A DNA stretch of 53,830 nucleotides from a virus. Its lineage: Duplodnaviria > Caudoviricetes. The stretch is taken from positions 1 to 53,830 of the IMG/VR virus record IMGVR_UViG_3300029265_000685; one strand, 5' to 3'. The notes beneath the pieces are model-generated. The model made no database searches. It was not told where the DNA came from and saw only the letters and a list, made by a program, of their open reading frames with translations. This document shows positions 1 to 53,830 of this stretch, piece by piece. How positions within the stretch are numbered: position 1 is the stretch's first letter; each line of letters opens with the position of its first letter. A program made the position numbers and the translations under genes.

Positions 1-2
1 CA

Positions 3-2249
3 CCAGCATTAGCAAAAGGTCTTAATTTAGACAAAGTAAAGGATGACATGCAGGATTTTGCTGATAATGCAACAGAAGCAGGTGGTAGTGTTAGTCGTTT
101 AGCAGTTTTGGGTAAGGGGATGACTAGTGCTTTAAGTAATGGATTTAAAACACTAACTGACCCATCAGTAATATTAGGAGCATTAGTAAAAGGATTTAAT
201 GAAGTAGATAAGGCCGCTGTGGATTTCCAAAGAACTACAGGTCAAGATGGTAATACTCTAGCATTACAAGTAGATGCAGCAAATAGTGAGTTCATTACTA
301 TGATTGGCTATTTAAAAACAGCGAATGCACTCTCGGTGGAACTTGGGATGAATGCCACTGCTATTTTTACACCTAAGGATCTACAAGGTGCTGCAACTAT
401 GGTTGAGGGTATGGGGTTTGCTCAAAAAGAGGCATCCCAATTAGCTATATTTTCAAAGGCAAATGGTAAATCTTTAGAAGAAAATAATAACTCTATAGTA
501 TCAGGTGTAAATGGCTTTAATACTCAAAATAAAGCAGGGGTAAACATAAAAAAAGTACTACAGGATATTGGTAATGTTTCGGAAGATATTGCCATTACAT
601 ATCTAGGTTATCCCGAAAAATTAGGTGCCGCTGGAGCAGCTGCGGCTGCAATAGGTACTAATTTAGAAGGTGTACAAAAAATAGCAGCTTCATTACTTAA
701 CTTTCAATCTTCAATTGAAGCCGAGATGGAAGCTGAACTTTTAACCGGTAAATCCCTAAATTTAGAGAAAGCAAGAAGTTTAGCATTAGCTAATGACTTG
801 GAAGGTGTAGCTAAAGAATTAGCAAACCAAGGAATAACAAGTGCTAGTTTTGGAGCTATGAATGTTTTACAACAACAAGCACAAGCCAAAGCCTTGGGTA
901 TGAGCAATACCGAGATGTCAAAAATGCTTCTCCAGCAGGGTTTACAAGCCGGAATGTCCGATGCAGGGTTAGATGCAGCACAAAAACAAGCACTTTCACA
1001 ATTAAATGCACAAACTGCAAGTGAAAAAATGGATAAAGCTATCCAAAAACTAACACAATCCTTAGCTCCAGTTGTAGATTCTTTTGCCGATATAGTATCA
1101 TCTACAGTAGGTTTCCTAACCAATATAAAAGCAATACAACCATTAATAAAAATCATAGCTATAGTTTATGCAGCTAAAATGGCAATGTCATTTGCAAGCT
1201 CCGCAAAATCCGCATTACAGATGGGTAAAAGTGTAATGGATATGGTTAAATCTTCAGCAACACTTATTAAAGATGGTGGTATAGGAGGAGTAATTGGTAA
1301 AATAAAAGGTGCTTTTTCATCACCTAGAGGATTAGATAAAGGAGCTAAAGCAATAGCAGGTTCAGCAGACAAAACAAAAGGTATAGATCCTGAACAAGGT
1401 TCGGGTATTAAAAAATTCTTACAGGGAATAGGAGATGGTTTAGCTTCTATTGGTAAACAAGCTGGGGATGTAATGAAGGGTGGTCTAGCTCTTGGAGTAG
1501 CATTATTAGCATTAGGTATAGGTTTTGCTCTATCATTACCTCTAATAGCGAATACAGATCCTATACAAATGGTAGCATTTGCAGGTTCACTATCCATGAT
1601 AGGATTAACAGTGGCAGTCATGGGTAAAGTAGGTGGAGATATTATAAAAGGTGCATTAGCCTTAGGGATTCTATCACTAGCATTAAGACCAGCAGCAGAG
1701 GCCTTTAGTTTACTAGCTGGTGTAGATGCAAACTCCATTCTAGCATTTTCAGTAGCAATGCCAATTCTAGGATTATCAGTAATGGCCCTAGGTTTAATAT
1801 TCACTAACCCCATTTCTATGTTTCTATTTGGAGCTGGTATTTTAGGGTTATTATCATTGGGGCTTGCAATTAAACCACTAGCAGCAGCATTTAGTCAATT
1901 AGGAGATACAGATGTAGCAGGTACAATGGCTGGTTTTTCTCAATTAGCATCTATAGCCCCAAGTTTAACAACAGCAGCCTCAGGTTTATATACTTTAGCA
2001 GGAGGTTTAGCAGCTGTAGGACTAGCAGGTGTTTTAGCACTACCCGTGTTATCAACATTAATGGATACAGATTTACTCGGAGGAGGAGGAGGAGCAGCTG
2101 GTGGTGAAAATAGAGAAGACGATGGTATGGTTAAAGTAAACACTAATCTAGAAAGATTAATATCACTAGTAGAAGCTGGAGGTGATGTGTACATTGATGG
2201 ATCAAAAGTAGGTAAAACCTTACAATTGGCATCCTCCAGAATGGGTTAA
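3..2249 (+). CDS. Tail tape measure protein, C-terminal part (5' end outside window)
   Basis: Frame open from nt 3 to TAA at 2249. Ala/Gly/Leu-rich helical sequence with hydrophobic stretches; C-terminal GDVYIDGSKVG motif typical of tape measures; lies upstream of baseplate genes. Confidence 0.85.
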   Translation, partial: PALAKGLNLDKVKDDMQDFADNATEAGGSVSRLAVLGKGMTSALSNGFKTLTDPSVILGALVKGFNEVDKAAVDFQRTTGQDGNTLALQVDAANSEFITMIGYLKTANALSVELGMNATAIFTPKDLQGAATMVEGMGFAQKEASQLAIFSKANGKSLEENNNSIVSGVNGFNTQNKAGVNIKKVLQDIGNVSEDIAITYLGYPEKLGAAGAAAAAIGTNLEGVQKIAASLLNFQSSIEAEMEAELLTGKSLNLEKARSLALANDLEGVAKELANQGITSASFGAMNVLQQQAQAKALGMSNTEMSKMLLQQGLQAGMSDAGLDAAQKQALSQLNAQTASEKMDKAIQKLTQSLAPVVDSFADIVSSTVGFLTNIKAIQPLIKIIAIVYAAKMAMSFASSAKSALQMGKSVMDMVKSSATLIKDGGIGGVIGKIKGAFSSPRGLDKGAKAIAGSADKTKGIDPEQGSGIKKFLQGIGDGLASIGKQAGDVMKGGLALGVALLALGIGFALSLPLIANTDPIQMVAFAGSLSMIGLTVAVMGKVGGDIIKGALALGILSLALRPAAEAFSLLAGVDANSILAFSVAMPILGLSVMALGLIFTNPISMFLFGAGILGLLSLGLAIKPLAAAFSQLGDTDVAGTMAGFSQLASIAPSLTTAASGLYTLAGGLAAVGLAGVLALPVLSTLMDTDLLGGGGGAAGGENREDDGMVKVNTNLERLISLVEAGGDVYIDGSKVGKTLQLASSRMG

Positions 2250-2258
2250 TATTTATAA
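2248..2258 (+). promoter_or_regulatory. Putative late/second-class promoter motif AATATTTATAA
   Basis: Same 11-mer is intergenic at 2248, 47606 and 50468, each 10-30 nt before a start codon. Confidence 0.45.
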
Positions 2259-2285
2259 TAAAACAAATAAATAAAATATAAAACT

Positions 2286-2510
2286 ATGTCATTAATAAAC
2301 AAATTAGAAGTAGGAGGTTCTCCTCTATCAGTACATAATGGAGCAACTCCATCAATCCCAAACTTTGCAGGATCAAAATTACATGATACTTACTCTATCA
2401 ATGATACTCCTATCATGCCTACAAAACCATCTCCTTCACAATTAAGTTTAAATGGTTCGGCACCAGACTATAATTATAGAGATAACACACCAGAAGGATC
2501 TTCATTTTAA
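2286..2510 (+). CDS. Small hypothetical protein, probably virion-associated
   Basis: 74 aa ORF with A-rich leader in the tail module. Confidence 0.6.
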   Translation: MSLINKLEVGGSPLSVHNGATPSIPNFAGSKLHDTYSINDTPIMPTKPSPSQLSLNGSAPDYNYRDNTPEGSSF

Positions 2511-2513
2511 AAT

Positions 2514-4700
2514 ATGCCTTTAATAAGCAAATATACCAATTTAAAATCTCTTAAATTTGGCGTTGGTACAGCCTCCGATAGACCAGGAGGTGGTTTTAGT
2601 AGTCAACCCTATATTATAAAGGATATCCCATCCAACAATTCTGATCCTTCAAATATATTCAATACCGGAGGACCAGATTCATTGTTGCGTGGTGGTTTAA
2701 TGGCTCCCATTAAGGCTATAGATGATGTAAGTCGACTAACACAAATGTTTTTCGATACAAGATCACCTAATGGCTTATTATTTACGGCAAAAACAAATGT
2801 ATTGTCAAGAACCTCAGTTAAAACTGAGGCATCTGTAGGTTCAGGTACGGCCTTTGGTAATATTAATCAGGGAGTTTACCTCCCAACATCAACTATAGCA
2901 CAAGCCGGTGTTGGATTTTTAGGAGCCCATGGTAATTTATTAGGACTTAATCCAGCATCACCTGGAAATAATAACCCATCATATGACTCTCAGGTATCAG
3001 CTGGTGGTTTAGTTAATTATGAATCTGCTGTTCTATTTAACAACTCGGATATAGACTATCTCGACCAAAATAGATTAATAAATTTAAAATCTGCTATAGA
3101 CAATAATTGGGAATCTTTCCCCATAAATGGAATTACACTAAATACAAATGCAGGTACTTCTATTATGCAGTATGGTGGAGGTCCAGGATCTATTTTAGGT
3201 ATTGGTACGACTAATATCCCATTTGCCAGTGAAAGAACTGGATTAATGAATAAACTAGCAAGGGGTAGTGAAAATCAGAAAAATTTTTTTTATGGTAAAT
3301 CTGGATTAATAGGGACAAATAATCCTGGTAATCTATATAATGGTAAATCTCAAGAAATTGACAGAGACTTAACTAATAAATTAACAGGTGCTACATCACA
3401 ATCATTAAGACCAAACATATTATCAAATCTAAACCCCGGCATATCAGGTTCGGGTATTACAGAAAGTGACTTAGTAAATTTTGACCAATCACAACTTCCA
3501 AACCGAGTAAGAGATAACCAATCGTTAACAGGATTGAACAATCCTCTATCGAAAACAGATCCTGCTTTTTTTTATGGGAAATTACTAAATGGTGACTCAT
3601 ATAATGGGAACAAATCTTACGACTTAGAATATGATAGAAAAAATACACATGCTGCTTCTAACAAATACAATACTTTAGTTGAAAAGGTTTCTAATGTAAC
3701 ACCAATAGACAACGAAGGATTTAAGTTTGGAAATTCCTTTAACGTCTACCAATCAGATATGTTTGGTGATAGTTTATGGCCTACAACAACACCACTTCAA
3801 AGCCAAAATAATTCCTCTACATATACCCAAATCGAAATAATCGAAGAACCAGCTAACCCCGGGAAAATATCAGGAAATCCAAAAATAAAAGATTTTAGGA
3901 AAACATTAAGGGATAATGGTAGTACAAATACACTGCTAACTCTATCTCAAGGTTATGATGGGCGCGATGCAATAGATTCTAGAGTAAATAGAGGTAATCC
4001 CGGAAAGAAAAACACAACAAATAATTATTCCTTAGGAACAGAAGCTCTAGATAAAATAACTGCATCTGGGTTTTATACAGGAACAACTCCAACCCATACT
4101 GGTGAAAAAAATGATTTAGTTAGACTTAGTATTGGTATATTAAATAGTGATGGTAGTGGTCAATCTACATATATGCATTTTAGATCATTTATAGATTCAT
4201 TTAGTGATGCTTACACCGCTGAATGGGGGGATGTTCAATATATTGGTAGAGCCGATAAATTCTATAATTACAAAGGATTTACAAGATCAATTAATTTAGG
4301 TTGGACCGTTTATGCTCAATCAAAACCAGAATTAATACCAATGTATGAAAAATTAAATTTTTTAGCATCTAGTCTAGCACCTGATTATTCATCTGCGGGT
4401 TATATGAAAGGTAATCTAGCACGTTTAACAGTAGGTGGGTATCTATATAACCAACTCGGAATTATTAAATCTATTACTTATGATATCCCAACAGAATCAA
4501 CTTGGGAAATAGGTTTAAAAGCCACAGGTGGAAATGACTCAACCGTAGAAGAATTACCACATATGATTAAAGTAACAGGATTTAGTTTTATTCCAATTGA
4601 ACATAGTATACCACAAAAAGGATCAAGATTTATACATCTAGCAAACGGTACAAAATCACCACATTATAAAGGATCATATCCTGGGACTTCAATAAGTTAA
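2514..4700 (+). CDS. Baseplate/tail-tube initiator-like protein
   Basis: C-terminal domain FRSFIDSFSDAY...YIGRADKFYNYKGFTRSINLGW...RLTVGGY...IKSITYD resembles contractile-tail tube/gpU-like folds. Sits between tape measure and LysM wedge. Confidence 0.6.
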   Translation: MPLISKYTNLKSLKFGVGTASDRPGGGFSSQPYIIKDIPSNNSDPSNIFNTGGPDSLLRGGLMAPIKAIDDVSRLTQMFFDTRSPNGLLFTAKTNVLSRTSVKTEASVGSGTAFGNINQGVYLPTSTIAQAGVGFLGAHGNLLGLNPASPGNNNPSYDSQVSAGGLVNYESAVLFNNSDIDYLDQNRLINLKSAIDNNWESFPINGITLNTNAGTSIMQYGGGPGSILGIGTTNIPFASERTGLMNKLARGSENQKNFFYGKSGLIGTNNPGNLYNGKSQEIDRDLTNKLTGATSQSLRPNILSNLNPGISGSGITESDLVNFDQSQLPNRVRDNQSLTGLNNPLSKTDPAFFYGKLLNGDSYNGNKSYDLEYDRKNTHAASNKYNTLVEKVSNVTPIDNEGFKFGNSFNVYQSDMFGDSLWPTTTPLQSQNNSSTYTQIEIIEEPANPGKISGNPKIKDFRKTLRDNGSTNTLLTLSQGYDGRDAIDSRVNRGNPGKKNTTNNYSLGTEALDKITASGFYTGTTPTHTGEKNDLVRLSIGILNSDGSGQSTYMHFRSFIDSFSDAYTAEWGDVQYIGRADKFYNYKGFTRSINLGWTVYAQSKPELIPMYEKLNFLASSLAPDYSSAGYMKGNLARLTVGGYLYNQLGIIKSITYDIPTESTWEIGLKATGGNDSTVEELPHMIKVTGFSFIPIEHSIPQKGSRFIHLANGTKSPHYKGSYPGTSIS

Positions 4701-4726
4701 ACCCAAATTTAAAAACAAATTAGTTC

Positions 4727-5050
4727 ATGAAAAGATACGGAGGAATACAACAAATTAGAAATACAAACATTAATGCTGGTCCTCTTCGTGCACCTTATTA
4801 TAAGACTGTTTTGTACCCCGAAATCCCACCCAATCCAAATGATATTTGGGTTATTACTGACTTTGGGGATAGATTAGATTTACTAGCAAATCAGTTTTAT
4901 GGGGATGTAACCTTATATTGGATTATATCCTTAGGGAACCCAAACTACATAAGTTTTGGTTCATTATTTATTAATGAGGGAACCCAAATACGAATACCAG
5001 TTGACATTAATGGTATTTTAAATAGTTATAACACTTTAAATGAAATATAA
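4727..5050 (+). CDS. LysM-type baseplate wedge protein (P2 gpX / T4 gp53-like)
   Basis: GDRLDLLANQFYGDVTLYWII...GTQIRIP LysM-like signature in the canonical position. Confidence 0.8.
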   Translation: MKRYGGIQQIRNTNINAGPLRAPYYKTVLYPEIPPNPNDIWVITDFGDRLDLLANQFYGDVTLYWIISLGNPNYISFGSLFINEGTQIRIPVDINGILNSYNTLNEI

Positions 5051-8000
5051 ATGGCACTTCTCGGAAACCCCTTTACAGATTATGTAACCAAACAAATAAA
5101 CACCCGTCAGAAAGCACTAGGAGAAGGATTAGGTGATGGATCTGATATTAATCGAATTCAATCACTCCAAGCCTATAATACATCAACACCTTGGATGCGT
5201 TTAGCTAGTGCCGTCAAAATTACTAAAGGTGATGAAGCAAAACCAGGTAAATCCGTATACAAACAAATTTTAGATAGTGGTTTATTATTAGGTATACCCG
5301 AAAACGAATGGATAAATACAGGCTTAGCAAAAAGATTCGTATTAGAAGGTGCCCCAAATTCTTATGAGGGAGATAGCAAACCTGAGGGTGTAGCTAGTCC
5401 CGAAAGTAATCCTTTCTTATCAGCTTATGGGTGGGGTTATAACTCAAGTGGGATTACACATGGTCAGGGATATGTACCACCTCCGGGTGTAACAAGTGTA
5501 GATTTTGAATATAAAAATGACGGTGCTCTAGCCTTTGCAAGTATAAAAATCAAGGCTTTTAGTCGAGAACAATTTGCAATGATTGACATTCTCTATATGA
5601 GACCAGGATATACATGCCTGTTAGAATTTGGTCATACTTCAGGGATAATGAATGATTTATCCACATTAAGTATCGATAATTCTCAAACTGACCCCTTAAA
5701 ATATTTATTTGGTGGTGATAGTAAACCACCTAGCTATTCAACAATGGCCAAAAAAATATCTAAAACGAAAGATACATGGAATGGTAATTATGAGGGATTT
5801 TTTGGTAGGATAACTAAATTTGATTGGAAATTCAATTCTGATGGGAGTTATGATATTACTGTAAAACTAACAGGTTTGGGTGATGTCATATCTTCTTTAA
5901 AAGTAAACATAGCAAAACAATTTAAAGCACCAGTATCAATTGAATCAGATTTTATAGGTAAACTAGAAGTAGATGAAACTGAAGATGCCAAAGAAGTAAG
6001 TTCATTCATAATTAGTAACGCATATGCCTCCCAATTAAATTTTGACTTGTACTCTATATTTGCTGATAAAAATCAATTTAAGGATTCTTTCAACGTATTT
6101 TTGGTAAAGACTAATGAAAACGCAACTTCATATCCATTACCCCTAAAAAACATACCCATAAACGGTCAGGAAGAAAGTTTCATTATCCCTGGTGGTGTTG
6201 TAAAGATTGATATTAATGATTATGGTGGGACTATTTACTCCCCTACAACATTTATTAAATTCGGGGGTTTTTTATCCATGCTTCAAAAAATATGTAATAT
6301 AACAGATGGTGGTGATAATTCATTCCTCCAATTTGAAATGGTGGAGGATGTATCATCCGATATTAAGAACGATTTCACCCCCATAGTTAATGATACTTTC
6401 ATAGCTACATATCCTGGTAATTTTTCATCTAATCCTAATAAATGTTTGATTAAAGTATCTAAGATGATAGGTAGTAAGGATATTTGGCCTACAGGATTTA
6501 AACCAAAAATTATTGTAGATTCAATAATAAATGATGTTCTTACTAATAATTACGACACCGCACCAGAATCAACAGATCCTATACAACAACTAGAAAATCC
6601 TAAATTAGCCTATACTTTGAGTGAAGTTTATGTTAATATAAACTATATTTCTACTATATTAAGTGGTTTGATGGGTGGAGATGAAGCAGCCGAGGGTGCA
6701 TTAGATGTTTCAATTCTCGACCTACTAAATGGTGTTCTTAGTGGTATAAATTCAAGTCTAGGGGGATTAAATACTTTTAGAGTAATATATAACGAAGACA
6801 CATCTCAAGTCCAAATAATTTCTGAAAATCCAATTTTAAGTTCTAAAAAGACACCAGAAAAACCATTTGCAATATTCAACACATATGGTTTTGAAAGAGG
6901 AACTGTAAATCAAGGGTCATTTATTACATCTTTTGATCTCAACTCAGAATTAACAGATCAGATGGCTACTCAAATATCAATTGGTGCTCAATCCAATAGT
7001 AATACTATTGCGGGTAATGCTACAGCATTCTCATCATATAATAAAGGATTAATAGATACCCTATTTGTAGATAAAACACCATCTATAGTTGCAAATACTG
7101 ATGGAGATAATGGAGATAATGGAGAGGTTGAAGTAGTTGATGAAATTATGGATATGTGGAGAGAATCAAGTGGAACCGGTACTATGGGGGAAATTTATGA
7201 TGATAGACAACTAGATGAAGATTCATATATACAAACTTTAGATAGTTTAAATAATAACATATCTCCCGTTATAATGGGGAGATTAAATAATACAAAAAAA
7301 GCTCCATCACCTTTTTTCCTCCCATTTAATATGAGTTTAACAATGAATGGTTTAGGGGGAATGAAAATTTATGATGCTTTTAAAATTACAGGTAAAGGTT
7401 TACCTTTAAGTTATAACCCCGATGTAATAAAATTACTTATAAAAAGTCTATCCCATACTGTGAGTTTAGAGGGATGGAAAACCAGAATTTCAACCATAGC
7501 TCAACCTATATTCAAAATTGACACATCAGAAGGAAACATAAAAGCCGAAGAAGGTGAATATATTAGAAAATCATCAAATTCAGACACAGTAGCAGGTAAT
7601 GATGTTGCTCCACCCCCAGGTATAAAACCACCATCCGATGAAAAATTAAGAATAAAACTATACAGGATAATGGATGATGGTACCCAAACATTAGGGATAA
7701 TGCAGGTTTTAGCCGAGGATGAAAAAACAGTAATAATGACAATGGCAACATCAGAACTCCCTTGGAAAGGTAATAGAAATGGTGTAAGTTGTATCCCAGC
7801 TGATGATTATAGGGTTAAATCCCACGTAAGTCCCAAACATGGGAAGTGTTTTTGGTTAATAGGAAATGCACAGGGTAACTATGCTTATAATAGAATATAT
7901 GGTAATGGTTTTACCAGAGGATCAATATTAATACACTCATCTCCCAAAGCACCGGGTTGGTTAGAAGGTTGCATAGCTCCTGGTATTAAATTTAATGACG

Positions 8001-8233
8001 CTGATAATCAAAAGGGAAGACAGAAGGGAACCGGTAAATTCTATTTAGATCCCTCTAAATCTCAATCAAATCAAGCTGTTGGTTTATTAATTAATAAACT
8101 ATATGCTGAAGGCTCATTTAAAATGAAAATTATGAATCAAGGAGGAGGTAACAGTGAAAGTCTCCCAAAAACATTTAATGCTGAAGTAAGAAAAATATCA
8201 AAATCCGTTAAACTATTACCAAACCCTAAATAA
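5051..8233 (+). CDS. Baseplate hub protein with C-terminal DUF5675-like putative peptidoglycan-acting domain
   Basis: N-terminal PPPGVTSVDF...LYMRPGYTCLLEFGH...FDWKFNSDGSYD hub-type motifs. C-terminal TLG...SELPWKGNRNGVSCIP...ILIH...EGCIAPG motif. Confidence 0.65.
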   Translation: MALLGNPFTDYVTKQINTRQKALGEGLGDGSDINRIQSLQAYNTSTPWMRLASAVKITKGDEAKPGKSVYKQILDSGLLLGIPENEWINTGLAKRFVLEGAPNSYEGDSKPEGVASPESNPFLSAYGWGYNSSGITHGQGYVPPPGVTSVDFEYKNDGALAFASIKIKAFSREQFAMIDILYMRPGYTCLLEFGHTSGIMNDLSTLSIDNSQTDPLKYLFGGDSKPPSYSTMAKKISKTKDTWNGNYEGFFGRITKFDWKFNSDGSYDITVKLTGLGDVISSLKVNIAKQFKAPVSIESDFIGKLEVDETEDAKEVSSFIISNAYASQLNFDLYSIFADKNQFKDSFNVFLVKTNENATSYPLPLKNIPINGQEESFIIPGGVVKIDINDYGGTIYSPTTFIKFGGFLSMLQKICNITDGGDNSFLQFEMVEDVSSDIKNDFTPIVNDTFIATYPGNFSSNPNKCLIKVSKMIGSKDIWPTGFKPKIIVDSIINDVLTNNYDTAPESTDPIQQLENPKLAYTLSEVYVNINYISTILSGLMGGDEAAEGALDVSILDLLNGVLSGINSSLGGLNTFRVIYNEDTSQVQIISENPILSSKKTPEKPFAIFNTYGFERGTVNQGSFITSFDLNSELTDQMATQISIGAQSNSNTIAGNATAFSSYNKGLIDTLFVDKTPSIVANTDGDNGDNGEVEVVDEIMDMWRESSGTGTMGEIYDDRQLDEDSYIQTLDSLNNNISPVIMGRLNNTKKAPSPFFLPFNMSLTMNGLGGMKIYDAFKITGKGLPLSYNPDVIKLLIKSLSHTVSLEGWKTRISTIAQPIFKIDTSEGNIKAEEGEYIRKSSNSDTVAGNDVAPPPGIKPPSDEKLRIKLYRIMDDGTQTLGIMQVLAEDEKTVIMTMATSELPWKGNRNGVSCIPADDYRVKSHVSPKHGKCFWLIGNAQGNYAYNRIYGNGFTRGSILIHSSPKAPGWLEGCIAPGIKFNDADNQKGRQKGTGKFYLDPSKSQSNQAVGLLINKLYAEGSFKMKIMNQGGGNSESLPKTFNAEVRKISKSVKLLPNPK

Positions 8234-8898
8234 TGTACATACCTTTAAATAAAATAATAACAAATCTATACACATCGGGTAATGAATATGTAACGGTGTC
8301 TGATAAGAAAGATTATGTTGGGTTCTACTTCAAAACATATGAGGGGAGATTTTACACCGGTAAAACACCCAACGATACACCTGTAGTTGAATTAATAAAA
8401 GAATCCTCTACCATGGATAGTATATGGAATCTAACCTTCGACGAGGAAGTATTTACACAATATGCGGACAATTACGATGGTGAAGTCGTCCCAGGACAAT
8501 ATCAAAATTTAATTGACACAACAGTTTATAATAAATTAAAAAAAACAAATATATCACAAACAAAACTAGTTCCCCAACAATCATTTCCATTCCCAACCGA
8601 GATGGATTATAATTTAGGCTCATTCACTAGGTATTTCACAGTAAAGACAAATGAGGAATCATATTTAGAAATTAATAAAGATACATTTACTAATTTATTT
8701 AATCAAAATCCCACTTGGGGGTGGATACCATATACAATCTTCAAATTAACTTGGACTTTAACAGGGAATGAGGAAGAGGTAGAAAAATCAAACTACAACA
8801 TCACACTAATTAGAGAATCAAATTTAAAAAGAGCAGGTTTACAACAATTTTTAAGATTTAATTATTTAAAATTCTACCAATCAAACTTGGAATTATGA
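8233..8898 (+). CDS. Hypothetical protein (last gene of tail module)
   Basis: 221 aa ORF coupled to the hub gene by a TAATG overlap. Confidence 0.6.
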   Translation: MYIPLNKIITNLYTSGNEYVTVSDKKDYVGFYFKTYEGRFYTGKTPNDTPVVELIKESSTMDSIWNLTFDEEVFTQYADNYDGEVVPGQYQNLIDTTVYNKLKKTNISQTKLVPQQSFPFPTEMDYNLGSFTRYFTVKTNEESYLEINKDTFTNLFNQNPTWGWIPYTIFKLTWTLTGNEEEVEKSNYNITLIRESNLKRAGLQQFLRFNYLKFYQSNLEL

Positions 8899-8916
8899 TT
8901 TAAGGTTCGTATATTT
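8887..8916 (+). promoter_or_regulatory. Promoter TTGG-N15-TTCGTATATTT
   Basis: Copy 1 of 13; resembles the Bacteroidota -33 TTTG / -7 TAnnTTTG promoter. Confidence 0.8.
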
Positions 8917-8935
8917 ACCCTAAATAATAAAAGTT

Positions 8936-10195
8936 ATGTATTGGTTAGTTGAAACACAACAACAATTAAAGGAGTTATATGATAGTGATTTCGAAGAAGC
9001 CTTCGTCGAGATAATCCCATACTCAAATACAATTCACCCGGTTGAAAACTCGGTGTGTGCGTTTTATATTAGGCCGTTAAATTCAACAAAAGGATACATT
9101 GCATCCATTAACCATAGTGAGGCGTTATCACTCAATATAGACGATGTAAAACACGTATTAAACAAATATAAACACCTATACGTTAGGGATAAGAAAGAAT
9201 TTCTACATTATTTAATTTTAAAAGATCTTTACGACATAACATTAAACTCACCTACGTATATACAAGAATATACTCAAGCACACTCACATTTCTACTACAA
9301 ATATCCCAATAAAAAAGACATTAACCGCATTATTCCGATTGTGAAACATTATGAATATTGTGAAAAGACATTTCATACTTTAAAAGATAAAATAAATGAA
9401 CCCATCAACGAATTTTACAACAACAATGCCACAGTGGTATTCAACGCCATCGAGAGAAGTGGTTTACGAATTGATAGAGATGAATTCCAATCGCGTTTTC
9501 ATAATATCGATGGAGAATACGTCTACACGCAATTCAACTTCAAAACACTTACAACCAGACCCTCAAATAAATTTAAAGGAGTAAATTATGCCGCAATTAA
9601 TAAAGAAAATGGAGATAGGAAATCTCTTATACCAAGGAATGATTTACTTTTTGAGTTGGATATTAGTGCTTACCACCCTACTCTTTTGGCTAATTTGGTC
9701 GATTTTGACTTCGGCAGTGAAGACATCCATAGTTCATTTGCCGAGATGTATGGAGTGGATTATAAGAAAGCAAAAGAATTAACATTTAAACAAATGTATG
9801 GGGGAGTTTTCGATCAATATAAAGATCTAGAATTTTTTCAAAAAGTACAAGTATATACTGATGAGATGTGGGCTCGATATCAAAGTGAGGGTTTTATTGA
9901 ATGTCCTATTTCAAAGTACAAATATAAACGAGATGAATTGCAAGACATGAAACCTCAAAAGTTGTTGAATTACTTACTACAAAACTTGGAGACCGCAACT
10001 AATATTCGTATATTGTGGGAAATGTTTAGAATATTGAGAGGTGCTAAAACAAAGTTAGTTTTATACACATATGATTCATTCACTTTCGATTTAGACAAAA
10101 CAGAAAAACCAGTTATAGAAGAAATATTAAAAGTTTTTACAAAATACAAGTTACAAACAAAATTTAGTTATGGAGACACATATGATTTTAAATAA
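8936..10195 (+). CDS. Compact, divergent family A DNA polymerase-like protein
   Basis: Motif 2 TTRPSN, motif A LDISAYH, motif B AKELTFKQMYG, motif 6 NYLLQN, motif C LYTYDS. Only 419 aa. Confidence 0.75.
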   Translation: MYWLVETQQQLKELYDSDFEEAFVEIIPYSNTIHPVENSVCAFYIRPLNSTKGYIASINHSEALSLNIDDVKHVLNKYKHLYVRDKKEFLHYLILKDLYDITLNSPTYIQEYTQAHSHFYYKYPNKKDINRIIPIVKHYEYCEKTFHTLKDKINEPINEFYNNNATVVFNAIERSGLRIDRDEFQSRFHNIDGEYVYTQFNFKTLTTRPSNKFKGVNYAAINKENGDRKSLIPRNDLLFELDISAYHPTLLANLVDFDFGSEDIHSSFAEMYGVDYKKAKELTFKQMYGGVFDQYKDLEFFQKVQVYTDEMWARYQSEGFIECPISKYKYKRDELQDMKPQKLLNYLLQNLETATNIRILWEMFRILRGAKTKLVLYTYDSFTFDLDKTEKPVIEEILKVFTKYKLQTKFSYGDTYDFK

Positions 10196-10643
10196 AACAA
10201 CCAATACGTATAAGGTGGATGACTTCCAGGATTTTACCTCATTAAATATACGCGATTTGAACAATAAACTATTTTGCACATTTACTACACTTGAAGACTT
10301 AGATGCTTTGATTAATAGTATAACATCTAAATATGATGTCATGTACAACAAAATATTTGTATTATATATTAAGAGCAATGATGAGTACGTTTGTACTTAC
10401 AACATTGATCAAGCTAATGTAGCAGATATTCCACCAAATACAATTTTAGTCCACAGAAAAAAAGATTCTAATACACTATACACTATTAATGCCTTAAATG
10501 AGTTAATTAAAGGGTTAAATGGTGGAGTAGTCGATACTAGATTCCCAATTGATTGGCAACATTATAGAAATACAATATTGTTGACTCAACATGATGAGTT
10601 AAAGCAATTAAAAACAAAAATACACAAAATAATTGAATTATAG
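10170..10643 (+). CDS. Hypothetical protein (start possibly ATG 10182)
   Basis: 157 aa ORF overlapping the end of the polymerase A gene. Confidence 0.6.
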   Translation: METHMILNKTTNTYKVDDFQDFTSLNIRDLNNKLFCTFTTLEDLDALINSITSKYDVMYNKIFVLYIKSNDEYVCTYNIDQANVADIPPNTILVHRKKDSNTLYTINALNELIKGLNGGVVDTRFPIDWQHYRNTILLTQHDELKQLKTKIHKIIEL

Positions 10644-10644
10644 T

Positions 10645-10673
10645 TTGGCTATCCAAACAATCGTTCGTATATT
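10645..10673 (+). promoter_or_regulatory. Promoter TTGG-N15-TTCGTATATT
   Basis: Repeated motif upstream of SSB; GTTTGG-CTAT-CCAAAC inverted repeat over the upstream box. Confidence 0.8.
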
Positions 10674-10704
10674 ATCGTTATAAATAAAAATAAATAGTTA
10701 TATT

Positions 10705-11544
10705 ATGGATTTAAACGTCATCAAGAAAAGACTGGAGTCATTGAACAAACAGTCAACAAACAGTGGAGGTGGAAATAAAAACCTCTTTTGGAAACCCTCA
10801 GTTGGAAAACAGCTTATTAGAGTAGTTCCTTCAAAATACAATAAATCAAATCCCTTTACGGAGATGATGTTTTATTATGGTATTGGTAGTAAAAGAGTAA
10901 TGGCTTCACCAGCAAATTGGGGTGAAAAAGACCCAATTGTAGAATTTGCCAAACAACTTCGTAATTCAAACGATAAAGAAAATTGGCGTTTAGCTAAGAA
11001 GTTAGATGCTAAAGTTCGTACATTTTTACCTATCATCGTTCGTGGTGAAGAAAGTGAAGGTGTTAAATTGTGGCAATTCGGTAAAGAAGTTTATCAAGAG
11101 TTTTTAAATATGGCTGCTGATGAAGAAATCGGTGATTTTACTGATATTGCTCAAGGTAGAGATATTAAATTAACTACTGTAGGACCTGAAGTAACAGGAA
11201 CACCTTACAACAAAACATCAATAGGACCATCATTAAAAACTACAGCATTATCTGAAGAGGAAGATATGATTAACACCTTGTTAGAAAACCAAGCAGATCC
11301 CATGAAAGTATTCAAACCACTTACATATGAGGAAATGAAAGGAGCACTTCAAGAATGGTTATCGCCCGAAGGAGAAGAAGAGGATTCTATTTCATCAGAA
11401 CCCTCAGTCGCTTTTGATAGTGATAAAAAATCATCTAATTACTCAGTAGATACTAAACCATCAGTAGTTAAACAATCTAAATCAGCACAATTCGATGATT
11501 TATTTAAGGATGATAGTGACAAGAACGATGATTTACCCTTTTAA
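10705..11544 (+). CDS. Single-stranded DNA-binding protein (gp32-like)
   Basis: FWKP...IRVVP...VKLWQFGK...DFTD...GRDIKL pattern; acidic tail ending DDLPF. Confidence 0.8.
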   Translation: MDLNVIKKRLESLNKQSTNSGGGNKNLFWKPSVGKQLIRVVPSKYNKSNPFTEMMFYYGIGSKRVMASPANWGEKDPIVEFAKQLRNSNDKENWRLAKKLDAKVRTFLPIIVRGEESEGVKLWQFGKEVYQEFLNMAADEEIGDFTDIAQGRDIKLTTVGPEVTGTPYNKTSIGPSLKTTALSEEEDMINTLLENQADPMKVFKPLTYEEMKGALQEWLSPEGEEEDSISSEPSVAFDSDKKSSNYSVDTKPSVVKQSKSAQFDDLFKDDSDKNDDLPF

Positions 11545-11554
11545 CACATAACTT

Positions 11555-12631
11555 ATGGCAAAAAAGAAAAAAACACTACAGGAGGCGGTCTCCTCAGAAA
11601 TTCAATCAAGTTTCAATTTAGATGGTTTTAAATCTAAAAAGGGTTTAACCTCTAAAGCGAAATTTAAAGAACAGGAGTGGATACCACTCTCACCCGCATA
11701 TCAAGAGATAACATCAGTTCCTGGTATTCCTATGGGACATATTTGTTTACTTAGAGGCCATTCAGATACAGGAAAAACAACAGCATTGTTGGAAGCAGCC
11801 GTAGAAGCTCAAAAGCGTAAAATACTACCTGTTTTTATTATTACTGAAATGAAGTGGTCATGGGAACATGCCCAAATGATGGGTTTAAATATTAATGAAG
11901 TTATAGATGAAGAAACAGGTGAAGTTGTAGATTATAATGGTAATTTTATCTATGTAGATAGAGAAACTATTAACTCAATTGAGGATGTTGCAGGATTTAT
12001 TTTGGATTTAATTGATGAACAGAAAAACGGAAACTTACCTTACGATTTATTATTCTTATGGGATAGTATTGGTTCAGTTCCTTGTGAAATGTCTATCAAA
12101 TCTAACAAAAATAACAATGAGTGGAATGCCGGTGCTATGTCAACCCAATTTGGGAATAGCGTAAACCAACGTATTACATTATCAAGAAAAGAATCATCAC
12201 CATATACAAATACATTAGTTTGTATTAATAAAGTTTGGACGTTAAAAGCGGAATCTCCGATGGGGCAACCAAAACTAATGAATAAAGGTGGATATGCTAT
12301 GTGGTTCGATTCTACATTTGTAGTTACATTTGGCAATGTTATGTCAGCTGGTACTTCTAAAATTAAAGCTATCAAAGATGGTAAACAGGTTGAATTTGCT
12401 AAAAGAGTAAATATCCAAGTTGATAAAAATCACATCAATGGTGTTACTACTAGAGGAAAAATAGTTGTTACACCTCATGGTTTTATTTTAGATGACGATA
12501 AATCTTTAAAGAAGTATAAAGATGAACAATCAACTGCCTGGAAGAAGATTTTAGGTGGTGGTGATTTTATAATTGCTGAAGAAGACCAAGCTTATACTGA
12601 TATAACATCTCACATAGACGAGCCACAATAA
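11555..12631 (+). CDS. RecA/UvsX-like recombinase
   Basis: GIPMG then Walker A GHSDTGKT, Walker B LFLWDSIG, KGG motif, VDKNH. Confidence 0.85.
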   Translation: MAKKKKTLQEAVSSEIQSSFNLDGFKSKKGLTSKAKFKEQEWIPLSPAYQEITSVPGIPMGHICLLRGHSDTGKTTALLEAAVEAQKRKILPVFIITEMKWSWEHAQMMGLNINEVIDEETGEVVDYNGNFIYVDRETINSIEDVAGFILDLIDEQKNGNLPYDLLFLWDSIGSVPCEMSIKSNKNNNEWNAGAMSTQFGNSVNQRITLSRKESSPYTNTLVCINKVWTLKAESPMGQPKLMNKGGYAMWFDSTFVVTFGNVMSAGTSKIKAIKDGKQVEFAKRVNIQVDKNHINGVTTRGKIVVTPHGFILDDDKSLKKYKDEQSTAWKKILGGGDFIIAEEDQAYTDITSHIDEPQ

Positions 12632-12633
12632 AT

Positions 12634-12662
12634 TTTGCTACCCGGAGTATCGTTCGTATATT
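12634..12662 (+). promoter_or_regulatory. Promoter TTTG-N15-TTCGTATATT inside an 8-bp inverted repeat
   Basis: Repeated motif; TACCCGGA (12639-46) pairs with TCCGGGTA (12662-69). Confidence 0.75.
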
Positions 12663-12684
12663 CCGGGTATAAAATAGATAACAT

Positions 12685-13749
12685 ATGGAACAAAAAGATT
12701 TACTTAAACTCATAGATAATCTCGATGAGGATAGAAAAGAAACTGTAGATAGTAAAAGAGTACTAATGATAGATGGTTTAAATCTATTTTTTAGGAACTT
12801 CGCAATGATGAATATGGTTAATCCCGAAGGTGTTCATATTGGAGGATTAGGTGGATTTTTTAGATCACTGGGTGCATTAATTCGTAAAATTGAACCAACC
12901 CATGTTTATGTAATATTTGATGGTGCTGGTTCGGCTAATGCTAGAAAGAATTTACTCCCTGAATATAAATCCGGTAGAGATTTACAACGTATTACAAATT
13001 GGGATGCGTTTGATGATTTAGAGGATGAACATGATGCTAAGGTAGATCAAATGGTTAGAATAATCCAATATCTAAAAACACTCCCAGTCAAAACAATTAC
13101 TTTACCAAAAGTAGAAGCGGATGATGTTATAGCTTATTTAGCAGATATTATACCCGAAAAACCTGAGGATAAAGTATTTATAGTATCTTCTGATAAAGAT
13201 TTCTTACAATTAATAAATAAAAATGTTATTGTTTATCGCCCTATGGAGAAAAATTTCTATACTGAAGAAACAGTAGTAGAAAAATTTAAAATGAATCCTG
13301 AGAATTTAATTATATACAAGACACTCCTAGGTGACAACTCTGATAAAGTTAAGGGTGTTAAGGGATTAGGTGAAAAAGGATTATACAAAAGATTTCCGGA
13401 ATTAATGGAACGTAAAGTTACATTAGATGATATCTATGATATTTGTGAGGATAGATTTAATGAACATCAAGAACTTAAGGAGAAGGGTTCAAAGGAAAAA
13501 TTTCCAATAGTATATGCTAGAGTAATCCAACATATAGAGGAATTAAGAACAAATTACAAAATAATGGATCTTTCAAATCCTATGTTGGATGGTAGGGATA
13601 AAAAACATTTAGACACCGTTGTAGCAACTAACGACTACAAATACTTACCAGATGAATTCGTAGCATATTACAATGAAGATAAATTAGGGGGCATGATTCG
13701 AAATGTAGATTTTTGGGTTAAAGATGTCTTCGAAAAAATAAAGTTATAA
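12685..13749 (+). CDS. 5'-3' exonuclease / flap endonuclease (T4 RNase H-like)
   Basis: IDGLN, VIFDG, YKSGR, EADD, SSDKD, GDNSD and GVKGLGEK motifs. Confidence 0.92.
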   Translation: MEQKDLLKLIDNLDEDRKETVDSKRVLMIDGLNLFFRNFAMMNMVNPEGVHIGGLGGFFRSLGALIRKIEPTHVYVIFDGAGSANARKNLLPEYKSGRDLQRITNWDAFDDLEDEHDAKVDQMVRIIQYLKTLPVKTITLPKVEADDVIAYLADIIPEKPEDKVFIVSSDKDFLQLINKNVIVYRPMEKNFYTEETVVEKFKMNPENLIIYKTLLGDNSDKVKGVKGLGEKGLYKRFPELMERKVTLDDIYDICEDRFNEHQELKEKGSKEKFPIVYARVIQHIEELRTNYKIMDLSNPMLDGRDKKHLDTVVATNDYKYLPDEFVAYYNEDKLGGMIRNVDFWVKDVFEKIKL

Positions 13750-13798
13750 AAAATAAACCAGTTTTAACAAGTAGAGCTAAAACGAGTGGTAGGTATAT

Positions 13799-13827
13799 TT
13801 GGATATACGAATAATTGTTCGTATATT
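13799..13827 (+). promoter_or_regulatory. Promoter TTGG-N15-TTCGTATATT with palindrome
   Basis: Repeated motif; ATATACGAA-N6-TTCGTATAT inverted repeat at 13803-13826. Confidence 0.8.
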
Positions 13828-13880
13828 ATACCATAAATAAGTTATAAATAAAATTAGTTATAAACCAAAAATAAGAAAAT

Positions 13881-15248
13881 TTGACACTATTAAACCTTCA
13901 GCAATACGGACCCCAATTCCAAATTAAGGTAATATCAGCCTTACTTACTCATAAAGAGTATTTAACTAATATCCATGATATTATTAGTGAGGAATATTGG
14001 GATAACCAAGCACACAAGTGGATTATTGTAGAAATAATCAAATATTATGATAAATATCACACTACACCTTCAATGGATGTTCTAAAAGTAGAACTACAAA
14101 GATTGACAAATGATGTACTTAAAATATCAATAAAGGAACAATTAAAAGCTGCATATGAAACATCCGATGAGGATTTAAAATATGTTCAAGAAGAATTTTC
14201 AACCTTTTGTAAAAACCAACAACTAAAAAAAGCATTACTAGGTAGTGTAGATTTACTTAATGCAGGTGATTTTGATGGGATTAAATTCTTAGTTGAATCA
14301 GCACTAAAAGCAGGTAATGATAAAAATGTAGGACATGAATATAATAAAGATATCGAATCACGTTTTAGGGAAGATGCAAGAAAAACTATCCCAACTCCAT
14401 GGGAACCCATTAATGATATACTTCAAGGTGGACTCGGAAATGGAGATTTTGGTCTTATATTTGGTAATCCTGGAGGTGGTAAATCTTGGAGTTTAGTAGC
14501 CCTAGGTGGTTATGCTGTAAGAGCTGGGTACAATGTATTACATTATACTTTAGAATTAGGTGAAGATTATGTAGGACGTCGTTATGATGCCTTTTTCACA
14601 AAAACACCAGTTGATGAAATTTTAAAAAATAGGGAGAAAGTTGAAGATATGCTTTCTGAACTACCTGGAGAATTAATTATTAAAGAATTCCCAACAGGTC
14701 GTGCTACAATATCCACTGTAGAATCCCATATTAGAAAAGTAACAGATTTAGGTATGAAACCAGATCTAGTTATAATTGATTATGTTGATTTACTTTCAAC
14801 AAAAAAACGAACAGCCGATCGTAAGGGAGAGATTGATGATATTTATACAAGCACGAAAGGACTTGCTCGAGAATTAAACATACCAATTTGGTCAGTATCT
14901 CAAGTAAATAGAGCTGGAGCAAAAGATGATGTTATAGAAGGGGACAAAGCAGCTGGATCATATGATAAAATTATGATTACAGATTTTTGTCTATCACTTT
15001 CTAGAAAAGCTAAAGACAAAGTAAACGGAACAGGTAGATTCCACATTATGAAAAACAGATACGGGATGGATGGATTAACATATGGTGTAAAAGCCGATAC
15101 TTCAACAGGTCATTTTGAAGTACATGATTATGATCCTGATGCCGAATTTGAAAATGATACTTTAACTCCAAATAAACCAAATAGTGGTAATTTCGACCAG
15201 TTTGATAAACAAACATTAAAAAATAAGTTCTTCGAATTAAATTCTTAA
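13881..15248 (+). CDS. Replicative DnaB/gp41-like helicase (TTG start)
   Basis: Walker A GNPGGGKS, YTLE, Walker B VIIDYVD, SQVNR, MKNRYG. Confidence 0.92.
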   Translation: MTLLNLQQYGPQFQIKVISALLTHKEYLTNIHDIISEEYWDNQAHKWIIVEIIKYYDKYHTTPSMDVLKVELQRLTNDVLKISIKEQLKAAYETSDEDLKYVQEEFSTFCKNQQLKKALLGSVDLLNAGDFDGIKFLVESALKAGNDKNVGHEYNKDIESRFREDARKTIPTPWEPINDILQGGLGNGDFGLIFGNPGGGKSWSLVALGGYAVRAGYNVLHYTLELGEDYVGRRYDAFFTKTPVDEILKNREKVEDMLSELPGELIIKEFPTGRATISTVESHIRKVTDLGMKPDLVIIDYVDLLSTKKRTADRKGEIDDIYTSTKGLARELNIPIWSVSQVNRAGAKDDVIEGDKAAGSYDKIMITDFCLSLSRKAKDKVNGTGRFHIMKNRYGMDGLTYGVKADTSTGHFEVHDYDPDAEFENDTLTPNKPNSGNFDQFDKQTLKNKFFELNS

Positions 15249-15284
15249 ACTTTTAAAACAACTAAAAACTATTTAAATAAAATT

Positions 15285-16271
15285 ATGGCACAAAAAAATG
15301 ACCTCATGCGAGAACGAATTGTTTATAAACCATTCGAATATCAACAAGCTGCGGATTACTGGTTACAACAACATCAAGCACATTGGCTACACACAGAAGT
15401 GCCAATGATGTCTGATTTAGCAGATTGGAATTCAAATTTAAATGAGACTGAAAAAAATATTATTGGTTCTATTTTAAAGGGTTTTGCCCAAACAGAAACA
15501 GTTGTTAATGACTACTGGTCAGGATTAGTAACAAAATGGTTTAGGAAACCCGAAATTATTATGATGGCCACAACATTTGGGGCATTTGAAACAATACACG
15601 CAGAAGCATATTCACTATTAAATGAAACACTTGGACTTGAAAATTTTGATGAATTTATGGAAGATGAGGCTACTATGGCTAAGATTGAAAATCTTACTTC
15701 TATTAGGGATAGTTTTGATGGCAAAAAAGATCTCCACGAAATCGCTAAATCACTCGCTATATTCTCGGCATTTACCGAAGGAGTTAATTTATTCTCTTCC
15801 TTTGCCATCCTCTTATCTTTCAAAATGCGAAATAAGCTTAAAGGAGTGGGTCAAATTGTTGAATGGTCTATTAGAGACGAATCCCTCCACTCAGAAGCCG
15901 GTTGCTGGTTATTCAGAACACTTATCGAGGAAAATCCTGAAATCAAAACTCCAGAACTTGAAGCAGCTATAAACGAAGCAGCATTATTATCATTAAAATT
16001 AGAAACTGATTTTATTAGAAAATGTTATGAGTTAGGTGATTTAGAGGGATGCTCACAATATGATTTAGAAAATTTTATTAAAAATAGAATTAATGCTAAA
16101 TTGGGTGATCTTGGGTATAAAGGAATTATTACAGGTATAGATATGACATCTATTGAAAGGATGAAATGGTTTGATCACTTATCAGCAGGTAAACAACACA
16201 CAGATTTCTTTGCCAACAGGGTAACTAATTACTCTAAGGGTAATATGAGTTGGGATGAGTCAATTTTTTAA
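15285..16271 (+). CDS. nrdB: Ribonucleotide reductase class I beta subunit
   Basis: YKPFEY, HWLHTE, FAQTE, ETIHAEAY, TEG, DESLH and C-terminal DFF..RVTNY. Confidence 0.95.
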   Translation: MAQKNDLMRERIVYKPFEYQQAADYWLQQHQAHWLHTEVPMMSDLADWNSNLNETEKNIIGSILKGFAQTETVVNDYWSGLVTKWFRKPEIIMMATTFGAFETIHAEAYSLLNETLGLENFDEFMEDEATMAKIENLTSIRDSFDGKKDLHEIAKSLAIFSAFTEGVNLFSSFAILLSFKMRNKLKGVGQIVEWSIRDESLHSEAGCWLFRTLIEENPEIKTPELEAAINEAALLSLKLETDFIRKCYELGDLEGCSQYDLENFIKNRINAKLGDLGYKGIITGIDMTSIERMKWFDHLSAGKQHTDFFANRVTNYSKGNMSWDESIF

Positions 16272-16280
16272 ATAAATAAA

Positions 16281-18005
16281 ATGAATAAAATGGATAATAA
16301 TAGTTTAGTAGCAGATTATACTAACTGGAAACGTGGGACTGATTACCCTGAATTTTTTGATAATGTAGCGCTATCAACAATTTCTAAAGGTTATTTATTA
16401 CCTGGAGAAACACCCCGTAAAGCATATAGAAGAGTAGCAAATTCAGTAGCCGACAGATTAAATCGTCCGGATCTTGCATCTAAATTCTTCAAATATATCT
16501 GGAATGGTTGGATTGGTTTAGCTTCCCCAGTACTTAGTAATACTGGTACTGATAGAGGTTTACCAATCAGTTGCTTTGGGATAGATACACCAGACTCCGT
16601 AAGGGGTATTGGTCTTACTAATGCTGAATTAATGCGCCTTACATCTTATGGTGGAGGTGTTGGAATTTCACTTAGTAGAATTAGAGGTAGAGGAGAAGAA
16701 ATTACTGGGAATGGTCAAAGTGAAGGGATTGTCCCTTGGGCTAAGATATATGATTCAACAATTATTGCAACTAACCAAGGTTCAGTACGTAGAGGAGCAG
16801 CATCCGTAAATTTAGATATCAACCATACAGACATTAAAGAATTTTTACAAATCCGTAGACCTAAGGGTGATGCTAACAGGCAATGTTTAAATCTACACCA
16901 GTGTGTTGTTGTAGATGATGCGTTTATGAAGCGATTAAATGATAGGGACAGCGAAGCCATGTCATTATGGTTAGAAATACTTAAATCACGGGTAGAAACG
17001 GGAGAACCATACATAATGTTTAAGGATAACGTTAACAAAGATAACCCATTAGCATATAGGATGAACAATTTAGATGTTAGTATGACTAATATTTGTTCTG
17101 AGATTACCTTACATACAGATGAAGAACATTCATTTATATGTTGTTTAAGTTCTTTAAATTTAGCTAAATATGACGAATGGAAAAATACAGATGTAGTTGA
17201 AGTAGCAACTTATTTCTTAGATGGTGTTATGGAGGAATTCATATCAAAAACAAACGGGAAAGATTCAATGGTACGTTCTTATAGATCAGCTAAAAAAGGT
17301 AGAGCATTAGGTTTAGGTGTGATGGGATGGCATACGTTTCTACAACAAAAGGGTTTACCATTTAACTCATTAGCATCGACAGCTTGGACACATACAATTT
17401 TTAGTGATATAAGACAGAAAGCAGAAGCAGCTTCACGTCAACTAGCAGTAGAATATGGTGAACCTCTTTGGTGTAAGGGTACAGGGATGAGAAATACCCA
17501 CGTAATGGCAGTTGCACCAACAGTTTCAAACTCACGCATTAATAATTGTTCTGCTGGGATAGAACCACAACCTGCAAATGTGTATGTATTTAATGGAGCT
17601 AAAGGAACATTCATAGTTAAAAATCCAGAATTAGAGAAATTATTGGAGCAAAAAGGAAAAAATGAGGCAAAATATTGGGATCAAATTTTAATAGATAATG
17701 GCTCAGTAGCAAACCTCCCAACTAATATCCTAACTGAAGAGGAGAAGGAAATATTTTTAACATTTCCCGAAATAAATCAATTAGGTTTAGTCCAACAAGC
17801 CGCAATTAGACAAAAATATATAGATCAAACCCAATCTTTAAATGTTGCTTTTGATCCAACAGATTCACCAAAATGGATAAATCAAGTACACATGGAGGCT
17901 CATAAATTAGGAATTAAAACCCTATACTATCTAAGAACCGATAGTGTAATTAAAGGTGATTTAGGAACTAGAACAGATGAAAGCTGTTTAAGTTGTGATG
18001 GATAG
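16281..18005 (+). CDS. nrdA: Ribonucleotide reductase class I alpha subunit (no ATP cone)
   Basis: ISCF, GGGVG, TNICSEI, APT, TLYY and C-terminal CLSCDG. Confidence 0.95.
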   Translation: MNKMDNNSLVADYTNWKRGTDYPEFFDNVALSTISKGYLLPGETPRKAYRRVANSVADRLNRPDLASKFFKYIWNGWIGLASPVLSNTGTDRGLPISCFGIDTPDSVRGIGLTNAELMRLTSYGGGVGISLSRIRGRGEEITGNGQSEGIVPWAKIYDSTIIATNQGSVRRGAASVNLDINHTDIKEFLQIRRPKGDANRQCLNLHQCVVVDDAFMKRLNDRDSEAMSLWLEILKSRVETGEPYIMFKDNVNKDNPLAYRMNNLDVSMTNICSEITLHTDEEHSFICCLSSLNLAKYDEWKNTDVVEVATYFLDGVMEEFISKTNGKDSMVRSYRSAKKGRALGLGVMGWHTFLQQKGLPFNSLASTAWTHTIFSDIRQKAEAASRQLAVEYGEPLWCKGTGMRNTHVMAVAPTVSNSRINNCSAGIEPQPANVYVFNGAKGTFIVKNPELEKLLEQKGKNEAKYWDQILIDNGSVANLPTNILTEEEKEIFLTFPEINQLGLVQQAAIRQKYIDQTQSLNVAFDPTDSPKWINQVHMEAHKLGIKTLYYLRTDSVIKGDLGTRTDESCLSCDG

Positions 18006-18056
18006 TGTGTCTTGAATTATTTTTCATATATGTAGACTCAACATTAAATACTAACT

Positions 18057-18170
18057 ATGAAAAAAATTGATAAGTCTAACTGGAGTATATGTACTAACTG
18101 TAATAAACAAATTCCTATAGGATTACAACTTACAAGAATATGCATTAGTTGTTTGGTTAGAAAAAAATAA
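18057..18170 (+). CDS. 37-aa CxxC...CxxC zinc-finger peptide (not in ORF track)
   Basis: Hand translation MKKIDKSNWSICTNCNKQIPIGLQLTRICISCLVRKK. Confidence 0.5.
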   Translation: MKKIDKSNWSICTNCNKQIPIGLQLTRICISCLVRKK

Positions 18171-18171
18171 T

Positions 18172-18201
18172 AAAGGGGGGTGCGATAGCACTCCCCTCTT
18201 T
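18172..18201 (+). terminator. Intrinsic terminator closing the replication/RNR block
   Basis: GGGGGGTGC-GATA-GCACTCCCC stem followed by TCTTT; unusually GC-rich for this sequence. Confidence 0.75.
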
Positions 18202-18244
18202 AGTATGTATAACTAAATCAATAGTTCCATTAAATAGTTACATT

Positions 18245-18493
18245 ATGAAAAAATATTTAAAACAAAAAATAATGGACTTCACAAACATATTTAAAGATGA
18301 CAACACAATTAACGAGAAAAACCTTGTAGGTTTTGCATCTTTTGCAATAATGGTTATATTTGCTATTGCTGATATAGTAACTGGGATTTTAGGAAAACCC
18401 TTAATAATTAGTGATACAATCTTTAACTCTTTCGTTATAACCACTTTAGGCTCATTCGGGATAGACGGAATTACAAAAATATTTAAAAAATAA
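18245..18493 (+). CDS. Putative holin (two TM segments)
   Basis: Two hydrophobic segments, basic C-terminus, TAATG-coupled to the amidase. Confidence 0.6.
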   Translation: MKKYLKQKIMDFTNIFKDDNTINEKNLVGFASFAIMVIFAIADIVTGILGKPLIISDTIFNSFVITTLGSFGIDGITKIFKK

Positions 18494-19191
18494 TGGAAGA
18501 TAGATTAACTAAATGTCCAAATTGTCATCAAGAATTTAATACACTAACAGATATGCAATCATTACCAAAAACAGACTCTAACTATTTATGGATATTTGAT
18601 AATGGTCATGGGGGTGTTATTGATGATGTTTATCAGACAGCAGGTAAACGTTCTCCACTATGGCCTGATGGTGAAATCTTATATGAGGGAGAATTTAATA
18701 GAAGTATTGTAGATAGGTTAATGAATCTATGTATTAATGCTGGAATTGAATGTGTTAATATAGTTGATACTCAAGAAGATACTCCCTTAAGAGAAAGAGT
18801 ACAGAAAGCAAATGATATCTATCGTAAACAGAAAGACAAAAATGGCAAAAATTGTATATATGTTTCAGTTCATGCCGATGCTTTTAGTTCCGAATCAGCT
18901 AATGGTTGGTCAGTTTACACATCTGTTGGAGAAACAAAATCAGATATAGTTGCTAGAGTATTAGAACAAAAAGCATCTACTGAATTTCCAAATGAAAAGA
19001 TGAGAGGAAAGAAAGAATCAGATTTTTATGTATTAAGAAATACAGTTATGCCTGCTATACTATCAGAAAATTTCTTTATGACAAATTACGATAATTGTCA
19101 TGATTACCTTTTAAGTGAAGGTGGGAGAGATAGAATCGCCAAAATACACTTTGAAATGATTCAAGAGATAGAATTGTCTAAGTCTGTATAA
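18493..19191 (+). CDS. N-acetylmuramoyl-L-alanine amidase (Amidase_3) endolysin
   Basis: DNGHGG, E..FN, YVSVHAD, FYVLRNT.MPAILSE zinc-amidase motifs. Confidence 0.92.
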   Translation: MEDRLTKCPNCHQEFNTLTDMQSLPKTDSNYLWIFDNGHGGVIDDVYQTAGKRSPLWPDGEILYEGEFNRSIVDRLMNLCINAGIECVNIVDTQEDTPLRERVQKANDIYRKQKDKNGKNCIYVSVHADAFSSESANGWSVYTSVGETKSDIVARVLEQKASTEFPNEKMRGKKESDFYVLRNTVMPAILSENFFMTNYDNCHDYLLSEGGRDRIAKIHFEMIQEIELSKSV

Positions 19192-19221
19192 AGCTTAAAA
19201 ATGTAATTAAATTAGAGGTAA

Positions 19222-19503
19222 ATGGAAAACGAAGATATTCTTTTTATTATATCAGGCCTAGCAGGTATTTTAGGTATAAAAGAAATTTGGGTTATCATTA
19301 AAAAGAAAATGGATATTTCCCATTCAATAATTTCAGAAAAAACAAATTACAAAAGAAATAGAATTAGTGAATTAGAAGATGAATTAAAGGCTTCTAATGA
19401 AACAATCCTACAATTAACTATAAGAGTAGCAAAACTAGAGGAAAGAATAATACATACTGCTAAGAATAGAACTAAAAGTAGAATTGAGAAAAGTAAAGAT
19501 TAA
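19222..19503 (+). CDS. N-terminal TM + coiled-coil protein (lysis accessory)
   Basis: Hydrophobic residues ~7-26 followed by a heptad-like segment; next to the endolysin. Confidence 0.5.
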   Translation: MENEDILFIISGLAGILGIKEIWVIIKKKMDISHSIISEKTNYKRNRISELEDELKASNETILQLTIRVAKLEERIIHTAKNRTKSRIEKSKD

Positions 19504-19512
19504 AAAAGATAT

Positions 19513-20124
19513 ATGGAATCATTAATAATGTTAACAACAATAATAGTCGCTTTAATCACAGCAGTTTTGGGTCCAATAGCAGTAGAATGGGCTAAGAATA
19601 AATTTATACCTAAGAAAAAATCCTCGATGATAGTTGACTCTATACAAGCTAGTAACTTAGTAGACAACCAATTAGATTCAATAATGAAAGAAACAAATGC
19701 CGATAGGGTGTTTGTATTACAATTCCACAATGGAGGTCATTTCTACCCAACTAATAAATCAATTGCTAAATTTTCGATATTTTATGAACATTTAACACCT
19801 GGTACAATACCAAGTCAACAAACATTCCAAAATATCCCATGTTCACTATTTACAAAATCAATATCTGAATTAAATAATTCAGGTGAAATCAGTTGTCCTA
19901 CTTTAAAACATGAAACTTTTGGACTTCTACCAGTTTGCGAACAACATGGTTCCAAATCCTTCTACATGGTAGCATTAGAAGATTTAAATGGTAATTTTAT
20001 AGGCGTAGTATCAGTCTCATTTAAAGAAGAACATAAATTTACAAAAGATGAATGGATTTACTTAAGACAGAAAACAGGTGTTATAGGAACATTATTAGGT
20101 GGGTATCTAGATTCTTCAAAATAA
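19513..20124 (+). CDS. Membrane-anchored GAF-like domain protein
   Basis: N-terminal TM, then ADRVFVLQFHNG...GSKSFYMVALEDLNGNFIGVVSV GAF-like pattern. Confidence 0.6.
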   Translation: MESLIMLTTIIVALITAVLGPIAVEWAKNKFIPKKKSSMIVDSIQASNLVDNQLDSIMKETNADRVFVLQFHNGGHFYPTNKSIAKFSIFYEHLTPGTIPSQQTFQNIPCSLFTKSISELNNSGEISCPTLKHETFGLLPVCEQHGSKSFYMVALEDLNGNFIGVVSVSFKEEHKFTKDEWIYLRQKTGVIGTLLGGYLDSSK

Positions 20125-20125
20125 C

Positions 20126-20155
20126 TTGGAATATCACCATCTCGTTCGTATTATT
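20126..20155 (+). promoter_or_regulatory. Promoter TTGG-N15-TTCGTATTATT
   Basis: Repeated motif, variant downstream box. Confidence 0.7.
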
Positions 20156-20194
20156 ACCATCAACATAAAAAAATAATACATTAAATTCTTTACA

Positions 20195-21331
20195 ATGCTA
20201 AAAAAATTACAAGAACGAATATTCCCTTTCATAATAGCATTATCGGCATTATCCGTATCTGCATCAGCAGCCTTTTATTCCATTAGTGGTCTTAGTAAAT
20301 TATTTGCGGGGGCTGTAGTTGCTGTTATTATTATGGCCTCTTCATTAGAAGTAGCAAAATTAGTTATAGCCTCATTATTATATCAATATCGAAAGGTTCT
20401 ACCACTATTTCTAAAAATTTATTTATCAATAGCTTGTTTCATCCTCATTCTAATTACTAGTATGGGTATTTACGGCTTTCTATCCTCGGCATACCAAGAA
20501 ACAGCATCAAAATCCCTAAATATAGATTCTCAGATTACACTTATTGAAACTAGAAGGGATAATACAAAAGCACAACTTAACGTGTATGACGAAGAAAAAC
20601 AAAGCATCAATACTGCTGTGGCTGATTTACGTTCGGGCTTATCAAACAATATCATACAATATACAAACGCTGAAGGACAATTAATAACTACAACATCATC
20701 CTCAACACGTAGGGCATTGGAAAAACAACTAGATCAAGCAATAGATCGCCAAATAACCATCAATAGTAAAGTAGATGGTTTAAATGAGAAATTATTCAAA
20801 TATGAAACAGAAATAGTAGAAGTTTCTACTAATAGTGAAATAGCTGGGGAATTAGGACCATTAAAATATCTATCAGGATTAACTGGTATCCCCATGGATA
20901 AGATAATAAATTACTTACTTTTGACTATTGTATTTGTATTTGATCCTTTAGCTATTGCTTTAGTAATTGCTTCTAACTTTGCTTTTGCCCAATTAAAAGT
21001 CAAAACTAAAGAAAACATTTACGGAGAGGAATTACCAATAGTTGAAGAAACTTCCCAATCAGTTTGGGATGATATGATTCAAGAAGAAACTAATTATGTG
21101 GATGGTTATGATAATTTGGATGATAAGGTTGAAGTAGAAAAATATGTTACCGAGGGGTATGCAGTCGATGATAGTATTGAAGAAGAAATCAAAGAATCAG
21201 ATCTAACACCCCTAATTAAAGAAGAAGACGAATTGGTAATCAACCCACCCACATCTCCTTGGAGACAGACGAAAGTAATAAACAAAGAAGAAAAACGAAC
21301 TAGTGAAGATGATCTAACAAGAACATATTAA
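20195..21331 (+). CDS. Polytopic membrane protein with long coiled coil and acidic tail
   Basis: Three N-terminal TMs, a coiled coil, a fourth TM (FVFDPLA) and an acidic C-terminus. Confidence 0.65.
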   Translation: MLKKLQERIFPFIIALSALSVSASAAFYSISGLSKLFAGAVVAVIIMASSLEVAKLVIASLLYQYRKVLPLFLKIYLSIACFILILITSMGIYGFLSSAYQETASKSLNIDSQITLIETRRDNTKAQLNVYDEEKQSINTAVADLRSGLSNNIIQYTNAEGQLITTTSSSTRRALEKQLDQAIDRQITINSKVDGLNEKLFKYETEIVEVSTNSEIAGELGPLKYLSGLTGIPMDKIINYLLLTIVFVFDPLAIALVIASNFAFAQLKVKTKENIYGEELPIVEETSQSVWDDMIQEETNYVDGYDNLDDKVEVEKYVTEGYAVDDSIEEEIKESDLTPLIKEEDELVINPPTSPWRQTKVINKEEKRTSEDDLTRTY

Positions 21332-21349
21332 AGATTTCCGTGGGGAAAT

Positions 21350-21379
21350 TAGGCTACCGCAAAAAGCATTCGTATATTT
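21350..21379 (+). promoter_or_regulatory. Promoter TAGG-N15-TTCGTATATTT with leader hairpin
   Basis: Repeated motif, followed by a TTGG...CCAA hairpin and AAAAATTAAGGTTATG. Confidence 0.8.
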
Positions 21380-21427
21380 ATGGCATAAGTTGGGAGCAAT
21401 GCAGTTGCCAATGTAAAAATTAAGGTT

Positions 21428-21718
21428 ATGACCAAAACAGAACAAAAAAGACAAAATACTGAAAAAGTAATTAACTTCCTAGAAAATAAATTTGATGCTT
21501 TTAATATTGAAGATAATGATGGTGGTAGGATGGGTTTTTCAATTGATGATCTTGAGGGAGAATTCCATAGAAGGGATTATGAGGTGATAATGTTGGATAA
21601 TATAAATTTAGCGGGAGAAGGTTGGACAAAAGAAGAATTAAACAAAAGAGATCGTGCGATTGAGATGGAGAAGTTACTCAATGAATCTATTCAAAACTTA
21701 CTTAAATTAGAAATATGA
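21428..21718 (+). CDS. Hypothetical protein
   Basis: 96 aa ORF directly after the promoter. Confidence 0.65.
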   Translation: MTKTEQKRQNTEKVINFLENKFDAFNIEDNDGGRMGFSIDDLEGEFHRRDYEVIMLDNINLAGEGWTKEELNKRDRAIEMEKLLNESIQNLLKLEI

Positions 21719-22197
21719 AGAAAAAAGTAATTTATTTTCATGGTCTTGAAAGTAATCAAGGTGGAGAGAAAGTAGAATATTTAGCCAATAGGTGCTATAT
21801 TCACGCTCCAAGTATGGATTATACGAGAGAGGATATATTTCCATTCCTCACCCAAATGGTAGAAGATTTCCAACCCGACTTAATCATTGGTTCTAGTATG
21901 GGTGGTTACACAGCTTATATATTAGGCGCCCTTTACAACATACCAATAATTGCATTCAATCCAGCACTACATAGCAGACCTTTCAACCCAAATTATCCAA
22001 AATTTGTAAATAAACATATAGCCAATAATGCTAGGATAATTTTAGGTGAAGAAGATACTATTATAAAACCATCATCAACCTTAGAATGGTTAAAAGATCA
22101 TATAGTGGATACTCATCCCAAAATAACAATTGAAAAAGTTAATGAGATGGGGCATAGAGTACCACTTGACATATTCATAAATAAAATACAAATGTAA
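21715..22197 (+). CDS. YqiA/YcfP-like alpha/beta hydrolase (esterase)
   Basis: YFHGLES oxyanion loop, GSSMGG nucleophile elbow, NPAL, GEED, MGH. Confidence 0.85.
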   Translation: MKKKVIYFHGLESNQGGEKVEYLANRCYIHAPSMDYTREDIFPFLTQMVEDFQPDLIIGSSMGGYTAYILGALYNIPIIAFNPALHSRPFNPNYPKFVNKHIANNARIILGEEDTIIKPSSTLEWLKDHIVDTHPKITIEKVNEMGHRVPLDIFINKIQM

Positions 22198-22215
22198 AAA
22201 TACCTACAGTAAAAT

Positions 22216-22245
22216 TAGGTTCCCCAATATATTGTTCGTATATTT
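22216..22245 (+). promoter_or_regulatory. Promoter TAGG-N15-TTCGTATATTT heading the 7-deazaguanine region
   Basis: Repeated motif, followed by a GGC-GCGA-GCC hairpin and AAAAATTAAGGTTATG. Confidence 0.8.
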
Positions 22246-22286
22246 ACAGGGTAAATAAGGCGCGAGCCCCATAAAAAATTAAGGTT

Positions 22287-22550
22287 ATGTTAAAAGAATT
22301 AAAGGATAAAATCCACCAATTACAAGAATCAGAAAATTTTAATTTCACCTACCAAGGTATAGGATATATTCTAAGTTGCTATGGTGTAGGTCCCACGGGG
22401 GAGAAATATGTTGCCGTACATAAAACGAACAAATGGGGCAGATCAATGAATATTGATAAAATTACAGATAATTATATTATACTATATGATTTTAATATGA
22501 TGGATGTAAAATCAACTTATAAAATGAGTATTAAAAAAATAATATTATGA
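22287..22550 (+). CDS. Hypothetical protein
   Basis: 87 aa ORF with ATGA overlap to the next gene. Confidence 0.6.
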   Translation: MLKELKDKIHQLQESENFNFTYQGIGYILSCYGVGPTGEKYVAVHKTNKWGRSMNIDKITDNYIILYDFNMMDVKSTYKMSIKKIIL

Positions 22551-23344
22551 TAAAATATTCACATGAAGTACCTTTATGTTTACTAGAAGATAGTAGAAAA
22601 TTTAATACTTATGACTACTGCTTACCCCATCTATTAGATGAGAATCAGGATTATTTAGAATTTTTTAGAAAATCAAAGAAAGATGGACGTTATATCATAA
22701 TGGATAATTCACTCCATGAATTAGGTAAAGCCTATGATTCTTATCGTTTATTACATTGGATCAACGAATTAAAACCAAATGAATTCATCATCCCTGATGT
22801 TTGGGAAGATATGGAAGGTTCAATTAAAAATGCTAAAACTTGGTTGAATTATAAACTACCCGAAGGTGTTGAAAAAGTAGTAGTTGTTCAAGCAACAACA
22901 CTCCATGAAGCATTTGAGTGTACTAAAATATATAAAGAGTTAGGTTACAAAAAAATCTGTTATTCTTATGGTGCCTCATATTACAATGACATAATCCCAC
23001 ACCCCAATAAAGATTTAGGTAAGGCATTAGGTCGCTTATTTGTAATTTCAATATTATATAATCAAGGTGTATTAACTGAAAATGATAGAATTCATTTGTT
23101 AGGTTGTGCAGTTCCTCAAGAATTTGGATGGTATGAAGATATTAAATGTATTGAATCTATAGATACTTCAAACCCCGTAATGGCTACTTTAGAAAATGTT
23201 AAATATACAGATGCAGGTTTAACTAAAAAACCAAAAGCAAATATGAATGATCACTTTGACATGATGTATGATGAGGTAGATTACGATTTATTAGATTACA
23301 ACTTAGAAAAATTTAAAACAATTAATAATTTAAAAACCAAATAG
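22547..23344 (+). CDS. Divergent TGT-fold protein, candidate DNA 7-deazaguanine transglycosylase (DpdA-like)
   Basis: Ordered motifs IIMDNS, IIPDV, VVQ, IHLLG, SIDTS match the TGT/DpdA barrel pattern; upstream of queCDE/folE. Confidence 0.6.
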   Translation: MIKYSHEVPLCLLEDSRKFNTYDYCLPHLLDENQDYLEFFRKSKKDGRYIIMDNSLHELGKAYDSYRLLHWINELKPNEFIIPDVWEDMEGSIKNAKTWLNYKLPEGVEKVVVVQATTLHEAFECTKIYKELGYKKICYSYGASYYNDIIPHPNKDLGKALGRLFVISILYNQGVLTENDRIHLLGCAVPQEFGWYEDIKCIESIDTSNPVMATLENVKYTDAGLTKKPKANMNDHFDMMYDEVDYDLLDYNLEKFKTINNLKTK

Positions 23345-23346
23345 TT

Positions 23347-23544
23347 ATGATTTCACTTTACGATTACACAGGAGAAAAAGATTGTGATGGGAGAGGATTA
23401 AGAGTTAATGCTTATGCAATACTTAAAAACCAACCATTTAAACAAAGATATTTAGAATTTGCGAATAGAGAAGTATTTTTATATACTAAAGAATTATTGG
23501 ATGAATACTTTGAAGTAGAAAAAATATTTAAAGTAAAGAAATAA
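23347..23544 (+). CDS. Hypothetical protein
   Basis: 65 aa ORF in the operon. Confidence 0.55.
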   Translation: MISLYDYTGEKDCDGRGLRVNAYAILKNQPFKQRYLEFANREVFLYTKELLDEYFEVEKIFKVKK

Positions 23545-23568
23545 CTAAATCAACAAAATAAAATACTA

Positions 23569-23784
23569 ATGGCTTTAAAAAAACAAACAATACGAGGTTT
23601 AGAAAAAATAACACTGAATGGTGATTCTACTACTAAAGAAGAATTAATTACTCTGAGTGAAAGCTGGAGTGAAAATGAAGAGTTAGTAGTAAGAAAAATC
23701 CTCCAACAAGGTGGAAAGTGTAAAATTGGGAAGGATGTTATAGCTGTAGTCCGCCCTGATGAAGTATACAGTTTAGTAAGATAA
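23569..23784 (+). CDS. Hypothetical protein
   Basis: 71 aa ORF in the operon. Confidence 0.6.
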   Translation: MALKKQTIRGLEKITLNGDSTTKEELITLSESWSENEELVVRKILQQGGKCKIGKDVIAVVRPDEVYSLVR

Positions 23785-23785
23785 C

Positions 23786-23817
23786 AGGATTAGCCTATAT
23801 CCTTAAACATACCAGGC
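23786..23817 (+). ncRNA. Candidate cis-regulatory H-type pseudoknot in the queC leader
   Basis: AGGAT(23786-90)/ATCCT(23799-803) stem; loop GCCT(23793-96) complementary to AGGC(23814-17); A-rich 10-nt linker. Confidence 0.45.
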
Positions 23818-23836
23818 ACATTAAAATTAAAATACA

Positions 23837-24685
23837 ATGCAGATGAAATTAGATTTCGAACAAGAAAAACACGTAGTAGTATCACTCTCAGGTGGTATGG
23901 ATAGCTCAACATTATTACTTAGATGTTTAAAAGAATATGACACAGTAACTGCAATATCTTTTGATTATGGTCAAAAACATAGAGTTGAGTTAGAAAGAGC
24001 TCAATCGTTAATTGATTATCTAGAAGAAAATGGACATAAAGTAAACTATAAACAAATTAAATTAGATGGTTTATCAAGCTTATTGGACTCAGCGTTAGTT
24101 GAAGGTGGTAAAGAAGTTCCTGAAGGACATTATGCGGATGATAATATGAAAGCTACAGTTGTCCCTAATAGAAATAAAATATTTGCTTCAATTGTCCAAG
24201 CGGTAGCTTTATCCGTTGCTAATAAATCAGGAGAAACTTGTAATATCGCTTTAGGTATCCATGCTGGAGATCATCAAATTTATAAAGATTGTAGGCAAGA
24301 ATTTCGTGATGCTGACGATGCTGCTTTTAGAGAAGGTAACTGGGATGCTGAACGTGTGGGTTATTTTACTCCTTATCTTCTTGGGGATAAATATGATATT
24401 CTCCAAGATGGGGTAGCGCTATGCGAATACTTATGTATAGCATTTGACGACGTATATGCTCGTACTATCACATCATACAAACCTATATTTAATAAAGAAA
24501 CATTCGAATGGTATGCAGATTACAAATCAGCATCAAGTGTTGAACGTATTGAAGCATTTATAAAACTGGGTAGACCTGATCCTTCACAATACGCAGATGA
24601 GTCAGGTACTGTAAGTTGGGAAGTAGCGGTAGACCATGTAACTAAAGTATTAGTATTAAAAGCAGTAGTAGAACAATTAAAATAA
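23837..24685 (+). CDS. queC: 7-cyano-7-deazaguanine (preQ0) synthase
   Basis: SLSGGMDS PP-loop, FDYGQKH, VPNRN, GIHAGD..YKDCR. Confidence 0.93.
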   Translation: MQMKLDFEQEKHVVVSLSGGMDSSTLLLRCLKEYDTVTAISFDYGQKHRVELERAQSLIDYLEENGHKVNYKQIKLDGLSSLLDSALVEGGKEVPEGHYADDNMKATVVPNRNKIFASIVQAVALSVANKSGETCNIALGIHAGDHQIYKDCRQEFRDADDAAFREGNWDAERVGYFTPYLLGDKYDILQDGVALCEYLCIAFDDVYARTITSYKPIFNKETFEWYADYKSASSVERIEAFIKLGRPDPSQYADESGTVSWEVAVDHVTKVLVLKAVVEQLK

Positions 24686-24690
24686 AATAA

Positions 24691-24951
24691 ATGAGTGATC
24701 GAGAAATAATGGATGGTAAAAAATATGAGATGGGTAATATTGAAAATTCACCATTTAAAAAAACAAGACGTTCTAAGAAAAAGAAAAAACAACAACTCCC
24801 AGATGCTAGAAAACATCAAATTGTAGGTTTTGTAAAATCTATAGTAAGGATTGCCGGATATATCCTTATTCCTTTTAATTTGGAGTCTGCGGTAATTCTT
24901 CTTATATTGAGCGAAATAGTAGTTAGAATTTTTCTTCCAGAATTAGTATAA
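24691..24951 (+). CDS. Small membrane protein
   Basis: Basic N-half and two hydrophobic segments in the C-half. Confidence 0.55.
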   Translation: MSDREIMDGKKYEMGNIENSPFKKTRRSKKKKKQQLPDARKHQIVGFVKSIVRIAGYILIPFNLESAVILLILSEIVVRIFLPELV

Positions 24952-24970
24952 ATTATAAAATAAATAAAAT

Positions 24971-25222
24971 ATGAATAAATTAATTTACATATCGAGTACA
25001 TGGTGTCAACCCTGTAAAACATTCTCACCCATAATGGATAAAGTATCATCCTCAGGTATTCCAGTACAAAAATTAGACGCTGATAAAGATCAGAATGCTT
25101 TAATGCAGTATGGTGTGAGGAGTATCCCAACAGTAGTTAAAGTAGATGCAAATGGGAATATGGTCGATAAATTTACAGGAGTAAAACAATTTCAAGAAAT
25201 AATTAATTTTTATAATAATTAA
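24971..25222 (+). CDS. Thioredoxin
   Basis: WCQPC active site; GVRSIPT cis-Pro loop. Confidence 0.9.
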   Translation: MNKLIYISSTWCQPCKTFSPIMDKVSSSGIPVQKLDADKDQNALMQYGVRSIPTVVKVDANGNMVDKFTGVKQFQEIINFYNN

Positions 25223-25223
25223 A

Positions 25224-25688
25224 ATGGGAAAATTTCAATCGAGTAAAGTATTTGACGGATTCTCAACAGTATTTCGTCAGTGGAAAGCAGAAGATACTCA
25301 TTGTAGGTTTCTACATGGTTATGGTATATCTTTTAAAGTATATTTTGAAGGTGAATTAGATGATAGAAATTGGGTTTGGGATTTTGGAGGCATGAAAAGA
25401 GCTAAGACATTAATTGATGGTAAACAACCTAAAGAGTGGATGGATTTTATGTTTGATCATACTCTCATTGTAGCTGAAGATGATCCTGGAATGGGTGGTT
25501 GGAATACGATGAATGATTTAGGTGTAATCCAACTAAGAATTATTGAAGCTACTGGTGCCGAAAAATTCGCTGAATTTATTTTTAACAAATTAAATCCATT
25601 CGTACTAGAAGAAACTGATGGTAGGGTTAGAGTTACTAAAGTTAAATTCATGGAACACGGAAAAAATGCTGCATATTACGGTGAATAA
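25224..25688 (+). CDS. queD: 6-carboxytetrahydropterin synthase
   Basis: HC..LHGY, WVWDFG, FDH, GAE motifs; located between queC and queE. Confidence 0.88.
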   Translation: MGKFQSSKVFDGFSTVFRQWKAEDTHCRFLHGYGISFKVYFEGELDDRNWVWDFGGMKRAKTLIDGKQPKEWMDFMFDHTLIVAEDDPGMGGWNTMNDLGVIQLRIIEATGAEKFAEFIFNKLNPFVLEETDGRVRVTKVKFMEHGKNAAYYGE

Positions 25689-25708
25689 CCACTTAAAAAA
25701 TTATAAAA

Positions 25709-26491
25709 ATGGAAAAGTTAAAAAGGGTAGAAGATTACGATAAAACTTTACCCATTGTAGAGATTTATACAGCTGTACAATCAGAGGGAAGCCGAGCTGG
25801 TTATCCAACAGTGGTAATTAGAACTACAGGGTGTACCCACAGGTGTCATTTTGGTGAAGGAGGTTGGTGTGATTCCTTTTATACCTCAATTCACCCCGAA
25901 AAAGGCACATTTAGTTTTAATGACATAATTGAAGCATATAAGAAAAATCCTCATATAAAAGAGATGATGTTAACTGGAGGTTCTCCAACTATGCATCCAG
26001 CTTTAGTAAATGAATTAACACATTTTGCTCATGAAAACGATATTTTCATTACTATTGAAACTGAAGGCTCGCATTTTCTACGCACTGATTATCCGATTAA
26101 TTTATTATCGATTTCTCCTAAATTCTCGAATTCAATCCCTGCTGTTGGGGTAAAAACACCCCAAGGTGGAATCACTGATGAGAGAATGATAAATAAACAT
26201 AATAAGCTTAGGCTTAATTATGGAGCAATAAAACGATCTATTGAATATCACTTAGACTACCACATAAAACCAGTATGGGATGGTAAAGATGAGGGTGCAT
26301 TAGCTGAGATTATAGAATGTATTTCTATATTAGACGTTCCTCAAGATAAAGTATGGTTTATGCCCGCTGGGGATTCAAGAGAATCATTATTTAAATCATA
26401 CCCTCTAGTATTTGATTGGGTTAGAGATAATGGTTATAGAATGACTTGGCGCCCACATATTATAGCCTTTGAAGACGCGAGAGAGGTATGA
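25709..26491 (+). CDS. queE: 7-carboxy-7-deazaguanine synthase (radical SAM)
   Basis: EIYTAVQSEG, IRTTGC..RC...WCD, LTGG, IETEG, SISPK. Confidence 0.92.
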   Translation: MEKLKRVEDYDKTLPIVEIYTAVQSEGSRAGYPTVVIRTTGCTHRCHFGEGGWCDSFYTSIHPEKGTFSFNDIIEAYKKNPHIKEMMLTGGSPTMHPALVNELTHFAHENDIFITIETEGSHFLRTDYPINLLSISPKFSNSIPAVGVKTPQGGITDERMINKHNKLRLNYGAIKRSIEYHLDYHIKPVWDGKDEGALAEIIECISILDVPQDKVWFMPAGDSRESLFKSYPLVFDWVRDNGYRMTWRPHIIAFEDAREV

Positions 26492-26516
26492 TAACGTTTA
26501 AAGAAAATAAATAATT

Positions 26517-26693
26517 ATGGAAAACGTAGCAAAAGAAATAGTTGCAGGTATTAATAAAACAACTAATGATTATGATGCCGCCGAAGAAGTAGATAGGATA
26601 TTAAAGAAATATTTAGTTAAGAGAAAATCCCAAAAATATGAAAGAACTAATAAATCAGAAATCAATAGAAATTCAAACCAAGATAATAGCTAA
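26517..26693 (+). CDS. 58-aa hypothetical protein (not in ORF track)
   Basis: Hand translation MENVAKEIVAGINKTTNDYDAAEEVDRILKKYL...; fills the queE-PRTase gap and overlaps the PRTase start. Confidence 0.45.
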   Translation: MENVAKEIVAGINKTTNDYDAAEEVDRILKKYLVKRKSQKYERTNKSEINRNSNQDNS

Positions 26694-27141
26694 TCAAATT
26701 ACAGCGAAACATAAGGATGATAAAACATCTATTGTTATGGTTGGTTTACTTAATGGTTGTTTTGCGTTTTACAGCGATTTAGTTCGAGCTATGCCAATTG
26801 ATGTGGAATGTGATTTTATGCGCGTTAAATCGTATATAAATCGCAAACAAGGTGATATAAAAATCACTAAAGACTTAGAGACACCTATCAAAGGTAAGCA
26901 TGTTTACATCGTAGATGATATCTACGATACAGGTAATACAATGAAAGCCGTAATTGAATATTTAGAAGTTAAAAACCCATCATCAATATCGATAGCAACT
27001 TTAATTACAAGAGAAACTAGTCCTATTCCTACCCAACCCTTATTTAATGCTTTTACTATTAAAGATGAATGGGTGATCGGATTTGGAATGAATAATGATA
27101 AAGGATATTGCAGAAATTTACCTTCAATTTGGGCTCTGTAA
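26638..27141 (+). CDS. hpt: Purine phosphoribosyltransferase (HGPRT family)
   Basis: GLLNG, VKSY, PRPP-binding motif VYIVDDIYDTGNT, VIGFGM, RNLP. Confidence 0.88.
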   Translation: MKELINQKSIEIQTKIIANQITAKHKDDKTSIVMVGLLNGCFAFYSDLVRAMPIDVECDFMRVKSYINRKQGDIKITKDLETPIKGKHVYIVDDIYDTGNTMKAVIEYLEVKNPSSISIATLITRETSPIPTQPLFNAFTIKDEWVIGFGMNNDKGYCRNLPSIWAL

Positions 27142-27157
27142 ATAATGTTCGTATATT
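27129..27157 (+). promoter_or_regulatory. Promoter TTGG-N15-TTCGTATATT
   Basis: Repeated motif upstream of folE. Confidence 0.8.
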
Positions 27158-27181
27158 ATAGTATAAATAAAAAAGTTATAA

Positions 27182-27877
27182 ATGGAAAATAAACGTAGAA
27201 AAATCCACGAGGAGTTAGAAGTGGTGCAAACAGGTTTTGCTAATGGGGTTGCTGAGGGTTTTCCTCTAAGTGATGATGCAAAACAAGAAATGATTAATGA
27301 AGCAACTATCGCTTATGGTAAATTTTTAGATGCACTAAAGTGTGATTGGAGGAATGATCCAAATTCTATGGAAACACCAAAAAGAGTTTCAAAAGCTTAT
27401 GTAAATGATTTATGGTCAGGTAGATATACAGCAATGTCTCCAATAACTTCATTCCCATCTGATGGTTATGATGGTATTATTATTGAACGTAATATACCTT
27501 TAACTAGTATGTGTAGTCACCACCACCAAACAATTAGTGGTGTAGTTCATATTGGATACATTGCCGGAGAAGAAGGTCAAGTAATTGGTTTATCTAAATT
27601 GAATAGGATTGTAGAATTATTTGGTAGAAGAGGAGCAATACAAGAACAATTAACATCAGCTATCCATGGAGCTACAGATAAAATTACTGAAGATAATTTA
27701 GGTGTAATTGTAACAATTGTAGCAGGTCATTCATGTGTAAGTTGTAGAGGTGTTAAACATTCGGGTGCTTCAATGGTTACAACAAAAGCCTCAGGAGTAT
27801 TTAGAGAAAATGGTAATAATGCTCGTAAGGAGTTTTTTGACAGTTTAAAAATTAATAACGGAGGACATCAAATATAA
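27182..27877 (+). CDS. folE: GTP cyclohydrolase I
   Basis: ETPKRV, SMCSHH, IGLSKLNRIV, QEQLT, HSCVSCRGV. Confidence 0.95.
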   Translation: MENKRRKIHEELEVVQTGFANGVAEGFPLSDDAKQEMINEATIAYGKFLDALKCDWRNDPNSMETPKRVSKAYVNDLWSGRYTAMSPITSFPSDGYDGIIIERNIPLTSMCSHHHQTISGVVHIGYIAGEEGQVIGLSKLNRIVELFGRRGAIQEQLTSAIHGATDKITEDNLGVIVTIVAGHSCVSCRGVKHSGASMVTTKASGVFRENGNNARKEFFDSLKINNGGHQI

Positions 27878-27891
27878 AATAAATAATAGTT

Positions 27892-28407
27892 ATGGAGAAA
27901 AATAAAAGTAATGTACAATTTATTGATGAAGTTGAGGAGTTTAATGCTACTATGGGTAAGCCAAATAACTACTCTCCTACAATTCCCGAAAAAAAAGAAT
28001 GGCAATTTGTTTATGATTTTGTTCTCGAAGAACTCGAAGAGTATAAAGCAGCCTGTGAGGCAGGTGATATTGTTGAGGTTCTTGATGCTTTATGTGACAT
28101 TGCCTACGTTTCATTTGGTAACGGCTCTATGTTACATGGTCTTAAGGATAAAATACGGCCAGCATATCAAGAAGTACAAGCGTCGAATATGTCAAAGGCT
28201 TGTATTAACGAAGAAGATGCACAAGCGACCGTTGAAAGACGTTCCGCTGAGCAAAAGACACCATGTCACTATGAGAAGGTTGGAGAATATTTTATTGTCT
28301 ATAGAACGTCGGATCGTAAAGTGATGAAAAACATTAATTATTTTAGACCAGATTTGAAACAATTTTTTACTGAAGATGAGATAAAGAATGCATCTTTAAA
28401 AGATTAA
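27892..28407 (+). CDS. MazG-like (PRA-PH family) nucleoside triphosphate pyrophosphohydrolase
   Basis: EELEEY...EVLDALCDIAYV...EVQASNMSK...KVMK...PDL. Confidence 0.85.
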   Translation: MEKNKSNVQFIDEVEEFNATMGKPNNYSPTIPEKKEWQFVYDFVLEELEEYKAACEAGDIVEVLDALCDIAYVSFGNGSMLHGLKDKIRPAYQEVQASNMSKACINEEDAQATVERRSAEQKTPCHYEKVGEYFIVYRTSDRKVMKNINYFRPDLKQFFTEDEIKNASLKD

Positions 28408-28425
28408 TATAAAAAAATAAAAGTT

Positions 28426-30108
28426 ATGAGTTTCAAGAAATGTTTTGCTAAAAGATTAGGGGGGAATGATTATCTCATACACCTATGGACTGATGAGGGT
28501 GGTTATGAGAAGGTAGAATGGACTAACCAAGCCTATACTGAATGTGGGGAAGCTGATGCTTCCCACCTTGGTTTGAATGGTGAACCTTTACGTAAAGTTA
28601 GAAATTGGAATAGAGAAGATCCAAAACTCCACTTCCATGATATGACCCCATATCAAAAATTCCTAGTTGAAAAATATGGAGTTAATGATGAACCATCTAC
28701 AACTCAAAGGGAAATATTTTTCGATATTGAGATTGAAATGGGGGGAGCTCTTACCGAAGAATATATAAAATCAGCACCTAAGAAGGTTACATCAATTGCT
28801 TGGTATGATAAACAAGTTGATTTGTGGGGCATCTTAATATTAGATGCTAAGGATAATTTAAAACATACAAAAACTAAAAATCGGGAAATAATCCCATGTC
28901 GTACTGAAGATGAACTATTAATGAAGTTTATTGAGAAGTTTAGAGAAATGGATCCTGACATAATTGTAGGATGGAATAGTGATTATTTTGATATTCCCTA
29001 TTTATATTATAGAATGTGTAATGTTTTAGGACAAGATATTGCCCGTTATTTATCCCCAATTGGTTATGTTAGAGAAACTCCTTGGTATAAGGATCAATTC
29101 ATACAAATAGCAGGTGTAGAATCACTTGATTATATGCGTTTACATAAGAAATTTAGTTGGGCGGATGAACCATCATTTAAGTTAGATGCTATTGGTGAAA
29201 AATATGCTGGGTTAAATAAAATTGAATACGATGGAAATTTAGATGATTTATTTGAAGAAGATCCATTAAAATTTATTCAATACAACTTTAGAGATGTTGA
29301 AATACTTAAAGTATTAGATGAAAAGTTAGAATATTTATCCCTAGTTAAAAATTTAGCACATAAAGGTAAACATAATTATAGTGAGGTTTATGCTAATACC
29401 AAAACACAAGATGGCGCTATTTCAGCTTATCTATTGAGTAAAGGTATTGTTCCACCTGCTAAAGAACGCAACCCATTATCTAAGAAAAACTATGCTGGTG
29501 GATATTTATTTTGCCCTAAAGCAGGTATTTACAATTATATGTTTGATGAAGATTTAACTTCACTATACCCTTCAATTATTATGACTATTAATATTGGTAA
29601 GGAAACAATGATTGGGAGAATAATTGATGCTGATGATAGAAATAATCGTTTAGGATTAAATGATTTAAAAAAGAGAGATCCTGAGGAAGAATTAATGGTT
29701 GAAAATGCCAAACGTAGACGTACTAAAGTACCAGTATCTAAACTGGTTAGGATGATTGAAGAAAATAAACTCTCAGTCTCGGCAAATGGTGTTTTATTTT
29801 CAACAGATAATGAATCAGTATTAAGTACTATTCTAAAAAAATGGTTTGATGAACGTGTTTTATATAAAAATAAAATGAAAGAAGCATATCAAGCTGGTAA
29901 TAATGAATTAGGTGCAAGTTTTCATATGAAACAATATACGATGAAAATTTTACTTAACAGTTTATATGGAGCTACAGCATTAGGTAGTTTTAGATATGGT
30001 AATGTAATACTATCAGAAGCAATTACATTGTCAGGTCAAAGAATCATTCAAGAATCAGCTTTAACAGCAAATAGACACATGAATAAAGTAATTCGCAAAC
30101 AAATATAA
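28426..30108 (+). CDS. Family B DNA polymerase, N-terminal subunit (exonuclease, motifs A and B)
   Basis: FDIE, GWNSDYFD, YNFRD, YAGG, DLTSLYPSII, KILLNSLYG. Confidence 0.92.
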   Translation: MSFKKCFAKRLGGNDYLIHLWTDEGGYEKVEWTNQAYTECGEADASHLGLNGEPLRKVRNWNREDPKLHFHDMTPYQKFLVEKYGVNDEPSTTQREIFFDIEIEMGGALTEEYIKSAPKKVTSIAWYDKQVDLWGILILDAKDNLKHTKTKNREIIPCRTEDELLMKFIEKFREMDPDIIVGWNSDYFDIPYLYYRMCNVLGQDIARYLSPIGYVRETPWYKDQFIQIAGVESLDYMRLHKKFSWADEPSFKLDAIGEKYAGLNKIEYDGNLDDLFEEDPLKFIQYNFRDVEILKVLDEKLEYLSLVKNLAHKGKHNYSEVYANTKTQDGAISAYLLSKGIVPPAKERNPLSKKNYAGGYLFCPKAGIYNYMFDEDLTSLYPSIIMTINIGKETMIGRIIDADDRNNRLGLNDLKKRDPEEELMVENAKRRRTKVPVSKLVRMIEENKLSVSANGVLFSTDNESVLSTILKKWFDERVLYKNKMKEAYQAGNNELGASFHMKQYTMKILLNSLYGATALGSFRYGNVILSEAITLSGQRIIQESALTANRHMNKVIRKQI

Positions 30109-30110
30109 CT

Positions 30111-31043
30111 ATGAAACATTTACAAGACGTACCATGGTGGATATGTGATCCCGAAGATATTAATTATGTAGCATACTCAGATACGGATTCTATCTATATC
30201 CATGCCGAACCATTACTTAAATTTCTATATCCTGACTTTGATGATATGCCTAGTGAGAAGAAAGATGATTTATTAGAAGAAGAAGCAATAAAATATCAAC
30301 ATATTATAACAGATTCATATAGTGATTTAGCTAGGGATTGTTTTAATGCTAAGGGAGAACATAGACTAGAAATGAAAACAGAATGTGTTATCAGATCAGC
30401 ATATTTTAGAGCTACTAGGCGTTATGCCCAATGGATTACTAAACAAGAAGGTATGACAAAGGAATCACTTGACGTTAAAGGACTAGAGTTTAAAAAAGCA
30501 AATTTCCCACCAGTGTTAGGTAAATTTTTTCATAAAATCCTCATTGATGTGTTAAAAGGCACAACACAACCAGAGATTGATGCTCGTGTCAAAGCATTTA
30601 GACAGCAAATATTAGACGGCACTATACCGCTAACTGAGTTAGGAAATCCCACATCAGTGAAAACATTAAATAAGTATACTGAACGTAAGGCACGTGCTGG
30701 GGAAATGATGACTACTGTTGCTAAAGGTGCACCAGCTGCTGTAAGAGCAGTTATTAGACATAATGATTTACTAAGATTTTGGGGGTTAAATGGTAAACAT
30801 AGTACTATTACTCAAGGTGATAAGGTTAAGTGGATTTATTTAAAATCAAACCCATATCACATTGATGCCGTTGCCTTTTTAGACTATGATATTGCAGATA
30901 AGGTTCGTACATTCATCGAAGAATATGCCGACCGTAGGAAAATTTTTGAATCAATATTACTTAATAAAGTCGAGGGGTTTTATGGAGATTTACAATGGTC
31001 ACTTAACCTCAACCCATATCGCGAAATGTTTTTTAACTTATAA
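30111..31043 (+). CDS. Family B DNA polymerase, C-terminal subunit (motif C, thumb)
   Basis: YSDTDSIY, RRYA, VKGLE; ends in a clamp-binding-like MFFNL. Confidence 0.9.
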   Translation: MKHLQDVPWWICDPEDINYVAYSDTDSIYIHAEPLLKFLYPDFDDMPSEKKDDLLEEEAIKYQHIITDSYSDLARDCFNAKGEHRLEMKTECVIRSAYFRATRRYAQWITKQEGMTKESLDVKGLEFKKANFPPVLGKFFHKILIDVLKGTTQPEIDARVKAFRQQILDGTIPLTELGNPTSVKTLNKYTERKARAGEMMTTVAKGAPAAVRAVIRHNDLLRFWGLNGKHSTITQGDKVKWIYLKSNPYHIDAVAFLDYDIADKVRTFIEEYADRRKIFESILLNKVEGFYGDLQWSLNLNPYREMFFNL

Positions 31044-31054
31044 TAAAAAAGAAA

Positions 31055-31789
31055 ATGATAAATAAACTACTCATCCAAAGCATAATTAATAAATATTATC
31101 TAGGATTAACCGAATCTGTTAAATGGTCAATTAATGACAAAAAATTAAATATTGATTTTATGACTCCTAATAAGGATGTTATAGGGAGTGTTTCATGTGA
31201 AAATTTTGATTTAGAAGATAGTAAATTAGCTATTTATGATACTAAAAAACTTCAAAGTTTAATTAGTATCTGTAGTGGAGATTTACTTCTAGAATTAACC
31301 AAGAATAACGCCTTAAATACGAAACTACGAATATCAGATTTAAATTTTAACCTAACATATGCTTTATCAGATCCATTGTTAATTGGTAAAGTTGGTACTG
31401 TAAATGATGCTGAGTGGGTTGTAGAATTAAATTTAGAAGATGATGATGTAACTAACTTGATTAAAGCAAAGAGTGCATTAGCCTTAGTAGATAATATGAT
31501 AGTAACTACTTCAACAAATCTGGATAATGAGGATGTTATTGAATTTGTATTTGGCGATGAATCAGGCCATAATAATAAGATTACATATCAAATGTCAGGA
31601 ATTATCAAAGAACAAAATATGAAACTTCCATTTAACTCCGATATGTTAAAAACTATACTACAAGCCAATAAAGATATGGAAGGTGGAAAATTATATTTAA
31701 GCTCAATGGGACTTATGAAATTAGAATTTTCACACGAAGGAATTAAAAGTGAGTACTTTATGGTGAGAAGAACCGAAACCAACTTTTAA
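31055..31789 (+). CDS. Sliding clamp (gp45-like)
   Basis: 244 aa two-domain alpha/beta pattern with AIYD motif; adjacent to PolB, with a clamp loader nearby. Confidence 0.7.
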   Translation: MINKLLIQSIINKYYLGLTESVKWSINDKKLNIDFMTPNKDVIGSVSCENFDLEDSKLAIYDTKKLQSLISICSGDLLLELTKNNALNTKLRISDLNFNLTYALSDPLLIGKVGTVNDAEWVVELNLEDDDVTNLIKAKSALALVDNMIVTTSTNLDNEDVIEFVFGDESGHNNKITYQMSGIIKEQNMKLPFNSDMLKTILQANKDMEGGKLYLSSMGLMKLEFSHEGIKSEYFMVRRTETNF

Positions 31790-31807
31790 GAACAAGTTAA
31801 AAATAAC

Positions 31808-31836
31808 TTGGTTTTCCAATCAATAATTCGTATATT
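31808..31836 (+). promoter_or_regulatory. Promoter TTGG-N15-TTCGTATATT
   Basis: Repeated motif upstream of the chaperonin block. Confidence 0.8.
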
Positions 31837-31861
31837 CACGTATATAAAAACAATAAAAAAT

Positions 31862-32179
31862 ATGAGCAACACTATTATTAAAGATCCTGCGATGGAACCG
31901 TACCACCTCAACAAAGATCAGTATTGTTATACTGTAGTGGAGACAATTACACCCGACAAGAAAAACCTAGGTAGGTTTGGGAATAAGGGTAATAAAAATG
32001 AGGGAAAGAATTATGAAAAAAATCTATCCCACCATAGTACACTAGGCTCAGCCTTAGGTAAAATTGCAAAGATGCGATTAGATGATAAACAGGATTATAA
32101 TTCTATTAGGGATTACCTAAATGAATTTGAAATACAAAAAGAAGAAATGAGAGAATTATTAACAAAAATAGGAATATAG
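31862..32179 (+). CDS. Hypothetical protein (start revised to ATG 31862)
   Basis: The track's TTG start at 31808 lies inside the promoter; ATG 31862 follows an A-rich leader. Confidence 0.65.
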   Translation: MSNTIIKDPAMEPYHLNKDQYCYTVVETITPDKKNLGRFGNKGNKNEGKNYEKNLSHHSTLGSALGKIAKMRLDDKQDYNSIRDYLNEFEIQKEEMRELLTKIGI

Positions 32180-32180
32180 T

Positions 32181-32474
32181 ATGAAATTAAAAGCAATGTT
32201 CGATGCGGTTATCGTAAAAGCGTTAAAAGAAGAGGAAACGATGTATGGAAACATAATTGTTCCTGATTTGGGTAAAGATAAAAATGAACATGGTGAGGTA
32301 GTATCAGTAGGACCTGGTAAATACTCAGTTACAGGAGATCATTTTTTAAAAACCCAAATTAAAATCGGTGATGTAGTAGTTTTACCAACAATGGGATTTA
32401 CAAAATTAGAACATGATGGTGAGGAATATTTCGTAGGGCCAGAACAGCAAATACTTGCACAAATAGAAAAATAA
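32181..32474 (+). CDS. groES: Co-chaperonin GroES
   Basis: MKLKAMFDAVIV, GNIIVPD, GEVVSVGPG, IKIGDVV. Confidence 0.92.
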   Translation: MKLKAMFDAVIVKALKEEETMYGNIIVPDLGKDKNEHGEVVSVGPGKYSVTGDHFLKTQIKIGDVVVLPTMGFTKLEHDGEEYFVGPEQQILAQIEK

Positions 32475-34082
<1,608 letters not shown>

Positions 34083-34084
34083 TT

Positions 34085-34363
34085 ATGGTGAAACAAATTA
34101 TAGAACATAATGAGTTAATAGCAGTTAGAATTCCCCCAGGCGACAAATGGTCGCTTGTGGGGGATCCTAAAAAGGAAATATTTCCAACATTAACAGATAC
34201 TTTAGAAGCTTTTCTTCAACAAACCAACTTTAAGGGATCTTATAGATTAGATCCTATGGATAGTAAATTATATGCTATACAATCCCATGAGGAAGAAGTA
34301 GTGGTTGAAGAGGTTAAGCAATTTGGTTTATATGGAGAATTAGAGTTTAAACAAGGTAAATAA
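34085..34363 (+). CDS. Hypothetical protein
   Basis: 92 aa ORF following groEL. Confidence 0.6.
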   Translation: MVKQIIEHNELIAVRIPPGDKWSLVGDPKKEIFPTLTDTLEAFLQQTNFKGSYRLDPMDSKLYAIQSHEEEVVVEEVKQFGLYGELEFKQGK

Positions 34364-34366
34364 AAT

Positions 34367-34395
34367 TAGGATAAGCAATAAAAAATTCGTATATT
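34367..34395 (+). promoter_or_regulatory. Promoter TAGG-N15-TTCGTATATT (very short leader)
   Basis: Repeated motif ending 6 nt before ATG 34402. Confidence 0.75.
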
Positions 34396-34401
34396 CAAGT
34401 C

Positions 34402-35316
34402 ATGATAAATAAAGAACACACACTTTTAGTTGAGAAATACCGTCCATCAACACTTGAAAATTATGTTGGTAATGAACATATTAAGAAAACTATATCACAA
34501 TATCTTACCCAAAATGACATCCAGAATTTTATATTCCAAGGACCAGCAGGTACAGGTAAAACTACATTGGCAAAAATTATTGTTAAAAATCTAGATTGTG
34601 AGTATATTTACATTAATGCTTCGGATGAAAGGGGAATAGAAACTATAAGAGACAAAGTATCAGGTTTTGCTAGCACAATGTCATTTAAACCTTTAAAGGT
34701 AATTATTTTAGATGAAGCTGATTTCTTAACTATCCAAGCGCAAGCATCATTACGTAATATTATCGAAACATTTTCAAAAACTACACGTTTTATTATGACG
34801 TGTAATTTTGTAGAGCGTATCATTGATCCATTACAATCACGTTGTCAAGTACTAAAAATAGTACCCCCAACAAAGAAGGATGTTGCTGAACACATTGCTT
34901 GGGTTTTAGGTGAAGAAAAAACTGAATTTGATTTAGGAGATATAGTAACAATTGTAAACCAATTCTATCCGGATTTACGTAAATGTCTGAATACAATTCA
35001 ATTATCAACACAAAATAATAAGCTTGTAATTGATAAAACCGTACTAGTATCATCTAATTATATGATTCAAGTAGTTAAAGAATTATCAAAATCAAAACCA
35101 AAGTGGAAGGAAATACGACAGATAGTAGCAAATTCAAACGTTCAGGATTACGAAGAAATGTATCGTTTCTTATTTGATAAAGCCTCTAGTTATGCCGAAG
35201 GTAATGAAGGTATGGTTGCAATCCATCTAAATGATTATAGCTACCAAGCAAATTTTAGAATCGATAAAGAAATAAATTTTATGGGTCTAATAGCAAAATT
35301 AATAGAATTAAAATAA
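34402..35316 (+). CDS. Clamp loader AAA+ subunit (RFC small / gp44-like)
   Basis: VEKYRP, GPAGTGKT, INASDERG, ILDEAD, LQSRC. Confidence 0.93.
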   Translation: MINKEHTLLVEKYRPSTLENYVGNEHIKKTISQYLTQNDIQNFIFQGPAGTGKTTLAKIIVKNLDCEYIYINASDERGIETIRDKVSGFASTMSFKPLKVIILDEADFLTIQAQASLRNIIETFSKTTRFIMTCNFVERIIDPLQSRCQVLKIVPPTKKDVAEHIAWVLGEEKTEFDLGDIVTIVNQFYPDLRKCLNTIQLSTQNNKLVIDKTVLVSSNYMIQVVKELSKSKPKWKEIRQIVANSNVQDYEEMYRFLFDKASSYAEGNEGMVAIHLNDYSYQANFRIDKEINFMGLIAKLIELK

Positions 35317-35332
35317 AAATAAAAATAAACAT

Positions 35333-35578
35333 ATGTCAGAAGAGAAAAAAATGAATCTCAATGTAGATTTAAAGAGTACAACAGCAATAGAAACACCAGA
35401 TGGTGGTCAAGTATTTAATCAAGGAGTATTACTTCGAAAAGTATCTAAATTTGTAGTAGGAGCTGATGAAGATGCAGTAATGCCAATTCCAGTATTTTAC
35501 GATCCAATATCAGGTAAGATATTATCAAGTACTATCCCATTGGAGCTTAGAGAAGAATATAAAGAATATTCTATTTAA
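35333..35578 (+). CDS. Hypothetical protein
   Basis: 81 aa ORF between the clamp loader genes. Confidence 0.6.
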   Translation: MSEEKKMNLNVDLKSTTAIETPDGGQVFNQGVLLRKVSKFVVGADEDAVMPIPVFYDPISGKILSSTIPLELREEYKEYSI

Positions 35579-36015
35579 TGTCCCAAATCGAGATAAAAAA
35601 TATATTTGGTTTTTTGGAGGAGATAACCGTAAGGAAGTCTCCTCCTGAAAATTTCTCACAGGCTTCATGGGAGAAGTGGAATTCTTATATGGTTCATAAA
35701 TGGTTAAGTATGAATGAGGACTATATTGATATAGTAAACTATGTTCAAAAAACCAACCCACAAAGTAAAAAACAAATATATTCAATATACCGAGAAATGA
35801 TTCCTAGAAAGAAAACATGGTCTAAATATATTAAAAATGAAAATAAAAACACATATCAAGAGTTAGAGGAATATGTGTCAAAATATTATGAGTGTTCTAT
35901 TAGTGAAGCTAATAGTTACATAAATATTCTAGGTAAAAATGTTAAATACATCTTAGAAGGAATGGGAATTGATGAAAAAGAAAGTAAAAAAATAATTAAA
36001 AAAGCGAAATTATGA
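35578..36015 (+). CDS. Clamp loader small subunit (gp62-like)
   Basis: YMVHKWLSM...IPRKKTWSKYIK...YYECS..EA pattern; close to the gp44-like gene. Confidence 0.7.
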   Translation: MSQIEIKNIFGFLEEITVRKSPPENFSQASWEKWNSYMVHKWLSMNEDYIDIVNYVQKTNPQSKKQIYSIYREMIPRKKTWSKYIKNENKNTYQELEEYVSKYYECSISEANSYINILGKNVKYILEGMGIDEKESKKIIKKAKL

Positions 36016-36230
36016 GTCGATTAAGAGATATGCTTTACACATCAGCCATTGCTGATAAAGCAAAATCATTATTAACCTTAGAATTACTAGAAGTAAATCC
36101 AGCAGGTATAGGTGATCATTCCACAGATGATTTTTATAAAAACGCCGAAGAAGCACTTGCTATGTTAGCTGATGCTGATGAGAGGTTAGAAACAATAGAA
36201 AAATATTTAATTGTAAAAGAAGTTATATAA
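36012..36230 (+). CDS. Small helical hypothetical protein
   Basis: 72 aa with NPAGIGDHS motif. Confidence 0.6.
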   Translation: MSRLRDMLYTSAIADKAKSLLTLELLEVNPAGIGDHSTDDFYKNAEEALAMLADADERLETIEKYLIVKEVI

Positions 36231-36619
36231 TGTCAATAAAGGAAAGAAAAATATCTAACTCAACACCCAATGAAAAAGTTGGATCCCCAGTTAATGATTT
36301 CGAAAAAACATACCCTGAACTAGCTGAAGAATTTAGTAAAATTCAAGTAGAACAGTATGAGTTATTTGCTGGTAAAATGATGGATTATGGTTTAGGTAAT
36401 ATTGCTTTAGGATCTAATCTTACAGAAAAAGAAGATGTGCAACTCTCGTTAACAGGTATTTGGTTACGTTGTAATGACAAAATTAACCGCTTGAAAAATA
36501 TGCTAAAACGAGATGGTCACAGTTATGTTAATGATGAACCCATGATCGATAGTTTTATCGACATATCTAACTACGGCATTATAGCCCAGCTAGTTATGAG
36601 GGGTAAATGGAAAAAATAA
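36230..36619 (+). CDS. DUF1599 / nucleotide-modification-associated domain 1 protein
   Basis: K..DYG..N...R..DKINRL...E...DSFIDISNYGII signature. Confidence 0.75.
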   Translation: MSIKERKISNSTPNEKVGSPVNDFEKTYPELAEEFSKIQVEQYELFAGKMMDYGLGNIALGSNLTEKEDVQLSLTGIWLRCNDKINRLKNMLKRDGHSYVNDEPMIDSFIDISNYGIIAQLVMRGKWKK

Positions 36620-36624
36620 AAGTT

Positions 36625-37575
36625 TTGGCTAAAAAAAATAAAATACCACAAATAGTAAAGGATATAAGAGCATACGAACCGGAGGCAATTAATTATGCCT
36701 ACCAAAAAAATATATCTTTCTCCCAATTATCAATGTACAGAAGTTGCCCTCATAAGTGGGCTTTGCAGTATAAAGATGGGAATAAATTATTCTCATCCAC
36801 TATACACACTGTATTTGGTACTGCGCTACACCACGTTATTCAACATTATTTAGACGTGATGTATGATCAAAGTGCTGCTGCTGCTGATAGAGAAGATACG
36901 GTTGAAATGTTTGAAGATGCTTTAAGGGAAGAATATAAAATCCAATATAAGAAAAATAACAACTCACACTTCAGTTCATCTGAGGAATTGAGGGAATTTT
37001 TTGAAGATGGGGTTAAAATAATCAAAACCTTTAAAGCTAAAAGGAATGGGTACTTTACCAAGAAGGGTTGGCATTTGGTAGGATGTGAAGTTCCAGTTGC
37101 AGTAACACCTAATAAACGTTTCAGTAATCTCATATATATGGGTTATTTAGATGTAGTGATGTACCATGAACCAACCAATACCTTCAAAATTATAGATATC
37201 AAAACATCAACTCGTGGGTGGAATGATAAAGTTAAAAAGGATGAAGATAAACAATTTCAATTAATCCTTTACAAGCAATTCTTTGCTAATCAGTTCAATA
37301 TTCCCCTGGAAAACATCAGTATTGAGTTTTTCATTGTAAAACGTAAAGTCTATGAACACCCTGACTATACAATACCTAGAATTCAAACCTTTACACCTCC
37401 CTCTGGAAAGATAAAATTAAATAAAGCCAATAAAGCTTTAGATGAATTTATAACGGACGCATTTGATAGGGATGGGTATAAAGATAAACAATATAATCCA
37501 ACACCTTCAAAATGGGATTGTACTTTCTGCAGTTTCCGTGATATCCCTAAATTGTGTTCACAAGCTCATAAATAG
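36625..37575 (+). CDS. PD-(D/E)XK nuclease (Cas4/RecB-like); start probably TTG 36625
   Basis: SFSQL...CP, FGTALH, GYLD, IIDIKT, QLILY and C-terminal C..CSF...C. Confidence 0.85.
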   Translation: MAKKNKIPQIVKDIRAYEPEAINYAYQKNISFSQLSMYRSCPHKWALQYKDGNKLFSSTIHTVFGTALHHVIQHYLDVMYDQSAAAADREDTVEMFEDALREEYKIQYKKNNNSHFSSSEELREFFEDGVKIIKTFKAKRNGYFTKKGWHLVGCEVPVAVTPNKRFSNLIYMGYLDVVMYHEPTNTFKIIDIKTSTRGWNDKVKKDEDKQFQLILYKQFFANQFNIPLENISIEFFIVKRKVYEHPDYTIPRIQTFTPPSGKIKLNKANKALDEFITDAFDRDGYKDKQYNPTPSKWDCTFCSFRDIPKLCSQAHK

Positions 37576-37614
37576 ATTGATAAAATAAAAATAATTTAAT
37601 TAAAATTAAAAATA

Positions 37615-37809
37615 ATGAATTCAAAAAATCAAACACTAACCAGTGTCAAAGTACGAGAAGATTTATTCCAATTATTCCGTGTTGAATGTGTTAAAAGAAA
37701 ATTCTCATTCCAAAAGTTATCAGATAGAGCAATCCATCTATTTCTAACCGATGAGGAGTTTAGAAAAAAAATTACTAACCACACAAACTTGGATTTCGAC
37801 GAAATTTAA
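37615..37809 (+). CDS. Ribbon-helix-helix DNA-binding protein
   Basis: LTSVKV beta strand followed by two helices (DLFQLFR...SFQKLSDRAIHLFL). Confidence 0.6.
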   Translation: MNSKNQTLTSVKVREDLFQLFRVECVKRKFSFQKLSDRAIHLFLTDEEFRKKITNHTNLDFDEI

Positions 37810-37823
37810 ATTATATTGATAAT

Positions 37824-39254
37824 ATGAAAGAAGGATATATAAAAAAAGAAGATAGGAAGAAAATCCTCCTCCTAACAGATGACATTCGTGTCCATTCAGG
37901 AGTTGCACAAATTGGTAGAGAGATGGTTATACATACCTCCCATCGTTATAATTGGGTTCAATTAGCCGGTGCTGTTGAACATCCTGAAAAAGGGAAGAGA
38001 ATTGATATTTCTGAAGATAACAATAAACAATCTGGTATTGATGATTCATCTGTAATTCTATATCCTACAGATGGGTATGGTGATCCTGATATTTTGAGAA
38101 GCATAATTGAATTAGAAAAACCCGATGCTATTTTCTTAATTACAGATCCAAGATATTTTACATGGCTTTTCCAAATGGAAAATCAAATTCGTAAACATAT
38201 ACCTATCATCTACCTAAATATTTGGGATAGTATGCCAGCACCTATGTATAATAAAGAATTTTACGAATCTTGTGATGCATTATTTGGTATTTCTAAACAA
38301 ACAGTAGGTATTAATCAAATTGTTTTAGGTGAAAAGGGAAAGAATAAAATTATTAAATATGTTCCTCATGGTTTAAATAATAAAATGTTTAAACCTGTTG
38401 ATAAATCAAACAAGGATTTAAAGGATTTTAAAAAATATTTATCAAAAGGTAAGGAATATAATTTCACCTTATTATTCAACTCCAGAAATATTAGACGTAA
38501 ATCTATACCTGATACTATCCTAGCTTGGAAGTTATTTTTAGAAAAACTCCCAAAAGAAGAATCAGATAAGTGTTTATTTGTTCTCCACACTGAGCCTGTA
38601 AGTAATCATGGAACTGATTTAGGAGCAGTTATAGAATTTCTATTCCCTGAAGAGAATTCAAATATAGTAATTTCCAACGAAAAATTATCCACAAGTCAAA
38701 TGAATTTGATGTATAATATTGCCGATGGTGTTATTTTAATGTCATCAGCTGAAGGTTGGGGATTATCATTAACTGAATCATTATTAACTGGTACTCCTAT
38801 TATAGCAAACACTACAGGGGGAATGCAGGATCAGATGAGATTTGAGGATGGTAATGGTGATTGGATTAATTTCACTAAAGATTTTCCATCAAATCATAGG
38901 GGTACTTATAATAAACATGGGAAATGGGCATTACCAATATATCCCACTAATCTATCAATTGTAGGTTCACCACAAACACCATATATCTATGATGATAAGG
39001 CATCTTTCGAAGATGCATCTGATAGAATAATGGAACTTTATAAGATGGGGGATGAAAAAAGAAAAGAAATAGGTCAAGAAGGTATGGAGTGGGCATTAGG
39101 AGATGAAGCAGGTTTTACATCTGAGAAAATGTCAAATCGTATCATTGAAGGAATTGACGAACTACTTGATACTTGGACACCTAGAGAAAAATTTGAATTC
39201 TTAAAAGATACAGATTATGAGAAAAAAGTTTTAAAACATAAAATAATTTACTAA
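37824..39254 (+). CDS. GT-B (GT4-like) glycosyltransferase
   Basis: SGVA, YVPHG, RNIRRK and the EGWGLSLTE Ex7E motif. Confidence 0.9.
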   Translation: MKEGYIKKEDRKKILLLTDDIRVHSGVAQIGREMVIHTSHRYNWVQLAGAVEHPEKGKRIDISEDNNKQSGIDDSSVILYPTDGYGDPDILRSIIELEKPDAIFLITDPRYFTWLFQMENQIRKHIPIIYLNIWDSMPAPMYNKEFYESCDALFGISKQTVGINQIVLGEKGKNKIIKYVPHGLNNKMFKPVDKSNKDLKDFKKYLSKGKEYNFTLLFNSRNIRRKSIPDTILAWKLFLEKLPKEESDKCLFVLHTEPVSNHGTDLGAVIEFLFPEENSNIVISNEKLSTSQMNLMYNIADGVILMSSAEGWGLSLTESLLTGTPIIANTTGGMQDQMRFEDGNGDWINFTKDFPSNHRGTYNKHGKWALPIYPTNLSIVGSPQTPYIYDDKASFEDASDRIMELYKMGDEKRKEIGQEGMEWALGDEAGFTSEKMSNRIIEGIDELLDTWTPREKFEFLKDTDYEKKVLKHKIIY

Positions 39255-40574
39255 ATGAAGAATACATTTTATATAAGTTGCCCAATAGACACATATTCAG
39301 GATATGGGGCGCGAGCAAGAGATTTTGTAAAAGCTATAATTAAGAGTGATAAATATGATGTAAAAATCATACCTCAAAGATGGGGAAGTACTCCATATGG
39401 TTTTATCAAAGACCATAATAAAGATTGGGGATTTTTAACACCCCACCTACTCCATCTTAAAGATGGTAAATTACCAAACCAACCAGATGTGTGGTGTCAG
39501 GTTACAATCCCTAACGAATTTCAAAAAATTGGGAAGTATAATATAGGATTAACTGCCGGAATTGAAACAACAGCCTGTGCTGCTCCATGGATCGAGGGAT
39601 GTAATAGGATGGATTTAATCCTAACATCATCAAATCACTCAAAAGGTGTATTTGAAAATACAAGTTATGTAGCCCGAGATAAAAATGGTAATGAGTTTCC
39701 ACTTAAATTAGAAACCCCTTGTGAGGTACTTATTGAGGGAGCTGATTTAGATGTTTATAAACCACTTAAAACACCCTTGACCAATGTTTCTTTATTTAAA
39801 AGCATTGACTCAATTCCTGAAAATTTTGCTTATTTATATGTTGGGCATTGGATGACTGGTCAAATCGGTGAAGATAGAAAAAATGTTGGTTTATTGATAA
39901 AAGCATTTTACGAATTATTTAAAAATAAAAAAGGTAAAAAACCAGCATTGATTTTAAAAACAAGTGGAGGTGGTGCTAGTTATATGGATAGGAATGAAAT
40001 TCAAAAACGCATAAATTCAATCAGAGAAACTGTTCCGTCTGGAGATTTACCTAATGTTTACTTACTCCACGGTGAATTTTCTAATGAGGAGATAAATGAA
40101 TTATATAACCATCCTAAAGTTAAAGCTATGGTTAGTTTAACTAAGGGTGAGGGATTTGGTCGCCCACTATTAGAATTTAGTTTAACAAACAAACCTATCA
40201 TAACAACAGGTTGGTCAGGTCAAGTTGATTTCTTAAAACCGGCATTTACGGGTTTATTAGGGGGTAAGTTAACCAAAGTCCACCCATCAGTTCAACAAAA
40301 AGATATGTTGATTGAGGGTTCTGAGTGGTTTAGTGTTGACCATAACCATATAGGCCACTTTCTTACAGATGTATTTAAAAATTATAAAGATTGGAAGGTA
40401 AAAGGTAAACGCCAAGGACACTATAGTAGAACAAATTTCAGTTTTGAAAAAATGGAAAAACAATTAGACGACCTATTAATAAAATACATTCCTGTAATAT
40501 CAACCAAAGTAGAATTAAAACTACCGCTTTTAAGTGGTAAAAAAATGAATTTACCAAATCTTAAAAAAATATAA
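39255..40574 (+). CDS. GT-B (GT4-like) glycosyltransferase
   Basis: SGYG, DRKNV and the EGFGRPLLE Ex7E motif. Confidence 0.9.
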   Translation: MKNTFYISCPIDTYSGYGARARDFVKAIIKSDKYDVKIIPQRWGSTPYGFIKDHNKDWGFLTPHLLHLKDGKLPNQPDVWCQVTIPNEFQKIGKYNIGLTAGIETTACAAPWIEGCNRMDLILTSSNHSKGVFENTSYVARDKNGNEFPLKLETPCEVLIEGADLDVYKPLKTPLTNVSLFKSIDSIPENFAYLYVGHWMTGQIGEDRKNVGLLIKAFYELFKNKKGKKPALILKTSGGGASYMDRNEIQKRINSIRETVPSGDLPNVYLLHGEFSNEEINELYNHPKVKAMVSLTKGEGFGRPLLEFSLTNKPIITTGWSGQVDFLKPAFTGLLGGKLTKVHPSVQQKDMLIEGSEWFSVDHNHIGHFLTDVFKNYKDWKVKGKRQGHYSRTNFSFEKMEKQLDDLLIKYIPVISTKVELKLPLLSGKKMNLPNLKKI

Positions 40575-41044
40575 TGGAAAAAATAATAAATTGTGATAGA
40601 TGTGATGGTGATTGTTGCTATGTCCAAGAAGTAAATGATGAAATTAAAAACTACCAATGTATGGGGTGTGGTTTCATTACTAACTCGCTAATGAAGAAAG
40701 ATTCCCAATTTTTAGAAGAACAAATGGAAATCCTCCCAAACCTATATAAAGAATTAATGGGTGAAGATAAGGAGGGTAAAATTTGGATGCCTACAACAAT
40801 TAACTTACCTTCACAGGGTATGATATTTGCTAATGGTACTAGTATCGATAACTGGAATTGGGGGGCTGTAAAATCAATCCCCGTAAAAGAAGAAGAAAAA
40901 GAAAAATATCCAATTCCCGGTAAAGATGGGGAGTTTTATAAAAAACGAATGGATATGGATACTATAAAAGAATTTAATGAGGGGGATTTTGTTGATGCTC
41001 TAGAATACATTGGAATGTTTAATAATGGTGAAGATGAAGATTAG
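40574..41044 (+). CDS. Zinc-ribbon hypothetical protein
   Basis: CDRC...CMGCG. Confidence 0.6.
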   Translation: MEKIINCDRCDGDCCYVQEVNDEIKNYQCMGCGFITNSLMKKDSQFLEEQMEILPNLYKELMGEDKEGKIWMPTTINLPSQGMIFANGTSIDNWNWGAVKSIPVKEEEKEKYPIPGKDGEFYKKRMDMDTIKEFNEGDFVDALEYIGMFNNGEDED

Positions 41045-41657
41045 TTACGCTATAACAGTATGTAATGAGTTTGTAGAAATACAAAAACTCATACCATTTC
41101 TTTTAAAAAACAAAAGACATGAGGATGAAATCGTAGTTCTATACGATTCAAAAAATGGTTCTAAATCAGTAGAAACATTCCTAAGAGCAAAATCAATTAA
41201 TGGTGAATTTGCATGGCATGGTAAAGAATTCAATAACCATTTTGCAGATTGGAAAAATTATTTAACATCATTATGTGGTGGGGATTATATATTTCAAATT
41301 GATGCCGATGAAATTCCTAACAAAATATTAATTCACCATCTACCTGAAGTATTAGAATTAAATCCAGATACTGAAGTTTATCGGGTGCCTAGAGTTAATA
41401 CCGTGAGTGGATTGGAGAAAGAACACATTGATAAGTGGGGATGGATAGTAAGCGATGATAGAAAGGTAAATTGGCCAGATCCACAGTGGAGGATTTATAA
41501 AAATGATCCTAAAATCAGATGGGAAAATAAAGTCCATGAAGTATTAGAGGGTTATACTACTAAAGCAGATTTACCTTATCTTGAAGAGTGGGCTTTATAT
41601 CACCCAAAAACAATAGAAAGACAAGTCAAACAAAATAATTATTATAACACACTATAA
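41034..41657 (+). CDS. GT2 glycosyltransferase (start revised to ATG 41034)
   Basis: ISYAITVCNE, FADWKN, QIDADE DxD, VHE. Confidence 0.88.
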   Translation: MKISYAITVCNEFVEIQKLIPFLLKNKRHEDEIVVLYDSKNGSKSVETFLRAKSINGEFAWHGKEFNNHFADWKNYLTSLCGGDYIFQIDADEIPNKILIHHLPEVLELNPDTEVYRVPRVNTVSGLEKEHIDKWGWIVSDDRKVNWPDPQWRIYKNDPKIRWENKVHEVLEGYTTKADLPYLEEWALYHPKTIERQVKQNNYYNTL

Positions 41658-42667
41658 TGGAAAATAAAAAAACAATATTAATCACAGGTGTAGCAGGTTT
41701 ACTAGGTAGTAGATTGGCAGATTGGATTATTACTAATAAGCCAGAATATAAAGTAGTAGGTATTGATGATTTAAGTGGAGGGTTTATAGAAAATATTCAC
41801 CCCAAAGTAATTTTCCACCAATTAAATCTAGTAGATGGTGCGATTGATAACGTATTTAATGCGCATAAAATCGATTATGTTTACCATTTCGCAGCCTATG
41901 CTGCAGAAGGTTTATCACCGTTTATACGCGCGTATAACTACGATAATAATTTAAAATCAACAGCCCGTGTAGTTAATGAGTGTATAAAGCATGATATTAA
42001 GCGATTAGTATTTACATCAACTTTAGCAGTATATGGACATGGTGAAGGTGGTATATTTCATGAAGATCAACAACCATCACCTATAGATCCATATGGAGTA
42101 GCAAAATATGCTTGTGAAATGGATATTAAAATAGCTGGTGAACAACATGGTTTGGATTATTGTATAATCAGACCTCATAATGTGTATGGTGTTAAACAAA
42201 ATATTTGGGATAAATATCGGAATGTATTAGGTATTTGGATGTTCCAACATCTAAATAATGAACCTATGACAATTTTTGGAGATGGTGAACAAACAAGATC
42301 ATTCAGCTTTATTGATGACTCAATTGAACCCCTATTTAATGCATCAGTAAGACCTGAAGCTAGTAAAGAAACAATTAATTTGGGGGGTATTGAAGAAATA
42401 TCTATAAATGAAGTTAGTAAGGTTTTATGTAAAGTCATAGGTGAAGATGTTGACATGGTGTATTTAGAAGGTAGACATGAGGTAAAACATTCAATTCCTA
42501 CATATCAAAAATCAATTGATATTTTAGGATTTGAGTATAAAACATCGATGCATGAAGGTTTAACCCAAATGTGGGAGTGGGCTAAAACCCAACCTATGAG
42601 AGATAGATTTGTTTGGGATAAGTATGAATTAGATAAGGGGATATATAGCTTTTGGAAAACAAATTAA
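41657..42667 (+). CDS. NAD-dependent nucleotide-sugar epimerase/dehydratase
   Basis: GVAGLLG, TST, YGVAK (YxxxK), NVYG, GDGEQTRSF. Confidence 0.92.
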   Translation: MENKKTILITGVAGLLGSRLADWIITNKPEYKVVGIDDLSGGFIENIHPKVIFHQLNLVDGAIDNVFNAHKIDYVYHFAAYAAEGLSPFIRAYNYDNNLKSTARVVNECIKHDIKRLVFTSTLAVYGHGEGGIFHEDQQPSPIDPYGVAKYACEMDIKIAGEQHGLDYCIIRPHNVYGVKQNIWDKYRNVLGIWMFQHLNNEPMTIFGDGEQTRSFSFIDDSIEPLFNASVRPEASKETINLGGIEEISINEVSKVLCKVIGEDVDMVYLEGRHEVKHSIPTYQKSIDILGFEYKTSMHEGLTQMWEWAKTQPMRDRFVWDKYELDKGIYSFWKTN

Positions 42668-42686
42668 AAAATAAAAAGAAAAAATT

Positions 42687-43310
42687 ATGAAAAATGTTTA
42701 TGATGTTACTAATGAGTTTGAAAGAAAGTTAGGAGAATATACAGGTGCGCCTTACGTAGTTTGTGTTGATAATGCTAGTAATGCTTTATTTCTAAGTTTA
42801 ATGTACGAAAAGGTAAGTGGGTTAGAGATTGAATTACCTAATAGAACATACCCCTCAGTACCTTGTGAGGTAATTCATGCTGGTGCTAAAATTAAATGGA
42901 GGAAAGTTAAGGGTAAAACAATTAAGGGTGCCTACAATTTAGGTGGTACTAAAGTTTGGGATGCCGCATTATCATTTACAACTGATATGTACAAATCTAA
43001 CACCCATATGTGTTTATCATTTACAGGTCCTTACAAACATTTTAAACTATCAAAAGGTGGAGCTATACTAACTGATGATCACGACGCATATATGTGGTTT
43101 AAACGTGCTAGATACAGTGGTAGACGTGAATGTTCGTACCATGATGACAACTTTGATATGTTAGGGTGGAACTTTTATATGATGCCCGAAATAGCAACTA
43201 GAGGATTATTACTTATGGGTCAGTTTTGGAATGGGGAACAACCCATTGTGAATGAAGATAAAGAAATGCCATACCCAGATTTATCAAAATACCCAATTTT
43301 TAACCAATAG
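42687..43310 (+). CDS. Short DegT/DnrJ/EryC1/StrS-like PLP aminotransferase
   Basis: FERKLGEY, DAA, LSF...YK (PLP lysine), GGAILT, GWNFYM. Only 207 aa. Confidence 0.8.
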   Translation: MKNVYDVTNEFERKLGEYTGAPYVVCVDNASNALFLSLMYEKVSGLEIELPNRTYPSVPCEVIHAGAKIKWRKVKGKTIKGAYNLGGTKVWDAALSFTTDMYKSNTHMCLSFTGPYKHFKLSKGGAILTDDHDAYMWFKRARYSGRRECSYHDDNFDMLGWNFYMMPEIATRGLLLMGQFWNGEQPIVNEDKEMPYPDLSKYPIFNQ

Positions 43311-43311
43311 T

Positions 43312-44019
43312 ATGGAGAAGAAAGTAGCAATAATGCAACCATACTTCCTACCTTATATAGGATATTTTCACTTAATAAAATCAGTAGATGAGTTTGTTAT
43401 TTATGATAATATCCAATATACTAAGAAAGGATGGATTAATAGAAATAGAATTTTAGTAAATGGTAACGATAAAATTTTTACTTTACCTATTAAAAAAGAC
43501 TCTGATTATTTAGATGTGAAGTGCAGGTTTTTAGCTGATAGTTGGGAACAAGATAGAAAAAAATTATTAAATATGATTAAATCATCTTATTCAAAATCAC
43601 CATACTTTGATAAGATTTTCCCAATTATCCAAGATTGTATGCTCACCCCAGAAACCAATCTATTTAAGTTTATACTTGATAGTTTAACTTTATTAAATTC
43701 ATATTTAGATATTAATACTAAGATAACAACATCATCAACATTGGATATTGACCATTCATTAAAATCACAATCCAAAGTTATAGCTATATGTAAAAATCTT
43801 AATGCTAGTACTTATGTAAATGCCATAGGTGGTCAAGAATTATACAGTGTTGAAGATTTCAAAAATAAAGGGTTAGATTTGAAATTTATTAAATCTCCAC
43901 CTTTAAATTATAAACAACATAACAGTGAATTTGTTCCTTGGCTTTCGATATTGGATGTTTTAATGTTCAATAAAAGACAGGATATAATTGACTATATAAA
44001 TAAATATACTTTAGTATGA
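43312..44019 (+). CDS. WbqC-family protein (putative glycyltransferase); start revised to ATG 43312
   Basis: AIMQPYFLPYIGYF, QYTKKGWINRNRI, YVNAIGG, LSILDVLMF. Confidence 0.9.
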   Translation: MEKKVAIMQPYFLPYIGYFHLIKSVDEFVIYDNIQYTKKGWINRNRILVNGNDKIFTLPIKKDSDYLDVKCRFLADSWEQDRKKLLNMIKSSYSKSPYFDKIFPIIQDCMLTPETNLFKFILDSLTLLNSYLDINTKITTSSTLDIDHSLKSQSKVIAICKNLNASTYVNAIGGQELYSVEDFKNKGLDLKFIKSPPLNYKQHNSEFVPWLSILDVLMFNKRQDIIDYINKYTLV

Positions 44020-44981
44020 GATGGGAAAAATTAGGACAAATATTTAACCCAACTACTTGGGTTGATGGGATTAAGAGAGATTGGATGAAAACCCATTCGC
44101 AGTCCGTTAGTACTCTAATAAAAGATGACTGTGTGAGGGTTTATTTCTCATGTAGACCTGATAGAGAATTGGATGGTAATATGACTTCAAATACCACATG
44201 GTTAGAATTAGATATAAACGACTTAACCAAAGTACTAAAAGTATCAGATAGTCCTGTAATGCCTTTAGGTGATTTAGGATCATTTGATGAACATTCAATA
44301 TACCCTTCTTCAGTAATTGAGGAAGATGGTAAAGTTAATTTATACTATGCAGGATGGTATAGATGTAAATCTGTACCTTTCAACTGTGCTATTGGCTTAG
44401 CTGTAAGTGAAAACGGGGGAGATACATTCGAGAGATATGGTAAGGGTCCAATATTAGGACCTTCTGCTAATGAACCTTTTGTAATTAGTGGTCCTAAAAT
44501 AAGAAAATTTGGAAATCAATACTATTTATATTATCTTGCGGGGAGTGAATGGATTAACCATAAGGGTAAACCTGAAATAATATATAAGATTAGAATGGCC
44601 AAATCACATGATGGGATTAATTGGGTAAAACTAGACACCAACATTATTGAGGATGTTTTAAGTAATAATGAATGTCAAGCAGGACCTGATGTATTTTTCA
44701 AAGATGGGATGTACCATATGTACTTTGTATATAGGGAAGGGTTTGAATTTAGAACACAAGAAGGTAGGGGGTATAAGATAGGATATGCTATTTCTGAAGA
44801 TGGTGTTGAATGGGAACGAAGAGATAAAGAATCTGGAATTGATTACTCAACCTCAGGATGGGATAGTGAAATGCAACACTACCCCCACGTATTTGAATTA
44901 AAAGGTAACCATTACATGCTCTATAACGGAAATGAATTTGGTAAATATGGTTTTGGCCTCGCAATATTAAAAGATGAATAA
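44016..44981 (+). CDS. Five-bladed beta-propeller glycoside hydrolase-like protein
   Basis: WEKLG, repeated S.DG..W Asp-box-like turns, GWDSEM..YP, YNGNEFGKYGFG. Confidence 0.7.
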   Translation: MRWEKLGQIFNPTTWVDGIKRDWMKTHSQSVSTLIKDDCVRVYFSCRPDRELDGNMTSNTTWLELDINDLTKVLKVSDSPVMPLGDLGSFDEHSIYPSSVIEEDGKVNLYYAGWYRCKSVPFNCAIGLAVSENGGDTFERYGKGPILGPSANEPFVISGPKIRKFGNQYYLYYLAGSEWINHKGKPEIIYKIRMAKSHDGINWVKLDTNIIEDVLSNNECQAGPDVFFKDGMYHMYFVYREGFEFRTQEGRGYKIGYAISEDGVEWERRDKESGIDYSTSGWDSEMQHYPHVFELKGNHYMLYNGNEFGKYGFGLAILKDE

Positions 44982-46119
44982 ATCAAATATACTACAACTA
45001 AGAAACCATTTAGAGATTTGTAAAGATAGTTTTACACCTAGCCTAGATACTTATGTTAGTTTAACGGAATATGCTGAAAAAATCCATTCAAAATCAATAC
45101 TTTTTGAAAGATTTAGGGGAGATGAATTAATTGGATTGATAGCCGCCTATAGTAATGATAATAAATTGGGGTATATTACTAATGTAAGTGTAGAACCTAA
45201 ATATCAAGGTAAGGGTATGTCTTTATCTTTAATAAAAGAATGTATTGATTATTTTTCTAACATAGGTTATAAATCTATTAACTTGGAAGTATATAAGGAA
45301 AATGGGAGAGCCATTACATTTTATGAAAAACATAAATTTAAAGTAGTAGATGTAAAATTAAAAACAATAATGATGAGTAGAGATTTAAATAGAGATTATA
45401 ATAAAGAATTAGCAGATACTAAAGATCACAAATATGCCTATAACTTTGATTTTGACATCATGCATCCATATATGATAAAATCATTCCAACCCCACTTTGT
45501 AGAAGGTAATTGTTTGGAGTTGGGTAGTTTTAAGGGTGATTTCACTAAAAGACTTCTCCCCCATTTTAAAGATATCACTTGTGTAGAAGCATCTTCTGTA
45601 GCAATTTCCGAATCAAAGCAAAAACTAGGTGGAAATATTAACTGGGTGGAAGGTTTATTTAATGATGTTGTATTAGACAGAAAATACGATAATATTATAT
45701 TAACTCATGTACTAGAACACATAGATAACCCAATAGAATTATTAAATAAAATAAACAACGAATGGTTATCTAAAAATGGTAAGCTATTTGTAGTTGTGCC
45801 AAACGCCAATGCTCCTTCAAGGCAAATAGCAGTTAAAATGGGATTAATTGATACAAACACTTCAATTACTCCCTCTGAGAAAGAACATGGACATAATATT
45901 ACCTATACCCTAGATGTTTTAGAGAACCACGCTAAAAAAGCTGGATTAAATATTATAACTAGATCTGGTATATTCTTTAAAGCATTAGCAAACTTTCAAT
46001 GGGATAAATTACTCCAAACAGATATAATATCCAAAGAATATCTAGATGGGTGTTTTGACTTAGGCCAACAATATCCAGATTTATGTTCTAGTATAATGTT
46101 AATATGTAAAAAAAAATAA
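44974..46119 (+). CDS. GNAT acetyltransferase fused to class I SAM-dependent methyltransferase
   Basis: GNAT part: VEPKYQGKG, N..AITFYEKHKF. MTase part: LELGSFKG, VEAS, HVLEH, VVPNA. Confidence 0.85.
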   Translation: MNKSNILQLRNHLEICKDSFTPSLDTYVSLTEYAEKIHSKSILFERFRGDELIGLIAAYSNDNKLGYITNVSVEPKYQGKGMSLSLIKECIDYFSNIGYKSINLEVYKENGRAITFYEKHKFKVVDVKLKTIMMSRDLNRDYNKELADTKDHKYAYNFDFDIMHPYMIKSFQPHFVEGNCLELGSFKGDFTKRLLPHFKDITCVEASSVAISESKQKLGGNINWVEGLFNDVVLDRKYDNIILTHVLEHIDNPIELLNKINNEWLSKNGKLFVVVPNANAPSRQIAVKMGLIDTNTSITPSEKEHGHNITYTLDVLENHAKKAGLNIITRSGIFFKALANFQWDKLLQTDIISKEYLDGCFDLGQQYPDLCSSIMLICKKK

Positions 46120-46120
46120 T

Positions 46121-46807
46121 ATGAAAATCCACATTTATTATAGACATGCTTCTAACTGTACAGTTAAAAACCGACCTAACTGGTTTAGTTTTGAGTCTTG
46201 TTGGAAGAATTTACTTAAAACTATTGAAGGTAAAGAAAATATTAACTTAACTTTAGCTTTAGATGGGGATATTGATGATGATTTCACTAAAGATTATCAA
46301 TCTAAGTTTGAACTATTTACAACTAATCATGGTTCAAGCCTTCTTTCATATCGGGATTTATTAAAATATGTGAAGAACATAGAAATGGATGGTGATGATC
46401 TTATTTATTTTATTGAGAATGACTACTTACACTTAGAGGGTTGGGTAGAAAAGTTAGTGGATTTATTTTCATGTTATGAATCGTTAAATTATGTTTCACT
46501 ATATGACCATAATGATAAGTATATGCCTATCTACAATGATTTATCATCTAAAATATTAACATCAAATACACACCATTGGAGAACAACTCCAAGTACTTGT
46601 GGAACATTTGCAATCTCCCGAAATTTATTTGACCAAGATTATGATATTTGGGAAAGTGCAGTAGGAGATCACAATACCTTTTTGTATCTTAATGACGAAA
46701 GACAAAGATATGTCTTGACACCTATACCGGGTTTAGCAACTCATTGTATGGAAGGATTAATGTCACCTATGGTTAATTGGGAAAAAATAAATAATAAAAT
46801 TAAGTAA
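46121..46807 (+). CDS. GT-A fold glycosyltransferase-like protein
   Basis: IYFIENDYLH (DxD-like), YVSLYDH, PGLATH. Confidence 0.65.
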   Translation: MKIHIYYRHASNCTVKNRPNWFSFESCWKNLLKTIEGKENINLTLALDGDIDDDFTKDYQSKFELFTTNHGSSLLSYRDLLKYVKNIEMDGDDLIYFIENDYLHLEGWVEKLVDLFSCYESLNYVSLYDHNDKYMPIYNDLSSKILTSNTHHWRTTPSTCGTFAISRNLFDQDYDIWESAVGDHNTFLYLNDERQRYVLTPIPGLATHCMEGLMSPMVNWEKINNKIK

Positions 46808-46808
46808 T

Positions 46809-47606
46809 ATGATATCAATAATAATACCAACTTATAGAAATCCTGATTTCTTAGACATATGCCTAAAATCAGCAATTGAACAACAATCTAATAAAAATGA
46901 AATCATAGTTTCCGTAGATGGTTTTATAGAAGAAAGCCAACTAATACTAGATAGGTACAAAGATGATATTACTGTATTAGATTTAGGTGAAAATCAAGGT
47001 ATGCAACAGGCTCTTAATTTGGCTGTGATGAATGCAACTAATGAAATAGTCTTTATAGTTAATGATGATAATATATTTTGTAAAGATTATGATTTAACTA
47101 TACTAGATACTTTAAAAGACAGAGAAAAAACCGTATTAACCTTAAATCAAATAGAACCAACAGGCCCAGGAATATTTAACTTCCCAGTTAAAGACTTAGG
47201 TGAATCACCTAAAGAATTCAAATATGAAGAATTTATAGATTATGAATGTTCTATTAGTAAAGATGAATTAACCGTGGATGGAGGTATTTTTCCATTTGCC
47301 ATGTATAAAAAATATTATATGGCAGTTGGTGGGTTTGATACAATGTACCAATCACCATTCATTTGCGATTGGGATTTTTTCCTGAAATTAGACTTAATTG
47401 GATTAGGATTTGTTAGAACCCATAAATCCCACCTATACCACTTTGGAAGCTCTGCTACTAAAAACGGTAAAGAAGGTGAAATGTTTAAAGCAACAGAATC
47501 ACCAGCAGCTAATATGTTTATGTACAAGTGGGGTATACCACCTAGTCTATTTGAAAATAATTCCCATCGACCAAAAGGAAAAAGTGTTAGGGGAATAAAA
47601 TTTTAA
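46809..47606 (+). CDS. GT2 glycosyltransferase
   Basis: ISIIIPTY, VNDD, VGGFD, DWDF, YHFGS. Confidence 0.9.
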   Translation: MISIIIPTYRNPDFLDICLKSAIEQQSNKNEIIVSVDGFIEESQLILDRYKDDITVLDLGENQGMQQALNLAVMNATNEIVFIVNDDNIFCKDYDLTILDTLKDREKTVLTLNQIEPTGPGIFNFPVKDLGESPKEFKYEEFIDYECSISKDELTVDGGIFPFAMYKKYYMAVGGFDTMYQSPFICDWDFFLKLDLIGLGFVRTHKSHLYHFGSSATKNGKEGEMFKATESPAANMFMYKWGIPPSLFENNSHRPKGKSVRGIKF

Positions 47607-47616
47607 ATATTTATAA
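47606..47616 (+). promoter_or_regulatory. Putative second-class promoter motif AATATTTATAA
   Basis: Identical to the copies at 2248 and 50468. Confidence 0.4.
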
Positions 47617-47639
47617 TGGAACATTAAAACCCAAACCAT

Positions 47640-47963
47640 ATGGAGAAAGAAACAAAATTTAAAACAAAAAGAGATGTTACACATATAGAAATTGTTTGGG
47701 ATGATAGGCAGGATTTAATTGAATTAAGTACTACTGATTTATTTTCTAATTTTATTCTTGAGAAATCATATGACGCCATTACAAAAGCAATTGATGAAGG
47801 TTTAGATAAGGTAGAATTATTTAATGTATTTAATCTCTCCATAATAATAGAATTAGAAAAAACCAATTTCTCCTCAGTACTTGAGAGAATAAAAGATTTG
47901 TACATAAGTCAAGAGAATTATGAAGAATGTATTAAAATCAACAATTTAATAGATAAAATATAA
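47640..47963 (+). CDS. Hypothetical protein with C-terminal UVR-like helix hairpin
   Basis: ENYEECIKINNLI resembles the UvrB/UvrC motif. Confidence 0.55.
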   Translation: MEKETKFKTKRDVTHIEIVWDDRQDLIELSTTDLFSNFILEKSYDAITKAIDEGLDKVELFNVFNLSIIIELEKTNFSSVLERIKDLYISQENYEECIKINNLIDKI

Positions 47964-47966
47964 ATT

Positions 47967-48128
47967 ATGAATAAGTTCAAATTTTTCTCAATAAGTGATA
48001 AAGCAAAAGAAGCAATAAAGATTTTCCCATCAGAAAATTTAAAAGAAGCATACATAATAGCCTCAGGTTTTAAAAAATTAACAATTGGAAAGTTTAGAAA
48101 ATTATTTAAAATAGAAAAAATCAAATAA
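47967..48128 (+). CDS. 53-aa basic hypothetical protein (not in ORF track)
   Basis: Hand translation MNKFKFFSISDKAKEAIKIFPSENLKEAYIIASGFKKLTIGKFRKLFKIEKIK; fills the gap exactly. Confidence 0.55.
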   Translation: MNKFKFFSISDKAKEAIKIFPSENLKEAYIIASGFKKLTIGKFRKLFKIEKIK

Positions 48129-48129
48129 C

Positions 48130-48537
48130 ATGGAAGATACTACAGGCAGTGATGGTGATATTAAAAAACTATTTACTAGTATCTTAGGTTCAGATGTAAC
48201 TATAAAGGATAATATTGATTCCACAGAAGAAAGTGTATTTGTAACTTTTATTAAGAAGATAGAAGAATCACGAATGTTGGAGGAGAAGATAGTTGATGAT
48301 TGGGGTATTGATTTAACACGAATAATAGATCCTCTTTGGTATGTTATCGAACATACCTTTAATTTTTTATATGGTAAGGATGCAACAGATTTAATCATGT
48401 GGTATATTTACGATAGATTTGACCCTGATGGTAAAGTAATTGATTTGGAAGATGAAGATGGGAAGAAATTTAACTTAAAAACACCTAACGATCTTTGGAG
48501 CTACATAAAATACAGATTTCCACCAAAATCCCAATAA
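48130..48537 (+). CDS. Hypothetical protein
   Basis: 135 aa ORF. Confidence 0.6.
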   Translation: MEDTTGSDGDIKKLFTSILGSDVTIKDNIDSTEESVFVTFIKKIEESRMLEEKIVDDWGIDLTRIIDPLWYVIEHTFNFLYGKDATDLIMWYIYDRFDPDGKVIDLEDEDGKKFNLKTPNDLWSYIKYRFPPKSQ

Positions 48538-48541
48538 TTAT

Positions 48542-48570
48542 TTGACTACCCGTAAATTTTTTTGTACATT
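48542..48570 (+). promoter_or_regulatory. Variant promoter TTGA-N15-TTTGTACATT
   Basis: Same 15-nt spacing, two mismatches in the downstream box. Confidence 0.6.
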
Positions 48571-48598
48571 ACCCATAAGTGATAGATAATTATAAATT

Positions 48599-48886
48599 AT
48601 GAATATGAAATGTGTTAAGTGTAAAAATATAATAAACCCACTACGAATGAAAGCATTGCCTAATACTAAGGTATGTGTAGATTGTTCAACAGCTGGGGCT
48701 TATAAAGCAGTCACTACTACTGAAGGTAGTGGAGACCATACTTGGAATGATATCCAAATATTAACTCCCGACCAATTTGATAGCTACCAACAAGCTGAAG
48801 ATAAGATAAGGGAAATGAAAAATCTCCCAAAATCTAGTGGGTTAGAAGAAGAGATAGAAACCCCATTAAAAAATAAGAAGAAATAA
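48599..48886 (+). CDS. DksA/TraR-type C4 zinc-finger protein
   Basis: CVKC...INPLRMKALPNTKVCVDC. Confidence 0.75.
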   Translation: MNMKCVKCKNIINPLRMKALPNTKVCVDCSTAGAYKAVTTTEGSGDHTWNDIQILTPDQFDSYQQAEDKIREMKNLPKSSGLEEEIETPLKNKKK

Positions 48887-48887
48887 A

Positions 48888-49520
48888 ATGCCAAAAGCCA
48901 AGCCAATAAAAAAGGAACAGATAGTTGCAGCGATGTCACAAACCCGTTCGAATCGAGCAGCTAGTAGATATTTAAATATATCATATCCCCACTATAAAAA
49001 ATGGGCTAAATTATATGATTCCAGTGAAGAGGGATTTAAAAGTTTATTTGATCAACATTTGAACCCTTCTGGTAAGGGAATTCCAAAGTTCTTATCAAAT
49101 TCAGGTAAAGATCCAGCACTATTAGATATTATTGAAGGTAGAATAGATGCATCATCATTCTCTCCTGAAAAAATCAAATATAGACTTGTAAGTGAGGGAT
49201 ATTTAGAAGAAAAATGTTCATCATGTAATTTTCATGAACGTAGAGTTTTAGACTATAAAATACCACTATTACTCCATTTTAAGGATAATAATAAAAAAAA
49301 CTACCGAAAAGAAAATACTGAGTTTTTATGTTATAATTGCTACTACCTTTTAATTGGGGATATATTTAATAATAAACAAATTGAAAATATAGAAGATCAC
49401 AAACCTTTAAACTCAGGTGAGATAGATTGGGAGTTAGATCCTTATACAGAACAAAGGTTAAAAGAATTAGGGTTAGGTGATAGCGATGGTGATGATTTAG
49501 ATATAATTTCTTATGTATGA
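48888..49520 (+). CDS. HTH + degenerate HNH zinc-finger protein
   Basis: N-terminal RAASRYLNISY HTH-like segment; CSSC...LLLHFKD.N..N...EN...LCYNCY. Confidence 0.65.
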   Translation: MPKAKPIKKEQIVAAMSQTRSNRAASRYLNISYPHYKKWAKLYDSSEEGFKSLFDQHLNPSGKGIPKFLSNSGKDPALLDIIEGRIDASSFSPEKIKYRLVSEGYLEEKCSSCNFHERRVLDYKIPLLLHFKDNNKKNYRKENTEFLCYNCYYLLIGDIFNNKQIENIEDHKPLNSGEIDWELDPYTEQRLKELGLGDSDGDDLDIISYV

Positions 49521-49693
49521 AAAAGAAAACAAGAAATATTAAAAACAACAAACATGGTAAAATCGTTAATGATTATGAAAAACAAAAGATAAATCATTTA
49601 GAACGACTAGCAAGTAAGCTTATCAAAGATGATGATAAAAACCAAAAACTAAAATCAAAAATAATCAATAAAGGTTTTTTAGATTTATTTTAA
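49517..49693 (+). CDS. 58-aa basic hypothetical protein (not in ORF track)
   Basis: ATGA overlap with the previous gene; MKKKTRNIKNNKHGKIVNDYEKQK...GFLDLF. Confidence 0.55.
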   Translation: MKKKTRNIKNNKHGKIVNDYEKQKINHLERLASKLIKDDDKNQKLKSKIINKGFLDLF

Positions 49694-49711
49694 AGATACC
49701 TACATATAAAC

Positions 49712-49740
49712 TTGGATATCCGTGGGATATTTCGTATATT
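49712..49740 (+). promoter_or_regulatory. Promoter TTGG-N15-TTCGTATATT
   Basis: Repeated motif; the spacer is ATATCC-GTG-GGATAT. Confidence 0.8.
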
Positions 49741-49761
49741 AGGGTAAATAAAAATATAGAT

Positions 49762-50265
49762 ATGAAAAAATTAATATTTCTTATAATTCCATTATTTATA
49801 AATAGTGGCCACATCAAAAACACCCAATACTACACTCCCCCTAACCAAGGTTTAGAATTAATACCGGATATACCACCATTAGTTAAACCTACACATAATT
49901 CCACCACCTCACTAATTGATGCGTTAATATACGTTGAATCACGTGGGAAAAACGATGCTGTTGGTGATACGCATCTAAAACACCCGTCAATAGGTGTATT
50001 ACAAATTAGACCTATAATGATTAGGGAAGTTAACCGCATACTGAAAAAACAAGGTAAACTCCAACATTTTAAATTGGGAGATAGGTTTAGTGAACAAAAA
50101 TCAATAAGTATATTTAATGTGTGGAAAGATTACCACCACCCCGAAGATAGTTTTGAAAAAATAGCTAGATGCTGGAATGGTGGACCTAGAGGTTATAAAA
50201 ACACAAGAACACTTAAATATTGGGTTAAAGTAAAGAAACAACTAAATAAAAAAAGAAAATACTAA
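49762..50265 (+). CDS. Lysozyme-like protein (SLT / i-type destabilase-like) with N-terminal signal peptide
   Basis: MKKLIFLIIPLF signal; ALIYVES catalytic Glu, GVLQI, IARCWNGGP. Confidence 0.75.
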   Translation: MKKLIFLIIPLFINSGHIKNTQYYTPPNQGLELIPDIPPLVKPTHNSTTSLIDALIYVESRGKNDAVGDTHLKHPSIGVLQIRPIMIREVNRILKKQGKLQHFKLGDRFSEQKSISIFNVWKDYHHPEDSFEKIARCWNGGPRGYKNTRTLKYWVKVKKQLNKKRKY

Positions 50266-50444
50266 TGGGAATTGAAAATCGTAAATCCTCCCCACTAGAT
50301 TCACTTAACCAGTTTGAGGATGAATTATGGGTTGAATTAATTGAAAAATCACCAGAATCCGTAAATAGTATATGTTTAATGTTGTCTTTAGATGTGCAGT
50401 TAGAAAAAGAACGATTAAATAATAAAAACATTAAAAAATCATAA
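50265..50444 (+). CDS. 59-aa hypothetical protein (not in ORF track)
   Basis: TAATG coupling; MGIENRKSSPLDSLNQFEDELWVEL... Confidence 0.5.
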   Translation: MGIENRKSSPLDSLNQFEDELWVELIEKSPESVNSICLMLSLDVQLEKERLNNKNIKKS

Positions 50445-50467
50445 GGATTAATGAAGTAAAAATCTAC

Positions 50468-50478
50468 AATATTTATAA
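50468..50478 (+). promoter_or_regulatory. Putative late/second-class promoter motif AATATTTATAA
   Basis: Precedes the putative virion-adhesin block. Confidence 0.45.
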
Positions 50479-50487
50479 CAAAAAATT

Positions 50488-50700
50488 ATGTCAATAGTAA
50501 ACATACCAATAACCGAAAATAAATATTTAATCTTCTTCAGTGATGGTTACCCATCTTACTATTTTGATAGCACTCTAAATCAACTAACTACCTTTAATAA
50601 TTCATATTGGACATATGAATCATACGATACTGAGGAGGAATGGGTAGCTAGACTACTAGAATTCGGGATTGTACCCGAAGAACCAACTTCTCCTATCTAA
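50488..50700 (+). CDS. Hypothetical protein
   Basis: 70 aa ORF preceding the BspA pair. Confidence 0.55.
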   Translation: MSIVNIPITENKYLIFFSDGYPSYYFDSTLNQLTTFNNSYWTYESYDTEEEWVARLLEFGIVPEEPTSPI

Positions 50701-50709
50701 AAATAAATT

Positions 50710-52275
50710 ATGGCAACATATACATCCAAAGAACTAGAAGGAAGAGGAACACCAACCGAGGCATTAACTGCTGCTACGGGGTATAGATTTCTCCTTGTAA
50801 GCCCTAACACATTATTAGGTTCGGCTTACTTTACTTTTGAAACAGTTAGGAATTCTAATGGGTTTTATGATACAACATCACCCAAAAATGCTGTTGGAAC
50901 TATTAATACTGCAAGTGGTGTTCAAGATCTTTTACAAGACTCTTATATATTTTCAGAAGTCATTACCAGAAGCATATCTTCATTTACATTTACACCAACT
51001 TTAGACGTTGCCGTTAGTAGTTCGTTTTTAAGAATTACTGGAGGAGGATATCTAGATATCTCTATAGCAGTACCTGCACGCCCATTCAAAATGTTAATTA
51101 CAACTAGTAATCCTGGTGCTTCTGGTACAACATCAATGACAATCCCATTCTCAGAAGGGCAATTTTCAAATTGTGTAGTTGATTGGGGTGATGGTACAAC
51201 TGAACCCGTAAACACTAGTGGAAATACAACACACGATTATGGTGAAGTAAAAGTGAATCAGGAAATTCAAATATCTGGTGCATTTCCTGGATTATTTTTT
51301 AATGGTGGTGATGGAGATTCACTCAAATTGGAGGAAATTACTCAATGGGGGACAAATGTATTCCAATCATTAAGTAACGCATTTTCTAATTGTCAGAATT
51401 TAAAAAATACTAATTATGCTACGGATGCTCCAAATTTAGGAGTAATAACTGATTTAACCCGAATGTTTAATGCATGTCAAAGATTTAATGGGTATATTGG
51501 TAATTGGGATGTAAGCAATGTCACTAACATGAGTAATATGTTTAGGAATTGTCTTGTATTCAACCAAGAATTAAATTCTTGGGATGTAAGTAGTGTTACA
51601 GATATGCGTAATATGCTTCAATTTTGTAGTATCTTCCAAGGTAATATTTCTAATTGGGATACCAGTAATGTTGAAAATATGGTAAGTATGTTTTTCAATT
51701 GCACTCTTTTCAATAGTGATATTTCTAATTGGAATGTGGGTAATGTTACTGATATGGGGTTTATGTTTAGTGGTGCAGATGCTTTCAATCCAAACATTGC
51801 AGATTGGGATGTGAGTAGTGTTACTAATATGTCTGGTATGTTTTCAGATTTTAGTGGTGCTCCACCATCATTTAATCAAAACATTGCAGATTGGGATGTG
51901 AGTAGTGTTACTAATATGGGGTTTATGTTTTATGGAGCCACTACTTTCAACCAACCTATTGGAGGTTGGGATGTGAGTAGCGTTACTGATATGAACCTTA
52001 TGTTTTTTTCTGCACCTGCTTTCAACCAAAATATTGGTTCGTGGGATGTATCTAATGTAATCAATTTCAGCAATTTTATGCTAGGAAAAACACCTGCAAC
52101 ATTTAGCGCAACTAATTTAGATGCTATTTACAATGGGTGGAGCTCACGAAGTGTGCAACCATCACAAGTAATTACTTTTGGTACTGCCAAATTTAACTCA
52201 TCTTCACAAACCGGTAAAGATATATTAACATCAACTCCTAACAATTGGAATATAACAGATGGAGGACAAGTTTAA
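50710..52275 (+). CDS. BspA/DUF285 repeat protein with PKD-like domain (putative virion adhesin) 1
   Basis: VDWGDG PKD-like motif; about eight ~25-aa repeats of the form FNQ.I..WDVSSVT.M..MF; C-terminal WNITDGG. Confidence 0.88.
51792..51918 (+). repeat. Exact 40-nt direct repeat inside the DUF285 array
   Basis: AAACATTGCAGATTGGGATGTGAGTAGTGTTACTAATATG at 51792-51831 and 51879-51918. Confidence 0.9.
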
Positions 52276-52317
52276 AATACTAATAAAAATAATATTAAAA
52301 AATCATAATTAAAGTAA

Positions 52318-53598
52318 ATGGCAGAATATACAGGAAAACAATTAGAGGGCATGGGTATACTTACGGAAGCATTAACTGCTGGTGTAACTTATACATTCAC
52401 ATTTACTACACCCCCAACATTAAGAGGTTCAGCTTACTTTACATTAGAAACAGTTAGGAATTCTAATGGATTTTATGTTGGTATAGATGAAAATGCTGAG
52501 GGAACTATTAATACACTTGCATCCATTCAAACACTACTCCAAACACCATTCAAATTCTCTGTAGTAGTACAACAAGGCGCAGGTTCATTCAATTTTACCC
52601 CAACTAACAATATACCTCTGGGAGGTGCATTATTAAGAGCAACAGGTAATATTGCACTTGACATTACCCCATCAGCAGATACTGCTTTCAAAATAACCAT
52701 TCAACTAGATGGCACTACTTTTCCTTTTCGAATCCAACCACAGGCAGGTATGAATCTTGTGATAGATTGGGGTGATGGTTCAAGTTCTAACATAGGTAGT
52801 AGTACAGATACAGAATTGACTCATAATTATGCTACTCCAGGCACTTATCAAATATCGGCTGAAGGTCAGTTTAATGGACCTAATTTTAATGGTCTTACTC
52901 CTATTATAAGTCTTGATAATTGGGGTACTAGTGAGTTTACTGAATGGCAAAATGCTTTCAAAGGGTGTAGAAATATGGTTGGAAATTACACAGATACTCC
53001 AAACACGTCTAATGTAACAAATATGGATCACGCGTTTCATACTTGCACCATCTTTAATAGTCCATTAAACTTTGACACTGCAAATGTTACAAGTTTTGGT
53101 AATTTCCTTCGTGAAGCTTCTTCTTTTAACCAACCCATAACATTTGACTTATCATCTGCGCTCGTGTGTAATTCAATGTTTAGATCAGCAACCCAAATGA
53201 ATTCACCAGTAACACTTACTAATACTGGGAATGTAACTAATATGTTCACCATGTTTACATTTTGCAGCGCATTTAACTCTGACCTAAATTTTGATGATAC
53301 TTCAGCAGTTGCTAATATGGAATACATGTTTTACCAAGCATTCGCATTTAATCAAGATATTAGTGATTGGGATGTAACAAGTTTAACAACATTTAATTTC
53401 GGTTTAACACAAACATCTTTTGACACAACAAACTATGATTTATTACTAACTAATTGGTCAACTTATTCACCTCTACAAACAGGCGTACCATTTTCAGCAG
53501 GAACTGCAAAATATAGCCCTGGAGCAGCAGCAACAGCACGTGGTGTACTTACATCAGCTCCTAATAATTGGATAATTACAGATGGAGGACAAGTTTAA
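52318..53598 (+). CDS. BspA/DUF285 repeat protein with PKD-like domain (putative virion adhesin) 2
   Basis: Paralogue of 50710-52275 with the same N-terminal domain, IDWGDG, more degenerate repeats and WIITDGGQV end. Confidence 0.85.
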   Translation: MAEYTGKQLEGMGILTEALTAGVTYTFTFTTPPTLRGSAYFTLETVRNSNGFYVGIDENAEGTINTLASIQTLLQTPFKFSVVVQQGAGSFNFTPTNNIPLGGALLRATGNIALDITPSADTAFKITIQLDGTTFPFRIQPQAGMNLVIDWGDGSSSNIGSSTDTELTHNYATPGTYQISAEGQFNGPNFNGLTPIISLDNWGTSEFTEWQNAFKGCRNMVGNYTDTPNTSNVTNMDHAFHTCTIFNSPLNFDTANVTSFGNFLREASSFNQPITFDLSSALVCNSMFRSATQMNSPVTLTNTGNVTNMFTMFTFCSAFNSDLNFDDTSAVANMEYMFYQAFAFNQDISDWDVTSLTTFNFGLTQTSFDTTNYDLLLTNWSTYSPLQTGVPFSAGTAKYSPGAAATARGVLTSAPNNWIITDGGQV

Positions 53599-53626
53599 AT
53601 TCTAAAAAAACAATCCACGCAAGTAC

Positions 53627-53656
53627 TAGGCTTTTGCATATCCTGTTCGTATATTT
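53627..53656 (+). promoter_or_regulatory. Promoter TAGG-N15-TTCGTATATTT with leader hairpin
   Basis: Repeated motif, followed by a TTGG...CCAA hairpin and AAAAATAAGGGTTATG. Confidence 0.8.
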
Positions 53657-53703
53657 ACGGGGTAAGTTGGGGTTAATATTAATACCAATTAAAAATAAGG
53701 GTT

Positions 53704-53830
53704 ATGGCGTTGTGTAAGATTAGTAATTTAAATAAGTATGGGTGTATGAGAAGTCGTATACTATATAAACCTGATAATTCAATACTTAAAATAAATCCTA
53801 AAGGTTTTGGGAAATTTATAGGTATGAGTA
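53704..53830 (+). CDS. Hypothetical protein, runs off the window
   Basis: MALCKISNLNKYGCMRSRILYKP...; open to the window end, directly after the promoter. Confidence 0.55.
   Translation, partial: MALCKISNLNKYGCMRSRILYKPDNSILKINPKGFGKFIGMS

What the first reader, a model, noticed from the sequence alone, without database searches (positions are those of the whole stretch)
22547..31043. 7-deazaguanine cluster with a purine PRTase and a MazG-like pyrophosphatase, abutting PolB
Seen: TGT/DpdA-like, queC, trx, queD, queE, PRTase, folE, NTP pyrophosphatase and split PolB in one run; no queF or Gat-QueC in the window. Established: FolE/QueD/QueE/QueC make preQ0 from GTP, and phage DpdA swaps it for G in DNA. 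In toyocamycin biosynthesis a PRTase (ToyH) is proposed to ribosylate preQ0. Phages with substituted bases often pair a dNTP pyrophosphatase with their polymerase. Inference, two models: (a) a recycling loop in which the PRTase salvages guanine excised by DpdA back towards GTP for FolE; (b) a pre-replicative route in which the PRTase makes preQ0 nucleotide, the pyrophosphatase edits the dGTP pool and PolB incorporates the analogue. I do not know either as a characterised phage pathway.
Basis: partly seen in the sequence, partly recalled or inferred. Interest (0 to 1): 0.82.

Follow-up and report, generated by a model that had tools for sequence, protein, structure and literature searches.

The report
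Guanine-salvage enzyme inside phage deazaguanine cluster
This phage fragment carries a known type of gene set for replacing the G in its DNA with a 7-deazaguanine, and the purine phosphoribosyltransferase built into it most likely recycles the guanine that is cut out, while the neighbouring pyrophosphatase looks like an ordinary stand-in for dUTPase.

Summary
Every gene named is at the stated coordinates, and no QueF is in the window. The window is only about 33% of a roughly 160 kb phage. The transglycosylase is a DpdA3-type protein, 37-39% identical to those of Campylobacter phage CP220 and Flavobacterium phage immuto, with a TGT fold.

The phosphoribosyltransferase (PRTase) is tied to folE. 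Among clusters found without using it as bait, 31 of 32 (MazG-seeded) and 4 of 6 (DpdA3-seeded) have a PRTase directly beside folE. That PRTase belongs to one of two unrelated 6-oxopurine families, Hpt-like as here or Gpt-like. In Queuovirinae phages a Gpt-like domain is fused to FolE. This favours model (a), recycling of excised guanine towards GTP. CP220 and one complete relative have DpdA3 but no PRTase, so it is a helper, not a core step.

The MazG-like gene is never found together with a dUTPase-superfamily gene. In relatives without it, such a gene sits in the same slot. It therefore most likely hydrolyses dUTP or dCTP and does not edit dGTP. Model (b), the pre-replicative route, is weakly supported.

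The papers I could search never link a PRTase to DpdA. This scan has already reported the PRTase-FolE pairing on many other genomes.

The parts
22216..22244 (+). Promoter-like motif TWGG-N15-TTCGTATATT ahead of orf87/dpdA3
   Evidence: Exact match. The window has 16 matches against 1.86 expected by chance.
22287..22550 (+). Small ORF (87 aa) overlapping the dpdA3 start; function unknown
   Evidence: ORF list. No PHROG hit. No tblastn hit in relatives.
22547..23344 (+). DpdA3-type TGT-fold transglycosylase, predicted to swap G in DNA for a 7-deazaguanine
   Evidence: D53, D84 and D206 are invariant in 27 relatives.
23569..23784 (+). Conserved small ORF (71 aa); function unknown
   Evidence: tblastn hit in 35 of 70 PRTase-seeded loci. 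No PHROG hit.
23837..24685 (+). QueC-like preQ0 synthase variant lacking the zinc cysteines
   Evidence: Pfam QueC 4.9e-35. TITSY stands where PDB 2pg3 has TLTCY. 72% identical to immuto QueC.
24691..24951 (+). Conserved small ORF (86 aa); function unknown
   Evidence: tblastn hit in 48 of 70 loci. No PHROG hit.
24971..25222 (+). Thioredoxin
   Evidence: Pfam PF00085 2.5e-12.
25224..25688 (+). QueD (6-carboxytetrahydropterin synthase)
   Evidence: Pfam PTPS 2.8e-14.
25709..26491 (+). QueE (radical-SAM CDG synthase)
   Evidence: TIGR03365 5.9e-16, below its cut-off. Radical_SAM 4.6e-6.
26638..27141 (+). Hpt-like 6-oxopurine phosphoribosyltransferase, proposed to convert guanine to GMP
27129..27157 (+). 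Promoter-like motif ahead of folE, overlapping the PRTase 3' end
   Evidence: Exact match.
27182..27877 (+). FolE (GTP cyclohydrolase I)
   Evidence: Pfam 2e-40.
27892..28407 (+). MazG/PRA-PH-like all-alpha NTP pyrophosphohydrolase, proposed to act on dUTP or dCTP
28426..30108 (+). Family B DNA polymerase, N-terminal gene (exonuclease domain and palm motifs A and B)
   Evidence: Pfam. The split is kept in relatives.
30111..31043 (+). Family B DNA polymerase, C-terminal gene (starts just before YSDTDS)
   Evidence: Pfam divDNApol/DNA_pol_B, weak. A single 915-aa ORF in L010.

Best explanation
This is a DpdA3-type 7-deazaguanine DNA-modification cluster sitting inside the replication module of a large marine phage.

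FolE, QueD, QueE and a zinc-less QueC variant make a 7-deazaguanine base from GTP. The base is most likely preQ0, because no QueF occurs here or in a complete relative. The TGT-fold DpdA3 protein then exchanges it for guanine in phage DNA.

The Hpt-like PRTase is an accessory salvage step. It takes up the free guanine that DpdA3 releases (guanine + PRPP gives GMP). That removes a competitor of the exchange reaction, and host kinases return the purine to GTP for FolE.

The MazG-like enzyme belongs to the folE-polB transcription unit. It is most likely the phage's substitute for dUTPase, hydrolysing dUTP or dCTP, and has no role specific to deazaguanine.

Shown here: gene identities, folds, synteny and distribution. 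Inferred: all substrates and the direction of flux.
For: 1. Cluster type.
- The transglycosylase is 37-39% identical to the immuto and CP220 proteins. Cui et al. 2023 name that family DpdA3 (sections read).
- It has a TGT fold.

2. The PRTase is locked to folE.
- All 70 viral loci found with the PRTase carry que genes. QueE lies upstream in 64 of 70, and the other 6 loci begin at the PRTase.
- Among loci found with other baits and with enough flank, 31 of 32 MazG-seeded and 4 of 6 DpdA3-seeded distinct loci have a PRTase.
- Its start lies usually about 450-570 bp before the folE start. In 15 of those 35 loci it lies 1.2-2.9 kb upstream. In a few it lies 0.7-1.4 kb after the folE start.

3. Two unrelated families fill that place.
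- Hpt-like: TIGR01203, 116-149 bits.
- Gpt-like short form, 130-147 aa: best NCBIfam match NF006613, and it passes PF00156.
- Guanine is the substrate these two families share (recalled knowledge).

4. Fusion to FolE.
- In Vibrio phage VpKK5 and a Stenotrophomonas phage, the roughly 300-aa 'GTP cyclohydrolase' carries an N-terminal Gpt-like domain with an intact PRPP motif.
- Both lie next to a queuine tRNA-ribosyltransferase/DpdA gene.

5. The PRTase is dispensable.
- CP220 and the complete record G006 have DpdA3 but no PF00156 match.

6. Predicted operons.
- Exact promoter-like motifs at 22216 and 27129 put the PRTase with dpdA3-queCDE, and MazG with folE-polB.

7. MazG-like gene against dUTPase.
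- In 10 whole records, 6 have the MazG-like gene and no PF00692, 3 have PF00692 and no MazG-like gene, and 1 (phiST) has neither by these queries.
- 11 loci carry a dUTPase or dCTP-deaminase-like ORF inside the cluster, and 0 of those 11 has a MazG hit.
- In L010 the trimeric dUTPase lies exactly between folE and polB.
- The acidic motif E46 E47 E50 E62 D65 D69 is invariant.
- The closest solved protein is DR2231, solved with dUMP and dUMPNPP bound.

8. Identity of the base.
- QueC is 72% identical to that of immuto, a phage that also has QueF and carries fdPreQ1.
- No QueF in the window or in G001.
Against: - No enzyme here has been assayed. Cui et al. report that their tests of DpdA3 in E. 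coli failed.
- The Hpt-like clade is old and far from cellular Hpt: about 35-39% identity, E 6e-30 to E. coli Hpt. It has Arg (sometimes Lys) where E. coli Hpt has the pocket Lys, and an invariant Trp for Phe. Changed specificity is therefore possible.
- A purine-type PRTase that uses 7-carboxy-7-deazaguanine exists: TubE, shown in vitro (PMC6112128).
- The loop needs GMP kinase, and none was found in 5 related records. It would rely on the host.
- Most loci come from one broad group of marine phages that share GroEL and gene order, so much of the synteny may be inherited. The counts are not independent events.
- The MazG-like protein is 76% identical between this phage and immuto, while DpdA3 is only 37%. 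That is unusually strong constraint for a house-cleaning enzyme.
- Its fold match to DR2231 is weak (E 3e-3, TM 0.3-0.4, model pLDDT 73).
Confidence: 0.5

Rival explanations
1. Pre-replicative route. The PRTase phosphoribosylates a 7-deazaguanine (CDG or preQ0). Host kinases and the phage ribonucleotide reductase carry it to the deoxy-triphosphate. A pyrophosphatase removes dGTP, and PolB builds the analogue into DNA. DpdA3 only mops up, or acts on nucleotides.
For: - TubE is a CDG-specific PRTase shown in vitro, and ToyH is proposed to act likewise.
- All three characterised DpdA3 phages have complete G replacement. Complete replacement is typical of pre-replicative systems (recalled).
- Hutinet 2019 mentions a modified-dGTP route 'as proposed for Campylobacter phages'.
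- Cui 2023 notes ADG nucleoside in CP220-infected cells.
- The phage has class I RNR genes at 15285-18005.
- The PRTase follows queE, whose product is CDG.
- Pocket residues differ from E. coli Hpt.
Against: - CP220, reported as fully substituted, and G006 have no PRTase.
- Two different guanine-type PRTase families occupy the slot, and the partner gene is folE, not queC or queE.
- The same Gpt-like domain is fused to FolE in Queuovirinae-type phages, where the iggy paper describes DpdA as inserting preQ0 post-replication.
- The PRTase stays about 71% identical between lineages predicted to make different final bases.
- The 'dGTP editor' is replaced by pyrimidine-specific dUTPase-fold enzymes in relatives.
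- No HD-type dGTPase or extra nucleotide kinase turned up among the window ORFs scanned.
Confidence: 0.12
2. Generic purine salvage. The PRTase simply raises GMP and IMP supply from any free purines during infection, for example from degraded host nucleic acid. It sits near folE only because this is the nucleotide-metabolism and replication module, and has no specific tie to guanine excised by DpdA3.
For: - The score is almost that of a canonical Hpt (148.8 against 150).
- In phiST the Gpt-like PRTase lies next to a dNMP-kinase-like gene and RNR, about 20 genes from the que genes.
- PA5oct-like Pseudomonas phages (about 285 kb) carry a stand-alone gpt-like gene.
- SNase-like nucleases share the interval in 26 loci.
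Against: - The position is immediately beside folE in nearly all clusters.
- The domain is fused in frame with FolE.
- Every one of the 64 PRTase-seeded loci with upstream cover has queE.
- In the curated phage collection, close Hpt-like relatives are essentially absent outside this group.
Confidence: 0.15
3. The MazG-like enzyme is purine-directed, like MazZ of Z-genome phages. It would hydrolyse (d)GTP or stray 7-deaza-(d)GTP, either to limit G in DNA or to clean up toxic analogue nucleotides made by promiscuous PRTases.
For: - Tight synteny folE-mazG-polB: of 41 MazG-seeded loci with upstream cover, 40 have queE and 38 have folE.
- 76% identity to the immuto protein, and a conserved C-terminal extension not seen in DR2231.
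- phiST also has a MazG/dUTPase-like gene beside DpdL and the polymerase.
Against: - Mutual exclusion and same-slot replacement by trimeric dUTPase or DCD-like genes.
- Wider MazG relatives occur in 222 phage records. The organism tally is dominated by Flavobacterium, Microbacterium and Polaribacter phages, and the features listed under the matches name no que genes. The rest of those genomes was not checked.
- DpdA3 phages without it exist (CP220, G005, G006).
Confidence: 0.15
4. The PRTase fold serves as a purine or PRPP sensor that regulates FolE or the operon, as PyrR does, rather than as a catalyst.
For: - Physical fusion to FolE in other phages.
- Weak PyrR matches.
- The Gpt-like short forms are much reduced in size (130-147 aa).
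Against: - The PRPP motif and catalytic residues (D93, D94, D97, TGNT, S65-Y66) are invariant in 167 unique sequences.
- The Hpt-like form is full length.
Confidence: 0.05

Closest known systems
[quoted passage not shown]
   Same: - DpdA3-like transglycosylase at 37-39% identity.
- FolE, QueD and QueE.
- QueC 72% and MazG-like 76% identical to the immuto proteins.
- GroES/GroEL downstream.
- A PRTase between queE and folE in immuto, and a PRTase elsewhere in phiST.
   Different: - No QueF or DpdN here or in the complete relative G001, so the predicted base is preQ0 rather than fdPreQ1, dDG or dADG.
- Split PolB instead of PolA.
- An Hpt-like PRTase where immuto has a Gpt-like one (31% identity over 61 aa).
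- The paper's main text never mentions a phosphoribosyltransferase (0 occurrences). Its supplements could not be opened.
E. coli hypoxanthine phosphoribosyltransferase Hpt (PDB 5knr, 1g9s) / TIGR01203
   Same: - Full-length alignment at E 6e-30.
- PRPP motif, catalytic Asp (D97), Ser-Tyr loop and the C-terminal Arg are all kept.
   Different: - 148.8 bits against a cut-off of 150.
- Arg125 stands for the pocket Lys, Trp145 for Phe and Asn39 for Arg in LLRG, all conserved across the phage clade.
- Asn152 for Asp occurs only in 10 of 167 sequences, this one among them.
- The gene is embedded in a DNA-modification operon.
PRTase-FolE fusion proteins of Queuovirinae-type phages (e.g. Vibrio phage VpKK5 gp32, Stenotrophomonas phage vB_SM_ytsc_ply2008005c gp47)
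   Same: A 6-oxopurine-type PRTase is joined to the GTP-consuming first enzyme of the pathway, next to a DpdA gene.
   Different: There the PRTase is a reduced Gpt-like domain fused in frame. Here it is a separate, full-length Hpt-like gene ending 40 bp before folE, with a promoter-like motif between them.
TubE / ToyH deazapurine PRTases of tubercidin and toyocamycin biosynthesis (PMC6112128)
   Same: A purine-type PRTase encoded beside FolE, QueD and QueE homologues.
   Different: - Those clusters, as described in the papers read, have no nucleic-acid insertion enzyme. They carry GMP-reductase-like, decarboxylase and phosphatase tailoring genes.
- This cluster has DpdA3 and a polymerase.
- The sequence relationship to TubE could not be tested, because no TubE sequence was available to the tools.
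DR2231 of Deinococcus radiodurans (MazG-like NTP pyrophosphohydrolase, solved with dUMP and dUMPNPP) and the all-alpha NTP-PPase superfamily (HisE, MazG)
   Same: Pfam PRA-PH passes its cut-off, the acidic metal-binding motif is kept, and DR2231 is the best sequence and fold match in the PDB.
   Different: The similarity is only weak (E 0.22 by sequence, 3e-3 by fold). The protein has a conserved C-terminal extension of about 70 aa, and its substrate is unknown.

Membership tests
DpdA3 subfamily of TGT/DpdA transglycosylases | Sequence relationship to the named members (CP220 gp056, the immuto DpdA) | tested here: met
   tblastn gives 37-39% identity over 97-98% of the protein, E 7e-36 to 3e-48. 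phrog_19058 at 1e-41.
DpdA3 subfamily of TGT/DpdA transglycosylases | TGT-like TIM-barrel fold | tested here: met
   Model pLDDT 93.8. The top 50 Foldseek PDB hits are all TGT, ArcTGT or DpdA (7ui4), best E 6e-7.
DpdA3 subfamily of TGT/DpdA transglycosylases | Catalytic aspartates of the TGT mechanism | tested here: inconclusive
   D53, D84 and D206 (SIDTSNP) are invariant in 27 relatives. Their equivalence to the TGT catalytic Asp residues rests on recall and was not checked by superposition.
DpdA3 subfamily of TGT/DpdA transglycosylases | Encoded with FolE, QueD and QueE | tested here: met
DpdA3 subfamily of TGT/DpdA transglycosylases | Complete replacement of G in virion DNA by base exchange | not testable with these tools
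   This needs LC-MS of virion DNA and an enzyme assay. Cui 2023 also could not show DpdA3 activity.
Hypoxanthine(-guanine) PRTase, TIGR01203 | Score over the curated cut-off | tested here: not met
   148.8 bits against a cut-off of 150, and 148.4. It misses by about 1 bit.
Hypoxanthine(-guanine) PRTase, TIGR01203 | PRPP-binding motif, catalytic Asp and Ser-Tyr loop | tested here: met
   VYIVDDIYDTGNT and KSY align to E. coli Hpt and are invariant in 167 unique sequences.
Hypoxanthine(-guanine) PRTase, TIGR01203 | Pocket Lys that reads the 6-oxo group, and the stacking Phe | tested here: not met
   Arg125 (Lys in a few divergent members) and an invariant Trp145 stand in their place. The roles of these residues are recalled, not tested.
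Hypoxanthine(-guanine) PRTase, TIGR01203 | Activity on guanine or hypoxanthine with PRPP | not testable with these tools
   Needs an enzyme assay.
TubE/ToyH-type deazapurine PRTase | Uses CDG or preQ0 as the base | not testable with these tools
   Needs an enzyme assay. No TubE sequence was at hand for comparison.
TubE/ToyH-type deazapurine PRTase | Cluster without a nucleic-acid insertion enzyme, with nucleotide-tailoring genes (GMP-reductase-like, Nudix or HAD phosphatase) | tested here: not met
   DpdA3 is present. None of the window ORFs scanned matched such families. Not every small ORF was scanned.
MazG/HisE all-alpha NTP pyrophosphohydrolase superfamily | Profile match over the cut-off | tested here: met
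   PF01503 PRA-PH scores 39.3 bits against a cut-off of 21.3. phrog_671 at 1.7e-29.
MazG/HisE all-alpha NTP pyrophosphohydrolase superfamily | Acidic metal-binding motif (EExxE ... ExxD) | tested here: met
   E46, E47, E50, E62, D65 and D69 are invariant in 16 relatives. The form of the motif is recalled.
MazG/HisE all-alpha NTP pyrophosphohydrolase superfamily | Helical-bundle fold like the solved members | tested here: inconclusive
   The best hits are DR2231 chains at E 3e-3 with TM 0.29-0.38. The model's mean pLDDT is 73.
Canonical-dNTP exclusion enzyme of a pre-replicative base-replacement system (DatZ/MazZ type) | Conserved wherever the replacement system occurs, and specific for the replaced purine nucleotide | tested here: not met
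   It is absent from CP220, G005 and G006. In L009, L010 and L011 a dUTPase or DCD-like gene stands in its slot between folE and polB. In L074-077 and L086-089 such a gene lies just after the PRTase. Specificity itself was not tested.

The most novel reading that the evidence does not exclude
DpdA3 phages replace all G before replication. The cluster PRTase, or DpdA3 acting on nucleotides, turns a 7-deazaguanine into a nucleotide. Host kinases and the phage RNR make 7-deaza-dGTP, which the split PolB incorporates. The guanine-type PRTases beside FolE are then the committed step of a phage nucleotide pathway not yet described.
Probability: 0.1. Interest if true: 0.9.

Novelty: new variant of a known kind. 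Interest (0 to 1): 0.5.

Why it matters
Phages that swap every G for a 7-deazaguanine release one free guanine and use up one GTP for each base changed. A built-in guanine-to-GMP step would balance that account. It might also help drive the exchange to completion, and it could be one of the 'other unknown enzymes' that Cui et al. suspected when DpdA3 failed in E. coli.

The link recurs across phage groups as a neighbouring gene of two unrelated families, or as a fusion with FolE. It is absent from the main text of the pathway papers I could search. It gives a simple, testable addition to a known counter-defence pathway.

It also warns against reading every MazG-like gene next to a polymerase as a sign of a pre-replicative base-replacement system.

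Tried and rejected
- As its message advised, I went on with the search for related loci.
- **No close isolate.** Megablast of the region against the phage collection found nothing.
- **Riboswitch.** Rfam gave no match at E <= 1 in 22000-31500, so a preQ1-type riboswitch in the queC leader is not supported by known models.
- **DpdA3 against the PDB by sequence.** Only chance hits. The fold search was needed.
- **A dNMP kinase as constant partner of DpdA3.** Thymidylate-kinase genes beside DpdA3 in CP220 and immuto suggested this. I dropped it: no PF02223 match over its cut-off in 5 related records and no guanylate kinase either.
- **Asn152 (GFGMN) as a specificity marker.** Dropped: 157 of 167 clade members keep Asp at that position.
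- **Crippen et al. 2019** (J Virol; the CP220 base analysis) is not held. What I say of it comes from how Cui 2023 and Hutinet 2019 cite it.
- **Supplements are closed.** Supplementary Data S1 of Cui 2023 may list neighbouring genes, including the PRTase, and I could not see it.
- **Not done.**
  - A sequence comparison with TubE or ToyH: no sequence was available.
  - A structure model of the PRTase pocket: both fold jobs went to DpdA3 and the MazG-like protein.
  - A protein-complex job: I claim no binding.
  - The group L074-L077 and L089 was not followed up. These loci have PRTase, QueC and a DCD-like gene but no DpdA3 or FolE hit within 10 kb.
- **Rows dropped before the counts.** Loci without a FolE hit, loci with less than 2.5 kb upstream or 1.5 kb downstream of folE, and exact duplicates of the folE region.

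Full report
**What is there**

The window is a whole IMG/VR virus record of 53,830 bp. It is linear, with a CheckV completeness of 33%, so it is about a third of a phage of roughly 160 kb. G+C is 29-38% and all the genes dealt with here lie on the + strand.

| Coordinates | Gene | Evidence |
|---|---|---|
| 22547-23344 | TGT/DpdA-like | |
| 23837-24685 | QueC-like | |
| 24971-25222 | thioredoxin | |
| 25224-25688 | QueD | |
| 25709-26491 | QueE | |
| 26638-27141 | purine PRTase | |
| 27182-27877 | FolE | |
| 27892-28407 | MazG/PRA-PH-like pyrophosphohydrolase | |
| 28426-30108, 30111-31043 | PolB in two ORFs | |

No QueF matches the window.

Around the run lie the following:
- a gp32-like protein,
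- a RecA-like protein,
- a 5'-3' exonuclease,
- a DnaB-like helicase,
- both subunits of a class I ribonucleotide reductase,
- GroES and GroEL,
- a clamp loader.

The cluster therefore sits in a T4-like replication module.

**The transglycosylase**

- It has no Pfam, NCBIfam or PDB sequence match.
- It is 37-39% identical over its whole length to the annotated DpdA of Flavobacterium phage immuto and to CP220 gp056. Cui et al. 2023 named this family DpdA3 (sections read).
- A model built on 27 relatives has pLDDT 93.8, and its 50 best Foldseek matches in the PDB are all TGT, archaeosine TGT or bacterial DpdA.
- Cui et al. report complete G replacement in CP220, phiST and immuto. They propose a post-replicative exchange, and state that their attempts to test DpdA3 in E. 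coli failed.

**Which base**

- The QueC-like protein lacks the zinc cysteines: TITSY stands where a solved QueC has TLTCY.
- It is 72% identical to immuto QueC. Immuto also has QueF and carries fdPreQ1, so this QueC type should make preQ0.
- The complete 164 kb relative G001 (DpdA3 72%, PolB 85% identical) has no QueF. Immuto-like records do.
- I therefore predict dPreQ0. This is inference only.

**The PRTase**

*Family and abundance*
- It scores 148.8 bits on TIGR01203 (cut-off 150) and aligns end to end with E. coli Hpt at E 6e-30.
- In the large protein collection, 994 clusters match at E <= 1e-10. Apart from the window's own entry, the best 120 listed are 75-83% identical and 167-168 aa long, from metagenomes.

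*Loci found with the PRTase as bait*
- In IMG/VR, 70 distinct loci encode a relative at 51-83% identity.
- tblastn with the window's proteins finds QueE upstream in 64 of the 70. The other six loci begin at the PRTase.
- FolE is found in 57, MazG in 49 and DpdA3 in 45 of the 70. The misses are mostly at contig ends.

*Loci found with other baits*

Because that set was seeded with the PRTase, I also took loci seeded with DpdA3 (18 loci) and with the MazG-like protein (476 matching stretches, best 80 kept). I searched their ORFs with HMMs of the two PRTase forms.

Only distinct loci with a FolE hit and at least 2.5 kb upstream and 1.5 kb downstream were counted:

| Seed | Distinct loci | With a PRTase | Hpt-like | Gpt-like | None |
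|---|---|---|---|---|---|
| MazG-like | 32 | 31 | 18 | 13 | L132 |
| DpdA3 | 6 | 4 | 2 | 2 | L009, L010 |

The PRTase starts usually about 450-570 bp before the folE start. In 15 of those 35 loci it lies 1.2-2.9 kb upstream. In a few it lies 0.7-1.4 kb after the folE start.

*The short form*
- It is 130-147 aa long and includes immuto gp211.
- It matches PF00156, and its best NCBIfam match is the Gpt model NF006613.
- It shares only 31% identity over 61 residues with the window's protein.
- Two unrelated 6-oxopurine PRTase families therefore occupy one slot.

*Reach beyond this phage group*
- Searching the short form against isolated phages finds phiST and its kin. There the PRTase lies beside a dNMP-kinase-like gene and RNR.
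- It also finds a set of Vibrio, Stenotrophomonas, Sphingomonas and Pseudomonas phages where the match falls under a gene annotated as GTP cyclohydrolase.
- In the two I opened, Vibrio phage VpKK5 and a Stenotrophomonas phage, it is the first 115 or so residues of a roughly 300-aa protein.
- That domain keeps the PRPP motif. FolE follows it from about residue 117, and a DpdA or queuine tRNA-ribosyltransferase gene lies next door.

*Where it is missing*

CP220 and the complete record G006 have no PF00156 match at all.

**How I read the PRTase**

- The constant partner is folE, the GTP-consuming entry step.
- The shared substrate of Hpt and Gpt enzymes is guanine (recalled).
- The exchange by DpdA frees one guanine per base replaced (established for TGT-type enzymes; recalled).
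- TGT enzymes also put guanine back. Guanine exchange is their standard assay (recalled). A guanine sink should therefore favour full replacement.
- The enzyme is dispensable in some DpdA3 phages, as a helper would be, since hosts have their own Hpt or Gpt.

The pocket differences flagged earlier are partly real:
- Arg125 for Lys and Trp145 for Phe are conserved through 167 unique sequences. Lys returns at position 125 in some divergent members.
- Asn152 for Asp is a minority state, in 10 of 167 sequences.

These changes are conservative and do not decide the substrate.

TubE shows that a purine-type PRTase can use CDG, so model (b) stays open at about 0.1.

**The MazG-like enzyme**

*Family*
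- It passes Pfam PRA-PH, and its acidic motif is invariant.
- Its nearest solved relative is DR2231, solved with dUMP and dUMPNPP bound. The match is weak.
- The close subfamily is tightly syntenic. Of 41 seeded loci with at least 4 kb upstream, 40 have QueE and 38 have FolE.
- The wider family is found in 222 phage records, mostly Flavobacterium, Microbacterium and Polaribacter phages. The features listed under those matches name no que genes. I did not check the rest of those genomes.

*The telling result is distribution* (whole-record searches)

| Records | MazG-like | Trimeric dUTPase (PF00692) |
|---|---|---|
| G001, G002, G003, G004, G007, immuto | yes | no |
| G005, G006, CP220 | no | yes |
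| phiST | no | no |

- For phiST, Cui et al. report a dimeric-dUTPase/MazG-like gene by HHpred.
- At locus level, 11 loci carry a dUTPase-superfamily ORF inside the cluster, and none of the 11 has a MazG hit.
- In L009 and L010 a trimeric dUTPase lies exactly between folE and an unsplit polB.
- In L011 a dCTP-deaminase-like gene lies in that same slot.
- In L074-L077 and L086-L089 such a gene follows the PRTase.

Enzymes of the dUTPase fold act on pyrimidine nucleotides (recalled). The simplest reading is that the MazG-like enzyme does the dUTPase or dCTPase job here. The independent events are few, perhaps three to five lineages, so I hold this at about 0.55.

**Operon structure**

Exact copies lie at 22216, 27129 and 31808. 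This predicts two transcription units:
- orf87, dpdA3, queC, trx, queD, queE and the PRTase;
- folE, mazG, polB-N, polB-C and orf244.

**Comparison with what is known**

- The cluster is a further member of the DpdA3 systems of Cui et al. 2023.
- 'Phosphoribosyl' occurs 0 times in the main text of Cui 2023, Hutinet 2019 and the iggy paper.
- A full-text search for 'DpdA' with 'phosphoribosyltransferase' gives one paper, on actinomycete gene clusters, where the word refers to tubercidin.
- Searches on 7-deazaguanine with phage, phosphoribosyltransferase, pre-replicative or dGTP found no description of this link.
- Supplements were closed.
- Within this scan the pairing is not new. 180 earlier findings in at least 163 genomes hold these words. 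They include followed-up reports of Gpt-like domains fused to FolE, and unchecked notes on the same hpt-folE-mazG-polB order. I reached the fusion on my own, before reading those notes, and my result agrees with them.

This report adds four points:
- the two-family displacement at one slot within one phage group;
- counts from loci not seeded with the PRTase;
- the DpdA3 phages that have no PRTase;
- the MazG-like against dUTPase exclusion.

**Verdict**

- This is a new variant of a known kind.
- Interest is moderate. It offers a clear, cheap biochemical test, but the enzymes are ordinary salvage and house-cleaning types, and the scan has met the pattern many times.

Noticed in passing
window 37824-47606: A 10-kb block of sugar genes on the + strand: two GT1 and two GT2 glycosyltransferases, an NAD-dependent epimerase/dehydratase, a DegT-type aminotransferase fragment, WbqC, a glycoside-hydrolase-like protein and a GNAT-methyltransferase fusion. 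The acceptor (DNA base, virion protein or host surface) is unknown.
   Followed up: partly
window 36230-36619: A 129-aa ORF with a weak match to PF07659/DUF1599, 'nucleotide modification associated domain 1' (24.9 bits against a cut-off of 25). It lies just before a PD-(D/E)XK nuclease at 36607-37575.
   Followed up: no
window 23837-24685: The QueC-like protein lacks the zinc-binding cysteines of solved QueC and has an extra C-terminal stretch of about 65 aa. It is 72% identical to immuto QueC, so this zinc-less form is probably a working preQ0 synthase.
   Followed up: partly
window 28426-31043; L010:17202-19949: PolB is split between motif B and the YSDTDS motif into two ORFs in different frames. 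The same spacing recurs in relatives at 77-89% identity, so the split is inherited and not an error. In L010 the gene is one 915-aa ORF. Some relatives have up to about 4 kb between the two parts (for example L038).
   Followed up: partly
window, 16 sites from 8887 to 53627: The promoter-like motif TWGG-N15-TTCGTATATT occurs on the + strand only, mostly at gene starts: 16 matches against 1.86 expected.
   Followed up: yes
L026:7861-9621, and likewise in L030 and L031: A 586-aa carbamoyltransferase (PF16861/PF02543) lies between queE and the PRTase in some relatives. It may mark a further tailoring of the base.
   Followed up: no
QueE-folE intervals of relatives, e.g. L045:9647-9997 and L169:163-555: SNase-like nuclease ORFs (26 loci) and 4HBT hotdog thioesterase ORFs (20 loci) recur between queE and the PRTase. 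Neither is present in the window itself.
   Followed up: partly
L074-L077 and L089 (around 7000-11100): A lineage with QueC, thioredoxin, QueD/E, the Hpt-like PRTase and a dCTP-deaminase-like gene, but with no DpdA3, FolE or MazG hit within 10 kb. Its transglycosylase and FolE may be elsewhere or of another type.
   Followed up: no
L171 (phiST) 6989-8033: In phiST the Gpt-like PRTase (CGPG_00045) lies beside a dNMP-kinase-like protein (PF21448, weak), an RNase H and RNR, about 20 genes from DpdA3 and DpdL.
   Followed up: partly
   Followed up: no
window 50710-53598: Two tandem DUF285 (PF03382) repeat proteins of 521 and 426 aa.
   Followed up: no

What the first reader, a model, noticed from the sequence alone, without database searches (positions are those of the whole stretch)
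23786..23817. Compact H-type pseudoknot in the queC leader: candidate preQ0/preQ1-sensing riboswitch variant
Seen: the 52-nt gap before queC holds AGGAT-TAGCCTAT-ATCCT-TAAACATACC-AGGC. This gives a 5-bp P1, a 4-bp P2 (GCCT/AGGC) and an A-rich 10-nt L3, 32 nt in all, ending 19 nt before the ATG. It is richer in G/C than most spacers here. Established: class I preQ1 aptamers are ~33-nt H-type pseudoknots with a 5-bp P1 and A-rich L3, typically upstream of queC. Differences: the ligand-pairing C before the 3' strand of P1 is a U here, P1 closes with U-A, and no SD or terminator platform is visible. Inference: a new small-ligand aptamer (preQ0 is the expected product) or a protein-bound translational operator. 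Stems this short can arise by chance.
Basis: partly seen in the sequence, partly recalled or inferred. Interest (0 to 1): 0.72.

Follow-up and report, generated by a model that had tools for sequence, protein, structure and literature searches.

The report
Phage queC-leader pseudoknot, riboswitch candidate
A 32-base RNA pseudoknot just ahead of this phage's queC gene is kept, with compensating base changes, in hundreds of uncultured phages and one cultured Flavobacterium phage; it matches no catalogued RNA family and is probably a new switch on the pathway that replaces guanine in phage DNA.

Summary
The sequence is exactly as described (23786-23817, 19 nt before the queC ATG). From the window alone it cannot be told from chance: fold z = -0.08, and a generic descriptor of this shape hits 12 places in the window.

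Comparison settles it. The same element sits 17-25 nt before queC in 122 of 209 distinct leaders of related phage queC genes. It occurs once per genome in 5 of 5 large phage genomes, including cultured Flavobacterium phage immuto.

P1 covaries: 3 of 5 pairs, 36 double-change cells against 7.0 expected. The only P2 variants seen in this subtype keep pairing (G-C to G.U, A-U or U.G). In a sister group with the same architecture before the same gene, 5 of 6 P2 pairs change on both sides.

It is not a preQ1-I member. RF00522 never hits it; the sister group reaches at most 27 bits against a cut-off of 39. The specificity cytosine is never present.

Best reading: a phage-specific cis-acting pseudoknot controlling queC translation, most likely a riboswitch with an unknown ligand. 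A constitutive leader or a protein operator is not excluded. Four literature searches found no description. This scan had already noted the family on other DNA.

The parts
23569..23784 (+). Upstream 71-aa ORF. Its stop codon ends 1 nt before P1.
   Evidence: ORF list. No Pfam or PHROG family. A homologue is present in only 10 of 60 class-A loci, so the element does not travel with this gene.
23786..23790 (+). P1 5' strand (AGGAU)
   Evidence: It pairs with 23799-23803. In the family, 3 of 5 pairs change on both sides. The closing U23790-A23799 pair is invariant (70 of 70 distinct rows).
23791..23792 (+). L1 (UA), variable in the family
   Evidence: L1 is TT 50, TA 47, AA 8, CC 5, TC 4, TG 3, CA 1 among 118 leaders.
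23793..23796 (+). P2 5' strand. GCC is conserved in the family; U23796 pairs only in this window.
   Evidence: Variants found: ACC with GGU (L546, L549) and GCU with GGC (L552).
23797..23798 (+). L2 (AU; UAU in the family's register). U23798 occupies the place of the preQ1-I specificity C.
   Evidence: Invariant in all class-A leaders. The last loop base is U in 147 of 157 descriptor hits as scored by the script. The other 10 are class-A leaders for which the script chose a shifted register.
23799..23803 (+). P1 3' strand (AUCCU)
23804..23813 (+). L3 (UAAACAUACC). It is A-rich with an invariant AUACC end.
   Evidence: The L3 end is ATACC 130, ATACT 13, ACACC 9, ACACT 5 among 157 hits.
23814..23817 (+). 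P2 3' strand. GGC is conserved in the family; A23814 is window-specific.
   Evidence: the position of A23814 is T in 118 of 118 other leaders. GGC becomes GGT in 4 distinct leaders.
23818..23836 (+). 19-nt A/U-rich spacer (10.5% G+C) with no SD. This is the presumed ribosome landing zone.
   Evidence: The spacer length in the family is 17-25 nt, with a mode of 19-20, in 116 of 118 leaders.
23837..24685 (+). queC (282 aa), the regulated gene. It is the first gene of the run queC - orf86 - thioredoxin - queD - queE - PRTase - folE.
   Evidence: Pfam PF06508 and the neighbouring families; phrog_1550.

Best explanation
The element is a compact H-type RNA pseudoknot in the mRNA just 5' of queC.
- P1 is 5 bp.
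- P2 is 3 bp in the family and 4 bp in this window.
- L2 ends in an invariant U.
- L3 is A-rich and ends in AUACC.

It belongs to a phage-specific family, here called class A, the subtype of immuto-like (presumably Flavobacteriia-infecting) phages. Classes B and C and a long-L3 group have the same architecture before the same gene.

It acts in cis on queC translation. When folded, it removes the A-rich L3 and the 5' part of the leader from the single-stranded landing zone. That leaves about 19 nt of unstructured A/U-rich RNA before the AUG.

The fold most likely depends on a small ligand. That would make it a riboswitch related in architecture to preQ1-I, but with the specificity cytosine replaced. 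It would sense a metabolite of the 7-deazaguanine pathway and set the flux needed to replace guanine in the phage DNA.

Shown: existence, conservation, P1 and P2 pairing, exclusive link to queC, and absence from Rfam.
Inferred: RNA-level action on translation, ligand dependence, and the direction of the switch.
For: Conservation and position.
With L001, L003-L006 and the window, 126 sites were examined. Of these, 78 are family members, and 74 of them have a QueC start 17-24 nt downstream. The rest are stem-less chance hits.
- In loci chosen by QueC protein alone, model R1 hits 60 of 80.
- Over 376 such loci (209 distinct leaders), 122 distinct leaders carry class A, 42 carry a variant class, and the rest carry none.
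- R1 gives one strong hit per genome in 5 of 5 phage genomes of 130-177 kb, always at queC.

P1 (70 distinct rows).
- 3 of 5 pairs change on both sides.
- 36 cells show a double change against 7.0 +/- 2.2 in shuffles; 0 of 500 shuffles reach this.
- 97.1% of cells are paired, against at most 38.4% when the partner strand is slid.

P2 in class A.
- 118 leaders have GCC/GGC, 4 have GCC/GGU, and none breaks the helix.
- Targeted scans found ACC with GGU in 2 of 2 genuine members (L546, L549) and GCU with GGC in 1 of 1 (L552).

P2 in the long-L3 group (20 distinct rows).
- 5 of 6 pairs change on both sides and 99.2% of cells are paired.
- 8 pairs show a double change against 2.9 +/- 1.1; 0 of 500 shuffles reach this.
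- Selecting by hairpin alone gave 43 non-A leaders. 37 pass the P2 test, and 5 of the other 6 show P2 complementarity by eye.
- Shuffled leaders pass at 3.85 of 160.

Kinship with preQ1-I. RF00522 gives sub-threshold hits exactly on the element in 3 of 20 variant loci (27.2, 21.7 and 20.3 bits against a cut-off of 39).

Strict invariance of the unpaired bases (GCCUAU, AUACCU) across 118 leaders goes beyond what helices need.

An RNA-library contig covers 23735-23940 without any difference.

Pathway context. Immuto replaces all dG by fdPreQ1 (preprint 10.1101/2023.04.13.536721, passages read).
Against: - No binding or expression data exist.
- The defining ligand-reading C of preQ1-I is absent in every member. 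The invariant U...A around the loop can pair with each other, so the pocket may be filled by the RNA itself and need no ligand.
- No alternative (anti-pseudoknot) pairing or terminator was found, so no classical expression platform is visible.
- 87 of 376 related queC loci do without the element. In those, queC often abuts the upstream gene.
- Only queC carries it in the genomes searched. The usual riboswitch hallmark of several different genes of one pathway is therefore missing within class A.
- Models R1 and R2 do not cross-detect the classes. Homology between class A and the long-L3 group, where P2 covariation is strongest, rests on architecture and context alone.
- The RNA-library contig may derive from carried-over DNA.
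Confidence: 0.5

Rival explanations
1. Ligand-independent structured leader. The pseudoknot folds on its own, with the invariant U-A closing pair taking the place of the ligand-C pair of preQ1-I. It sets a fixed, low or coupled level of queC translation. For example, it may be melted by ribosomes terminating on the upstream ORF, or it may protect the mRNA.
For: - In the register of Rfam's PreQ1 model, the loop starts UU and ends AA or UA, and these bases can pair.
- These pairs never vary: UA in 70 of 70 rows and in 20 of 20 rows at both inner pairs.
- The stop codon of the nearest upstream ORF lies within 5 nt of P1 in about half of 53 distinct contexts (median 5 nt). A terminating ribosome would then unfold P1.
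- No expression platform was found.
Against: - The gap to the upstream ORF ranges up to 794 nt, and some members follow a terminator-like hairpin. Coupling is therefore not general.
- Strict invariance of the unpaired L2 and L3 bases over 118 leaders is more than a simple attenuator would need.
Confidence: 0.22
2. Protein-bound translational operator. A phage or host protein recognises the hairpin loop and tail and represses or activates queC translation. Candidates are QueC itself, another pathway protein, or ribosomal protein S1.
For: - A 5-bp stem with a conserved 8-nt loop next to a start codon is the format of known phage operators (recalled: T4 gene 43 and the RegA targets).
- Sequence-invariant single-stranded boxes suit protein recognition.
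- The element occurs once per genome.
Against: - No gene co-occurs consistently with the element. orf71 is in 10 of 60 class-A loci, orf65 in 5 of 60, and orf86 in 30 of 60.
- Across classes the P2 strands change freely while staying complementary. This fits an RNA fold better than a sequence-specific protein site.
- The long-L3 group has weak preQ1-I likeness.
Confidence: 0.2
3. DNA-level signal: a promoter or operator of queC, or a recognition site for a DNA enzyme.
For: - The element lies just 5' of a gene.
- In L003 and L004 it follows a terminator-like hairpin, so a promoter must be near.
Against: - Compensatory changes in two crossing helices have no use in duplex DNA.
- Sigma-70-like hits in the region are at chance level: 3 found against 3.6 expected.
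- No room is left for a promoter in about half of the contexts.
- It occurs once per genome.
Confidence: 0.04
4. Chance stems in an A/T-rich spacer.
For: MFE z-score is -0.08. The generic descriptor hits 12 places in the window.
Against: All the comparative evidence above.
Confidence: 0.01

Closest known systems
preQ1-I riboswitch (Rfam RF00522; types I-III)
   Same: - H-type pseudoknot of about 33 nt with a 5-bp P1.
- A short P2 between the hairpin loop and the 3' tail.
- An A-rich L3.
- A position directly before queC.
- The long-L3 sister group scores 20-27 bits on RF00522, exactly on the element.
- As in the Carnobacterium type I example, the SD where present (long-L3 group) lies a few nt 3' of the knot. 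For paper PMC10018353 I saw only the search listing and the start of its abstract.
   Different: - Below the gathering score everywhere. No hit at all in class A.
- The specificity C, 'always' UC or AC before the P1 3' strand according to review PMC11625349 (passages read), is U here, or A in the Rfam register.
- L2 is 1-3 nt long.
- L3 ends in AYAC[C/U/G].
- No SD lies in or near P2 in class A.
- It is found only on phage or phage-like contigs. Just 2 MAG contigs matched in one genome for each of 185,579 species, and the scan used a pattern for the commonest P1 type only.
preQ1-II and preQ1-III riboswitches (Rfam; accession numbers recalled as RF01054 and RF02680)
   Same: Pseudoknotted leaders of queuosine-pathway genes.
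   Different: They are much larger (about 100 nt for class III) and sit before the transporter gene queT (review PMC11625349, passages read). Neither gives any match in the window at E<=10 or at the gathering score.
Phage translational operators (T4 gene 43 and RegA targets; recalled, not tested)
   Same: A small hairpin with a conserved loop next to the start codon of one phage gene.
   Different: Those are simple hairpins or linear sites bound by a known protein. Here a second, crossing helix covaries, and no partner protein is evident.

Membership tests
preQ1-I riboswitch (RF00522) | Covariance-model score at or above the curated gathering score (39 bits) | tested here: not met
   - No hit on the element at E<=10 in the window or at the gathering score.
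- No hit on the element in 5 further phage genomes.
- The best score in the sister group is 27.2 bits.
preQ1-I riboswitch (RF00522) | H-type pseudoknot: about 5-bp P1, and P2 between the loop and the 3' tail | tested here: met
   P1 covariation. P2 is supported in class A and in the long-L3 group.
preQ1-I riboswitch (RF00522) | Specificity cytosine directly 5' of the P1 3' strand (UC or AC; review PMC11625349) | tested here: not met
   The base is U23798 in the window. In the canonical register it is U in all 157 leaders with the fold: 147 as scored by the script, plus 10 class-A leaders where the script chose a shifted register. In the register of the Rfam alignment it is A. It is never C.
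preQ1-I riboswitch (RF00522) | A-rich L3 lying along P1 | tested here: inconclusive
   L3 is UAAACAUACC, with 5 A in 10 nt. The family's L3 is A/U-rich with a fixed AUACC end. Contacts with P1 cannot be tested here.
preQ1-I riboswitch (RF00522) | Sits before queuosine-precursor synthesis or transport genes | tested here: met
   It lies 19 nt before queC. 74 of 78 family members from the pattern scan precede a QueC start.
preQ1-I riboswitch (RF00522) | Expression platform: SD in or next to P2, or a terminator | tested here: not met
   No SD-like purine run in 23818-23836. No terminator-like site in 23300-24100. In the long-L3 group, GGAG or AAGGTG lies 5-8 nt 3' of P2.
preQ1-I riboswitch (RF00522) | Binds preQ1 (or preQ0) | not testable with these tools
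   Needs in-line probing, ITC or a reporter assay.
Any other Rfam 15 family (4227 models) | Match at the gathering score, or a credible sub-threshold match on the element | tested here: not met
   0 matches at the gathering score in the whole window. Only chance-level hits (E 2.6-5) on 23775-23845.

The most novel reading that the evidence does not exclude
This is the first widespread riboswitch class that is specific to phages. It would be an offshoot of the preQ1-I fold whose ligand-reading cytosine has been replaced, so that it reads a different molecule or reads a 7-deazaguanine in a new way. Candidates are CDG, preQ0, or a modified preQ1 such as the formylated base of immuto-type phages. 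The phage would use it to meter queC while it swaps every guanine of its DNA for a 7-deazaguanine.
Probability: 0.4. Interest if true: 0.88.

Novelty: new variant of a known kind. Interest (0 to 1): 0.78.

Why it matters
Riboswitches are reported to be very rare in phages. McCown et al. 2017 (PMC5473149, passages read) found only a handful and suggested that phages might use classes not yet discovered.

This element is a well-supported, uncatalogued structured RNA in hundreds of phage contigs. It sits on the pathway that makes hypermodified, restriction-resistant DNA. It is about 33 nt long, small enough for direct biophysics.

It also occurs in a cultured phage-host pair, Flavobacterium phage immuto on Flavobacterium sp. 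LMO8. The DNA chemistry of that phage is known: all dG is replaced by fdPreQ1. The question 'do phages sense their own DNA-modification precursors?' is therefore directly testable.

A natural preQ1-I-like fold without the specificity C would also show how this minimal aptamer changes ligand or turns ligand-independent. The leader lacks an SD, so it may show how such a switch works in Bacteroidota-type translation initiation.

Tried and rejected
- Thermodynamic folding of 23770-23850: the MFE is no better than shuffles (z = -0.08). It is uninformative for a pseudoknot.
- Rfam scans at three scales and RF00522 alone on the genome: nothing on the element. The two 11-bit RF00522 hits (24725-24772 and 48833-48882) lie elsewhere. 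They score far below the 39-bit cut-off, so I read them as chance.
- A second copy in the window: none.
- More distant phage QueC loci (L007-L016, 37-62% identity): no R1 hit.
- Cultured phages: only the immuto isolates carry this QueC type at more than 60% identity. Leaders of the Cellulophaga phages and the other QueC-bearing phages were not examined.
- A MAFFT alignment across classes (A5) was not in structural register, so I did not use it for pair counts. Cross-class P2 comparison rests on my own script and on the in-register long-L3 alignment A6.
- Model R2, built on the long-L3 group, found four further long-L3 members. It did not find class A, B or C, nor L544. Sequence-level homology between the classes is therefore not shown.
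- Bacterial genomes: the exact-pattern scan gave only 2 MAG contigs, both with phage-type queC. The pattern covered only the commonest P1 type, so absence from bacteria is not proven.
- QueF (PF14489) was not found in the window. The record is estimated to be 33% complete, so this says nothing.
- Sigma-70 promoter scan: chance level. Bacteroidota-type promoters are not covered by the tool.
- Laid runs: the parts of the stretch without cover are not interpretable. All runs are contigs, so no transcript ends, strand or expression levels can be read.
- Literature: four searches found no paper describing a structured RNA before phage queC. The Cui et al. preprint contains 'riboswitch' 0 times.

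Full report
WHAT IS THERE. The window is an IMG/VR virus record of 53.8 kb, estimated 33% complete. Its nearest cultured relative is Flavobacterium phage vB_FspM_immuto (queC DNA 69% identical, QueC protein 72%).

The finding lies in the 52-nt gap between a 71-aa ORF (stop codon 23782-23784) and queC (23837-24685; PF06508, E 4.9e-35).

queC opens a run of genes: queC, an 86-aa ORF, thioredoxin, queD (PTPS), queE (radical SAM), a purine-type phosphoribosyltransferase and folE.

A 265-aa ORF 0.5 kb upstream (phrog_19058) has DNA similarity to a gene of the Campylobacter phage CP220 group. The Cui et al. preprint (10.1101/2023.04.13.536721, passages read) places the DpdA3 DNA transglycosylase in those phages and in immuto. 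I therefore read the ORF as DpdA3-like. This is an inference.

IS IT MORE THAN CHANCE? Not on the window alone.
- The MFE of 23770-23850 equals that of shuffles (z = -0.08).
- A generic descriptor of this shape hits 12 places on the two strands of the window.
- G+C (40.6% against 32.2%) is reached by 20% of all 32-nt windows.

The comparative evidence decides the matter.

CLASS A, THE WINDOW'S SUBTYPE. The queC leaders of immuto and of four related viral contigs hold the same boxes, GCCTAT and ATACC(T)GGCA, with a different stem around the first box.

With the five earlier loci and the window, 126 sites were examined.
- 78 are family members: 77 have at least 4 consecutive P1 pairs, and L077 has 3.
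- 74 of the 78 have a QueC N-terminus starting 17-24 nt after the second box.
- The other 48 (47 without a stem, plus L085) have no queC and are chance matches.

On 74 aligned leaders (70 distinct rows), pair counts for P1 were as follows.
- 3 of 5 pairs change on both sides (G-C/A-U, C-G/G-C, G-C/A-U).
- 36 cells show a double change against 7.0 +/- 2.2 in shuffles; 0 of 500 shuffles reach this.
- 97.1% of cells are paired, against at most 38.4% when the partner is slid.
- The loop-closing U-A pair never varies (70 of 70). The outermost A-U pair is present in 55 of 70.

I then removed the ascertainment on the boxes by taking loci chosen by QueC protein only.
- Model R1 hits 60 of 80 such loci, each just 5' of queC, except L206 (see 'noticed in passing').
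- Over five protein-based retrievals, 376 loci gave 209 distinct leaders. Of these, 122 are class A.
- Among the 122, 118 carry GCC...GGC and 4 carry GCC...GGT. None breaks P2.
- The base between ATACC and GGC is T in 118 of 118.
- The spacer from P2 to the ATG is 17-25 nt in 116 of 118 leaders, with a mode of 19-20.

Two targeted scans looked for changed P2 loop bases.
- The scan for loop ACC gave 6 hits, 2 of them genuine members (L546, L549). Both have GGT in the tail, so G-C has become A-U.
- The scan for loop GCT gave 1 hit (L552). It is genuine and has GGC, so C-G has become U.G.

Every P2 variant seen in class A therefore keeps the pair.

R1 gives one strong hit per genome, at queC, in 5 of 5 phage genomes of 130-177 kb, including immuto. 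The two extra hits (E 0.1 and 0.6) are weak. In one genome for each of 185,579 bacterial and archaeal species, an exact pattern for the commonest P1 type found 2 contigs. Both are MAG contigs with the phage-type queC.

SISTER CLASSES AND P2. Among the 87 distinct non-A leaders, a descriptor found 37 hits. The descriptor asks for a stem of at least 4 bp, a loop of 7-12 nt, an L3 ending A[TC]AC[CT], and a tail complementary to the loop. Shuffled leaders pass at 3.85 of 160.

The hits fall into coherent groups in the same place before the same QueC clade.
- Class B: P1 [C/T]GGAT / ATCC[G/A]; P2 G[G/A]CCC / GGGTC.
- Class C: P2 [A/G]CTCC / GGAGT, and GCCCC / GGGGT.
- A long-L3 group with a 6-bp P1 and many P2 versions: GAAAGC/GCTTTC, GAATGC/GCATTC, AAAAGC/GCTTTT, AAAGAC/GTCTTT, TAGAAC/GTTCTA and others. 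An SD-like GGAG or AAGGTG lies 5-8 nt after P2.

To check that the descriptor did not create the complementarity, I selected by hairpin alone. This gave 43 non-A leaders. 37 pass the P2 test. Five of the other six (L434, L435, L449, L464, L544) have a complementary tail after an L3 ending ATACG, including the new versions AAGTCC/GGACTT and AAACTC/GAGTTT. One (L352) has none.

The long-L3 group aligns in register (A6; 25 sequences, 20 distinct rows). Pair counts:
- P2: 5 of 6 pairs change on both sides; 99.2% of cells are paired.
- P1: 3 of 6 pairs change on both sides.
- Overall, 8 pairs show a double change against 2.9 +/- 1.1; 0 of 500 shuffles reach this.

All classes share four features:
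- the U-A closing pair;
- a U as the last loop base (157 of 157 in the canonical register; 147 as scored by the script, and the other 10 are class-A leaders where the script chose a shifted register);
- an L3 ending in AYAC;
- the position before queC.

Caveat: neither model detects the other classes. The link between class A and the long-L3 group is therefore one of architecture and context, not demonstrated sequence homology. Class B is visibly close to class A (2-3 substitutions in the two boxes).

RELATION TO preQ1-I. RF00522 gives nothing on the element in the window or in five other class-A genomes. No Rfam family reaches its gathering score anywhere in the window.

On 20 variant-class loci, RF00522 gives sub-threshold hits exactly on the element in three long-L3 members (27.2, 21.7 and 20.3 bits; cut-off 39). 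The printed alignment pairs a 5-bp P1 and leaves a loop that begins UU and ends AA.

According to the 2024 review of the preQ1 family (PMC11625349, passages read), the P1 3' strand of preQ1-I is always preceded by UC (type I) or AC (types II and III). That cytosine is the specificity base, which pairs with preQ1. It is A in the Rfam register.

The element therefore works like, and may descend from, a preQ1-I pseudoknot. It fails two defining tests (model score, specificity base), so I do not file it as a member.

HOW IT PROBABLY WORKS. About half of 53 distinct class-A contexts leave 5 nt or less between the upstream stop codon and P1; the range is -2 to 794 nt. The element is therefore often intercistronic, not at a transcript's 5' end.

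A contig from an rRNA-depleted seawater RNA library lies on 23735-23940 without any difference. It bridges the upstream ORF, the knot and queC. This is compatible with co-transcription, but DNA carry-over cannot be excluded.

There is no terminator and no SD. The 19 nt after the knot are 10.5% G+C. Recalled, not tested here: Bacteroidota initiate translation largely without SD, on unstructured A-rich leaders.

The tight 17-25-nt spacing then suggests a mechanism. The folded knot bounds the ribosome's landing zone, and formation of the knot withdraws L3 and the upstream leader from it. A ligand that stabilises the P1-P2 junction, where the invariant U sits, would turn queC translation down. The direction is inferred by analogy only.

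Immuto replaces every dG by fdPreQ1 (Cui et al. preprint, passages read). Flux through QueC is therefore very large, and a feedback device is plausible.

RIVALS.
- A ligand-independent knot, with the invariant U-A standing in for the ligand-C pair.
- A protein-bound operator.

Against the operator: no gene travels with the element, and the P2 strands vary freely while staying complementary. Neither rival is excluded.

NOVELTY. No Rfam 15 family matches. Four full-text searches found no description. McCown et al. 2017 (PMC5473149, passages read) state that riboswitches are rarely found in phages and that phages may use undiscovered classes.

Earlier AI notes of this scan describe the same family on other DNA and reach a similar reading. 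I re-derived the evidence independently here and added three things: the class-A P2 variants, the observation that the window's fourth P2 pair is peculiar to it, and the register ambiguity at the specificity position.

Noticed in passing
L206 1047-1500 (same contig as L125): Two leaders lie in tandem. A class-A element is followed by a dead queC start (an 8-codon ORF). Then comes a 70-aa ORF, then a class-C element with a different P2, then an intact queC. This looks like replacement of the leader plus queC as one module.
   Followed up: partly
L003 ~2905-2950 and L004 (same sequence): A G+C-rich terminator-like hairpin with a T-run lies about 20 nt 5' of the class-A element. In these phages queC must therefore have its own promoter very close to, or overlapping, the start of the element.
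   Followed up: no
window 26638-27141: A purine-type phosphoribosyltransferase (PF00156, E 9.4e-24) sits between queE and folE inside the 7-deazaguanine cluster. It might act on a deazaguanine base. This is odd if modification is purely a post-replicative base exchange.
   Followed up: no
window 22547-23344: A 265-aa ORF with no Pfam family (phrog_19058). It has DNA similarity to a hypothetical gene of the Campylobacter CP220-group phages and is probably the DpdA3-type DNA transglycosylase. A homologue lies within 1.5 kb 5' of queC in 50 of 80 related loci.
   Followed up: partly
window 24691-24951: An 86-aa ORF right after queC, with a lysine-rich N-terminus and a hydrophobic C-terminus and no family. 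A homologue is present in 30 of 60 class-A loci against 3 of 20 others. A weak RF00522 hit (11.3 bits) falls in its A-rich coding part, far below the 39-bit cut-off, so I read it as chance.
   Followed up: partly
window 23735-23940: A 206-nt contig from a seawater rRNA-depleted RNA library matches with 0 differences. Other contigs of the same library cover parts of the DpdA3-like gene, queC, thioredoxin and queD. The phage, or a near-identical one, was present and possibly active in that sample.
   Followed up: partly
L362-L474 group (long-L3 leaders): These queC leaders carry an SD-like GGAG or AAGGTG 5-8 nt after the knot, unlike class A. Their hosts probably use SD-dependent initiation, so the fold family spans phages of different host groups.
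   Followed up: partly
L471 1178-1452: Two tRNA genes (65 and 57 bits), and a third cut off at the locus end, lie directly after queC in a class-C phage contig.
   Followed up: no
G002:C1:53449-53483 (-): A weak RF00522 hit (12.8 bits, E 0.64) lies about 230 nt 5' of the class-A element in one complete 168-kb phage genome. It is probably chance.
   Followed up: no
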